A stretch of 64,000 nucleotides of DNA from Rickettsiales bacterium. Its GTDB lineage: Bacteria > Pseudomonadota > Alphaproteobacteria > Rickettsiales > UBA1997. The stretch spans positions 46,136 to 110,135 of the forward strand of contig JAGAUJ010000003.1 of NCBI GenBank assembly GCA_017620845.1. The letters are read 5' to 3'. The translations under genes were made by a program, and so were the position numbers. The notes beneath the pieces were generated by a model. It did not search any database. It had not been told where the DNA came from and saw only the letters and a program-made list of their open reading frames with translations. Of the stretch, positions 1 to 64,000 are shown piece after piece (the first letter of the stretch is position 1; each line of letters starts with the position of its first letter).

Positions 1-10535: not shown

Positions 10536-13460
10536 TTATTTATTATTTCTTAATTTTTCCTGATCCTTCTTATATTTTTCAAGCACTATTTTTAAATATT
10601 TACCCGTTAAACTTTTTTCATTTTCAACAACTTCCTCCGGGGTGCCTTGTGCAACAATATAACCACCTTTATTACCACCCTTTGGACCAATATCAATAAT
10701 CCAATCAGAAGTTTTTATAACATCCAAATTATGTTCTATAACCATAACAGTATTACCCTGCTCTACAAGTTTATGTAATACAGATAATAACCTTTTTATA
10801 TCATCCGAATGTAAACCAGTTGTTGGTTCATCTAAAATATAAATGGTATTACCAGTATCTTTTTTACTTAATTCTTTTGCCAATTTTATTCTTTGTGCCT
10901 CACCACCAGATAAAGTTGTAGCAGATTGACCTATTTTTATATAACCAAGTCCAACATCTTTTAATGCCTTAAACTTATCGTATACAAGTGGTTCCTTTGC
11001 AAAAAACTTACAAGCCTCTTCAACAGTCATATCTAAAACATCTGCAATATTTTTACCATTATACTCAATTTCTAAAATATCCCTATTATATCTCTTTCCA
11101 CCACAAACAGGACATTTTACAAAAACATCGGGTAAAAAATGCATTTCTATTTTTATACTTCCATCACCTTGACAATGTTCACATCTTCCACCTCTAACAT
11201 TAAAAGAAAAGTGATTTATTGAAAAACCTTTTTCTTTTGCCTCTGGTAAACTTGCAAATAAGTCTCTTATGTAAGTAAATACACCAACATACGTGCAAGG
11301 ATTTGATCTTGGTGTTCTACCTATCGGCGATTGATCTATTTGTATTATTTTATCTATATTATGTAAACCCTCAATTTTATCATATGGTGCCGGAATAATT
11401 TTTGCATTCATTAATAATCTTGAAAGCGCTTTATAAAGTGTTTGTAAAACAAGTGTAGATTTACCACCACCCGAAACACCAGTAACACTACAAAACACTC
11501 CAAGCGGAAATTCTACATCCAAATTTTTTAAATTGTTTCCTCTTGCGTTTTTTATAACTATCTTTTTTCTTGGATGTATTGGTCTTCTTACTGGCGGAAC
11601 AGGAATTGATTTAACACCACTTAAATATGCTCCTGTAATACTATTTGGATTATTTAAAATTTCTTCTGGTGTGCCTTGTGCAACAATTTGTCCACCATGA
11701 ACACCAGCACCAGGTCCAATATCTATAATATAATCAGCAGACATCATTGTTTCTTCATCATGTTCTACAACAATTACAGTATTTCCTAAATCTCGTAAAG
11801 TTTTCATTGTTTTAATTAACTTTTGGTTATCTGATTGGTGTAGACCAATAGATGGTTCATCAAGAACATAAATAACACCGGATAAACCTGTTGCAATTTG
11901 TGTTGCTAATCTTATTCTTTGACTTTCACCACCAGATAAAGTGCTTGATTGTCTACTTAAAGTTAAATATTCTATACCAACATCCATTAAAAAACTTAAT
12001 CTACTTTCTATTTCAGAAATTATTTTATCTGCAATAATTTTTTCATTATCATTTAAAGTTTTATATAAATTTTTAAAAAAATCATATATTTCATTAATTG
12101 ACATATCACATACTTCACCTATATGTTTGCCTTGTATTTTAACACTTAAAGCCTCTTCGTTTAGTCTATAACCCTTACACTCACTGCAAGTACACATACT
12201 TTGATATTTTCCCAATTCATCCCTTAGCATCTCATCTTTTGCTATAATATACCTTTCTTCTAAAATATTCATAACACCTTCAAATTTTGCCTTACACTTA
12301 ACGGTTTGTGTATTTTCTTCAATTTCAATATCAATTTCATCATCAAAACCATAAAATATTTTATGTTTTATTGTATCAGAATATCTATCAAATGGTGTTG
12401 TAATACTAAACTTGTATTTTTTTCCAAGTTTTTCAAGCATTTGTAAATATACTCTTGATTTTGAATCTGAATTAAATGGATCTATTGCGCCATCTTTAAT
12501 ACTTAATGTTGGATCCATAACAACAAGTTTTTCATCAAATCTTAATTCTGTTCCCAAACCATCACATTTTGGACAAGCACCAAATGGATTGTTAAACGAA
12601 AACATTCTTGGCTCAATACTATCAATAGTCATACCAGTTTCGGGACAACTATACTTATTAGAAAACCTTATATAGTCACTTTTTTTATATGTCTTTGTTT
12701 TTATTGTAAATTCTTCAACATCATTTGGTAAATCATTAATTTGCACAAGAATAACACCGTTATTAAACTCCAAACCAGATGCAACTGCGGTGGCCAATCT
12801 TTTTTCTATCCCAGCAGAAACAACAAAACTATCAACAACAACATCAATATCATGTTTTAATGTTCTATCTAATCTTGGCAACATTCCACTTATATCAATT
12901 ATTTCATTATCTACTCTAATTTTTGTAAAACCACTTTTTTTGATTTTTATTAATTCTTTTCTATGTTCGCCACGCGATTGTTTTACTGATGGTGCTAAGA
13001 CTGTTATTTTTGCTTTTTCTGGCACTGACATAATATCAATAACCATACTATCAACACTTTGACTAACAAGTGGTTTACCAGTTGCTGGTGAATATGGAAC
13101 ACCTATTCTTGAAAATAGCAATCTTAAATAGTCGTATATTTCTGTTGCAGTTCCAACTGTTGATCTTGGGTTTTTACCAACAACTTTTTGATCTATTGCA
13201 ATTGCTGGCGATAGGCCAGTTATGTAATCTGCTTCTGGTTTGTTTTGAACATTTAAGAATTGTCTCGCATAAGTTGATAAACTTTCTATATATCGTCTTT
13301 GACCCTCTGCATATATTGTGTCAAATGCTAATGACGATTTACCAGATCCACTTAAACCAGTTATAACAACTAATTTGTTCTTTGGTATTTTGATGCTTAT
13401 GTTTTTGAGATTATGTTGTCTACAACCAATTACTTCTATAAAATTATGTTCTGTTGTCAT
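10536..13460 (-). CDS. uvrA: Excinuclease ABC subunit A
   Basis: 974 aa with two ABC ATPase modules (GLSGSGKSS and GVSGGGKST Walker A; two LSGGE signatures) and zinc-finger Cys clusters (CPKCDG, CEHCQGDG, CPVCGG). Confidence 0.97.
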   Translation of the reverse strand: MTTEHNFIEVIGCRQHNLKNISIKIPKNKLVVITGLSGSGKSSLAFDTIYAEGQRRYIESLSTYARQFLNVQNKPEADYITGLSPAIAIDQKVVGKNPRSTVGTATEIYDYLRLLFSRIGVPYSPATGKPLVSQSVDSMVIDIMSVPEKAKITVLAPSVKQSRGEHRKELIKIKKSGFTKIRVDNEIIDISGMLPRLDRTLKHDIDVVVDSFVVSAGIEKRLATAVASGLEFNNGVILVQINDLPNDVEEFTIKTKTYKKSDYIRFSNKYSCPETGMTIDSIEPRMFSFNNPFGACPKCDGLGTELRFDEKLVVMDPTLSIKDGAIDPFNSDSKSRVYLQMLEKLGKKYKFSITTPFDRYSDTIKHKIFYGFDDEIDIEIEENTQTVKCKAKFEGVMNILEERYIIAKDEMLRDELGKYQSMCTCSECKGYRLNEEALSVKIQGKHIGEVCDMSINEIYDFFKNLYKTLNDNEKIIADKIISEIESRLSFLMDVGIEYLTLSRQSSTLSGGESQRIRLATQIATGLSGVIYVLDEPSIGLHQSDNQKLIKTMKTLRDLGNTVIVVEHDEETMMSADYIIDIGPGAGVHGGQIVAQGTPEEILNNPNSITGAYLSGVKSIPVPPVRRPIHPRKKIVIKNARGNNLKNLDVEFPLGVFCSVTGVSGGGKSTLVLQTLYKALSRLLMNAKIIPAPYDKIEGLHNIDKIIQIDQSPIGRTPRSNPCTYVGVFTYIRDLFASLPEAKEKGFSINHFSFNVRGGRCEHCQGDGSIKIEMHFLPDVFVKCPVCGGKRYNRDILEIEYNGKNIADVLDMTVEEACKFFAKEPLVYDKFKALKDVGLGYIKIGQSATTLSGGEAQRIKLAKELSKKDTGNTIYILDEPTTGLHSDDIKRLLSVLHKLVEQGNTVMVIEHNLDVIKTSDWIIDIGPKGGNKGGYIVAQGTPEEVVENEKSLTGKYLKIVLEKYKKDQEKLRNNK

Positions 13461-13552
13461 TTTAATGGAATATTATTTATTTGATAATTTATTATATAAA
13501 TAAATTAATTATAATTGCAAGTGTAATTTAATAAAATCACCACATAAATTTA

Positions 13553-15076
13553 TTATGTAGAAAAACTTGTCTCCTTAAACATTAAAGCCTCTTCAATATG
13601 TCTTTCTTCAATATTATTAGATTGTTCTAAATCAGCAATAGTTCTTGCTACTTTAATTATTTTATTATATCCTCTTAAAGATAAATTATAAACTTGATTT
13701 GCTAATTTAATAATATTTTCACATTTATTATTAAGTTTCATATACTTATCTATTTCATTATTACTTGCACAAGCATTGAGCATTCTATGATTAGATATTG
13801 AATCTTTATATCTTTCTATTTGAATCTGTCTTGCTATTTTTACTCTACTTTTTACTATTATAGATGTTTCATTATTAATAGATTTTGCTTTTTCTTTGAA
13901 GATGTCTATTTTTGGAATATCAACAGTTATATCAAACCTATCTAAAACTGGACCTGAAATTTTATTTTGATATTCTTGTGCACACAACGGTGATCTTTTA
14001 CATTGTTTTGCTATATCTCCATAATGTCCACACCTACAAGGGTTCATTGCACCAATTAACTGAAACTCTGCTGGATATGTTATATTTTGTGTTGCTCTTG
14101 CAATAGATACTTTACCAGTTTCAAGCGGTTGTCTCAAAGAATCTAAAACTTGCCTTGAAAATTCCGGTAATTCATCCAAAAACAATATTCCATTGTGTGC
14201 TAATGAAATTTGACCGGGTTTTGGCCTACTTCCACCACCAACCATAGCAGGCATAGAACAAGAATGATGTGGGTCTAAAAATGGTCTTTTATTTATTAAT
14301 TCTCCATTTAAAAGCCCACCAGAAATACTATTAATTATATTAACTTCTAGCATTTCTTTTGGCGTCAAATCTGGCAATATACTCAATATCCTTTGTGCCA
14401 ACATTGACTTTCCAGTTCCAGGTGGTCCTATCATTAACAAATTATGTCCCCCAGCAGCAGCAATTTCTAATGCTCTTTTTCCTTGTCTTTGTCCATATAC
14501 ATCTTTTAAATCTGGATAAATTACTTCTCTTGATTTTATATTCAAAATTGGTTTTTCAATTTCACATCTTCCATTTAAATAATTTATTAATGTCAGTAAA
14601 TTATCAACAGCAACTATTTGCATATCACTATTAGCCCACAAAGCCTCTCTGGCACAAGATTTTGGACAAATAATTCCTAAATTTCTTTCATTGGCACCAA
14701 TAGCAACTGGTAATATTCCACTAACTGCATTTATAGAACCATCAAGCGATAATTCCCCAACCACAACAAAATTATCTATACTTTCTTGCGATATTATACC
14801 CATTTCTATTAATAAACCAATAGCCATAGGCAAATCTAAATAACTACCTTCTTTATTAATATCAGCAGGACTTAAATTAATTACAAGCCTTTGTGCTGGA
14901 AAACTTAAACCAATAGAATTTATACTCGCTCTTATTCTTTCCTTTGCTTCATTAACTGTTTTATCTGGAAGTCCAACAATATTAAAAGCAACCATACCAG
15001 AAGACAATTTTACTTCTACATTTATATCAACAACTTCCGTTCCCAAAAAAGCAAATGTTTTTATTTTTGCTACCAC
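13553..15076 (-). CDS. comM: YifB/ComM family Mg-chelatase-like AAA+ ATPase
   Basis: 507 aa with a Lon-like N-terminal domain, Walker A GPPGTGKSM, Walker B LFLDELPEF and a C-terminal ChlI-like helical domain. The start codon is GTG. Confidence 0.9.
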   Translation of the reverse strand: MVAKIKTFAFLGTEVVDINVEVKLSSGMVAFNIVGLPDKTVNEAKERIRASINSIGLSFPAQRLVINLSPADINKEGSYLDLPMAIGLLIEMGIISQESIDNFVVVGELSLDGSINAVSGILPVAIGANERNLGIICPKSCAREALWANSDMQIVAVDNLLTLINYLNGRCEIEKPILNIKSREVIYPDLKDVYGQRQGKRALEIAAAGGHNLLMIGPPGTGKSMLAQRILSILPDLTPKEMLEVNIINSISGGLLNGELINKRPFLDPHHSCSMPAMVGGGSRPKPGQISLAHNGILFLDELPEFSRQVLDSLRQPLETGKVSIARATQNITYPAEFQLIGAMNPCRCGHYGDIAKQCKRSPLCAQEYQNKISGPVLDRFDITVDIPKIDIFKEKAKSINNETSIIVKSRVKIARQIQIERYKDSISNHRMLNACASNNEIDKYMKLNNKCENIIKLANQVYNLSLRGYNKIIKVARTIADLEQSNNIEERHIEEALMFKETSFST

Positions 15077-15481
15077 TTAATTATCCTTTTTTATGTTATA
15101 AAATATAAGTTCCGGTCTATCTTTCATTACAATCTCATCGGTATTACCATTAAAAATTATAGTTTTTGATAAACCATTAACAAAATCACTATTTATATTT
15201 ACATCATTTAAAATAATATCGTTATAAGAATTTTTTACAATAGCACTATTTGATGTAATATAAATTAAATCATCGTGTTCATTATTTATTTGTAATATTG
15301 GTTTTTCCACTAACTCAGTATTTACATATTCATTAACTACATTATGTGAAGCACCAAAATTAACAATTAAACTCCAAATCATTAATATATATATTGATAT
15401 GCCAATAAATAATAATATTAATCTTAAAAATACAAAAATACACTTATAAATAAATAATTTTTTACAAATTTCTTTATACAT
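15077..15481 (-). CDS. Hypothetical membrane-anchored protein
   Basis: 134 aa with a single N-terminal TM helix followed by a beta-rich soluble part. It occupies the position after tolB where pal is normally found, but it has no OmpA/Pal motif. A weak LptC-like pattern is present only. Confidence 0.5.
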   Translation of the reverse strand: MYKEICKKLFIYKCIFVFLRLILLFIGISIYILMIWSLIVNFGASHNVVNEYVNTELVEKPILQINNEHDDLIYITSNSAIVKNSYNDIILNDVNINSDFVNGLSKTIIFNGNTDEIVMKDRPELIFYNIKKDN

Positions 15482-15485
15482 AATC

Positions 15486-17045
15486 TTAAAAATTCATTAC
15501 CCAATCTGGATCACTTGCACCCTCGTTATCAGGTGTATTTAGTTGATATTCATTTCTTGTTAAAATATCCATTATAAATATTTTTGGAATACTACCTTTA
15601 CCAAATGGGGATGTTTGTTTTGTATATATCAAATATCTTGAATTTGGCGCCCACCTTACACCCTCTATTAAATAATTACTTGCTAATATTCTTTCTCCCT
15701 CTCCACCAGAAGTCATTATACCAAGATAAAAATTACCTTTAAATATTTTTATAAAAGCAATTAATCTACCATCTGGTGACCAAGATGGCTTATCATATAT
15801 TCCAGCACCATTACTTATTTGTTTCTCTTCTTCTGTTTTAAGATCTTTTACATATAATTTTCTTGAACCAGTTTTATCTGAAACATAAACAATTTTACTA
15901 CCATCTGGACTAAAACTTGCGCAGGTATTAATATTTTTATTATTTGTAAGTTTTTTATTTATTTTTTTATCTAAATCAAACAAATACAAATTAGTTCCCT
16001 TGCCCTCTTCCGAACCAGATACTATTAATTGATTTTCTCCATTTGGATTAAATGTTGCAGCACTTGTCATTTCTTGTTTTTTTGTAGAAATTTTTAAAGA
16101 TTTATTATTCTGTAAATTATGTTTTACAATAAATGGTCCACTTTGATCATATTCTAAATAAAATACCTCATTTTGATTATATTTAGAAAAAATTGGTGTT
16201 AATTTTAAATTATTACCGCTTGTTATTTTTGTATTTTTTGATCCATCAAAATTCATTATCGCCACTTGCTTTTTTCTGTTTTTAATATTACCAGTTTCCG
16301 ATATATACATTATTTTACTATTAAACAATCCACCATTTTCACCTGTTGTTTGTTGAAAAATAAAATCAGCCACAACATTACCAAGTTTATCAGCATCTGT
16401 TGTTAAAGTATCTATTATATAATATTTACCTTCCAAAAATTTTTCATCTATTGCATCCCAAATAAAAACATCTAACCTTATTTCATGCTCCTTGGTAATA
16501 CTTATATCGCTACTTATAATATAACTGTTATCATTTAATTCCTCAGAAAACACATATTCACTAATATCGTGACTATTACTATTGTTTATAAAATTTGTTA
16601 TATTAATACATGAATCATAATCATAACTAATACTATATAAGTTTGTAATATTTAAGTTATCAATTATTTTTTTATATGTATTAAAAAATAAATTTACATT
16701 GTGTTCACTACTATAATTCGTATATGTTTTTATTATTTTATGTTGAGTTTCAATATTACTATTATTAATATCAATAGTATTATTTAATTCATTAGACTCT
16801 ATTGAGTTTAATAAATCATTCATTTCTTTGGCCGTATTATCATTTTTTTCATTTGATTCATAATTTTGTGTTGTTACAACATTACTAAACTCTTCTTTAC
16901 CAACTAAACATGGTTTTAATATTTTTATTTTTATTTTATTATCAAAATTACCAATGGACATTAAGCTATTATCATAAGCAACATCAGCAAAAGATCTTAT
17001 AATACAAAAAAGATAAATAAAAAATACATAATAAACTCTTTTCAT
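15486..17045 (-). CDS. tolB: Tol-Pal system beta-propeller protein TolB
   Basis: C-terminal WD-like propeller repeats (FSPDGSKIVYVSD, WSPDGRLIAFI, WAPNSRYLIY). Starting at MKRVYY... gives a signal peptide; the ORF could extend to 17072. The N-terminal domain contains a long Asn-rich insertion. Confidence 0.85.
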   Translation of the reverse strand: MKRVYYVFFIYLFCIIRSFADVAYDNSLMSIGNFDNKIKIKILKPCLVGKEEFSNVVTTQNYESNEKNDNTAKEMNDLLNSIESNELNNTIDINNSNIETQHKIIKTYTNYSSEHNVNLFFNTYKKIIDNLNITNLYSISYDYDSCINITNFINNSNSHDISEYVFSEELNDNSYIISSDISITKEHEIRLDVFIWDAIDEKFLEGKYYIIDTLTTDADKLGNVVADFIFQQTTGENGGLFNSKIMYISETGNIKNRKKQVAIMNFDGSKNTKITSGNNLKLTPIFSKYNQNEVFYLEYDQSGPFIVKHNLQNNKSLKISTKKQEMTSAATFNPNGENQLIVSGSEEGKGTNLYLFDLDKKINKKLTNNKNINTCASFSPDGSKIVYVSDKTGSRKLYVKDLKTEEEKQISNGAGIYDKPSWSPDGRLIAFIKIFKGNFYLGIMTSGGEGERILASNYLIEGVRWAPNSRYLIYTKQTSPFGKGSIPKIFIMDILTRNEYQLNTPDNEGASDPDWVMNF

Positions 17046-17055
17046 AAATACCCCA

Positions 17056-18201
17056 TTATTTAGTTTCATCAAAAATAAAATTAATATTTTGCCAACTTTG
17101 ATATTTTGTTGATGGTAAATTTCTTATTGGATTACAATAAGCCAAAGCAACCCTTGCATTATTTATTGCAACATCATAATCCTCTGGAGAAAACTTATTT
17201 TCATCATCTATAACTTTTATTTTTATTTCTTTTGAATCTATTATTCCATCCATAAACAATTTTATTGTAACAGATGTTTTAACCATACTTTTTTTACCTG
17301 TTTGTATAAGCGCATTTTTATAACAAGAAACCAATTGATTTTGAACCACCATCCTTTCTCTGGCAGATAAACCAAAACCACTATTTTCTCTTTTTATTAT
17401 TTCTTTTATTTGTTTTAGGTCTTTTTGTGTAAAAATTTTATCAACATCTATATTTAACAACAAATTTTTATTGTGTTCGTTATTGTTCTTTGTAATAATT
17501 TGTTCATTACCACTCATAACAACTTTTTTATTTAGATTATTTTTATTATTAGTCTTATTATTGTTTGTAATTTTTGATAAAATTTTATCCAAATCCTGAA
17601 TGTTTTGTTCATTTTTATTAACATTGTTTATTGTGTTATTATTTGTTTTATTTATATTGTTTTTATTTATATCCGCTACAATATTTTCTAATCTATCTTT
17701 TTCTGCGTTTGTAGATATATTTTTATTAGTATTATTTTGTTTTACAACTTCAACCATTTTCATTTTTTCTTCTTGTTTTTTAACATATCTTTTATAGTCT
17801 GTTGGCCCCAAATATAACACATATTCATTATTTTTGTTATTATAATTATTATTTGCATTAATTATTTTTTTTACAGCATTAATATCTAAATTGGTATTTA
17901 TATTATTAATATCTTCTTGTAGTGGTGGTAAAACTTTATTTTCATTTTTTATTGATTTAGATATTTTATATAAATCTATTTTATCTTGTAAAGACAGCTC
18001 TGGAAATAAATCTGTTTCTGTTGTTTTAATTTCATTATTAGCAAATAAAGATTTATCTATATTAATTATATTTATATGTGTTATTTCTTTATTTATTACA
18101 CTATTTATTGTATCATTGAAAAATAATATCAATAAAAATAAAACATGTAAACACAAAGAATATAACAAATTTCTAATCATTTCTTTTTTTGCTTTTTTCA
18201 T
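17056..18201 (-). CDS. tolA: TolA-like protein
   Basis: 381 aa with an N-terminal TM anchor, a long Asn/Lys-rich linker and a C-terminal TolA/TonB-C-like domain. It sits between tolR and tolB. Confidence 0.6.
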   Translation of the reverse strand: MKKAKKEMIRNLLYSLCLHVLFLLILFFNDTINSVINKEITHINIINIDKSLFANNEIKTTETDLFPELSLQDKIDLYKISKSIKNENKVLPPLQEDINNINTNLDINAVKKIINANNNYNNKNNEYVLYLGPTDYKRYVKKQEEKMKMVEVVKQNNTNKNISTNAEKDRLENIVADINKNNINKTNNNTINNVNKNEQNIQDLDKILSKITNNNKTNNKNNLNKKVVMSGNEQIITKNNNEHNKNLLLNIDVDKIFTQKDLKQIKEIIKRENSGFGLSARERMVVQNQLVSCYKNALIQTGKKSMVKTSVTIKLFMDGIIDSKEIKIKVIDDENKFSPEDYDVAINNARVALAYCNPIRNLPSTKYQSWQNINFIFDETK

Positions 18202-18617
18202 TATAATCTATCATATGCATCACTAATTAATATTACATCCTTAAAACCACTATCATTAAGTTTGCCAACAATACTTAATACATTTCCATAATTATTTCTT
18301 CTATCTGCTATAACATAAATTTTAATATTTTTATCTTTTAATGACACTTTATCAACAACTTTAATTAAATCATTAATATGTATTGCTTTATTATTAACAA
18401 AAACACTTCCATCTTTTTTTAATACAACCTTTATAGGATCTTTTTCAAGAACTGTTATTTTTGCATTAGCAGGTGGTAATTCTATATCTATATTACCAAA
18501 CAATGCTTGATTCGGAACCATAAAAGCAACTAATATAGAAAATATAATATCTATAAATGGTGTCATATTTACATTAACTTCTTCTAAATCTGTATTCTTT
18601 TTTATAATTCGTCTCAT
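18201..18617 (-). CDS. tolR: Tol-Pal system protein TolR (ExbD/TolR family)
   Basis: 138 aa with the ExbD/TolR N-terminus (INVNMTPFIDIIFSILV) and a single TM helix. It follows tolQ. Confidence 0.85.
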   Translation of the reverse strand: MRRIIKKNTDLEEVNVNMTPFIDIIFSILVAFMVPNQALFGNIDIELPPANAKITVLEKDPIKVVLKKDGSVFVNNKAIHINDLIKVVDKVSLKDKNIKIYVIADRRNNYGNVLSIVGKLNDSGFKDVILISDAYDRL

Positions 18618-18622
18618 AAAAA

Positions 18623-19315
18623 TTAATCCATTTCTTTTGATAAAATACTTAAAACTTCTAATTTAAAATTTTCCAATTCTTCTTCATAATTATTAATTTG
18701 TGATTTTATAAAATAATATGCAGCAGTCGCTGGAATTGCGGTTAACATACCAACTATTGTTGTTACAAGTGAAGAACTAATACCAGGTGCTATTGTTGTA
18801 AGTGTAGCATCTTTCATTATAGAAATTGCCTTAAAAGCAGAAGATAAACCCCAAGCAGTTCCAAATAAACCAAGCAATGTAGAGGTTGTGCTAACAATTA
18901 ATAAAAAACTTAAACCACCTTTTATTTTTTTTAAAGATCTATTAATAGCAACACTCATGACATCATACAATCTGTCTTTTAAAGAATTTTTTCTACCAAC
19001 ATCATTTGTTTTTATAATATTTTGAACATTTGAGTTTGTCCACTCTTGCATTGCAGATATAAAAACAACAATAGATGGACATTTTGTGTTGTTTTTTACT
19101 TTTTGATAAATATCCTCCAACATATCACCAGACCAAAATAATTTTTCAAATTTTGATGTTTTTATTGACATTAATTTAAATTTAAAAAACTTTTCAAAAA
19201 TCAATGTCCAAGAAAATATAGACATACCTATTAAAATAAATAATATCGCCTTTGTTATAAAATCTGAATGTAGTAGGGTTGCAAATATTTGTAAAGTTAT
19301 ATTTTGTGTATTCAT
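18623..19315 (-). CDS. tolQ: Tol-Pal system protein TolQ (MotA/TolQ/ExbB family)
   Basis: 230 aa with three TM helices and the conserved C-terminal channel region (GLFGTAWGL...IAPGISSSLVTTIVGMLTAIPA). Confidence 0.9.
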   Translation of the reverse strand: MNTQNITLQIFATLLHSDFITKAILFILIGMSIFSWTLIFEKFFKFKLMSIKTSKFEKLFWSGDMLEDIYQKVKNNTKCPSIVVFISAMQEWTNSNVQNIIKTNDVGRKNSLKDRLYDVMSVAINRSLKKIKGGLSFLLIVSTTSTLLGLFGTAWGLSSAFKAISIMKDATLTTIAPGISSSLVTTIVGMLTAIPATAAYYFIKSQINNYEEELENFKLEVLSILSKEMD

Positions 19316-19384
19316 TTTTCTTGTATAAATAATTTAATTATTTAATATAATATTATCTATAATAACATATTTTGCAATAAAAAA

Positions 19385-20383
19385 ATGAAGAAATTTTTAT
19401 TTATATGCAATAAAGGAGAAGATGAAATTAGAATTGATAAGTTTGTTCATAATAATATTGTAAAAAATGATAATTATAAAACATTGTCAAGAAGAAAAAT
19501 ACAAGAGTTTATAAAAGGAAGTATGTTAAAAAAAAACAATGAAGTTTTTAATGATAATACATATAAAATAAAAACTGGAGATATTGTAGAAATAGAAATA
19601 TACGAAAATAAAGAAATAAAACCAGAAAAACAAAACATACCATTAAATATTGTTTATGAAGATGATGATTTATTAATTATAAATAAACAGGCTGGTTTAA
19701 TAACTCATCCAGGTGCTGGAAATTATGATAATACATTAGTAAACGCCCTACTCTTCTATTGTGGAGACAATCTATCAAATATAAATAACCCAATAAGACC
19801 TGGTATAGTCCACAGGTTAGATAAAGATACAACTGGGTTAATGGTTGTAGCAAAAAACAATCACACACATGAAATATTAAAACAACAATTAAAAGATAGA
19901 ATATTAAAAAGAAAATATAATGCTATAATATGGGGAAATATTGTCCCACCACAAGGTATAATTGAAGGTTATATTAATAGATGTAAAACAAATAGATTAA
20001 AAATGGAATTAACAAAAGATAATACTGGTAAATACTCCTTAACTAATTATAAAACTTTAGAAAATTATGGAAGTGTAGCAAGTTTAGTTGAATGTGAGTT
20101 AGATACTGGAAGAACACATCAAATAAGGGTTCATTTTAGCAGTAAAAAACACCCATTAATTGGTGATTATAATTATGGTGGAAATTTAAGAAAAATAAAA
20201 GGTGAAGAAAATAAATATAAAACTTTTATAGAACAATTCCCAAGACAAGCCTTACACTCAAAAGTTATAAAATTTATTCATCCAAGAACACAAAAAGAAA
20301 TGTTTTTTGAAAGTGATTTACCACAAGATATGAAAGATTTAATAAATAATCTTAAATTATTAAACAATGTTAACAAATATTAA
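19385..20383 (+). CDS. rluD: RluA-family 23S rRNA pseudouridine synthase (RluD-like)
   Basis: 332 aa with an N-terminal S4-like domain, the catalytic motif HRLDKDTTGL and TGRTHQIRVH. Confidence 0.85.
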   Translation: MKKFLFICNKGEDEIRIDKFVHNNIVKNDNYKTLSRRKIQEFIKGSMLKKNNEVFNDNTYKIKTGDIVEIEIYENKEIKPEKQNIPLNIVYEDDDLLIINKQAGLITHPGAGNYDNTLVNALLFYCGDNLSNINNPIRPGIVHRLDKDTTGLMVVAKNNHTHEILKQQLKDRILKRKYNAIIWGNIVPPQGIIEGYINRCKTNRLKMELTKDNTGKYSLTNYKTLENYGSVASLVECELDTGRTHQIRVHFSSKKHPLIGDYNYGGNLRKIKGEENKYKTFIEQFPRQALHSKVIKFIHPRTQKEMFFESDLPQDMKDLINNLKLLNNVNKY

Positions 20384-20873
20384 TCATTTAATAATTATAA
20401 TATAAATAAACTACCCCTGATACAAGTATAGGGGGTATTATTGGAATAAAATTTAATATACACCAATCCAACCACCACACAAACATAACTTAACATAAAA
20501 CTTTACTATTTTTTTAATATAACACTTTAAAAACCACCCATCCACCACACATAATCTAAAACAATACTTGTTAATAAATCTGTTAATAACTCTGTAAATA
20601 ACCTTGTTTATTAAATTGTTAATAAATATTTATTAACACATTTACAACAATTATTAACAATAAAAAAATATATTTATTAACATGTTAATAAATTATTAAA
20701 AGTTATTAACAAGTTGTTAATAACTTGTTTTTTTATATTAAATAACATCCTTTAATTGTTAATAATTTTGTTAAAAAATAATAATTAACATTTTAACAAA
20801 CTAAATATAAAATATAAAACCATATAAAATATTGATTTAATTTATTTTTTATTATTATTGACTTTTTAATAGA
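20384..20873. other. Candidate chromosomal replication origin (oriC) region
   Basis: 490-bp non-coding gap containing a dense motif array, two long palindromes and two CCACCACACA copies (20472-20481, 20542-20551). It coincides with the + strand C>G to G>C switch and with the gene-orientation switch. See findings. Confidence 0.45.
20570..20765. repeat. Array of 10 perfect GTTAATAA/TTATTAAC motifs, extended consensus (T/A)TGTTAATAA
   Basis: Forward copies start at 20570, 20582, 20618, 20684, 20716 and 20758. Reverse copies start at 20630, 20651, 20674 and 20703. There are also several 7/8 copies. The array includes a 22-bp palindrome (20672-20693) and a 27-bp palindrome (20700-20726). Confidence 0.95.
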
Positions 20874-20912
20874 TTGTGGTTTACTTATCATAGTTTACAC
20901 AACATCAATATT

Positions 20913-21437
20913 ATGAAAGAAAAAATAAAAATATTTTTAATAAATAGTTTTAAACAAATATCTAATTTTATACAAAATTTATATTTAAATATTTCACAAA
21001 AAATTAAAGTTTCATTTAAAAAATGTAAAGAAGGTGAGGAAAATTTAAATACTTTACTTATATATTGGTGTGTAATTCCATGTATATTATATTTATTTAT
21101 ATTAAAATTTACCAATTGTAAATTTATTTTAAATATAATTGATTTGTTTATGTTAATATTAACATTATTGGATTTATACTTTATTTCAAAAACCTTAAAA
21201 ATACATCCGGAATACAATACTGAACTAATGAGAGAATTAGAAAAACAAAATTACTATAAAACACTTGATGAAAAACAATTAAAAGAAGAAAAATTAAAAG
21301 AAAAGAAAGATAATACAAAAAAATTTTTCTATAAATTATTAGCATTAAAGAATAGTGAAAAAACAGATATCTATAAAATTGTTAAATGTTTTGTAATTTT
21401 AATATTATTAGTAGTATTAAAAAGAATTTTTTTATAA
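20913..21437 (+). CDS. Hypothetical membrane protein
   Basis: ATG at 20913 (the ORF track starts at 20874 with a non-ATG codon). It has two or three TM helices, a Lys/Glu-rich loop and no recognisable motif. It lies directly upstream of the pilB-like gene. Confidence 0.55.
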   Translation: MKEKIKIFLINSFKQISNFIQNLYLNISQKIKVSFKKCKEGEENLNTLLIYWCVIPCILYLFILKFTNCKFILNIIDLFMLILTLLDLYFISKTLKIHPEYNTELMRELEKQNYYKTLDEKQLKEEKLKEKKDNTKKFFYKLLALKNSEKTDIYKIVKCFVILILLVVLKRIFL

Positions 21438-21447
21438 GGAGTAATTA

Positions 21448-23334
21448 ATGAGCGAAGAAACAACTGCAACTGAAAATATTATAGATACACAAAAAGAAAA
21501 TATTGAAACAAAAAAAACACAAGAAAAGCAGGTTGAGAATAAAACTGAAGAAATTGTAGAAGATCAAAAAATTACAAAAAAAGAGAATATACAAGAAACA
21601 AAACAAGAAGATGGCACAAAAAAACAAAAAGTAAATATTATTGATGAATTAATAAAAAAACAAATAATATCAAAAGACCAAGTTGAAGTTGCTTTAAAAG
21701 AACAGAAAAACACAGGAAACAAAGAAGATATAGCAGCAATTTTGGTTAGAATGGGTTTTATTAGTGATAAAACACTTTCTGAAATATTAAATGCTAATAC
21801 TGACGTAAAAAATCTTGATTTAAAATCTTTAATTATAGATCAAAATCTTGTTAGAAAAATCCCAAAAGGATTTGCTTTACAAAATAAAGTTATAGCAGTT
21901 GGTTTGGTAAAACAAACTGTTACAGTTGCTGCAACAGATATATTTAATATTATTGTTTCAGATCAATTAAAAAGATTTTTCCCAGCAAATTATAAAATAC
22001 AATTAATTTATGCTTCTGAATCAGATATAACAAATGCTATTGATAGATATTATGATTATGATATGTCTATTGATGGTATTTTAAAAGAAATTGAGGGTGG
22101 TGCATTAGTTGGAGATGAACAACAAGCAATGCAGGGTGACTATAAAAGCCCTATGGTGCGACTTGTTGATGCTATTTTAACAGATGCTGTTAGAATAGGA
22201 GCATCAGATTTACATTTTGAGCCAGAAAATTTCTTTTTAAGATTAAGATATAGAATTGATGGTAAAATGGAGCAAATTAAGGCTTTTCATAAAGATTATT
22301 GGAGTTCTATTGCAGTAAGAATTAAGATTATGGCTGGTATGAATATTGCTGAAACAAGAAAGGCGCAAGATGGTAGAATTAATGCACAAATTTTAGGAAG
22401 AAATATTGATTTTAGGGTATCAAGTCAACCCACTGTTGATGGTGAAAATATAGTAATGAGAATTTTGGATGAAAAACAATCAATATTAGATTTAGATAAA
22501 TTAGGTTATTTTCCAAGAACGCAAAATATTATAAAAAAATGTATACAAAGACCAGAGGGAATAGTTATTATAACAGGTCCAACAGGAAGTGGTAAAACAA
22601 CAACACTTTATACTGTTTTAAGTATGATAAATAGTATTGAAAAAAATATAATGACTTTGGAAAATCCTGTGGAATATAGAATTCCTTTAATAAGACAAAC
22701 AAGTATAAATCCAGAAATTGGTGTAGATTTTGCAGATGGTATAAGAACTTTGATGCGACAAGACCCTGATGTAATATTGGTTGGTGAGATTAGGGACAGA
22801 GAAACAGCGATTGCGGCAGTTCAGGCTGCTATGACTGGTCACCAAGTATTTTCATCTTTGCATACAAATGATGCTTTTTCTGCTATTCCAAGACTTATGC
22901 AGATAGGTGTTGAACCTTATTTATTATCTGGTTCTTTAATATGTGTAATTGCACAAAGGTTAGCAAGAAAATTGTGTCCGCATTGTAGAAGAAAAAGACC
23001 AGTAACAGAACAAGAAAAGACAATAATAAGTAGAATTTTAGGAGAAAAAATTGCATCCAAAGTTACAGAGTTATATGAAGCGGTTGGGTGTGAGAAATGT
23101 AGAGGTAATGGATTTACTGGACGAATGGCAATAGTAGAAATTATAGATGTAGATAAAGAGTTGGATGAAATGATAGTTAGAAGAGCAACAAAAAAAGAAA
23201 TGACACAATATTTAAATAATAACGGTTTTATATCTATGCAAATAGATGGTGTTCAAAAGGTTGTAATGGGTTATACAACTATGGATGAGTTAATGAGAGT
23301 TGTTGATTTAACTTCTGTTTTGGATGTAAAATAA
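21448..23334 (+). CDS. pilB: Type II/IV secretion (type IV pilus assembly) ATPase, GspE/PilB family
   Basis: 628 aa with an AAGGAG RBS at 21436-21441 and a T2SSE_N/MshEN-like N-domain. It has Walker A GPTGSGKTTT (from about 22576), Walker B DPDVILVGEIRD, a His box and the tetracysteine motif CPHC...CEKC typical of PilB/GspE rather than PilT. Confidence 0.85.
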   Translation: MSEETTATENIIDTQKENIETKKTQEKQVENKTEEIVEDQKITKKENIQETKQEDGTKKQKVNIIDELIKKQIISKDQVEVALKEQKNTGNKEDIAAILVRMGFISDKTLSEILNANTDVKNLDLKSLIIDQNLVRKIPKGFALQNKVIAVGLVKQTVTVAATDIFNIIVSDQLKRFFPANYKIQLIYASESDITNAIDRYYDYDMSIDGILKEIEGGALVGDEQQAMQGDYKSPMVRLVDAILTDAVRIGASDLHFEPENFFLRLRYRIDGKMEQIKAFHKDYWSSIAVRIKIMAGMNIAETRKAQDGRINAQILGRNIDFRVSSQPTVDGENIVMRILDEKQSILDLDKLGYFPRTQNIIKKCIQRPEGIVIITGPTGSGKTTTLYTVLSMINSIEKNIMTLENPVEYRIPLIRQTSINPEIGVDFADGIRTLMRQDPDVILVGEIRDRETAIAAVQAAMTGHQVFSSLHTNDAFSAIPRLMQIGVEPYLLSGSLICVIAQRLARKLCPHCRRKRPVTEQEKTIISRILGEKIASKVTELYEAVGCEKCRGNGFTGRMAIVEIIDVDKELDEMIVRRATKKEMTQYLNNNGFISMQIDGVQKVVMGYTTMDELMRVVDLTSVLDVK

Positions 23335-23897
23335 TGTTTTTGTTGGTTGGTTTAGGTAATGTTGGTAAAGAGTATGAAAATACAAGACATAATGTTGGTT
23401 TTTTGTGTGTTGATAGAATTATGGAGCAATATGGGATTTTTAATCATCAAGTAAAATTTAAGGCAGATATATATTCTGGAAAAATAGATAATAATGATGT
23501 TTTAGTAATAAAACCGCAGACTTATATGAATAAATCTGGTATTGCTGTTTCTTTAGTAAAACAATTTTATAAAATACCTATTGAAAATATTTTTGTATTT
23601 CATGATGATTTGGATTTGGAGTTTTGTAAATTAAAATATAAAATAGGTGGTGGAGCAGGGGGGCATAATGGTTTAAAAAGTATAGATGAAATGATTGGTA
23701 AAAATTATCATAGAATAAGGGTTGGAATAGGGCGACCAGAGTTTAAAAATGATGTTGTTAATTATGTTTTGAATAAGTTTAAGGTTGATGAAATAGTAAG
23801 GTTAGAAAAGGTTTTGGGTGTGGTGAGTGATAATGTTGGTTTGTTGTTTGGGGATAAGAAGGATGGATTTATTAATTGTTGTTATTTAAAACTATAA
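23334..23897 (+). CDS. pth: Peptidyl-tRNA hydrolase
   Basis: 187 aa with motifs LVGLGNVGKEYENTRHNVGF, QTYMNKSG and HNGLKS. Confidence 0.92.
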   Translation: MFLLVGLGNVGKEYENTRHNVGFLCVDRIMEQYGIFNHQVKFKADIYSGKIDNNDVLVIKPQTYMNKSGIAVSLVKQFYKIPIENIFVFHDDLDLEFCKLKYKIGGGAGGHNGLKSIDEMIGKNYHRIRVGIGRPEFKNDVVNYVLNKFKVDEIVRLEKVLGVVSDNVGLLFGDKKDGFINCCYLKL

Positions 23898-23925
23898 TAA
23901 TTTATCGTGTTATTTAGGGAGGAAA

Positions 23926-24633
23926 ATGTATTTTAAAAGACTGTTTTGTAAGAAAACATATTATGATTATGTTATTTCTTTGGGATATAATTGCGAAGTT
24001 GTATTTAAATTTTTAAAGTATTTTAAATTTGAAGAATCTAATTTATTTAATTGGTGTTACATTAATTCAATTAATGATTTAATTAATGCGTTACAAAATT
24101 TTGATAAAATTGGATCTGGGCAGTGGCAAATGTGCGATCTTTTGTGGCAGTGTTTAAATAGCAATATAAAATTTCATGGTAAACTTCCTATGAGTATGTA
24201 TTTAGAAAATAATGTTAGTGAAGAAGAAATGAAAGATGATATAAATGAGTTAGTTTCAAGATTGAAGTATTTAAAAGAAAAGTTTTTAAAAATAGCACAG
24301 TCTGAAAATATGAAGCTTTTTATATATAAAATGAAGACTTGTGAGGTTGATGAATTATTTAATATTAAAATTTTAAATATAATAAAATCACTTGAATTAT
24401 TGGGAGTAAAAAACTTTAAGTTGATGGTTGTATTGGAAAAACAAAATATAAATAAAATTAATAATATTTCTACTGAGTATTTAGTGGAATTTGTGGATTA
24501 TTTTACACCTGATAATGATGTTACTGGAAAAAAATATTATAAAAATGGGTGGAGTAGGGTGTTTAATAAAATATCAGTGATTAACCAAAATAAGAAAATA
24601 AAAAAGAAAAAATATAAGTTTGATATAAAATAA
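23926..24633 (+). CDS. Hypothetical protein (DUF1796-like)
   Basis: 235 aa. The N-terminal YVISLGYNCEVVFKFLK...NLFNW resembles the start of the DUF1796 family (putative papain-like fold). This is a weak, memory-based match. Confidence 0.35.
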   Translation: MYFKRLFCKKTYYDYVISLGYNCEVVFKFLKYFKFEESNLFNWCYINSINDLINALQNFDKIGSGQWQMCDLLWQCLNSNIKFHGKLPMSMYLENNVSEEEMKDDINELVSRLKYLKEKFLKIAQSENMKLFIYKMKTCEVDELFNIKILNIIKSLELLGVKNFKLMVVLEKQNINKINNISTEYLVEFVDYFTPDNDVTGKKYYKNGWSRVFNKISVINQNKKIKKKKYKFDIK

Positions 24634-24652
24634 TTTAATTACTATTTATTTA

Positions 24653-24680
24653 TTGACATTTAAAGATTAATATTTAGAAT
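24653..24680 (+). promoter_or_regulatory. Sigma70-type promoter of tRNA-fMet
   Basis: TTGACA (24653-24658), 16 nt, TAGAAT (24675-24680). The -10 box ends 14 nt before the tRNA. Confidence 0.5.
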
Positions 24681-24693
24681 TAAAGTGTGTTAT

Positions 24694-24770
<77 letters not shown>

Positions 24771-24953
24771 ATATTTACAATTTCTATTTTGTTAATCTGT
24801 TTGTGTTGTATTCATGTGATGTTATTATTAGAATTGGTTTAATAATTAATTGTAGAAGTAATCCAAATTATAGTTCATTTTTTTAAATATATTATACTTC
24901 CATATACATAGGAATGAAGTAACTTTTATATAAGTTCACTACTATTTTTGTTT

Positions 24954-25922
24954 ATGGAAGAATTTGAATATACAAATAGATTAAAATTACCACTTTTAGT
25001 TCCAAATCAATCTGGCAAAGAGATTTTTCACAATGAGGCTCTTATAGTATTAGATAATTTAATACAAAATTGTGTTTTAGATAAAGATTTATCAATACCA
25101 CCGGAAAATCCAGATGTTGGAGATATTTATATTATTGCAATTAATGCCACTGGAGAGTGGTTAAATAATGATAATAATATTGCTATTTATGATAATGGTT
25201 GGAGATTTTTACAAGTAGAGGATGGTTTTACATTTTTTGTAAAGGATGAAAATTGTTTTTACACTTATGCAAGTAATCTTTGGCAAAAAACCAATAAATT
25301 AATTAATATTGAAGATTTAAAAAATATTGATTTTGTAGATTTAACGGAAAATGATGTTATTGTATATAATGGAGAAAGGTTTATAAATACACAAAATTTA
25401 AAATTAAAAACTATTGATTTTAACAATGCCAATAAGATAGAAACTGAAAATAGTAATTTAACTATAAAATATAACAATAATGAAGAGTGGCAAACTGCAT
25501 TGAGTATTGATAATACAACTGGTAGGGTAGATTTTAAAAATAGTATAAGTTTTAATGGAACAAGTTTTGAAGATTTAACAGGAAATAATATTACTATTAA
25601 TGATTTAAATATTAAATTAAATATAGATTTTGATAATATTAGTGATAATGGAAAAACAAATCTTCAAAATATTTGTGCTGTTAAACCAACAATACAGGAG
25701 GGTGTTGTTGGACAAATTGTTGATGTATGGATTAATAACGCATATGTTACAGCACCAGATGGTGGAACTTGGTTTTACTGTATAGTTCCTTGTAATAATG
25801 ATGGTATTTTGGTTATGTCTAAAGAAAGTGGAAGAGTTTTAAGTGGTGTGTGTGCTGGTGGAACGGTTGTATCTACTGCTGTGGTTAATTGGGCTGGTGG
25901 ATTTTTTTGGAGAATCGCTTAA
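24954..25922 (+). CDS. DUF2793 domain protein (phage/GTA tail-fibre-like)
   Basis: The N-terminus RLKLPLLVPNQSGKEIFHNEALIVLDNL...PPENPDVGDIYII...ATGEW...NGWRF follows the DUF2793 pattern seen in alphaproteobacterial prophage/GTA-type proteins. I take the start at ATG 24954 (a TTG is possible at 24948). Confidence 0.65.
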   Translation: MEEFEYTNRLKLPLLVPNQSGKEIFHNEALIVLDNLIQNCVLDKDLSIPPENPDVGDIYIIAINATGEWLNNDNNIAIYDNGWRFLQVEDGFTFFVKDENCFYTYASNLWQKTNKLINIEDLKNIDFVDLTENDVIVYNGERFINTQNLKLKTIDFNNANKIETENSNLTIKYNNNEEWQTALSIDNTTGRVDFKNSISFNGTSFEDLTGNNITINDLNIKLNIDFDNISDNGKTNLQNICAVKPTIQEGVVGQIVDVWINNAYVTAPDGGTWFYCIVPCNNDGILVMSKESGRVLSGVCAGGTVVSTAVVNWAGGFFWRIA

Positions 25923-25928
25923 TAAAAA

Positions 25929-26324
25929 ATGGAGTTAAAAATGTTAATACATAGAGAAAAGGACAATAGTTTTGTGATTGTGAAAAATGGTTATCCTTAT
26001 CATGTTGTTAGTGGTATGGAAGAATATGTGCAATTATGTGAAAAATATGAAATAAATAAGGATTTGTTTGAAGAAGAAAAGGAGGTTGTTGTAAGTTTTA
26101 ATGATTTAAAGCAACAAAAATTAGATATGTTAAAAAAAGATGTAGAAGATTATTTTTATAGTATTTATCCGCTTTATAAACAAAATAATATTGCTATATT
26201 TGGCACAGATGATGAAAAACTGAAATTTAAGGATTTTCATGATAAAATTGCTGATGAGTATGATAATATGGTGGAAAAAATAAATGCTTGTGTGAGTATT
26301 GATGAATTGAAAGATATATCATAG
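25929..26324 (+). CDS. Hypothetical protein
   Basis: 131-aa acidic ORF immediately downstream of the DUF2793 gene, with no recognisable motif. Confidence 0.5.
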   Translation: MELKMLIHREKDNSFVIVKNGYPYHVVSGMEEYVQLCEKYEINKDLFEEEKEVVVSFNDLKQQKLDMLKKDVEDYFYSIYPLYKQNNIAIFGTDDEKLKFKDFHDKIADEYDNMVEKINACVSIDELKDIS

Positions 26325-26436
26325 ATGTTTAAGATATTGTTTGTGTATTTTAAAGTGGTGTAGTAATTGTTTATATTGTGTCTTGGTAAATATTAAAGTT
26401 TCTTATGATAGTTTATCTGTAAGAAACTTAATATTA

Positions 26437-27351
26437 TTATAGCGCGCGTTCTTTTTTATCGTATTGTTTTTTGAATTTATTATATTTTTTTTCAAAAGAT
26501 TGTGAGTTTATTGATCTTATTGCTTTATCATAGGTTGATTCATTTTCTTTTTGATTATTATTTATTTCATCTTGTAAATTTTGCGATATATTTGTTTGTA
26601 TATTATGTGGTTGTTGGTCTGGTGGTAGTATTGATTTTGCATATGCAATTTTAATATCTTGTCTTACATCATTAATACTTTTGTCAAGTTTTATTAATTC
26701 TTTAATTACTAAATCGTTTATTTTTTTTATTTTTTTATTTATTTTATGTTGTTTAATTCTATGTTTTATACTATGTTTGTGTATGTGTTGTGATGATAAT
26801 TTTTGAAATAATGACATATTATCATCATTGTTGTGGTTTGTGTTTGTTGTGGTTTGTGTTTGTTGTTTGTTTTTTCTCTTAGAAAATAATTTTTTAAAAA
26901 ATGATTGTTTTTCTGGTTTTGTGTCTATTGTTGCAGTTGGTTGTTCGTTGTTATCTTGTTGGTTTTCAACGATTGTTGTTTGGATGTTTTGATTTTGTAT
27001 AGTATGTTTGTTTTGTTCTTTGATTTTTGTTTGTATTGTTTGTATATATTCTTGTATTTCTTGATTTTGTGTAATATTAATTGCACTATTACCATGTTCA
27101 TCTTCTAAAAAAACATCTGCTCCATATTCTACTAATAGTTTAACTTTTTCTATGTCGTTACTTTTGCATGCCCGAAATAATGGATAGCCTTGTGATGGGT
27201 CTGGGTGTTTTATATTTATTATTTGTTTTGTTGTTTCTATGTTTTGTTGTTTAAGAAAGTCTTTAAGTGTTTGGCTACTTTCTATGTTTATATTAAGGAT
27301 TATATCTGAATAAACATCTTGTTCTTCTTTTGTTAAATTATAAAAATCCAT
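26437..27351 (-). CDS. Ankyrin-repeat protein (candidate secreted effector)
   Basis: 304 aa. GYPLFRACKSNDIEKVKLLVEYGADVFLEDEHGNSAINI fits the ANK consensus (about 27050-27200). The rest is Gln/Asn/Thr/Lys-rich low complexity. Confidence 0.7.
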   Translation of the reverse strand: MDFYNLTKEEQDVYSDIILNINIESSQTLKDFLKQQNIETTKQIINIKHPDPSQGYPLFRACKSNDIEKVKLLVEYGADVFLEDEHGNSAINITQNQEIQEYIQTIQTKIKEQNKHTIQNQNIQTTIVENQQDNNEQPTATIDTKPEKQSFFKKLFSKRKNKQQTQTTTNTNHNNDDNMSLFQKLSSQHIHKHSIKHRIKQHKINKKIKKINDLVIKELIKLDKSINDVRQDIKIAYAKSILPPDQQPHNIQTNISQNLQDEINNNQKENESTYDKAIRSINSQSFEKKYNKFKKQYDKKERAL

Positions 27352-27466
27352 ATTATATTATGTATTTATATATATATATAAATAATATATATATGTATAA
27401 TATAAGTCAATATTGGTGTATTAAATTATATATATTAATAAAAAATCTATATGAATAGTTTAATTA

Positions 27467-27790
27467 TTATTTTTTTTCTCTTTGTTCTAATAAATATGTT
27501 TTTATTATCTCTAAATCAATATCGTTTAGCACAAAATTATTATTACTATTATTTTGTTCATTTTCTAAAACATTAAATTTTAGCAATAAATTACTTAATT
27601 TTGATATTATAGATACAACATTTTCTTTATTACCTATTAAGAATTTTAACAATTCTTTTTGTGATTCATCAAATTCTGTTTGTCCGTCTTTTATTAATGT
27701 TATGTTGTTTTCAAGTAAATTAATAATCATATTAATTATTTTTTTAATTTTTTGTAATTCTTCAATTGATTTGCTTTTTATTTGATACAT
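27467..27790 (-). CDS. Hypothetical protein
   Basis: 107-aa helical-looking ORF downstream of the 131-aa ORF on the same strand. Confidence 0.5.
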   Translation of the reverse strand: MYQIKSKSIEELQKIKKIINMIINLLENNITLIKDGQTEFDESQKELLKFLIGNKENVVSIISKLSNLLLKFNVLENEQNNSNNNFVLNDIDLEIIKTYLLEQREKK

Positions 27791-27799
27791 ATTTATTAT

Positions 27800-28195
27800 T
27801 TATATTATTTGTTCTAAGGTGATATTAAAATTCAAATTTGTATTCCAGATAGAATTAATTTCATTAAATATTTTTATTGTTAAATTATTAAAATTTATAT
27901 CAATTATATTAAAAGTATTTGATTTTGTATTTGATAGTTCTAGTAGCTTACTTTTTACAATGTTTGAAATATTTAATATATTTAAGTTGCTTTCATTTTT
28001 GTCAAATACTGACATTGTAAGCGATATAGAATAAATATTATTATTAAAATTATTTTCAATTTCAATTTTATTTATATTTAATATAACATATGGAAATGGA
28101 CTATTTGTTTCTGGACAAGAATAAATATTTATATTTTCTTTTATGTTTTGTAATTTTTCAAAAATTATTTTTTGTAAGTTGTTTATAATATTCAT
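27800..28195 (-). CDS. Hypothetical protein, DUF3168-like (phage/GTA tail-completion-type)
   Basis: 131 aa. The pattern IY..P......PYVIL...(hydrophobic beta strands)...V...L resembles DUF3168 proteins. This is a low-confidence, memory-based match. Confidence 0.35.
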   Translation of the reverse strand: MNIINNLQKIIFEKLQNIKENINIYSCPETNSPFPYVILNINKIEIENNFNNNIYSISLTMSVFDKNESNLNILNISNIVKSKLLELSNTKSNTFNIIDINFNNLTIKIFNEINSIWNTNLNFNITLEQII

Positions 28196-28366
28196 AATAT
28201 TTAAAAATTTTGTGTTTTTTTAAAATTAGTTTGTTTTTTATTTGTGTGGCAGTATTATATTTATTTTTGAAATTATACATATTTATATTAATATGGTCAT
28301 TATAAAAAATTAATATTAAACTTGCAATTAATAAAATTTTCTTTAGTATTTCAGTAAGTGGTTTAA

Positions 28367-28382
28367 TGTTTCACGTGGAACA
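28367..28382. promoter_or_regulatory. parS centromere site
   Basis: TGTTTCACGTGGAACA; its reverse complement TGTTCCACGTGAAACA is the canonical 16-bp parS. It ends 1 nt before the parA ATG. Confidence 0.85.
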
Positions 28383-29147
28383 ATGAAAATATTATCAGTA
28401 GTAAATCAAAAGGGTGGAGTTGGTAAAACAACAACAGCATTAAACGTATCTGCTGCATTGGCTGTATTGGATTATAAGGTTTTAGTAGTAGATTTTGACC
28501 CACAAGGAAATTTAAGTTCTGGTTTTGGTATTGGTTTGTCTGATAGACAAGATAAAACTGTTTACAATGTTTTATTAGATGAGAGTGGTAGTATAAATGA
28601 TATAATTTTTAAAACAAAAATTAATAATTTAGATGTGTTAACGGCCGATACAAATTTGTCTGCTTTTGAAATTGAAGTATTTAATAAAGATAATAGAGAA
28701 TTTATTTTAAGTAATTTATTAGATAGAATATCAAATAAATATGATTACGTAATAATTGACTGTCCGCCATCACTTGGTTTTTTAACAATAAATTCACTTG
28801 CTTGTTCTAATTATGTTTTGATACCTCTACAATGTGAATTTTTTGCTTTGGAGGGTTTAAGTCATTTATTAGAAACGCTTGAAAGGGTTAAAGTAAACTT
28901 AAATCCAAAACTTACTATTAATGGTGTGCTATTAACTATGTATGATAGAAGAAATAAGCTTACTGAACAGGTTGAAAATGATGTTAGAGGATGTTTGGGG
29001 GATTTGGTTTACAAGACAGTAATTCCAAGAAATGTTAAATTAACAGAGTCTACGTCTTTTGGTATTCCAACAATTATATATGATCAAAATTGTTCTGGTT
29101 CTATTGCTTATATTAATTTTGTAAAAGAAATGGTAAAAAGATTATGA
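28383..29147 (+). CDS. parA: Chromosome partitioning ATPase ParA (Soj)
   Basis: 254 aa with the deviant Walker A NQKGGVGKTTT and IIDCPPSLG. Confidence 0.93.
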   Translation: MKILSVVNQKGGVGKTTTALNVSAALAVLDYKVLVVDFDPQGNLSSGFGIGLSDRQDKTVYNVLLDESGSINDIIFKTKINNLDVLTADTNLSAFEIEVFNKDNREFILSNLLDRISNKYDYVIIDCPPSLGFLTINSLACSNYVLIPLQCEFFALEGLSHLLETLERVKVNLNPKLTINGVLLTMYDRRNKLTEQVENDVRGCLGDLVYKTVIPRNVKLTESTSFGIPTIIYDQNCSGSIAYINFVKEMVKRL

Positions 29148-30001
29148 TTGAAAAAATTGATAATAAAAAATTAGGAAGAGGACTTTCTTCTTTGCTTGGT
29201 GATAAAAAATTTTCCATTATTGAAGGTGGTAAAAATGAATTAAATATAGACTCAATAGTGATTAATAATAATCAACCAAGAAAAAATTTTAATGATGAAA
29301 GTTTAAATGAACTAGTTGAATCTGTAAAACAATATGGTATATTACAGCCAATTCTTGTTAGAAAAATTGAGAATAATAAATATGAAATTATTGCTGGTGA
29401 GCGAAGATATAGATCGGCAAAACTTGCTGGACTTAAAACCATTCCTGTTTTAATTAAAGAACTTGATGATGAAAAATCTTTTAATTTAAGTATAATAGAA
29501 AACATACAAAGAGAAAATTTAAATCCTTTAGAAGAGGCAAATGCTTATAATGAATTGATTAAAAAATATAACTACACACAACAGGATATTGCTAATAAAG
29601 TTGGAAAAAGCAGAAGTTATATTGCTAATTTATTAAGATTATTAAATTTGCCAGATGTTGTGCAGAAATATTTAATTGATGGTAAGTTAGAAATGGGGCA
29701 TGCAAGGGCACTTGTGAATTGTAATTTTATTAATGACATTATTGATTACATTGTTGACAATAATTTAAGTGTTAGAGAAGTTGAAAAACTTGTTAATGAT
29801 GAACAAAATATTGAAAATATAAAAAATAAAAAAATAAAAAAAATAATAACAAATAACTGTGGTGACAGAATAGATTTGTTAAAAAAAGCAGGTTATAATT
29901 GTAAAATAACTTGTAATAAAACTACTGGAAAAAGTAGTTTGAATTTACAATTCAATTCAATTGATGAATTGGATGATTTTATTAATAATCTAATTAAATA
30001 A
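29144..30001 (+). CDS. parB: Chromosome partitioning protein ParB (Spo0J)
   Basis: 285 aa with the ParB box QPRK.F, the GERRYRSAKLAG motif and an HTH region. It overlaps parA by 4 nt. Confidence 0.93.
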   Translation: MIEKIDNKKLGRGLSSLLGDKKFSIIEGGKNELNIDSIVINNNQPRKNFNDESLNELVESVKQYGILQPILVRKIENNKYEIIAGERRYRSAKLAGLKTIPVLIKELDDEKSFNLSIIENIQRENLNPLEEANAYNELIKKYNYTQQDIANKVGKSRSYIANLLRLLNLPDVVQKYLIDGKLEMGHARALVNCNFINDIIDYIVDNNLSVREVEKLVNDEQNIENIKNKKIKKIITNNCGDRIDLLKKAGYNCKITCNKTTGKSSLNLQFNSIDELDDFINNLIK

Positions 30002-31389
30002 TGTTATTAGATAATATAAAAAAACAAAATAGCAAGGTATTTATTTTTGGAATTAATAAAACCAGTGTTGCATTAATTAATTATTTATCATTAAATGAAA
30101 TTAATGTTGTTGTTAGTGATATAAGTGAAAATATTGTTAAAGAATATGAACTGGGTGTTTGTGATAATACATTTATTGATGTTGTAAATATTGAAAAAAT
30201 TGATTTTAATTCAGTAGACTATTTTGTTTTATGTGAAAATATTTTGTTGGAAAAGGATGAGTTGGGTGTATTTTTAACTAGGTTAAATAACATAAAGGAT
30301 AAAGTATATATTGACATAGAGTTTATTTCAAATTTGTTTCCACAAAATAAATATATTGGTATTATTGGATCTAGTTATAATATTACAATTAATTCACTAA
30401 TAAATAATATGTTTAGTAATGCTGGTGTTAAGAATATTGAATGTTCTTCAGGTTATGAAGATGCTGATGATGGCACCACCGTATTTGATGATGTTATGTG
30501 TTCTGAGGCTATACAAAATCATAAAATACAATATTTAAAACAGATGGAGTTTGATATATTGGCTATACTTGGTATTGATGTTGATTTAAAAAAAGATAAA
30601 AAATATATAGATAATATTAAAAATTATATTTTAACAAATCAAAGTAAAGATTCTATTTTAATACTTAATGCGGATGATGATGTTTTAAAAAACATGTATG
30701 ATGATATTGTTACTAATGTTGAATATAAAATAATACCAATATCTGTTAATAAAATGCTAAATAATGGTATTTCATATATTAATGGAACCATATATAATTA
30801 TTTTGAAGACAACAATGAATCTTATGATGTTACTACCAATGATGGTTGTGGTGGCGATATAAACAATGTGTCTTTATTGTGTTCTTCTATAATTGCAAAG
30901 TTTTGTGGTGTAGATGTAAATACGATTATTGAATCTGTTAAAAATTTTAATGGTGTTGTAAATCATTTAGAATGTGTTGAAGAAATAGAAAATATAAGAT
31001 TTGTAAATAATATAGGAGCAAATACTGAAAAATTGTTTTATGAACCATTTAATGTATATGATAATATTTATGTAATTTTTATTGCTAATGATAAACAAAA
31101 TGATTTATCTTGTGTGAAAAATTGTTTAAAGAAAACCGAAAATATATTTATTGTTGATGTTTGTGGTTTATTAAATATTGATGATATAAGTGATAAGGTT
31201 GATTTGATTAAGTATAATAATTTACAAGATGCTTTTAATTCTATTATAACGGAAATAGATTTTGAAGATAAGGAAACAAATACGACTGTTTTATTGTCTC
31301 CAATAGTTGGTGATGAAATGAATTGTATTTATTACAAAGATTATATTAAAGAATATAAAGAATTAATAAAAGGATTAAATAAATGTTAA
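30001..31389 (+). CDS. MurD-like Mur-ligase-family protein with degenerate catalytic motifs
   Basis: 462 aa, collinear with MurD as I remember it: an N-terminal Rossmann-like KVFIFGINKTS, ILNADDD, NHLECV in place of HRFE, NNIGANT in place of NDSKATN, and a C-terminal VLLSP. The P-loop reads GSSYNIT (30367-30387) instead of GxNGK(S/T)T. Confidence 0.55.
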   Translation: MLLDNIKKQNSKVFIFGINKTSVALINYLSLNEINVVVSDISENIVKEYELGVCDNTFIDVVNIEKIDFNSVDYFVLCENILLEKDELGVFLTRLNNIKDKVYIDIEFISNLFPQNKYIGIIGSSYNITINSLINNMFSNAGVKNIECSSGYEDADDGTTVFDDVMCSEAIQNHKIQYLKQMEFDILAILGIDVDLKKDKKYIDNIKNYILTNQSKDSILILNADDDVLKNMYDDIVTNVEYKIIPISVNKMLNNGISYINGTIYNYFEDNNESYDVTTNDGCGGDINNVSLLCSSIIAKFCGVDVNTIIESVKNFNGVVNHLECVEEIENIRFVNNIGANTEKLFYEPFNVYDNIYVIFIANDKQNDLSCVKNCLKKTENIFIVDVCGLLNIDDISDKVDLIKYNNLQDAFNSIITEIDFEDKETNTTVLLSPIVGDEMNCIYYKDYIKEYKELIKGLNKC

Positions 31390-32033
31390 ATATTGAGTGT
31401 TTAAAAGGAAAGTTTATAACTTTTGAGGGTGGAGAGGGTGCTGGTAAAAGCACACAATCTAAAATGTTTGTGGAATATCTTAATAAAAATGGTATAAAAG
31501 CAGAATGGAGTAGGGAGCCTGGTGGTTGTGATGAGGCAGAAGAAATAAGAAGTTTATTGGTTAGAGGAAGTGCTGATAGGTGGGATGGTGTAACCGAGTT
31601 ATTATTAATGTATGCATCAAGAAGAGTTCATACAGAAAAAAAAATTAAACCACTATTAAAACAAGGAATAACTGTTGTTTCTGATAGATATTTTGATTCT
31701 ACTTTTGCTTATCAGGGATTTGGGTATAATTTGCCTATTGAAAAAATAGAATCTGTTAAAAAAGTTGTTTTGGAGGATTTTAAGCCAGATTTGACATTTT
31801 TTTTAGATTTAGATGTTCAAGAGGGGTTGGAAAGAACTGATATAAGGGGAGAAAAAAATAGATATGAAGATATGAAAATTGAATTTCATAACAGAGTTAG
31901 AGAGGGATTTAATTATATTTGTGAAAAAGAGAAAGATAGATGTATTAAAATAGATGTTGGAAATGGAAAGGATATAGACACTATATTTAGTGAAATTTTA
32001 AATAAGTCCATTGAATTTTTTAATAATAAATAA
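31383..32033 (+). CDS. tmk: Thymidylate kinase
   Basis: 216 aa with P-loop FITFEGGEGAGKST and the DRY motif (SDRYFDST). Confidence 0.9.
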   Translation: MLNIECLKGKFITFEGGEGAGKSTQSKMFVEYLNKNGIKAEWSREPGGCDEAEEIRSLLVRGSADRWDGVTELLLMYASRRVHTEKKIKPLLKQGITVVSDRYFDSTFAYQGFGYNLPIEKIESVKKVVLEDFKPDLTFFLDLDVQEGLERTDIRGEKNRYEDMKIEFHNRVREGFNYICEKEKDRCIKIDVGNGKDIDTIFSEILNKSIEFFNNK

Positions 32034-32040
32034 ACAACAA

Positions 32041-32715
32041 ATGCAAGAAAGTGGTTGGTTAAATATTAATAAGCCGATTGGTTGGACTTCTACTAAGGTT
32101 GTAGCAGTTATAAAGCATATTACAAAAGCAAAAAAAGTGGGACATGGTGGGACTCTTGACCCTTTGGCAAGTGGTGTTTTGCCAATATGTATAAATAAGG
32201 CAACAAAACAGGTTGAGTCTATGATGAATCATAGTAAAGAATATTTGTTTCATTTGACTTTTGGTGAGTTGAGAGACACTGCTGATGCGGAAGGTGTTGT
32301 TTTGGAGATAAATAATATTGTGCCAACAGTGGAACAAATAAATGCTGTTTTAAGTAATTTTGTTGGTGTAATTAAACAAACTCCACCAGTTTATTCTGCT
32401 ATTAAGATTGGTGGCAAGAGAGCTTGTGATTTAGTTAGAGAAGGTAAAGATGTTGAATTGCAGGCAAGAGATATAGTTATACATAATTTAAAATGTAATG
32501 GTTTTATTAATAGTAATACTGTGGAGTTTATTGTTGAGTGTGGAAGGGGTTGTTATGTTAGGAGTTTGGGGGTTGATTTGGCAAAAAGTCTTGATACTGT
32601 TGCTTATTTGTCAAAAATTGAAAGGTTGCGTGTTGGTGATTTTGAGATTGGAGATACTGTGGATGTTGAAGAATTAACTTTGGATGATGTATTGAAAAAC
32701 TTAATTATAGTGTAA
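32041..32715 (+). CDS. truB: tRNA pseudouridine(55) synthase
   Basis: Contains the catalytic motif GHGGTLDPLASGVLPI and the N-terminal INKPIGWTS. ATG 32041 is preferred over the longer ORF start at 32011, which overlaps tmk. Confidence 0.9.
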   Translation: MQESGWLNINKPIGWTSTKVVAVIKHITKAKKVGHGGTLDPLASGVLPICINKATKQVESMMNHSKEYLFHLTFGELRDTADAEGVVLEINNIVPTVEQINAVLSNFVGVIKQTPPVYSAIKIGGKRACDLVREGKDVELQARDIVIHNLKCNGFINSNTVEFIVECGRGCYVRSLGVDLAKSLDTVAYLSKIERLRVGDFEIGDTVDVEELTLDDVLKNLIIV

Positions 32716-32930
32716 TTTGGTTTTTTGTGTAAAATTAAAATGTGTGCTTGATTTTTTCTTTGTTTCCCATGTAATGGAAGCAAGATAATAATGATATTAT
32801 TTATTTTGTAAATATATAAGTCTGCTTGTTGTGGTATAAAAGTGATTGTTGTGTTAATTTTGTAAAATTTTACATTGTAAATAAAATATATCAAAATATT
32901 ATAACAATAAATATTTGTTATTAATAGAAT

Positions 32931-33824
32931 ATGCTAACAATAATAGCGGGGCCTTGCTCTGTTAATAAAAATAATATTGAAGAGATAGAAGAAATTTTAA
33001 ATATAGAAATTAATGGAAATAAAGTAATTTCTGGTATTAGATGTGTTGGTTTAAAATCAAGAACAATTTATACTAATAATAGTATAGATATGGGAATTGA
33101 TTTAGAAGTATTTAAATATAATCAACAAATATTAATAAGTGGCAAGTCTTATAATGAATTTGAAATAATGCCATCAATTGAGTTGGCAAAACAATTACAA
33201 GATAAATATAATTGTATCATAGCAACAGAAATTATAGAACCGGCAATTCAAATGCCACTTTTTGATAAATATTTAACTGGTTCGTTTATTCCTTGGAATC
33301 CGGCAGTAAATGCTTTGGGTTGGAATATACAACATATATCAAAATATTGTGAAAAGCGTGATAATTGGTTATTGGGTATAAAAAATCCTAAAAATTTAGG
33401 AATTTCGGTTGAAGATGTGGAAATAAATAATAAAATTGCCCCAATGGAAAAAGTTTGGTCTGGACTTGCAAGTTATTCACAATTGCCGAATGAAAGAAAA
33501 ATATTGATTCATAGGGGTGTTGATTCGGAAATGAAAAGTAATTTTAGAAGTGAATTAGTTCATAAAACGGCAATGAGAGTAAAAAATAGTGTAAGTGGTG
33601 CAAAATTATTGTTTGATCCAAGTCATTCTTTTGGTCCAAAAATGAGAGATAAAATAGTTGATGAGACGGTTGAAATAATGAAAATGAAAGATTTGTGTGG
33701 TAATTTTTTGTATGATGGAATATTGATAGAAGTTGGGACGTCTACTACTGATGCAGGACAACATATAGGTGTAAAGGAGTTAAGGGAATTGGTAAATAAA
33801 TTGAGTGAATTTAGAGAGTTTTAG
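32931..33824 (+). CDS. Divergent type I-beta DAHP synthase-like aldolase (DAHPS/KDO8PS family)
   Basis: 297 aa with IAGPCSV, GLKSRT, ATEIIEP, FDPSHSFG and ILIEV...TDAGQ, which align to family motifs including the Cys/His/Glu/Asp metal ligands. The GARN motif is not recognisable. It heads the shikimate block. Confidence 0.6.
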   Translation: MLTIIAGPCSVNKNNIEEIEEILNIEINGNKVISGIRCVGLKSRTIYTNNSIDMGIDLEVFKYNQQILISGKSYNEFEIMPSIELAKQLQDKYNCIIATEIIEPAIQMPLFDKYLTGSFIPWNPAVNALGWNIQHISKYCEKRDNWLLGIKNPKNLGISVEDVEINNKIAPMEKVWSGLASYSQLPNERKILIHRGVDSEMKSNFRSELVHKTAMRVKNSVSGAKLLFDPSHSFGPKMRDKIVDETVEIMKMKDLCGNFLYDGILIEVGTSTTDAGQHIGVKELRELVNKLSEFREF

Positions 33825-34055
33825 TATTAATAAAAATTGTAATAAATTTAGTAATTTTGTTTATGTTGTGAATACATTATAGCATCTAACCTTGTTTTTT
33901 AGTTTAATGTTATTTTTATTCTAATTTATAAAATAAAGTAAACTTATATTAAAAGCGAAGTTGTGGTTTATTAATATTAATTTTTTAAAAAAACATTTGA
34001 AATAAATAAAAATATATTATTAAATTTTCTATTAAAATAATAATATAAACAAAAT

Positions 34056-35066
34056 ATGTTAAATAATATAATTATAAAACAAAATTTAATTAATAATATC
34101 AATAATTTTATTGATTTATCAAAATTTTCAAAAGTTGCAGTTTTAACAGACGAAAATTTAATAAATTGCGGTTGGTTAGACAAATTGCAAATAAACAGCA
34201 TTATAAAAATCAAATCTGGCGAAATTAACAAAAATTTAGAAACAGTTTCACACATTTGGCAACAAATGAGTGAATTACAAATGGATAGAAAATCACTTTT
34301 AATTAATTTAGGTGGTGGTGTAGTATGTGATTTGGGCGGATTTTGCGCTTCTACTTATATGAGAGGTATAAAATTTATACAAATACCAACAACACTTTTA
34401 AGTCAAGTTGATGCTTCTGTTGGTGGAAAAACTGGTTTTGATTTTAATGGAGTAAAAAATTTAATTGGAACATTTACTGAGCCTGAAATGGTTTTAATAG
34501 ATTCTAACACTTTAACAACTTTGCCAAAAAGAGAGTATGTTTCTGGTTTAGCAGAAGTTATTAAATATGGTATTATTTATGATGTAGAATTTTTTGAATA
34601 TCTTAAAAATGACAATATAGATAATGATTATATTATAAAAAAATCTTGTGAAATTAAAGAAAAAGTTGTTTTAGAAGATTTTAAAGAAGGTGGTTTAAGA
34701 AAAATATTAAATTTCGGTCATACAATAGGGCACTCTATTGAAAGTTTATCGTTGGAAACAAAAAATCTATTATTACACGGAGAGGCTGTTGCTATTGGTA
34801 TGATTGCAGAAAGTTACATAGCAAAAGAAATTGGAAATTTGACTAATGATGAGTATGAATTAATAAAAAATATTATAGAACAATATGGTTTGCCAAGTTT
34901 TTATAATGGAGATTTAGAAGAAATATTTTTGATGTTATTTAAAGATAAGAAAAATACAAGTGGTAAAATAAAATGGGTTTTACCAAATGGAATTGGAAAA
35001 TGTGTATATGATGTAGAAGTTGATAATGATATTGTAAAAATGGCAATAAGGAGTATATTAAAATGA
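34056..35066 (+). CDS. aroB: 3-dehydroquinate synthase
   Basis: 336 aa with GGGVVCDLGGFCASTYMRGIKFIQIPTTLLSQVDASVGGKTG and metal-binding His motifs (NFGHTIGH, HGEAVAIG). Confidence 0.93.
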   Translation: MLNNIIIKQNLINNINNFIDLSKFSKVAVLTDENLINCGWLDKLQINSIIKIKSGEINKNLETVSHIWQQMSELQMDRKSLLINLGGGVVCDLGGFCASTYMRGIKFIQIPTTLLSQVDASVGGKTGFDFNGVKNLIGTFTEPEMVLIDSNTLTTLPKREYVSGLAEVIKYGIIYDVEFFEYLKNDNIDNDYIIKKSCEIKEKVVLEDFKEGGLRKILNFGHTIGHSIESLSLETKNLLLHGEAVAIGMIAESYIAKEIGNLTNDEYELIKNIIEQYGLPSFYNGDLEEIFLMLFKDKKNTSGKIKWVLPNGIGKCVYDVEVDNDIVKMAIRSILK

Positions 35067-35341
35067 ATTTAGAAGAATTGAGAATTGAAATTGATAAATG
35101 TAATAATGAAATAATAGGGGCAATTAAAAAAAGGTTTTATGTTACAAGAGAAATTGGTAAAATAAAAAAAGATAGTAATTTATCATCTTATGATAAAAGT
35201 AGAGAGGATAAAGTTATAAATAATGTTAGATTATTAGCACAAAATAGTAATTTAAATGAAGATATGATTGAAGATATTTTTAGAATTATTATGAAACAAG
35301 TTATTATAGAGCATGAGGAATTAAAAAATGCTAATAAATAA
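35063..35341 (+). CDS. Chorismate mutase (AroQ class)
   Basis: 92-aa all-helical ORF. LEELRIEIDKCNNEIIGAIKKRFYVTREIGKIKK fits the AroQ N-terminal helix. It overlaps aroB by 4 nt and aroA by 14 nt. Confidence 0.75.
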   Translation: MNLEELRIEIDKCNNEIIGAIKKRFYVTREIGKIKKDSNLSSYDKSREDKVINNVRLLAQNSNLNEDMIEDIFRIIMKQVIIEHEELKNANK

Positions 35342-36596
35342 AATAGATAACTTAAATAATGCAAAAATTGAAATTTTAGGCTCTAAAAGTTATACAAATA
35401 GGGCCTTAATTATTGCAAGTCTTACAGAAGGTAAAACAATTTTAAATAATCCACTTTATAGTGATGATACAAAGTATATGATTGAATCATTGGAAAAATT
35501 AGGTGTAAAATTTGAAAAAAGTGATAAAAAATTAGTTGTTTATGGTAATGGTGGTAAGTTTCAAGTAAATGAAAATATTGAATTATTTTGTGGATTAGCA
35601 GGAACAACAAGCAGATTTTTAACTGGATTATTAGCGTTAATAAAAGATGATATAATAATAACTGGTGAGGGTAAGATTTTAGAAAGACCAATTGGTGATT
35701 TAGTTGATGGACTGCAACAGATTGGTGCAAATATTAAGTATTTGGGTAAAAAAGGTTCACTTCCTTTAAAGGGAAATGGAAAAAATATAAGTGGCAATGA
35801 AATATCAATAAATGGTAGTGTTTCTAGTCAATATTTTACTGCACTTATGATGGTTGCGCCTTTATTGAAGGATGGATTAAAAATTAATGTTATAAGAGAA
35901 CAAGTTTCTAAATCTTATATAGATATAACTTGTGATATAATGAAATCTTTTGGTGTAGAAGTTATTAATAATAATTATAAAGAATATGTTATTAAACCAG
36001 TAAAATATAAGGCAATAGAATATAATATTGAGGGAGATTGGTCGTCAGCATCTTATTTTTGTTGTTTGGGTGCTTTAATTAATGGTGGAATAGAAATAAG
36101 TAATTTAAATAATAATTCAGTGCAAGGAGATAAACAATTTGCTAAATTAATGGAAAAGGTTGGGGCGGTAGTTGAATATAAAAATAATTCAGTTTTTATA
36201 AAAAAAGATAAAATAAGGCCCATTACTGTAAATATGGAAACAATGCCAGATACTGCTATGTCTTTGGCTGTTTTGTTATCTTTTGCAAATGGTAAAAGTA
36301 GAATAAATGGGTTGTCCACTTTAAAAAATAAAGAAAGCAATAGATTGTTAGCAATGAAAAATGAACTTGCTAAATTGTCAATAAAAACAGAAATTGGAGA
36401 TGATTATATTGTAATTTATGGTGGAAATTATCATAGAGTTATTGGGGAAATAGAAACTTATAACGATCATAGAATTGCAATGTCTTTTGCTATTGCTGGG
36501 GCGGTTATTGGTGGAGTTGAAATAAAAAATCCAGAGGTTGTAAGTAAATCTTTTCCAAATTTTTGGGAATATTTTAATAATTTAAGTAAAAAATAA
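35328..36596 (+). CDS. aroA: 3-phosphoshikimate 1-carboxyvinyltransferase (EPSP synthase)
   Basis: 422 aa with GSKSYTNRALIIASL, LFCGLAGTTSRFL, KESNRLLAM and NDHRIAMSFAIAG. Confidence 0.93.
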   Translation: MLINKIDNLNNAKIEILGSKSYTNRALIIASLTEGKTILNNPLYSDDTKYMIESLEKLGVKFEKSDKKLVVYGNGGKFQVNENIELFCGLAGTTSRFLTGLLALIKDDIIITGEGKILERPIGDLVDGLQQIGANIKYLGKKGSLPLKGNGKNISGNEISINGSVSSQYFTALMMVAPLLKDGLKINVIREQVSKSYIDITCDIMKSFGVEVINNNYKEYVIKPVKYKAIEYNIEGDWSSASYFCCLGALINGGIEISNLNNNSVQGDKQFAKLMEKVGAVVEYKNNSVFIKKDKIRPITVNMETMPDTAMSLAVLLSFANGKSRINGLSTLKNKESNRLLAMKNELAKLSIKTEIGDDYIVIYGGNYHRVIGEIETYNDHRIAMSFAIAGAVIGGVEIKNPEVVSKSFPNFWEYFNNLSKK

Positions 36597-36597
36597 T

Positions 36598-37191
36598 ATG
36601 GAAAAATATAAGAGAATTTTGTTGTTGGGTTTTAGATGTGTTGGTAAAACAACAATATCTAAAAAATTATCAAATATAATGAATATACCACTAATAGATA
36701 TAGATGAAGAGATAGAAAAAAAACAAGGTAAAACAATTACTGAAATTACAAACAATGGTGAGAATTGGGTTAGATTTAGAGAATTAGAGTTAAAAAAATT
36801 AGAGGAAGTTTTAAAAATTGATAATATTATTATTTCTGCTGGTGGTGGAGTTGGTGTAAATGATGTAAAATATGATGACAATTTTACTTATGGATATTTA
36901 CAAAGAGATTTAATAAAAAAATCAACAGATACTTTAAAAGTTTTGTTATTTGCAAATGAAAGAGTTTTAAGAGATAGATTGTATTTAAGTAAAATAAATG
37001 AAAATAATAGACCAGATTTATATAATAAAACAAATAGTATAACAGAATATATTGAAAGTAATATACAAACTATGAAAAAAAGAGAAAAATTTTATAAAGA
37101 AATGGCAGATTTGGTGTTTGATGCAAGTGATAAAGATGATTATAAAAATACTATAAATTTAATAAAAATGATTAAAGATTATGAAATTTAA
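36598..37191 (+). CDS. aroK: Shikimate kinase
   Basis: 197 aa with P-loop LLGFRCVGKTTISKKL and the ISAGGG motif. The C-terminus is extended. Confidence 0.8.
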   Translation: MEKYKRILLLGFRCVGKTTISKKLSNIMNIPLIDIDEEIEKKQGKTITEITNNGENWVRFRELELKKLEEVLKIDNIIISAGGGVGVNDVKYDDNFTYGYLQRDLIKKSTDTLKVLLFANERVLRDRLYLSKINENNRPDLYNKTNSITEYIESNIQTMKKREKFYKEMADLVFDASDKDDYKNTINLIKMIKDYEI

Positions 37192-38044
37192 AAACGAATT
37201 AGAAAAAATTGAAAATACATATTTTGGAAAAAATAAATGTATAATAATTGGCAATCCAGTAGAGCATTCTTTATCACCAGCAATGCATAATATTGCTTAC
37301 AAAAATTGCAATATTGACGATAAGTTTATTTTTGATAAAATTACAGTAAAAGAAGAAGAATTGGAGGAGTTTATTTTTGATTTAAAAGATATTAATAAAA
37401 AAACTAATTCTTTTGTTGGGTTGACTTGCACTATGCCACATAAACAAAATATAATTAAATATTTAGATGAGATAAAAAATGAAGCAAAAATAATAGGTGC
37501 TGTAAATAGTGTTTTAATTAAAGATAATAAGTTTATAGGTTATAATACAGATTGGTATGGTGTAGAGCGACCATTTATGGAAAGATGTATTAATTTAACA
37601 AATAAAAAAGTCGCCATTATTGGTGCTGGTGGCGCATCAAGATCGGCAATTTATACTTTTAAGAAAAATAATAGTGTAGTAAATATTTTTAATAGAACAA
37701 AAGAAAAGGCGGATTTGTTAGCAAAAGAATTTAACTGTAATTCTTATAATTTACAAGATATGGATGTTTTAGAAAGTAGTGATATTATTATAAATACAAC
37801 AAATGTTGGTATGGGCGAATTGGAAAATATATCGCCAATAAATACTGATGTTTTAAATAAAAATCATATAGTTTTTGAATGTATTTATAAACCAAAAGAA
37901 ACTGAATTAATTAAAAAAGCAAAAAATGTTGGTGCTACAATTATTTATGGTTGGGAAATGTTATTGTATCAAGGAGTTAAGCAGTTTGAAATATATACTA
38001 GTATAAAACCAAATATTGATATTATGAGAGGTGTGTTGTTATAA
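37181..38044 (+). CDS. aroE: Shikimate 5-dehydrogenase
   Basis: 287 aa with GNPVEHSLSPAMHN, TMPHK, NTDWYG and the NADP site IIGAGGASRSAIY. Confidence 0.88.
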   Translation: MKFKNELEKIENTYFGKNKCIIIGNPVEHSLSPAMHNIAYKNCNIDDKFIFDKITVKEEELEEFIFDLKDINKKTNSFVGLTCTMPHKQNIIKYLDEIKNEAKIIGAVNSVLIKDNKFIGYNTDWYGVERPFMERCINLTNKKVAIIGAGGASRSAIYTFKKNNSVVNIFNRTKEKADLLAKEFNCNSYNLQDMDVLESSDIIINTTNVGMGELENISPINTDVLNKNHIVFECIYKPKETELIKKAKNVGATIIYGWEMLLYQGVKQFEIYTSIKPNIDIMRGVLL

Positions 38045-38106
38045 AGATGTGTATTAAAATGTCTGTTATAGTATTGTTAATTTTGTTAAAATTATAGGTG
38101 TATATT

Positions 38107-38775
38107 ATGATAAAAATTTGTAGTGTAGTTATTGGGGAAAGTTTAGAAGAATTTTTAGATAATTTATATAAAGTTCAAGAAGTTTCTAATTTTGTTGAGT
38201 TAAGAGTTGATTATATTAAAGATTTATCAATAGAGTATTTAGATATTATTAAAAAACAAACAATAAAGGAAAATATTTTTACTTGTAGATCTATTAATGA
38301 GGGCGGAAGATTTGCGGGCAGTAAGGAAGAATTAAAAAGTATAATTTATAGAGCAAATGAATTACAATTTAATCATATTGATATTGAAATATCAATGTTA
38401 GAAAATATTAATTTTGATAATAAAAATTGTAAAATTATAGGCTCTTATCATAATTTTAATAATACACCAAATTATGATGAATTATTAAATATTTATAAAA
38501 ATATAAAACAGTATGATTTTGTAGATATTGTTAAAATCGCAACAAATGTTATAAATGATAATGATAATATTGAATTAGTTAAATTACTAATAAATAAAGA
38601 TAAAGATATTATTGTTTTAGGTATGGGAGAAAAAGGGAAAATAACAAGGATTATATCGCCTTTATTGGGTGGTTATTTAACTTTTGCATCTGTTGATAAT
38701 AATATTTCTGCTTCGGGGCAGATTTCTTTAAATGATTTAATAAAAATATATGGGGATAAATATGACTGGAAATAG
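38107..38775 (+). CDS. aroD: 3-dehydroquinate dehydratase, type I
   Basis: About 222 aa with a TIM-barrel type I DHQase layout (ELRVDY..., SYHNF, and a conserved Lys region VKIAT). The start is taken at ATG 38107 (GTG 38098 is possible). Confidence 0.8.
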   Translation: MIKICSVVIGESLEEFLDNLYKVQEVSNFVELRVDYIKDLSIEYLDIIKKQTIKENIFTCRSINEGGRFAGSKEELKSIIYRANELQFNHIDIEISMLENINFDNKNCKIIGSYHNFNNTPNYDELLNIYKNIKQYDFVDIVKIATNVINDNDNIELVKLLINKDKDIIVLGMGEKGKITRIISPLLGGYLTFASVDNNISASGQISLNDLIKIYGDKYDWK

Positions 38776-39847
38776 TTTTGGTAATTTATTTAAAATAACT
38801 ACATTTGGCGAATCGCACGGGGTCGCTATTGGTTGCGTTATAGATGGATGTCCTGCTAATATTGAAATTACAGAAGAGGATATACAAAAAGAATTAGATA
38901 AAAGAAAACCTGGGCAAAGTTCTATAACAACACAAAGAAAAGAAGAGGATAGGGTGCAAATTTTGTCTGGTGTTTTTGAGGAAAAAACTACTGGAACACC
39001 TATTATGTTGCTTATAATGAATAAGGACCATAAGTCGGCGGATTATTCTAATATTAAAGATATATTTAGACCATCTCACGCAGATTATACATATTTTAAA
39101 AAATATGGCATTAGAGATTATAGAGGTGGAGGTAGAGCGTCTGCAAGAGAAACTGCTTGTAGGGTTGCTGGTGGAGTAATAGCAAAAAAGTTTTTACAAA
39201 GTAAAGGTATTGAAGTTTTGTCTTTTGTGGAGCAAATAGGCAACATAAGAATGGATTATAATTCATTAGATGATATTTCTGTTGATAAAATTGAAAGTAA
39301 TATTGTTAGGTGTCCTGATATGGAAAAAGCAAAATTAATGATAGAATTGATAGAAAATACTAAAAATAATGGCGATTCTATTGGTGGAATTATTAAGTGT
39401 ATTATAAAAAATTGTCCTGCTGGACTTGGCGAACCTGTTTTTGATAAATTATCAGCACAATTAGCAAAAGCAATGTTAAGTATAAATGCTTGTAAGGGTT
39501 TTGAATATGGGGATGGTTTTGATTTTGTGAATAAAAGCGGTTCTAATTGTAATGATGAGTTTGTAAGTAAAAATGGTAAAATTTCTACAAAAACAAATCA
39601 TTCTGGCGGTATTCAGGGCGGAATATCTAATGGTGAAGAAATTAATTTTAGGGTTGTATTTAAACCTACTGCTACAATATTTAAGGAGCAAGATACGGTA
39701 AATATAAATGGAGAAAATGTTAAGTTTCAACCTTCTGGTAGACATGATCCTTGTGTTGTTCCGCGCGCTGTTCCTGTTGTTGAGGCTATGACTTGGTTGA
39801 CTTTGATGGATTTTTGGTTAATAAATAATGGTTTGTTGATAGATTAA
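38762..39847 (+). CDS. aroC: Chorismate synthase
   Basis: MTGNSFGNLFKITTFGESHG..., RPGQS, RPSHAD, GGGRASARET and GRHDPCV. ATG 38762 matches the family N-terminus (the ORF track starts at 38750). Confidence 0.95.
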   Translation: MTGNSFGNLFKITTFGESHGVAIGCVIDGCPANIEITEEDIQKELDKRKPGQSSITTQRKEEDRVQILSGVFEEKTTGTPIMLLIMNKDHKSADYSNIKDIFRPSHADYTYFKKYGIRDYRGGGRASARETACRVAGGVIAKKFLQSKGIEVLSFVEQIGNIRMDYNSLDDISVDKIESNIVRCPDMEKAKLMIELIENTKNNGDSIGGIIKCIIKNCPAGLGEPVFDKLSAQLAKAMLSINACKGFEYGDGFDFVNKSGSNCNDEFVSKNGKISTKTNHSGGIQGGISNGEEINFRVVFKPTATIFKEQDTVNINGENVKFQPSGRHDPCVVPRAVPVVEAMTWLTLMDFWLINNGLLID

Positions 39848-39870
39848 TTTTGATAAAATTTATTATAAAC

Positions 39871-39904
39871 AATCTCTATATATAATAATATAGAGATTAT
39901 TTTG
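39871..39904 (+). terminator. Rho-independent terminator ending the shikimate block
   Basis: 11-bp stem AATCTCTATAT/ATATAGAGATT with a 6-nt loop, followed by ATTTTG. Confidence 0.7.
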
Positions 39905-40034
39905 TGCTTGTTTTATTTATATGTATGTATGAGTATATTATTTAATTAAATTACTTATATTAATAAATTATTATAACGTTAAAAATATTATATTTTCAAG
40001 AAAATTACACTAAAAAATCATTTCTATTTTTCTA

Positions 40035-40063
40035 TTGACATTTTAAAAATACTTATTTATACT
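40035..40063 (+). promoter_or_regulatory. Sigma70-type promoter of tRNA-Gly
   Basis: TTGACA (40035-40040), 17 nt, TATACT (40058-40063). The -10 box ends 14 nt before the tRNA. Confidence 0.55.
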
Positions 40064-40077
40064 TACTATGGTTATAA

Positions 40078-40153
40078 GCGAGTGTAGCTCAGTTGGTAGA
40101 GCGCAACCTTGCCAAGGTTGGGGTCGCGCGTTCGAGTCGCGTCACTCGCACCA
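40078..40153 (+). tRNA. tRNA-Gly (GCC)
   Basis: 76 nt with acceptor GCGAGTG/CACTCGC, anticodon stem CAACC/GGTTG, loop TTGCCAA, T-loop TTCGAGT and an encoded CCA. Confidence 0.93.
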
Positions 40154-40462
40154 GTCAGTCTTATTTTTATTTATGTCAAGTTTTAGTTTGTATTAAGTCT
40201 TTGTGTTGTTTGTGTATGGATTTGTTATCTGTTTTGTATTGTAAATTTTAGTTGTTTGTATATTTGTTGTTTTATATCTTTATAAATAATTGTAAATAAA
40301 CATTGTGTAATTGTTCAACTCTATTTTAAATACAAAAATAAAAGGGTTACAAAATTTTCTTGCATTATTAAAAATAAACTCTACAATCTTAAGTATTAGA
40401 TAAAAAGTAATTTTTATCATAATATTTTTTAACTATTTTAATAAACAAAAAAATTAAATATT

Positions 40463-40724
40463 ATGGCACATACATTAACAACAAAAAAAAAATATTAGAA
40501 TTACAGCAAGAAGAACTGCTATAAATAAATCAAGAAAAAGCAGAATTAGAACTTTTTTAAGAAAAGTTGAAGATGCTGTATTGGCTAAAAATAAAGAATT
40601 GGCAAAAACAGCCTTAGTTGAATTTGAATCAGAAATAATGAAAGGCGTTTCAAAAGGTGTTTATAAAAAGAACACTGCTGCAAGGAAAATAAGAAGAATG
40701 GCAAAACAAGTTAATAGCATATAA
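40463..40724 (+). pseudogene. rpsT: 30S ribosomal protein S20 gene interrupted by a frameshift in an A10 tract (possibly still expressed)
   Basis: ATG 40463 reads MAHTLTTKKKY then TAG (40496-40498). The +1 frame from 40491 reads NIRITARRTAINKSRKSRIRTFLRKV...AARKIRRMAKQVNSI and ends with TAA at 40722-40724, which is clearly S20. The two parts join across the A10 run at 40483-40492. Removing one A gives an 86-aa S20. This gene is absent from the ORF track. Confidence 0.85.
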
Positions 40725-40756
40725 TTTACATGTTATAAACAATAATAAAACTAGTA

Positions 40757-41629
40757 ATGACAATATTAAAAGAATATAACTTTATAAAACTAACAAAAGT
40801 AACTTGGTTATTTTCATTGGTTTTATTTATAATTTCTATTACTAGTATTAGTGTAAACAAGTTTAATTTTGGAATTGATTTTACTGGTGGAATTATATTT
40901 GATATAAATATAACAGATAAATCAAAACAAGAACAAATCAAAGATAAGTTATCTTTAATCTATAAAAATAACATTTTTCAAACTTATAACGATGGTGTTA
41001 TAATAAAAATATCACAGCAAGATATAACAAGCAAAAGTAAAGATATTGAAAATATAACACAAACAATAAAATTAATTGATAGTGAAATAGTGTTTAACAA
41101 AGTTGATTTTGTTGGGGCGCAAGTTGGTGACATTTTGGTAAAAAATGGTATAAAATCGTTACTACTATCTTTTATTGGAATAATGTTATATATATGGTTG
41201 AGATTTAAGTTACATTTTGGAATAAGTGCAATAACTGCTTTAATACATGATATTCTTATATTATTTGGTTTTATATCAATTTGTAAAATAAAATTTGATT
41301 TAACGACAATTGCCGCAATACTCACTGTTGTTGGTTATTCTGTAAATGATACGGTTGTATTGTTTGATAGAATAAGAGAAAACTTAAAAATATACAAAAA
41401 GGAAAAAGACATTAAAGAAATTGTTAATATAAGTATCAATAATAATTTAAAAAGAACTTTATATACAAGCATTTCAACCTTATTTGCAATATTTCCATTG
41501 GTATTTTCTACTGTTGATAGTTTAAAAGGTTTTAGTGCGGTTGTAATGTTTGGTATTATTATTGGCACTTATTCGTCTATATTTATAGCATCATTATTAT
41601 TAACATATAAACACAAATTATTGGAGTAA
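40757..41629 (+). CDS. secF: Protein translocase subunit SecF
   Basis: 290 aa with FGIDFTGG and VGYSVNDTVVLFDRIREN and six TM helices. No secD is adjacent. Confidence 0.9.
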   Translation: MTILKEYNFIKLTKVTWLFSLVLFIISITSISVNKFNFGIDFTGGIIFDINITDKSKQEQIKDKLSLIYKNNIFQTYNDGVIIKISQQDITSKSKDIENITQTIKLIDSEIVFNKVDFVGAQVGDILVKNGIKSLLLSFIGIMLYIWLRFKLHFGISAITALIHDILILFGFISICKIKFDLTTIAAILTVVGYSVNDTVVLFDRIRENLKIYKKEKDIKEIVNISINNNLKRTLYTSISTLFAIFPLVFSTVDSLKGFSAVVMFGIIIGTYSSIFIASLLLTYKHKLLE

Positions 41630-41632
41630 AAA

Positions 41633-43036
41633 ATGAAAAGAACTAAAATAGTAGCTACAATAGGTCCAAAATCAGAACATCCAGAAATTTTAAAACAATT
41701 ATCAGAAGTGGGTGTTAATGTTTTTAGATTAAATTTTTCACACGGTTCTCATGAGGAGCATGGTAAAAAAATAGATGCAATAAGATCTTTAAAATTACCA
41801 GGTGCAGTAATGTTGGATACAAAAGGTCCAGAAATTAGAACCGGTGAAGTAAGAGATAAACTTTTTGTAAAAATTGGTGATAAGTTTACAATGACAACAG
41901 AAAAAGGTGTTTATGAAGATACTGGTAAAGTTAGTGTTAATTATAAAGATTTTTTAAAAGATGTAGATGTTAATGATGTTATTTGTTTTGATAGTGGCGT
42001 AATGTTTGCAAAAGCATTAAAGAAAACAAAAACAGATATAGAGTTTGAAGTGGTTAGTGGACAAACTAATATAACAACAAAAAGACACATAAATTTATTT
42101 GGTAAACCAGTTTCTTTGCCAACAGTTACAGAACAAGATTGGAAAGATATAGATTTTGGTATAGAAAAAAAAGTTGATATGATTGCTTTGTCATTTGTTA
42201 GAAGTGCAAAAGATGTTAAAGAAGTAAAAGATTATTGTATTGCAAAAGGACATAAAAATGTTCATATAATTTCTAAAATTGAAAATTTTGAAGCGACACA
42301 AAATTTAGAAGAAATAGTTGCTGAAAGCGATGGAATTATGGTTGCAAGAGGTGATTTAGCTTGTGAAATTCCATTTTCAAAAGTTCCAGCAATGCAAAAG
42401 AAAATAATTGCTTTGTGTGCTTTGTATAAAAAACCAGTTATAGTAGCAACTCAAATGTTATTATCAATGACTGATAATATACAACCAACAAGAGCAGAAG
42501 TTTCTGATGTTGCGAATGCAGTATTTGAACATACTGATGCAGTTATGACATCTGATGAAACAACAAAAGGTGTTGATCCAGTTAATGTTATAAAAGTGAT
42601 GGCAAAAATTGCAGAAGATACCGAAGATGAAATTTATAGTTGTGATTGTGATGGCGATTGTGATTGTGGTTGTCATGAAGGTAAAGAGTGCACTTGTGGT
42701 TGCCAAAGTAATGAAGGAATATTCTCTATTTTACCAGATTATACAGAAGATGTTGATGCAATAGTTGTATTAAGTGATAAAGTAGAATATACAAATAGTG
42801 TATCAAGTGCAAGATATGATTTACCAATATTTTCATTTACCACAAATGAAACAATAGCAAATAATTTACATTTAGTATGGAATACAAAACCATTCGTTAT
42901 AAAAGAAAATAATAACTTGGAAGATAATATAAAAACAATAGAAAAAACAATTAAAAAAGAATATAAAGGTATTAAACAATATATATTTGTATTTGAACTT
43001 AATGGTTCTTTAACAATACAAGTAAGAGATATTTAA
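41633..43036 (+). CDS. pyk: Pyruvate kinase (with a Cys-rich insertion)
   Basis: 467 aa with MKRTKIVATIGP, FRLNFSHG, DTKGPEIRTG, MVARGDL and TQML.SM. It carries an unusual insert, CDCDGDCDCGCHEGKECTCGC, at about 42641-42700. Confidence 0.92.
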   Translation: MKRTKIVATIGPKSEHPEILKQLSEVGVNVFRLNFSHGSHEEHGKKIDAIRSLKLPGAVMLDTKGPEIRTGEVRDKLFVKIGDKFTMTTEKGVYEDTGKVSVNYKDFLKDVDVNDVICFDSGVMFAKALKKTKTDIEFEVVSGQTNITTKRHINLFGKPVSLPTVTEQDWKDIDFGIEKKVDMIALSFVRSAKDVKEVKDYCIAKGHKNVHIISKIENFEATQNLEEIVAESDGIMVARGDLACEIPFSKVPAMQKKIIALCALYKKPVIVATQMLLSMTDNIQPTRAEVSDVANAVFEHTDAVMTSDETTKGVDPVNVIKVMAKIAEDTEDEIYSCDCDGDCDCGCHEGKECTCGCQSNEGIFSILPDYTEDVDAIVVLSDKVEYTNSVSSARYDLPIFSFTTNETIANNLHLVWNTKPFVIKENNNLEDNIKTIEKTIKKEYKGIKQYIFVFELNGSLTIQVRDI

Positions 43037-43043
43037 TATATTG

Positions 43044-43068
43044 TGACTCCGTTTTTACGGAGTCATTT
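43044..43068 (+). terminator. Rho-independent terminator of pyk
   Basis: 9-bp stem TGACTCCGT/ACGGAGTCA with a TTTT loop, followed by TTTAATTT. Confidence 0.75.
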
Positions 43069-43321
43069 AATTTAGTGAATATTTTAGTATATACGGTGTG
43101 CTTTGTGTAAATTGTTGTTGAGTCAGTAAGAGTCGACGGTCGTTGTTTGTGTTGTTTTTTGTGGTAAGTATTGTTGAATTTATAAAGATTTATTGAAAAT
43201 ATTTTAAATAACTTATAGACAAATAACATTAAGCACATCTTTATTAAGGTATTATTGGGCAAGTAACTTGAATTATATTATTGATTTATTGTAAATTATT
43301 AAATGATTATTATTAAATAAA

Positions 43322-44098
43322 ATGATTACATCAAATTTTGATACAACAATAGCAATTATATTAATATTTTTTTCAACATGCGGGTTAATTAGAGGTTTTT
43401 TGAAGGAAATTTCATCTGTTGTTAATTGGTTTGGTTCGTTTTATTTAACATCGGCAATAAAGCCGTTTGTTAGACCATTTTTTGAAGAAAAAATACAGAT
43501 TCCGTTTTTATTGGATACAATTATGAATATTACAATTTTTGTTGTGCTGATTGTTGTTATTTCTATATTAACTAATTATTTAAGTATAATTTTTAAAAAA
43601 CTTATTCCATCAAGTATAAATGGAAGTTTGGGTTTAATTTGTGGTTTTTTAAGGGGTTTTTTAATATCTGCTATAATTGTGGCTTTTGTAAAAATTATAT
43701 ATGATAGAAGTAATAATAAACCACAGTGGGTTGAAAATTCATATGTGTATAATTCTGTGTCTTATGATGGGAATATTTTTGTTGGAATGCTTAATAATAT
43801 TTTTGGGGATTATAAAAAGGAAGATATGAGTAAGGCAGATAAAGTATATTTGAATAATAGATTTAATAACAAGACAAAAGATGGTGAAGATAAAGATGAA
43901 AATATGGATTTTAATAAAATGTTTGATGTTATTAATGAAAATTATAAAGATGAAGTTAAGGATACAGTAAAAGATATTAAAAAAGATGTGGTAAAACAAA
44001 TTGAAGATAAAATTGAAAATGTTGTTGATGATGGTAAAAAAATATTAAATAAAAATCAAAAAAATTTGGAAAGATTAATAGATATAGTTGTAGAGTAA
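43322..44098 (+). CDS. cvpA: CvpA family membrane protein
   Basis: The N-terminal DTTIAIILIFFSTCGLIRGFLKEISSVVNW and the later GSLGLICGFLRGFLISAIIV align with CvpA. The C-terminus is an extended Lys/Asp/Glu-rich tail. Confidence 0.7.
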   Translation: MITSNFDTTIAIILIFFSTCGLIRGFLKEISSVVNWFGSFYLTSAIKPFVRPFFEEKIQIPFLLDTIMNITIFVVLIVVISILTNYLSIIFKKLIPSSINGSLGLICGFLRGFLISAIIVAFVKIIYDRSNNKPQWVENSYVYNSVSYDGNIFVGMLNNIFGDYKKEDMSKADKVYLNNRFNNKTKDGEDKDENMDFNKMFDVINENYKDEVKDTVKDIKKDVVKQIEDKIENVVDDGKKILNKNQKNLERLIDIVVE

Positions 44099-44184
44099 AT
44101 TATGTTTGTTGGTAATTATATAAATTTCTTGATTTTTTTACATTATTTTTATAGATTTTAATTATTAAAAGGTTTTATAAGATT

Positions 44185-45417
44185 ATGAGTTATAAAAAAT
44201 TTAGTCTATTTTTATTATTTACAATATTTACATTGTTATTTAATAATGTTAATGCTTATCAAATTGCAAGCAACCACTCTTATGTAAAAAATTCTACATT
44301 TACAACAGATCATACGATAAATATAAATGGTTATGGTGATTTTAAATTAATGTATACAAATGAAGATACTGAAAGTGATAAACAAAATATAACAACTTCA
44401 AGCGAGAATGAGATATCATTGGATTTTAATTTAGAAAAAGAATTGGATGAAATTACAAAAATAGGTATTCATTATATACCAGTATTAAATAGTGAATATC
44501 AAGAATTTGATAGATTTTATATTTATTTAGATGGATATTATGGAAAGATGGAAATAGGTAATACAACCAGTATTTTTAATAATATGAAAATTGGTGCTGA
44601 CACAATAGCGCTTGGTTCTGGTGGTATTAATAGTAGTTTTACAAAACAAGTAAAGTTAGAAAATAATTATATTTATATTTTATCTCCAAATTCTTTTACA
44701 TCTCAAAATTTTGGTTTTTATAACAATTCAATAGATGCTAATAATTGGAATGATAGTAAATATTTAACTAAAATTAATTACTATTCGCCAGAGTTTTTTG
44801 GTTTCCAATTTGGTTTTGGTATAACTCCAAATGCAAGACTTAAAAAAGATTATCTAGGAGATAATATTGTTACAAGTATTGGATATGGTGAAGAAATGGA
44901 TTTGGGAACGTTTATTAATTATGGTGTGAGTTATATTAATACTTTTGGAAATGTTGGTCTTGCCCTTTCTCTTACAGGAGAAACAAATATTTCAAATTCA
45001 CTTAATAAAAAAAACGATGTTGAAGAGGATATAAAAAGTTCTTTTGATTCTATGGAGTTTGGTATGAACTTAAATTATTTTGGATTAACATTTGCTGGAT
45101 CTGTTGGTTATCTTGAAACTAATATAGATGTTAATACACCAATAAAAAGTTTTAAATCTGCAATGAAAAAAGGTGAATATAAGACTTATGGTTTTGCTTA
45201 TGAAATGAGTGATGTATCAGTTAGTTTGACAAGGTTTGAAAGTGAGTATAAAAATTATACAACATTTGAGGCAACATCTTATGCTATTGAAAAAAATGTT
45301 TCAAAGGGTGTTTCGGCTTATGTTGAATATACAGATTATATATCAAGTGTCGTTTCTACAAACAAGGAATATAGTGGAAATAGTATATTTGTTGGTGTTA
45401 TTGTAAATTTTAATTAA
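44185..45417 (+). CDS. Outer-membrane beta-barrel porin
   Basis: 410 aa with a signal peptide ending NVNA-YQ, an alternating beta-strand pattern, aromatic girdles and a C-terminal ...FVGVIVNFN with a near-terminal Phe. Confidence 0.55.
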   Translation: MSYKKFSLFLLFTIFTLLFNNVNAYQIASNHSYVKNSTFTTDHTININGYGDFKLMYTNEDTESDKQNITTSSENEISLDFNLEKELDEITKIGIHYIPVLNSEYQEFDRFYIYLDGYYGKMEIGNTTSIFNNMKIGADTIALGSGGINSSFTKQVKLENNYIYILSPNSFTSQNFGFYNNSIDANNWNDSKYLTKINYYSPEFFGFQFGFGITPNARLKKDYLGDNIVTSIGYGEEMDLGTFINYGVSYINTFGNVGLALSLTGETNISNSLNKKNDVEEDIKSSFDSMEFGMNLNYFGLTFAGSVGYLETNIDVNTPIKSFKSAMKKGEYKTYGFAYEMSDVSVSLTRFESEYKNYTTFEATSYAIEKNVSKGVSAYVEYTDYISSVVSTNKEYSGNSIFVGVIVNFN

Positions 45418-45438
45418 CATTTGATTAATATTTGCTTT

Positions 45439-46296
45439 ATGGAACAAAATATAAATTTATCTCAATATAGTAGATTTGGTGTTGGCGGTGAGGCAGAGTA
45501 TTTATTTATGCCAAGTAGTGTTGAAGAATTAATTAATTTTGTTAAAAATAAAAAATATGTTGAGCCGATAAATGTTGTTGGTGCTGGGTCAAATATTTTA
45601 TTTGAGGATGGTTTGATAAAAGGAACAATAATTTCTACAAAAAAATTAAATAAAATTGAATTAAAAGATGGATTTATTTGTGCCGAGTGTGGAGTTTTAA
45701 ATTCAAAATTATTTAATTTTGTAAAAAATAATAATTTTGGCGGTTTTGAGTTTTTGGGTTGTATTCCAGGTAGTATTGGTGGATCGTGTAGGATGAACGC
45801 TGGTTGTTATGGTAGGGAAATGAAAGATATTATTTATGATGTTGAAGTTTTGGATTTTGACGGAAATGTTAAGACTTATACTTTGAATGAGTGTGGTTTT
45901 AGTTATAGAAATTCTTTGTTAAATGATTTGATTGTATTAAGTGTAAAATTTAAGACTGATTTTATTGAAGATAAGGTTGTTATAGGGGAGAATTTTAAAA
46001 AAATGATAGATGAGAAAATAAAATCACAACCAATTAATGAAAAAACTTGTGGTTCTACTTTTAAAAATCTTCCGGATATGCCTGCTTGGAAAGTTATAAA
46101 AGAATTAGGATTACAAGATGTTGATTTTAAAGGTGTAAAATATTCTGCAAAGCATGCAAATTTTTTAGTGAATATAAATAGTAATAAGGCAAAAAATATT
46201 TGTGACTTAATACAATTAACAAAAAATAGGGCAAAAAAGGAATTAGATATTGATTTAGAATTGGAAATTCAAATAATTGGTAATAAAAATGAATAA
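45439..46296 (+). CDS. murB: UDP-N-acetylenolpyruvoylglucosamine reductase
   Basis: FAD-binding N-domain (YSRFGVGGEAEYLFMP, VVGAGSNILF), GSIGG and the C-terminal GSTFKN...AKHANF. The start is taken at ATG 45439. Confidence 0.9.
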   Translation: MEQNINLSQYSRFGVGGEAEYLFMPSSVEELINFVKNKKYVEPINVVGAGSNILFEDGLIKGTIISTKKLNKIELKDGFICAECGVLNSKLFNFVKNNNFGGFEFLGCIPGSIGGSCRMNAGCYGREMKDIIYDVEVLDFDGNVKTYTLNECGFSYRNSLLNDLIVLSVKFKTDFIEDKVVIGENFKKMIDEKIKSQPINEKTCGSTFKNLPDMPAWKVIKELGLQDVDFKGVKYSAKHANFLVNINSNKAKNICDLIQLTKNRAKKELDIDLELEIQIIGNKNE

Positions 46297-48064
46297 TTTT
46301 AAAAAAATTGTAGTTTTTTTGAGGATATTGATATTAGTATTAATATTAATCATTGTTGGTATTAAGATAAAAAAACATAATATTGTTAGTTACAAAAGCG
46401 ACTTTTTTAAGAGTTTTTCCAAGATGTGTTTTGAAAATACGGTAAAAACATATAAAAGTGCTAACAACATAATGGATGATATATTTAATGGTAAAGTGAC
46501 AATATTAAATGTTTATAGTATTAATAATATTAATTATTTAAATAATTTAAAAATATCAAAATATTTAGAGCAGAATTTTAGTAATATTAATATTGTGGAT
46601 ATTTTTATAAAGGACAATAGAGATTTTATAAGTGATGATTTATTGGAATTAATAGAGGATAAAAATGATGAATTTATGAATAAATATCAAATTAATAGAC
46701 CTGCTCTGGTGGTTTCAAGTGATATGTTTAAGCAATATTTCAATTTTGTGAATATGGAGAATAAAATTATACTTCTTGATAATTTTGGGAATATAAAATA
46801 TGTTGAAAATAATGATATAAATGTAAAAACTTTGAGTGATAAAATAATTGAAATATCAAAAGAAAAAAAAGTTAACATTACAAATAAGATAAATAAGATC
46901 AATAATGAGGTTGTGAGCGATGGAAATTTTATAAAGCATTTTAGTAAGTTTATTATGATAAATAATTTTGCTGACTATGATTTTCCGGTTTTTGTAATAT
47001 TGGATGATAATACTAATAATATTTTTGTTACCAAAATAAATGGTGATATTTTGTATAGTATTACAAGCAATAAGTTTTGTCAAATAAGCAGCATAAAATA
47101 TATAAATAAAGACCTATATATTACTGATGTATGTAATAGCATGATAAGTAAGGTGAATTTTGAACAACAAAGAATTGATAAATTTGTTGAAAATGAGTGG
47201 TTGTTTGGTATTAGTGATTTTGAATTTTTGAGTGATAAAAAACTTTTAATCTCTAAAAAATTGGATGATGGTATTGGTATTTTTGATATTGAAAATGGTA
47301 CTTATACACCATTATCTAAATTATTTAATTTTGAGTATAAGATTGGTAAAATAAATAGAATAACAAAACAAAATGATGGGTATTATTATTTTGATGTAAG
47401 TAATAATATTTTGTATTTGTATAACCATAAATTAAACATAAATAAGGAAGAAATAAATTTAAATCAGTTTGATAATGTAATTATTTCGCAAGAAATAGAT
47501 AATTTTTATATTCATTCAAAAAATAATATTTATTTTATGGATAGTCAAAATCATAGAGTGTTACATTATAGTCATGGAACTATGTATGAAAAATATTTTA
47601 AAAATTTTCTTTATTTTCCTAATGATTTGTTGATTTATAGAAATATTTATTATGTCCTGTCAAATAGTAATATACAGGTAATGAATTTATATAATAATAG
47701 TAACTACAATTTGGAATTGTATTTTTCTAACAATAGGCAGAACTTTTTTAATTTGTATGATAATGTAAACATAAATCAACTAATTCAAAAAGAATTTACT
47801 ATAAAAACAGATACATTAAAAATTAATGATGTAATTAATGATGTTAATATTGTTCCTTACTCGCCAAGTTTTATTGTTGTATTTGAGAAACAAAATAATA
47901 CAGTTACTCCAATAAAAATGTTTTACTATAATTCTCTTATTGCAGATAGTATTGTTAATATTGAAAATGGTAAAAATTATGTTTTGTATGGAAACATTTA
48001 TTATAATAGCATGGATGACAATAGTATAAAAATAAAAAATATTAATTTTTCTATTAGTCAATAA
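46289..48064 (+). CDS. Hypothetical membrane-anchored protein, possibly thioredoxin-fold plus NHL-repeat (NHLRC2-like) but without CxxC
   Basis: N-terminal TM helix followed by NHL-like repeat fragments (LYITDVCNSMISKVN, IYFMDSQNHRVLHYS). The ATG at 46289 overlaps the murB stop (ATGAATAA). The functional call is weak. Confidence 0.3.
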   Translation: MNNFKKIVVFLRILILVLILIIVGIKIKKHNIVSYKSDFFKSFSKMCFENTVKTYKSANNIMDDIFNGKVTILNVYSINNINYLNNLKISKYLEQNFSNINIVDIFIKDNRDFISDDLLELIEDKNDEFMNKYQINRPALVVSSDMFKQYFNFVNMENKIILLDNFGNIKYVENNDINVKTLSDKIIEISKEKKVNITNKINKINNEVVSDGNFIKHFSKFIMINNFADYDFPVFVILDDNTNNIFVTKINGDILYSITSNKFCQISSIKYINKDLYITDVCNSMISKVNFEQQRIDKFVENEWLFGISDFEFLSDKKLLISKKLDDGIGIFDIENGTYTPLSKLFNFEYKIGKINRITKQNDGYYYFDVSNNILYLYNHKLNINKEEINLNQFDNVIISQEIDNFYIHSKNNIYFMDSQNHRVLHYSHGTMYEKYFKNFLYFPNDLLIYRNIYYVLSNSNIQVMNLYNNSNYNLELYFSNNRQNFFNLYDNVNINQLIQKEFTIKTDTLKINDVINDVNIVPYSPSFIVVFEKQNNTVTPIKMFYYNSLIADSIVNIENGKNYVLYGNIYYNSMDDNSIKIKNINFSISQ

Positions 48065-48135
48065 CTTGTATTTCAGGAAATCATTACTATATAATAAGTA
48101 TCTTATAAAATATTAAAAATAAAAAGGTTAGAATT

Positions 48136-64000: not shown

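Follow-up and report, generated by a model that had tools for sequence, protein, structure and literature searches.

The window, by which we mean the whole 64-kb stretch of DNA that was analysed, has ~25% G+C and comes from an uncultured Rickettsiales bacterium; the homologues of its PilB protein bear the NCBI names of Rickettsiales metagenome-assembled genomes (MAGs). Between rluD and the orf174-pilB-pth operon lies an intergenic gap with a dense array of one 9-mer, which reads TGTTAATAA on one strand and TTATTAACA on the other and whose copies we call boxes (Table 1). A reading made from the sequence alone had given this gap a length of 490 bp. Its real extent is 529 bp (20384-20912), since orf174 begins at the ATG at 20913 and not at 20874, where the open reading frame has a TTG start; the start of orf174 was taken from gene calls on near-identical strain contigs. 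The gap is near-identical in four contigs from other samples, and five SNPs were seen among the near-identical strains, all outside the boxes, a number too small to mean anything. Neither dnaA nor hemE was found among the genes of the window, nor did a ctrA gene appear in the 64 kb, and tblastn with the E. coli DnaA query did not find dnaA in the fetched Rickettsiales loci. Within the gap there was no Rfam family match, the terminator scan called no sites, and the promoter scan was uninformative, with 14 promoter-like sites against 9.5 expected. The possible hairpin at the 3' end of rluD has too long a loop and went uncalled in the terminator scan. To the right of the gap, a canonical parS with parAB had been placed 7.5 kb away; a parS is indeed present, 7.6 kb away and abutting parAB, but it carries one mismatch to the canonical site.

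Table 1. Features of the candidate origin region and its surroundings (window coordinates).
Feature	Position	Strand	Remarks
rluD	19385-20383		Left flank of the gap
Candidate oriC, whole rluD-orf174 intergenic region	20384-20912	.	529 bp, 82% A+T; from ORF list, gene calls and skew change point
Possible rluD 3' hairpin, CCCCT-N-AGGGG	20411-20436	+	Read from the sequence; outside the conserved core
Two CCACCACACA copies	20472-20551	+	Within the left third of the gap, which is C-rich; specific to the species
Left tandem block, five same-strand box positions with 12-bp period	20569-20625	+	Positionally conserved in 8 species
Three perfect reverse boxes (TTATTAACA on the + strand) at 20630, 20651 and 20674	20630-20682	-
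Forward box (20683) directly next to the reverse box of 20674, and a one-mismatch reverse box (20693); includes the TTAA-N7-TTAA at 20685-20699	20683-20701	.
21-bp palindrome TTATTAACA-AGT-TGTTAATAA, convergent box pair	20703-20723	.	In 8/8 close relatives
Terminal module: TGTTAATAA (20757), TGTTAAAAA (20769), TAATTAACA (20782, reverse), TTAACA (20793-20798)	20757-20798	.
Candidate DNA unwinding element	20799-20857	.	59 bp, 90-93% A+T; beside the TTATCCACA-orientation side of the last box
-35-like hexamer TTGACT, putative promoter of orf174-pilB-pth	20858-20863	+	From comparison with pilB relatives
parS TGTTTCACGTGGAACA	28367-28382	.	Directly upstream of parA; origin-proximal marker
parA	28383-29147
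parB	29144-30001

Several other features of this DNA were observed alongside. A competence or type IV pilus-like set comprises comEC (127-1803), comM (13553-15076) and the orf174-PilB unit (20913-23334). The N-terminus of the PilB/GspE-family ATPase matches the c-di-GMP-binding MshEN domain, and orf174 (174 aa), which has no family match, always precedes pilB in relatives. The shikimate-pathway genes aroB-aroA-aroK-aroE-aroD-aroC lie contiguously at 34056-39847; such a cluster is unusual in a reduced, AT-rich Rickettsiales genome, and host provisioning may be its meaning. A 304-aa open reading frame on the minus strand (26437-27351), lagging in orientation, shows a weak ankyrin-repeat match and is extreme in composition, with a coding-strand GC skew at third codon positions (GC3 skew) of -0.71. 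The near-identical strain contig L002 carries, at 466-909 and 14841-17063, a gene with a Myb domain, a eukaryote-like domain, and an insertion of a 657-aa and an 81-aa gene between pth and a DUF2793 gene, a case of strain-level variation near the putative origin.

The array itself had been described as ten perfect 8-mers, six forward and four reverse, and our recount agrees: 26 copies of the 8-mer GTTAATAA occur in the window, ten of them in 20570-20765 (6 on the + and 4 on the - strand). All ten extend to the 9-mer TGTTAATAA, with + strand copies at 20569, 20581, 20617, 20683, 20715 and 20757 and - strand copies at 20630, 20651, 20674 and 20703. The near copies mentioned in the same reading are present as four one-mismatch boxes at 20593 (+), 20693 (-), 20769 (+) and 20782 (-), so that perfect and one-mismatch boxes together span 20569-20790 (222 bp). 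Outside the array, 63.8 kb of the window hold only 11 exact 9-mers, a rate from which 0.034 would be expected in the 197-bp array (Poisson P ~5e-22); the earlier estimate had been far fewer than one. Box density in the array is thus ~300 times that found elsewhere in the window. Counting copies with up to one mismatch per 300 bp, we found 14 at the array and at most five in any other stretch, and there was no second box cluster within the 64 kb.

The array has a definite internal anatomy. Its left tandem block occupies positions 20569, 20581, 20593 (TGTAAATAA), 20605 (TGTTTATTA, with two mismatches) and 20617, and is followed by reverse boxes, the palindromic pair and the terminal module, in which the TTAACA at 20793-20798 represents a partial tandem box. 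To the left of the boxes, two copies of CCACCACACA had been pointed out, and both were found (20472-20481 and 20542-20551). They lie in the left third of the gap (20440-20568), where the + strand is unusually C-rich (G9/C39) and which was conserved in none of the related origins. We rejected CCACCACACA as a functional element, as it is restricted to this species, absent from all related origins and outside the conserved core.

A scan of 185,579 species-representative genomes for three same-strand boxes 0-30 nt apart returned at least 120 loci. Among these, mixed-orientation arrays like that of the window are present in at least 12 Rickettsiales-type MAGs (L073, L083, L057, L042, L034, L047, L024, L016, L061, L017, L032 and L077), nine of which are labelled Rickettsiales or Rickettsia, with L017, L032 (and L085, from the same MAG) and L077 labelled otherwise. 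Among the matches listed, eleven MAGs have 8-11 perfect boxes per array and L061 has 6 within 300 bp; there is one array per MAG, as there is one in the 64-kb window, in genomes that are unclosed. The arrays share a common spacing pattern, F+12F+12F+12F+13R ... R+12F+53F+12F+13R (F, forward; R, reverse), and the spacings in L017 equal those of the window one for one on the opposite strand. In an alignment of eight species, identity to the window is 81% in box columns and 49% in spacers. Simple tandem repeats that contain TGTTAATAA were also returned by the scan, at L091 5901-6035, L089 917-1039 and L036 562-716 (periods 14, 16 and 23); these come from unrelated MAGs, are not origin-like and were set aside. 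In a MAG labelled Hyphomicrobiales with 33% G+C (L113), two TGTTAATAA clusters flank nadA (1665-1983 and 3034-3355) and may form a bipartite origin.

The genes around the array vary by species and include hemE, hflK, mraY, galU, infC, an amino-acid antiporter and rluD/pilB. In at least four MAGs (L073, L034, L077 and L061) the array sits immediately 5' of hemE, the gene that bounds the origins of Caulobacter and Rickettsia and serves as a criterion for predicting Rickettsiales origins (PMC1914354). In the window, rluD and orf174-pilB flank the array, in place of the hemE on one side and COG1806 or COG1253 on the other that mark a Cori-type origin. The conserved architecture, the varied flanks and the hemE cases point to an array that is conserved as a unit independent of its neighbours and had its ancestral seat at the hemE origin site. 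At one end of the array, five relatives (L057, L024, L016, L083 and L042) share a terminal module of the form TGTTAATAA-N3-TGTTAATAA-N4-TTATTAACA-N-ATTAACA-GGnC-TAATAATAACAATAA, and L034 has the same module turned toward hemE. The terminal module of the window is the positional homologue of this box-box-box-ATTAACA-GGnC-TAATAATAACAATAA arrangement and is more degenerate, with one mismatch in each of its last two boxes. A DnaA-trio pattern is clear in all six of these relatives and degenerate in the window, where only a first CTA is left.

As to the nature of the box, the sequence-only reading had noted a two-position difference from the DnaA box, and TTATTAACA does match TTATCCACA at 7/9 positions. 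It matches the stringent E. coli consensus TTATNCACA at 8/9, being broken at position 6, which counts against the origin reading. No canonical TTATNCACA occurs in the gap, and its six copies in the window are at chance level. Elsewhere, the 9-mer keeps company with dnaA: in at least 15 other matches of the scan, 9-mer clusters lie ~20-570 bp up- or downstream of dnaA, as located by tblastn with E. coli DnaA (binomial P ~2e-17), in Bacilli, Clostridia, Ignavibacteria, Bdellovibrionales, Patescibacteria, Kiritimatiellae, Poribacteria and Mycoplasmopsis. The dnaA-dnaN spacer of L120 contains a box, a GC spacer and (CTA)n trios (TTATTAACAgcccCTACTACTACTACTACTA), and dnaA-linked unwinding modules are likewise found in L122 (TTATTAACAtATTATCAccaCTACTACTACTACTA) and L097 (TTATTAACAATATTAACAgTAATAATATAAATAATAAATA). 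This layout is that of the basal unwinding system (BUS) defined for Bacillus and others (PMC8287927). Moreover, earlier work took the TTATTAACA found upstream of dnaA in Mycoplasma hominis, M. mobile and M. arthritidis to be a putative DnaA box (PMC2751442), and the 9-mer is also listed in the literature as a non-consensus DnaA-type box of T5-like phages. The occurrence of 9-mer clusters and unwinding modules beside dnaA supports TTATTAACA as a working DnaA-box variant, one in wider use than the literature we found would indicate. Among 15 DnaA proteins from genomes with TGTTAATAA boxes, the base-contact residues of domain IV showed no consistent substitution that explains the variant. As observations in their own right, the dnaA-linked origins of L120, L122, L097, L070, L087, L126, L040, L018 and L101 use TTATTAACA/TGTTAATAA as the main box, and some dnaA-linked loci carry perfect (CTA)5-6 DnaA-trio runs.

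We considered whether the array could instead be an operator for another protein, such as CtrA, a lineage-specific transcription factor or a nucleoid protein, that controls the flanking genes. Its position upstream of the orf174-pilB promoter and the retention of the 21-bp palindrome in eight relatives fit this explanation, as does the presence of TTAA in each box. Every TTATTAACA box includes TTAAC, a CtrA half-site, and box pairs make TTAA-N7-TTAA. Relatives with PilB proteins of 87%, 81% and 67% identity (L005, L007 and L009) nevertheless retain orf170-pilB, the first two also pth, with other upstream genes and gaps of 80-205 bp, and in all three the box array is absent upstream of pilB. 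The only part of the gap common to the window and an array-less pilB relative (L005) is the promoter piece TTGACTTTTTAATA. Since three tiers of PilB relatives keep the operon without the array, we rejected the array as the operator of orf174-pilB-pth. More generally, the flanking genes change in almost every species while the internal architecture is kept, and the invariant unit is the full 9-mer, a 7/9 DnaA box in both orientations, not a direct repeat with 11-bp spacing. The lack of a second cluster in 64 kb also speaks against a regulon. CtrA is conserved in the Alphaproteobacteria (PMC8116508), and in phyla beyond that group the 9-mer still clusters by dnaA. We therefore hold a control array of this kind to be very improbable.

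The two TTAA-N7-TTAA spacings that had been likened to CtrA sites are present at 20685-20699 and 20706-20720, against 0.12 expected at the rate of the whole window. Both arise from paired boxes, the second lying inside the 21-bp palindrome, and in the hemE-linked relatives tandem box pairs at 11 bp yield the same motif. Because box pairs form TTAA-N7-TTAA, an overlap of CtrA and DnaA sites is possible. A further idea, that initiator and cell-cycle repressor sites have merged in this clade so that CtrA and DnaA would compete for the same bases, with DnaA re-tuned to one high-affinity box used ~10 times with 12-bp phasing, seems to us doubtful. Model origins mix strong and weak DnaA boxes. The gap contains one loose IHF-like match (20813-20825) and no GANTC site.

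The strand composition changes at the gap. Hand counts had suggested C-rich intergenic DNA on the left and G-rich DNA on the right, and recounting gave G18/C56 in 8594-9004 and G54/C10 in 53973-54259. Raw skew tracks gene orientation, and third codon positions were therefore used to part the two effects, over 71 kb made up of the window and one 7-kb contig extension on its left. Left of the gap, almost every gene, on either coding strand, shows negative + strand GC3 skew (27 kb including the extension); right of it, the skew is positive for nearly all genes, again on either coding strand (43 kb), including the minus-strand genes at 26437-27351 (+0.71), 59476-60006 (+0.70) and 60043-60810 (+0.33). 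The flip between rluD and orf174/pilB is thus independent of coding strand, in agreement with the skew switch previously proposed here, and gene orientation diverges locally as well. Seven consecutive + strand genes in the left extension would be lagging, which counts against an origin at the gap; their GC3 skew is about zero or negative, whereas + strand genes on the right side typically have +0.5. In a weighted two-factor model of coding strand and replication over the 71 kb, the best change point fell at 20.0-21.0 kb; replication contributed +/-0.28 and coding strand +0.18, and the residual was half that of the strand-only model. Leading and lagging genes differ in GC3 skew at P=4e-8. A change from negative to positive skew has the polarity of an origin, as established for replication-associated skew. 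Around related arrays, the noise in GC3 skew over the 8-kb flanks was too great for switches to be confirmed.

A cluster of DnaA boxes need not be an origin, and the array might be a locus for titration or regulation in the manner of datA, or a promoter region under DnaA control, that happens to lie by the skew switch. What identifies the 9-mer as a DnaA box fits such a locus equally well, and the window has neither dnaA nor hemE. Against it, the skew change point lies within 1 kb of the array, orthologous arrays occupy the hemE origin position, and the terminal boxes with their AT-rich module resemble the unwinding modules of dnaA-linked origins. The nearby parS and parAB also argue for an origin, as do the 10-15 boxes, which are denser than the 3-5 reported for Rickettsiales and Caulobacter origins. 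We consider a non-origin cluster very improbable.

Another explanation takes the switch to be the breakpoint of an inversion or other rearrangement and the array to be an unrelated repeat, for instance an iteron remnant of a plasmid or mobile element. The neighbourhood has certainly been rearranged relative to relatives. In L007 (81% PilB identity; 4217-9803), orf167-pilB-pth follows directly after secF-pyk-cvpA, which in the window lies at 40757-44098, 20 kb from pilB, whereas the operon here stands by rluD; a rearrangement has therefore brought the pilB operon beside the array. The array flanks differ between species as well, and rearrangements around origins are common. However, the switch has the polarity of an origin and its arms hold their sign for 27 and 43 kb, and the architecture of the array is conserved in at least 12 species, with at least four arrays adjacent to hemE. 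No rep, integrase or transposase was identified beside the array, and the neighbours with a family match are housekeeping genes; among the neighbouring open reading frames none matched a Rep family, while orf174 and several others match no family. Iterons are direct repeats of 17-22 bp, unlike these 9-bp units in both orientations. A breakpoint with an unrelated repeat is accordingly extremely improbable in our judgement.

The rluD-orf174 gap is thus, with a probability that we put at roughly 0.85 on the basis of comparative sequence analysis, the chromosomal oriC of this uncultured Rickettsiales bacterium of ~25% G+C. The sequence-only reading had proposed an origin here, not beside dnaA, and each part of it that could be checked was borne out; the local skew, the conservation of the array and its associations with hemE and dnaA elsewhere support that reading. 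The locus is best read as an oriC displaced from hemE and dnaA by rearrangement, and we infer that DnaA would be the protein that binds the boxes.

At such an origin, domain IV of DnaA would bind the ten identical TTATTAACA/TGTTAATAA boxes together with ~5 degenerate ones, and the tandem block with 12-bp phasing and the opposed boxes would assemble a DnaA oligomer, as in other origins. The terminal module of box, box, inverted box and partial tandem box would then steer DnaA onto the AT-rich stretch between the last box and the orf174 promoter, where the duplex would open and forks would move out both ways. The orientation rule behind this assignment was checked on E. coli oriC, in which the 13-mers precede R1, written TGTGGATAA; the last box of the window faces the AT-rich stretch in the TTATCCACA orientation, the mirror image of the E. 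coli arrangement. A duplex-stability profile picked out no single unwinding site in this DNA of 82-93% A+T. With the trinucleotide pattern no longer discernible in this species, the exact site of unwinding is a predicted one.

A precise, comparatively validated candidate origin in an uncultured and very AT-rich Rickettsiales bacterium can be used to orient MAG assemblies, and offers an anchor for growth-rate estimates from coverage (peak-to-trough ratios) and for future shuttle-vector design. Prediction anchored on hemE or on TTATNCACA would miss this locus, since the putative origin lies off hemE and contains no stringent-consensus box; in most of the species found, the array likewise lies off hemE. 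The occurrence of TTATTAACA by dnaA in many unrelated low-GC phyla makes it a useful addition to the motif sets used for finding origins. The element is of an ordinary kind, and current understanding is not overturned by these results.

Among known systems, the locus resembles E. coli datA and the DnaA-box clusters of Bacillus in that its boxes are clustered away from dnaA. To our knowledge, datA and the non-origin clusters of Bacillus do not lie at a skew switch and have no unwinding module after them. The Mollicutes oriC (Mycoplasma hominis, M. mobile and M. arthritidis; PMC2751442) shares the identical 9-mer and a very AT-rich genome with our locus, but has 1-2 copies upstream of dnaA, whereas here ten copies in both orientations lie away from dnaA in an alphaproteobacterium.

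The likeness to the BUS layout, in which tandem DnaA boxes, a short GC spacer, DnaA-trios and AT-rich DNA follow one another in Bacillus subtilis and others (PMC8287927), lies in the terminal module. The Rickettsiales form TTATTAACA-N-ATTAACA-GGnC-TAATAATAACAATAA parallels the dnaA-dnaN modules of L097 (TTATTAACAATATTAACAgTAATAATA...) and L120 (TTATTAACAgcccCTACTACTA...). In the window, unlike the BUS, the last two boxes have one mismatch each, the trios are lost after the first CTA and the module stands far from dnaA. The orientation of the box relative to the AT-rich side also matches that of R1 and the unwinding element in E. coli.

The closest comparison is with the Cori-type origins of Caulobacter crescentus and those predicted for Rickettsia, Wolbachia, Ehrlichia and Anaplasma, which measure 383-620 bp and hold 3-5 DnaA boxes (PMC1914354). 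Like them, the candidate oriC is an intergenic region of a few hundred bp away from dnaA, with clustered boxes and TTAA-N7-TTAA motifs at a GC-skew shift, and in at least four related MAGs hemE lies next to the array, which stands just upstream of it as the origins of Caulobacter and Rickettsia do. Unlike them, it is flanked in the window by rluD and orf174-pilB with hemE no neighbour, has 10 perfect and ~5 degenerate boxes versus 3-5, and uses the box TTATTAACA in place of TTATNCACA. It also differs in having no GANTC and one weak IHF-like match, and its CtrA-type motifs are built from the putative DnaA boxes themselves.

Follow-up and report, generated by a model that had tools for sequence, protein, structure and literature searches.

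The window analysed here, a 64,000-nt stretch of a public rumen metagenome-assembled genome (MAG) labelled 'Rickettsiales bacterium' (GC content about 25%), carries an intact chorismate gene cluster together with a chorismate mutase (CM) gene, a unit that an ancestor of its Rickettsiales clade probably acquired as a block. It represents a trimmed version of an aromatic 'supra-operon' that is co-linear and widespread, with the order DAHP synthase (DAHPS)-like gene, (CM, tyrA, pheA), aroB, aroA, (aroK), aroE, aroD, aroC. The flanking genes (tolQRAB, a porin gene, murB/C, parAB and gyrA) and the filing of identical proteins at NCBI under 'Rickettsiales bacterium' bear out the reduced, Rickettsiales-type genome of the original prediction. 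Obligate intracellular Rickettsiales were said there generally to lack the pathway, which holds for Rickettsia (PMC5615194). The pathway is present in this reduced genome all the same, but this is less surprising than was assumed because 'Candidatus Gamibacteraceae', as which the sister lineage of the source is classified, had previously been described as a family that keeps amino-acid biosynthesis (PMC10847448).

Eight ORFs, at the coordinates originally given, occupy positions 32931-39847 of the forward strand (Table 1); the ORF coordinates and RNA folding confirm the one-strand block, its four overlaps and its terminator, and the earlier observation stands as a whole. The overlaps measure 4 nt (aroB/CM), 14 nt (CM/aroA), 11 nt (aroK/aroE) and 14 nt (aroD/aroC, given the aroC start listed), a single base lies between aroA and aroK, and 53-62 nt separate aroE from aroD, for which public assemblies use the ATG listed and GTG 38098 is a possible alternative. 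The aroC ORF opens at 38750 and its likely start, the choice of gene callers, gives a protein of 361 aa; a public 361-aa product (P0188) is identical to it throughout the alignment, which spans 99% of the query. The genes of the block are probably co-transcribed and translationally coupled. At its end, the hairpin is stable (-16.7 kcal/mol, z = -3.9; 0 of 200 shuffles folded as well) and was missed by a consensus scan because its stem holds only two G-C pairs. Upstream of the block, the intergenic region following truB has several weak sigma-70-like matches, but the scanned region as a whole shows no significant enrichment over shuffles, and no Rfam element is present. The gap between the first gene and aroB had gone unmentioned; a tyrA remnant was sought in this spacer and none was found, its RNA fold is not significant (z = -0.6) and it has no Rfam match.

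Table 1. Features of the chorismate cluster and its surroundings (positions in the window; profile scores in bits against the curated cut-off).
Feature	Position	Strand	Remarks	Profile score vs cut-off
Upstream intergenic region	32716..32930	+	between truB and first gene; presumed promoter	
DAHPS-like gene	32931..33824	+	297 aa	DAHP_synth_1 24.2 vs 25.5
Spacer, first gene/aroB	33825..34055	+	AT-rich, 231 bp, variable junction	
aroB, 3-dehydroquinate synthase	34056..35066	+	full-length match	TIGR01357 345 vs 305
Chorismate mutase, AroQ-class	35063..35341	+	92 aa	CM_2 72.5 vs 27
aroA, EPSP synthase	35328..36596	+	E. coli-like	TIGR01356 417 vs 287
aroK, shikimate kinase	36598..37191	+	197 aa	SKI 78.8 vs 22
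aroE, shikimate dehydrogenase	37181..38044	+		TIGR00507 232 vs 200
aroD, type I 3-dehydroquinate dehydratase	38107..38775	+		TIGR01093 157.5 vs 139
aroC, chorismate synthase	38762..39847	+	361 aa	NF003793 506 vs 321
Terminator-like hairpin, T-rich tail	39871..39904	+	block end; perfect 11-bp stem	
tRNA-Gly	40078-40153		3' of terminator	

Families were assigned with Pfam and NCBIfam profiles at curated cut-offs, which seven of the eight genes pass. The AroK translation shows the P-loop GFRCVGKTT, and the motifs SYHNF and DIVKIA are present in AroD, whose TIGR01093 score upholds the proposed use of a type I dehydroquinase. Chorismate mutase is, as predicted, the sole downstream-branch gene found within the 64-kb window. 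The cluster is under purifying selection, with dN/dS values of 0.06-0.45 in seven of the eight genes against a strain with ~94% identical proteins. The description of the pathway as complete hinges on the first gene, whose product is very probably a DAHP synthase.

The first gene encodes what, on sequence and model grounds, is very probably a member of a small, uncharacterised and divergent branch of the type I-beta DAHP synthases. It scores below both the Pfam and the NCBIfam cut-offs, the former only just, so 'DAHPS-like' was the right wording. Several homologues carry the NCBI label 'hypothetical protein'. The assignment is based on predicted fold, profile comparison, catalytic motifs and the conserved position upstream of aroB. 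A PDB sequence search with the protein alone gave no match, and the family profile reached the Thermotoga maritima DAHPS at E = 6e-4 at best. The AlphaFold2 model (pLDDT 92.5, pTM 0.91), however, has only type I-beta DAHP synthases (PF00793) as its top structural matches (E about 1e-11, 18-22% identity), followed by KDO8P synthases at lower identity; the predicted TIM-barrel fold is shared in particular with the ~350-aa form bearing a C-terminal chorismate-mutase-like tail. In a comparison of the family with canonical DAH7PS by hhalign (probability 99.8%, E = 4e-29, 27% identity at profile level), the motifs GPCS, K-x-R-T, KN, HRG, YRN, DPSH, IEV and TD..Q are aligned, including the Cys and His metal ligands in GPCS and DPSH, the Glu in IEV and the Asp in TD..Q. 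In the alignment of the family profile with the T. maritima enzyme, the invariant C9 and H232 of the family fall on Cys102 and His272, and R195 on Arg237. The catalytic-motif residues are invariant in all 25 family members compared. The family departs from the known enzymes in the missing arginine of W-I-G-A-R and in an insertion of ~25 residues after K-S-R-T, and neither a regulatory nor a mutase domain is fused to the window protein; the known DAHPS form carries its chorismate mutase as a fusion, whereas many of the clusters found here encode it as a separate neighbour gene. The family is a small, discrete group: of 1.84 billion representatives, 56 clusters match at E <= 1e-30, and a gap follows.

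That the first gene encodes another PEP-utilising aldolase, such as a sugar-acid synthase, is quite unlikely; the pathway would then begin with an intermediate taken up from outside or depend on a DAHP synthase gene at another locus. The sub-threshold scores, the lost G-A-R arginine, the extra insertion and the 231 bp before aroB fit such an enzyme, as do the homologues that stand alone in the small genomes of many Patescibacteria, where no aro gene lies closer than 10 kb. These lone copies suggest that the family may not always serve the shikimate pathway. Against this, the motifs that bind metal and PEP do not vary, DAHPS outrank KDO8P synthases among the structural matches, and dozens of unrelated genomes have the gene directly 5' of aroB or CM-tyrA-pheA-aroB. 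Its homologue overlaps aroB by 4 nt in a close relative (L092), no second DAHPS occurs in any of these clusters, and its own dN/dS is 0.22.

The first-gene family is found in 121 GTDB species. Matching gene order was recovered by tblastn over the fetched loci in Rickettsiales MAGs, Roizmanbacteria, Microgenomates, other Patescibacteria, lake MAGs and the complete genome of Elusimicrobium posterum; the order headed by the DAHPS-like gene recurs in dozens of MAGs, often with tyrA and pheA. In Patescibacteria, tyrA and pheA both lie between the first gene and aroB, and tyrA alone (PDH_N) does so in L009 and L012, two relatives from the Rickettsiales. This junction varies further, from a 30-nt gap (L005) to an unrelated 2.8-kb insert (L090/L091), and in L012 chorismate mutase is fused to aroB. 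This genome is not alone in having the arrangement: it is ordinary in the close relatives L009 and L090, can be seen in part on three short contigs (L011, L012 and L092), and in the sister lineage all eight genes are kept but split 4+4. Any transfer must therefore be ancient.

Contiguous aro operons and aromatic supra-operons also occur in Firmicutes, Thermotogae and Archaea; there too, all or most shikimate genes share a strand, their junctions are short or overlap, and CM, tyrA and pheA are sometimes included. What is particular to the present unit is its gene order and its first enzyme. Its host here, moreover, belongs to the Rickettsiales, whose best-known members are without the pathway (PMC5615194). 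The set described for Alphaproteobacteria and Rickettsiales (aroF COG3200, aroB, aroQ COG0757, aroE, aroK, aroA, aroC; PMC10847448) covers the same seven steps, but with a type II DAHPS (COG3200) and a type II dehydroquinase (COG0757) in place of the I-beta-like synthase and type I AroD of the window. The window genes are clustered, whereas in free-living proteobacteria, as the original prediction stated, shikimate genes are usually scattered.

The affinities of the enzymes point away from Alphaproteobacteria, with the reservation that taxon names are those on MAG records, many of them unconfirmed (e.g. 'uncultured Gammaproteobacteria'). AroA is 24-27% identical to alphaproteobacterial homologues versus 40-47% to those of cluster-bearing phyla (40% to E. 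coli and Klebsiella), AroB 35-37% versus 41-51%, and AroC 44-50% versus 55-64% to cluster-bearing Patescibacteria/Elusimicrobia and Bacteroidota. The type I AroD has no alphaproteobacterial match at all, its nearest named homologues outside the clade being from Parcubacteria and Patescibacteria; for the first gene, too, the closest homologues outside Rickettsiales are from Patescibacteria. The same lineage groups appear repeatedly in neighbour-joining trees built for six genes, with support of 28-68% for the whole Rickettsiales group and 38-47% for the deep AroC nodes, and AT-rich, fast-evolving sequences may be misplaced in them; no donor lineage was singled out by these trees.

Acquisition as a unit by the clade ancestor is favoured because the enzymes look non-alphaproteobacterial and their types and order match those of distant phyla, Patescibacteria and Elusimicrobia. 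It is unlikely that the cluster was inherited vertically from an alphaproteobacterial or Rickettsiales ancestor, its likeness to Patescibacteria and Elusimicrobia then reflecting fast evolution, AT bias or outward transfer from Rickettsiales. Rickettsiales-labelled sequences do group together in all six gene trees, there is no compositional anomaly, and phylogenomics infers generally vertical descent of Rickettsiales amino-acid pathways, flagging only aroK non-orthologues in the aromatic one (PMC10847448). Vertical descent, however, accounts poorly for a type I dehydroquinase and an I-beta-like DAHPS where type II forms would be expected, for the AroA identities, for an AroC tree in which the window clade stands apart from the alphaproteobacterial clade (96% support), and for the far greater diversity of the DAHPS-like family outside Rickettsiales. 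The nearness of the first gene and AroD to Patescibacteria could also reflect recent gain by one genome, or an assembly or binning artefact in which a fragment from Patescibacteria was attached to a contig from Rickettsiales, but this is extremely improbable: the block and its flanks occur on independent assemblies (contigs up to 167 kb, possibly 288 kb), relatives at 62-94% identity hold the cluster in Rickettsiales-type contexts, and the block equals its flanks in both GC content and GC skew. This last comparison, which had been suggested earlier, is in keeping with a transfer that is compositionally invisible and therefore old, the cluster being shared by the whole clade; the grouping of Rickettsiales sequences in every tree also fits an old event. 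The original interpretation is thus supported in part: enzyme affinity and shared order agree with horizontal acquisition as a unit, but the event would be ancient and clade-wide, with the block since blended and rearranged.

It is also rather doubtful that the cluster is kept mainly to feed chorismate-derived compounds to a rumen protist host instead of meeting the cell's own needs. The samples are ruminant gut assemblies, and although the genome is reduced (the likely matching assembly is ~1.0 Mb), purifying selection acts on a pathway kept in its entirety. Endomicrobia endosymbionts of termite-gut flagellates offer a parallel, with reduced genomes and a conserved synthesis of aromatic amino acids, though they belong to a different phylum (PMC11257099) and the host association of the window organism is putative; free-living Elusimicrobia (L040, L053) carry the same cluster type. 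These MAGs have no known host (PMC10847448), exporter and branch-pathway genes are absent within the window, the tyrA of relatives is missing from the cluster, and self-sufficiency accounts for the same facts.

We propose that the first protein, as a type I-beta DAHP synthase that is divergent and metal-dependent, would condense PEP and erythrose-4-phosphate to DAHP, which AroB, type I AroD, AroE, AroK, AroA and AroC would convert to chorismate and the small AroQ-type mutase would direct to prephenate. Both the direction of the transfer and its timing are deduced from these comparisons: an ancestor of the clade would have gained the supra-operon as a block, possibly displacing the usual alphaproteobacterial enzymes, after which the unit would have descended vertically, its composition now fully blended with the host genome. 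Later reshaping may have included loss or relocation of tyrA in the rumen lineages, insertions at the DAHPS/aroB junction and the splitting of the cluster in the sister lineage.

Eight open reading frames lie on one strand in the order DAHP synthase (DAHPS)-like gene, aroB, chorismate mutase, aroA, aroK, aroE, aroD and aroC, as the original prediction had it. All except the first pass curated Pfam or NCBIfam cut-offs at full length, with matches that span the profiles nearly end to end, and the eight products would together turn phosphoenolpyruvate (PEP) and erythrose 4-phosphate into chorismate and prephenate. The four overlaps between adjacent genes listed in that prediction are real, the last of them relying on the aroC start used by gene callers; two gaps that it did not mention are the spacer between the first gene and aroB and about 55 nt ahead of aroD. 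The predicted terminator is likewise present as a hairpin with a perfect 11-bp stem and a T-rich tail (-16.7 kcal/mol, z = -3.9). One strand, four overlaps and a single terminator-like hairpin at the block end are compatible with an operon. Junctions are tight or overlap throughout aroB-aroE and again between aroD and aroC, which, with the one terminal hairpin, suggests that at least aroB through aroC are co-transcribed with coupled translation. Because the spacer ahead of aroB varies among strains, the first gene may be on a separate transcript, and the spacer may divide two transcription units. Rfam searches at gathering thresholds and at E <= 1 revealed no known riboswitch or leader, either ahead of the block or within the spacer, the predicted fold of the spacer is no better than that of shuffles, and a promoter consensus scan (107 matches versus 88 +/- 9 expected) is uninformative in AT-rich DNA.

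Coordinates of the features discussed, in the window or in the named locus of a relative
Feature	Sequence	Position	Strand	Remark
Eight-gene aro block	window	32931-39847	+	
DAHPS-like gene	window	32931-33824	+	297 aa
Spacer, first gene to aroB	window	33825-34055		231 bp
aroB	window		+	MBO4956296.1
aroA	window		+	MBO4956298.1
Overlap of adjacent genes	window	35063/35066	+	
Overlap of adjacent genes	window	35328/35341	+	
Overlap of adjacent genes	window	37181/37191	+	
Overlap of adjacent genes	window	38762/38775	+	aroC start at 38762
Terminator-like hairpin	window	39871-39904		
tRNA-Gly	window			downstream of hairpin
rpsT	window	40463-40724		downstream of hairpin
10-A run in rpsT	window	about 40483-40492		
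Pyruvate kinase gene	window	41633-43036		
654-aa ORF	window	6280-8244	-	no Pfam match
GC-skew flip	window	about 18500-21500		about -0.27 to above +0.28
GC drop	window	around 20.5-21.5 kb		16-20% GC
Insertion at first-gene/aroB junction	L090	7778-10603		2.8 kb
745-aa protein gene	L090	8314-10551		within the insertion
Ankyrin-repeat protein gene	L012	2134-4353	opposite	739 aa, at first-gene/aroB junction
Unrelated gene	L011	1259-1834	opposite	191 aa, at first-gene/aroB junction
aroB-chorismate mutase fusion	L012	4530-5735		single 401-aa ORF

The dehydroquinase is of type I, as predicted: it exceeds the TIGR01093 cut-off (157.5 bits versus 139.3), and its translation contains SYHNF and DIVKIA, which we take, from the Salmonella enzyme, to hold the general-base His and the Schiff-base Lys. 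The chorismate mutase belongs to the AroQ class (CM_2, 72.5 bits versus 27), with Arg, Lys, Asp, Arg, Glu and Gln at the positions presumed to be catalytic. On the same presumption, catalytic residues are kept in AroE (MPHK, NTD), AroC (GESHG, RPSHAD, GRHDPC), AroA (KSxxNR, KESNR, DHRIAM) and AroK (P-loop). AroA is 40% identical to the proteins of E. coli, Klebsiella and Sulfurovum and 24-27% identical to those of Thioclava, Ruegeria, Tritonibacter and Shinella; it is thus nearer to the EPSP synthase class that we label E. coli-like than to what we assume to be the usual alphaproteobacterial one. Against L090, a strain with about 94% identical proteins, dN/dS is 0.06-0.45 in seven genes, and the value of 1.0 for aroK, with a dS of only 0.019, reflects too few changes to interpret. 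Synonymous divergence from L090 is itself mosaic: six of the eight aro genes reach 0.08-0.24, aroK and aroA stay at 0.02-0.04, and the adjacent parA, parB, tmk, truB and a 462-aa gene lie at about 0.01-0.03. This pattern suggests recombination between strains within the cluster.

The first gene product falls below its family cut-offs (24.2 bits versus 25.5 for Pfam DAHP_synth_1, PF00793; 21.7 bits versus 335 for the NCBIfam DAHPS model NF006421); many other members of its family carry a precomputed PF00793 match. Searched as a single sequence, it has no PDB match. Its AlphaFold2 model (pLDDT 92.5, pTM 0.91) is a (beta/alpha)8 barrel, as in the solved DAHPS and KDO8P synthases, and the top 15 Foldseek matches are all DAHPS (E about 1e-11, TM-scores 0.61-0.71, 18-22% identity), the best being type I-beta enzymes from Geobacillus, Pyrococcus, Aeropyrum, Thermotoga and Listeria; KDO8P synthases rank after them, at 11-15% identity. 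Compared profile to profile with canonical DAH7PS (about 350 aa), the family reaches 99.8% probability (E = 4e-29), and the Cys, K-x-R-T, KN, HRG, YRN, DPSH, IEV and TD..Q motifs coincide. Among 25 aligned family members, 58 columns are invariant, including AGPCS, VGLKSRT, KN.K, HRG, FDPSH, a conserved Glu in (L/V)xE, and TD..QH. C9, R195 and H232 fall on Cys102, Arg237 and His272 of T. maritima, and E267 and D274 on the IEV and TD motifs of canonical DAH7PS; the residues of the putative Cys-His-Glu-Asp metal site (C9, H232, E267, D274) are invariant in all 25. Of the motifs for binding PEP and erythrose 4-phosphate, K42-S-R44-T, K151 (KN) and R195 (HRG) are kept; the family differs from canonical DAH7PS in lacking the arginine of W-I-G-A-R and in an insertion of about 25 residues after K-S-R-T.

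A large protein collection holds 672 homologues of the first protein. The closest are unnamed rumen sequences, followed by 'Rickettsiales bacterium' metagenome-assembled genomes (MAGs) at about 65% identity and then by Dojkabacteria, Roizmanbacteria and other Patescibacteria at about 45-50%; the named NCBI entries seen among them all bear the label 'hypothetical protein'. A profile search of 1.84 billion representative proteins returned only 56 clusters at E <= 1e-30, and canonical enzymes show up only below about 60 bits, which places the protein in a small, discrete and uncharacterised branch of the DAHPS/KDO8PS superfamily. We infer that it condenses PEP and erythrose 4-phosphate to DAHP, and what supports this catalysis is the genomic context, the gene lying immediately upstream of aroB or of chorismate mutase-tyrA-pheA-aroB in dozens of genomes. 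Many Patescibacteria (among them L045, a complete 680-kb Parcubacteria genome, L022, L050, L065 and L083) have a lone DAHPS-like gene with no aro gene within 10 kb, and in the Dojkabacteria locus L068 it stands between a class II aldolase-like gene and one resembling a short prephenate dehydratase. Our literature search found no paper linking DAHP synthase with Patescibacteria.

The family occurs in 121 GTDB species in a scan of one genome per species, and tblastn of the eight window proteins over 80 fetched loci revealed that its gene heads a co-linear series across several phyla. We define this unit as DAHPS-like gene, aroB, aroA, (aroK), aroE, aroD and aroC on one strand, with chorismate mutase, tyrA and pheA optional. 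The window has this order with chorismate mutase inserted after aroB, and the order is also found in L009, L019, L032, L036, L038, L040, L053, L071, L075, L084, L085 and a Roizmanbacteria group. Among other Rickettsiales MAGs with the series, L009 carries all eight genes in the order of the window and L019 has them with chorismate mutase last; the cluster is also present in Roizmanbacteria, Microgenomates and other Patescibacteria, in Elusimicrobium posterum (complete genome) and another Elusimicrobia MAG, and in lake MAGs labelled Bacteroidetes. The arrangement is thus ordinary among relatives and in several other phyla, and the idea that it is peculiar to this genome is not upheld. The stretch between the first gene and aroB encodes chorismate mutase, prephenate dehydrogenase and an ACT-domain prephenate dehydratase in the Patescibacteria examined, and prephenate dehydrogenase alone in the Rickettsiales relatives L009 and L012; with these extra genes in view, the window block resembles a cut-down form of an aromatic supra-operon with 10-11 genes. 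With queries from relatives, neither tyrA nor pheA was found in the 64-kb window including the spacer (tblastn best E = 0.35), and a tyrA remnant in the spacer was rejected on the same search.

The first-gene/aroB junction varies strikingly among the rumen lineages and behaves as a hot spot for insertions in the clade: it is a 4-nt overlap in L092, a 30-nt gap in the sister lineage (GCA_017475895.1), unstructured AT-rich DNA in the window, and an insertion encoding a 745-aa protein in L090. L091 likewise carries the 745-aa protein, and genes on the opposite strand occupy the junction in L012 and L011. The 654-aa ORF of the window is a paralogue of the 745-aa protein (29% identity, E = 3e-23); both share an 'NGCCSYW' motif with His- and Asp-containing segments upstream, which gives the impression of a cysteine-protease-like effector family. 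In L012, aroB and chorismate mutase are fused, a pair that overlaps by 4 nt in the window. The sister lineage (L005-L008, L088/L089) has the DAHPS-like gene, aroB, aroE and aroD at one site and chorismate mutase, aroA, aroK and aroC at a second site next to tolQRAB-comM, on a different contig of that assembly, so all eight genes are kept; in the window, about 15-20 kb separate the aro cluster from the tol/comM genes upstream.

The window proteins are present at NCBI as 'MAG: ... [Rickettsiales bacterium]', MBO4956268 to MBO4956326 (exact-sequence match), and the block recurs between identical flanks in several independent assemblies from ruminant gut, where contigs reach 167 kb. The flanking genes, gyrA, uvrA, tolQ-tolR-tolA-like-tolB, a porin-like protein, murB, murC, dnaK, parAB and ribosomal proteins, indicate a diderm proteobacterium. 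Castelli et al. 2024 (PMC10847448) placed the sister lineage in 'Candidatus Gamibacteraceae', with GCA_017620845.1 as a second rumen member (1.02 Mb, GC 0.255). The window has a GC content of about 25% and a GC skew that is strongly positive from about 21 kb on. The coding strand switches where the skew flips, which could mark a replication origin or a terminus or reflect nothing more than the strand switch; a search for DnaA boxes near it showed no enrichment. The rpsT gene (ribosomal protein S20) is interrupted at a 10-A run, with an in-frame TAG after 11 codons and the remainder reading on in the +1 frame. L001, a further assembly of this organism that matches the window exactly over the first 17,561 nt compared, has 9 A there and an intact 86-aa rpsT, and the run is either a homopolymer assembly error or a slippage-prone tract. 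In the pyruvate kinase, a cysteine-rich insertion (…SCDCDGDCDCGCHEGKECTCGCQ…) separates the catalytic from the C-terminal part.

Rickettsia proper is without the shikimate pathway (PMC5615194), and a recent phylogenomic study argues that biosynthetic pathways in Rickettsiales were generally inherited vertically and lost late (PMC10847448). The aromatic gene set of that study comprises a type II DAHPS (COG3200) and a type II dehydroquinase (COG0757), neither of which is the type in the window. The reference taxa used here were mislabelled chromosomes and chromids in PLSDB. Window AroC is 44-50% identical to that of Methylobacterium, Sphingomonas, Paracoccus (45%, tblastn), Sinorhizobium and Shinella, 54% to that of E. 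coli, 58-64% to Bacteroidota and 55-64% to cluster-bearing Patescibacteria and Elusimicrobia; among its best 120 matches in the large collection there is no alphaproteobacterium besides Rickettsiales MAGs. AroB is 35-37% identical to alphaproteobacterial AroB versus 41-51% to cluster-bearing phyla, and AroA is 40-47% identical to the latter. Type I AroD has no alphaproteobacterial match in PLSDB, its nearest named relatives being Parcubacteria (51%) and Patescibacteria (43%). In a neighbour-joining AroC tree, disregarding the Paracoccus branch (a wrong-frame sequence, 19.8% identity), the alphaproteobacterial references are recovered as a clade (96% support) without the window; the clade that holds the window groups with Bacteroidota, Elusimicrobia and Patescibacteria through weak deep nodes.

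The Rickettsiales-labelled sequences stay together in trees of six cluster genes, where the Gamibacteraceae core has 92-100% support and the wider group 28-68%. The other lineage groups, too, reappear across the gene trees, which fits a unit that would mostly have evolved inside lineages once rare transfers had taken place; sister relationships change between genes, at low bootstrap support, and point to no single donor lineage. Block GC content and skew equal those of the flanks, so any transfer would be old. The proposed horizontal acquisition as a unit is supported by enzyme types, gene order and identities, not as a feature of one genome but as what was probably an old event in the ancestor of this Rickettsiales clade. 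That the pathway provisions a host, as the original prediction considered, is speculation, for which Endomicrobia offer a parallel (PMC11257099). We found no paper linking Deianiraea with aromatic amino acids, and these Rickettsiales MAGs are outside the scope of a preprint on symbionts of rumen ciliates.

A joint reading, which we hold tentatively and at somewhat less than an even chance, is that the Deianiraeaceae-Diomedesiaceae-Gamibacteraceae swapped their alphaproteobacterial shikimate genes wholesale for a mobile aromatic supra-operon that they have in common with Patescibacteria and Elusimicrobia. The first enzyme of this supra-operon would define an uncharacterised subfamily of DAHP synthases that lacks the G-A-R arginine and a regulatory domain, has an extra loop and is missed by standard annotation and by COG-based pathway surveys. 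The findings imply no new kind of biochemistry; of most interest in them is this subfamily, together with what looks like a wholesale exchange of the alphaproteobacterial enzyme set. Contrary to the vertical-inheritance view, enzyme types and gene order point to replacement of the clade's chorismate pathway by a foreign block. Since the first enzyme is labelled 'hypothetical protein' and falls outside the orthologous groups of pathway surveys, genomes that carry it would seem to be without the entry step. The operon in many Patescibacteria contradicts the simple picture that they are uniformly unable to make aromatic amino acids. If the joint reading is true, aromatic biosynthesis is under-called when pathways are reconstructed for Patescibacteria and these Rickettsiales, and ultra-small bacteria regarded as auxotrophs possess and exchange a complete operon for aromatic amino acids.

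Follow-up and report, generated by a model that had tools for sequence, protein, structure and literature searches.

A ten-base poly(A) tract interrupts rpsT in one Rickettsiales metagenome assembly: a probable consensus error in an ordinary S20 gene

INTRODUCTION

Frameshifted poly(A) genes have been described in the insect endosymbionts Buchnera aphidicola and Blochmannia. As Tamas et al. (2008) are summarized in two later papers (PMC5009743, PMC3017870), the genomic frameshift in these organisms was confirmed and is conserved, and mixed transcripts were measured. Corrected transcripts make up 12-50% for such genes (Atkins et al. 2016, PMC5009743), and the hallmark of the maintained cases is a frameshift that is conserved across populations and species with no decay of the gene (Williams and Wernegreen 2010, PMC3017870). 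Genome-wide work in E. coli and Buchnera found that slippage on A/T runs yields mainly single-base insertions and that transcript deletions seldom occur in runs (Traverse and Ochman 2017, PMC5574713).

Other described systems leave different signatures. Programmed +1 frameshifting, as in prfB, is recognized by conservation of the shift site and of the interrupted frame among orthologues, together with stimulatory elements, and phase-variable (contingency) loci by recurrent tract polymorphism with both states common. Homopolymer consensus errors in short-read metagenome assemblies and metagenome-assembled genomes (MAGs) appear as a single +1 change that is private to one assembly and contradicted by independent assemblies of identical sequence.

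Here we analyse the rpsT gene within a stretch of 64,000 nt (hereafter the window; G+C content 25.6%) assigned to a Rickettsiales bacterium. A sequence-only reading of this DNA had proposed that rpsT, split by a poly(A) tract, may be rescued by transcriptional slippage. The locus resembles the Buchnera and Blochmannia genes in its AT-rich genome and in an indel of one base within a run of at least nine A, the housekeeping gene being otherwise intact. It differs from them in that the frameshift is missing from every other assembly of the strain or species and from all relatives and is known here from DNA alone, and in that the organism comes from ruminant gut metagenomes, the same strain having been assembled from a ruminant colon metagenome.

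RESULTS

The rpsT reading frame is broken at an A10 tract

The features of the locus are as follows.

40078..40153, + strand: tRNA-Gly(GCC), the upstream neighbour of rpsT, with a 309-nt spacer between the two
40463..40724, + strand: rpsT (30S ribosomal protein bS20) as found, 262 nt, one base in excess
40463..40498, + strand: 0-frame stub MAHTLTTKKKY, 11 codons, ending at TAG 40496-40498; a by-product of the additional A
40483..40492, + strand: A10 homopolymer at codons T7-K8-K9-N10; A9 (ACA AAA AAA AAT) in all other assemblies of the species
40491..40724, + strand: S20 body in the +1 frame, N10-I86 plus the TAA stop, the same as in the intact gene elsewhere
40494..40496, + strand: ATT codon (Ile11), apparently the start in the NCBI annotation of MBO4956303.1, judged by the identity of P0007 with the translation from this codon
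40757..41629, + strand: secF, the downstream neighbour, 32 nt past the rpsT stop

Re-reading of the sequence bore out the earlier description of the break. From ATG 40463-40465 the 0 frame runs ATG GCA CAT ACA TTA ACA ACA AAA AAA AAA TAT TAG, giving MAHTLTTKKKY before the stop, and the homopolymer is exactly ten A long. The +1 frame is shut by TAA 40476-40478 and thereafter stays open until TAA 40722-40724; no ATG, GTG or TTG occurs in this frame upstream of TTG 40581, so that it has no canonical start of its own before that point. With A9 the gene is 261 nt long and encodes a continuous product of 86 aa plus stop, MAHTLTTKKNIRITARR...KQVNSI. An A12 version would also be in frame, its 87-aa product carrying one additional Lys, and an A11 version would not restore the frame. 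Two A-runs of at least ten were observed in the window against 2.6 expected from base composition; the length of A10 is thus statistically ordinary in itself, and what is notable is the position of the tract.

The repaired product is a full-length S20

As the sequence-only reading had held, the locus is rpsT and removal of one A yields a full-length S20 whose profile matches extend from end to end. The A9 product matched Pfam PF01649 (Ribosomal_S20p) with an E-value of 3.9e-22, residues 3-84 aligning to positions 2-83 of the 83-position profile (79.1 bits, cut-off 29.5), and NCBIfam TIGR00029 (S20) with an E-value of 1.2e-22 over positions 1-84 of 84 (80.3 bits, cut-off 33). The conserved N-terminal motif of the bS20 family, A-x-x-x-x-x-K-K-N/R-x-R, is present in the repaired product, whose N-terminus MAHTLTTKKNIR is common to dozens of Rickettsiales-like MAG proteins. 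Among relatives this N-terminus hardly varies, and in 19 of their sequences K8, K9 and N10 show no variation. The locus departs from the family in one respect, namely that its frame is broken at codons 7-10 by the additional A, and this in the window alone.

Comparison of the repaired gene with relatives gave dN/dS values of 0.13-0.35, which show purifying selection. The additional A aside, the gene is the same as intact copies, and the earlier view that it is not decaying therefore stands.

The tract is A9 in other assemblies of the species

A search covering 5.8 billion proteins returned a database protein, P0001, that agrees with the A9 product at 100% identity from end to end and has 25 contigs on record. 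The sole shortened S20 variant from the species, P0007, was on one contig in the same protein database, an NCBI MAG contig of 121,923 nt.

The sequence-only reading had named A9 in the genome as an outcome that would refute it, and the comparison with other assemblies comes as near to that outcome as assembled sequence allows: rpsT was intact and the tract A9 in 15/15 distinct contigs of the species, from 15 assemblies, although 12 of these had been picked by exact match to the intact product and are A9 by construction, the other three having been reached via a SecF look-up. The contigs comprise MEGAHIT (k141), SPAdes (NODE), Logan and third-party XIEF21 scaffolds, are 98.0% to 100% identical to the window, and share the gene order aroE-aroD-aroC, rpsT, secF, pyk. 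In all of them rpsT is an uninterrupted ORF, whereas in the window it breaks at A10. SecF provided a handle on rpsT loci that is independent of the rpsT gene call. This look-up gave ten contigs, of which the three displayed carry an 86-aa S20 call and seven were collapsed as having the same neighbours; it and the database-wide contig counts are the only parts of the comparison unbiased towards A9.

Further searches for an A10 version were less informative. The 47-aa TTG ORF (40581-40724) that a gene caller might produce from an A10 contig had no database record, which is weak negative evidence. A pattern allowing any tract length, GGCACATACATTAACAAC N{7,14} TATTAGAATTACAGCAAG, had no match in the genome_contigs and metagenome_contigs collections, from both of which the species is absent. 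A profile scan of JGI metagenomes returned distant S20 genes only (at most 57% identity), which are uninformative for the tract.

Related species keep rpsT in a single frame

Relatives were found by profile scan, with one genome taken per GTDB species; their NCBI label is 'Rickettsiales bacterium'. In 10/10 of these Rickettsiales-like MAG species (61-79% identity) rpsT lies in a single frame. The identical in-frame ACA AAA AAA AAT (A9) recurs in five, and in the other five the run is interrupted by AAG or ACT with the peptide unchanged. Across these species and the same-species contigs, the frameshift is conserved nowhere.

A parallel case was found in one related species, where a contig (L121) and the GTDB representative (L039) match along 1234 nt but for a single A. 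The difference lies in another rpsT tract, TAC AAA AAA AAC, which is A9 in L121 (415-423) and A8 in L039 (415-422); the A9 form leads to P0056, a singleton truncated S20 of 73 aa ending in ...VYKKKHSY. One-A discrepancies between otherwise identical assemblies thus recur sporadically in the poly(A) tracts of the clade. Such a pattern is expected of technical noise or of transient slippage alleles, and is not a recoding signal.

The additional A is the sole indel across 64 kb

A near-identical contig from an independent assembly, ENA ERZ28018929 k141_285456 (167 kb), was tiled over positions 1-64000 of the window via four overlapping loci (L068, L021, L013, L025). The two sequences differ at three places in total: the additional A in rpsT, position 17535 (G in the window, T in the contig) and position 17554 (C in the window, A in the contig). 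The additional A is the sole indel, and among homopolymers within genes the one that holds it is the longest. The remaining long runs are equal in the two sequences (four A9, one A11, and A8 and T8 runs). Among them is the longest homopolymer of the window, the A11 at 58501-58511; it is intergenic, flanked by a hydrolase gene and trbC, and has equal length in two independent contigs (L025, L026). A systematic homopolymer error of the long-read kind in this assembly was considered and rejected, as the other A/T runs of at least 8 agree with the independent contig.

The two substitutions lie 19 nt apart and are both T>G-type once strand is considered. Both are non-synonymous in an ORF on the minus strand (17056-18201) encoding a hypothetical protein of 381 aa, and both are absent from four other contigs, diverged strains included. 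T>G-type changes are a typical Illumina error class; the two substitutions may be consensus errors, and would then suggest a thinly covered consensus. Given known Illumina error spectra, each of the three differences private to the window is of a kind that short-read consensus errors can produce.

The probable public annotation starts S20 at an ATT codon

The shortened variant P0007 (MBO4956303.1, 'MAG: 30S ribosomal protein S20 [Rickettsiales bacterium]') is 76 aa long and begins MRITARR.... It equals the translation of 40494-40724 with its first residue (ATT) read as M, and it looks like the annotation pipeline's workaround for the A10 sequence; an exact look-up of the 76-aa protein returned no recorded contig. 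ATT 40494 was rejected as the true start, since all close relatives conserve ATG 40463 and the peptide MAHTLTTKKN, and K8, K9 and N10 do not vary. The earlier expectation that the gene would escape annotation pipelines or be labelled a pseudogene was thus right only in part: in MBO4956303.1, the one NCBI record that fits this sequence and presumably its source, S20 is annotated, from ATT 40494, and the annotated product is N-terminally truncated.

DISCUSSION

The tenth A is most probably technical

Taken together, the comparisons favour the view that the tenth A arose as a consensus error in one assembly alone, a reading to which we assign a probability of roughly 65%. The organism's rpsT would then be ordinary, intact and single-frame, codons 7-10 (ACA AAA AAA AAT) forming the in-frame A9, and the tenth A would have entered through a miscount of homopolymer length during short-read metagenome assembly or contig merging. 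The frameshift is private to one assembly, the other assemblies and the related species being all in frame; that its cause is technical, as opposed to a real allele in the sampled population, we infer as most likely. Like the homopolymer consensus errors known from short-read metagenome assemblies, it consists of one +1 change, lies in the region's longest coding homopolymer, is private to one assembly and contradicted by independent assemblies of identical sequence, and has a sister case in the related MAG pair L121 and L039. It differs from such errors in that the other long runs of the window, the intergenic A11 included, are concordant between assemblies. Consensus errors are, moreover, uncommon in high-coverage Illumina data, which counts against the error reading.

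The published methods of one project that recovered this strain are compatible with a technical origin. Xie et al. 2021 (PMC8199421) used NovaSeq PCR-free libraries with MEGAHIT and IDBA-UD assemblies, and the supplementary assembly table has Minimus2 rows too; a pipeline of MEGAHIT, IDBA-UD and Minimus2 could introduce consensus slips. The same project (PMC8199421) yielded A9 assemblies of exactly this strain. One of these, an A9 contig from SRR12529194 (L007), has zero mismatches to the window; the run corresponds to sample 'Colon-4' in the supplement of that paper (PMC8199421), and the organism therefore occurs in the ruminant hindgut.

A young slippage allele is the strongest alternative

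A possible but clearly less probable alternative is that A10 is real, a very recent replication-slippage mutation in the sampled clone that produces a transient and mildly to strongly deleterious frameshift in rpsT. Runs of A9 or A10 are known hot spots of replication slippage, and the two further private differences from the identical-strain contig may mark the window as a distinct clone. E. coli and Salmonella survive the loss of S20, though at a cost. Such a clone might still make some S20: RNA-polymerase slippage would convert A10 to A9 or A12 in the mRNA, the ribosome could slide by +1 along the AAA codons, or ATT 40494 could serve as a weak start. As read from the sequence, +1 re-pairing of tRNA-Lys from AAA 40484-86 to 40485-87 would yield exactly the wild-type peptide. 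For frameshifted poly(A) genes of Buchnera and Blochmannia, corrected fractions of 12-50% are reported (PMC5009743, PMC3017870).

Against this stands the absence of the A10 allele from 15/15 other assemblies, some of them identical over 54-64 kb. The gene has no secondary mutations, and the allele, if real, would therefore be extremely young. Rescue of A10 at the RNA level requires the loss of one base or the gain of two, changes that slippage favours less (PMC5574713), and a product started at ATT would be without K8, K9 and N10, the residues invariant in 19 relatives. The narrower proposition that A10 is both real and predominant, with enough S20 made via polymerase slippage or +1 ribosome sliding for the clone to survive, we regard as improbable. 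Were it true, a core ribosomal-protein gene would have been caught in transit through a frameshift at a hypermutable poly(A) tract, and the phenomenon would extend past insect endosymbionts to a gut-associated, AT-rich alphaproteobacterium. A real A10 would be a minor new example of something already described.

Rescue by maintained slippage of the Buchnera and Blochmannia type, as the sequence-only reading had suggested, is not supported. The single indel in an A/T run of at least nine within an otherwise intact gene is there, but the frameshift does not recur in independent populations or species, the feature by which the maintained cases were identified (PMC3017870): it was found in 0/15 contigs of the species and in 0/10 related species.

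Phase variation and maintained recoding find little support

It is very unlikely that the A9/A10 run is a phase-variable (contingency) tract by which S20 is switched on and off within the population. Phase-variable loci classically carry a homopolymer in the opening 30 nt of the gene, and the second rpsT tract does differ (A8/A9) in a related species. The off state, however, was seen in 1/16 assemblies only, with 15 on (A9) and 1 off (A10) and hence no recurrent polymorphism in which both states are common, and genes for core ribosomal proteins are not of a kind known for phase variation. In half of the related species, moreover, AAG or ACT breaks the run and leaves the protein unchanged; the run therefore follows AT-rich codon usage and is not preserved for its own sake.

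Least probable of all, and scarcely tenable, is a maintained, selected recoding site, whether a conserved slippage-corrected poly(A) frameshift or a programmed +1 shift regulating S20: the gene is otherwise intact and under purifying selection, the tract is close to the 5' end and the 0-frame stop lies one codon past it, yet conservation of the frameshift, the defining property of such a site, was tested and failed (0/15 contigs, 0/10 species). S20 is autoregulated in E. coli. The locus shares with programmed +1 frameshifting (e.g. prfB) and with poly(A) sliding a +1 shift on iterated AAA codons just before a 0-frame stop, but differs from prfB in that its shifted form is not conserved, every orthologue being in a single frame, and in having neither a Shine-Dalgarno-like element nor a stimulatory structure. 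Inspection of the sequence upstream of the tract found no Shine-Dalgarno-like stimulator, and folding of the RNA from 40440 to 40580 gave no convincing frameshift stimulator (z-score -1.9).

The practical value of the case is thus an annotation caveat. A one-base homopolymer discrepancy in a MAG turns an intact S20 gene into an apparent pseudogene or a truncated product with an ATT start, and the discrepancy is resolved once independent assemblies of that strain are compared. The finding is an ordinary one whether A10 is an error or a young allele, and for lack of conservation A10 tells us nothing new about recoding.

Other features of the region

A promoter and terminator scan of 40000-40900 detected no terminator and gave counts as expected from shuffled sequence; a weak candidate promoter picked out by eye, TTGCAT-16-TACAAT at 40360-40387, lies under the scan threshold. 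Within the spacer between tRNA-Gly and rpsT, the + strand of 40154-40310 is strongly G/T-rich, with recurrent TTTGT and TTGT motifs. Another G/T-rich spacer, 3' of pyk, has a TG dinucleotide difference among strains at 43153-43154.

Several differences among strains and assemblies were seen elsewhere. A 69-bp segment between aroE and aroD (38036-38104) is missing in two strains of 98% identity (L001, L004), whose aroE and aroD overlap. On contig ERZ28436049 NODE_3191 (L015 4439-4780), aroD is called at 113 aa as against 222, which may be another assembly-specific disruption. One variant strain carries, adjoining uvrA, an ORF with two eukaryote-like Myb DNA-binding domains (L022 466-909), which is absent at the corresponding position in the window's strain.

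Upstream of rpsT, positions 32931-39847 hold a contiguous cluster of DAHP synthase-like, aroB, chorismate mutase, aroA, aroK, aroE, aroD and aroC genes; a full shikimate pathway is notable in a genome of 25.6% G+C labelled Rickettsiales from ruminant gut samples. Downstream, the pyruvate kinase gene (41633-43036) encodes a Cys-rich insert, CDCDGDCDCGCHEGKECTCGC, at residues 337-357 (window 42641-42715), which is unusual for this enzyme and could bind metal.
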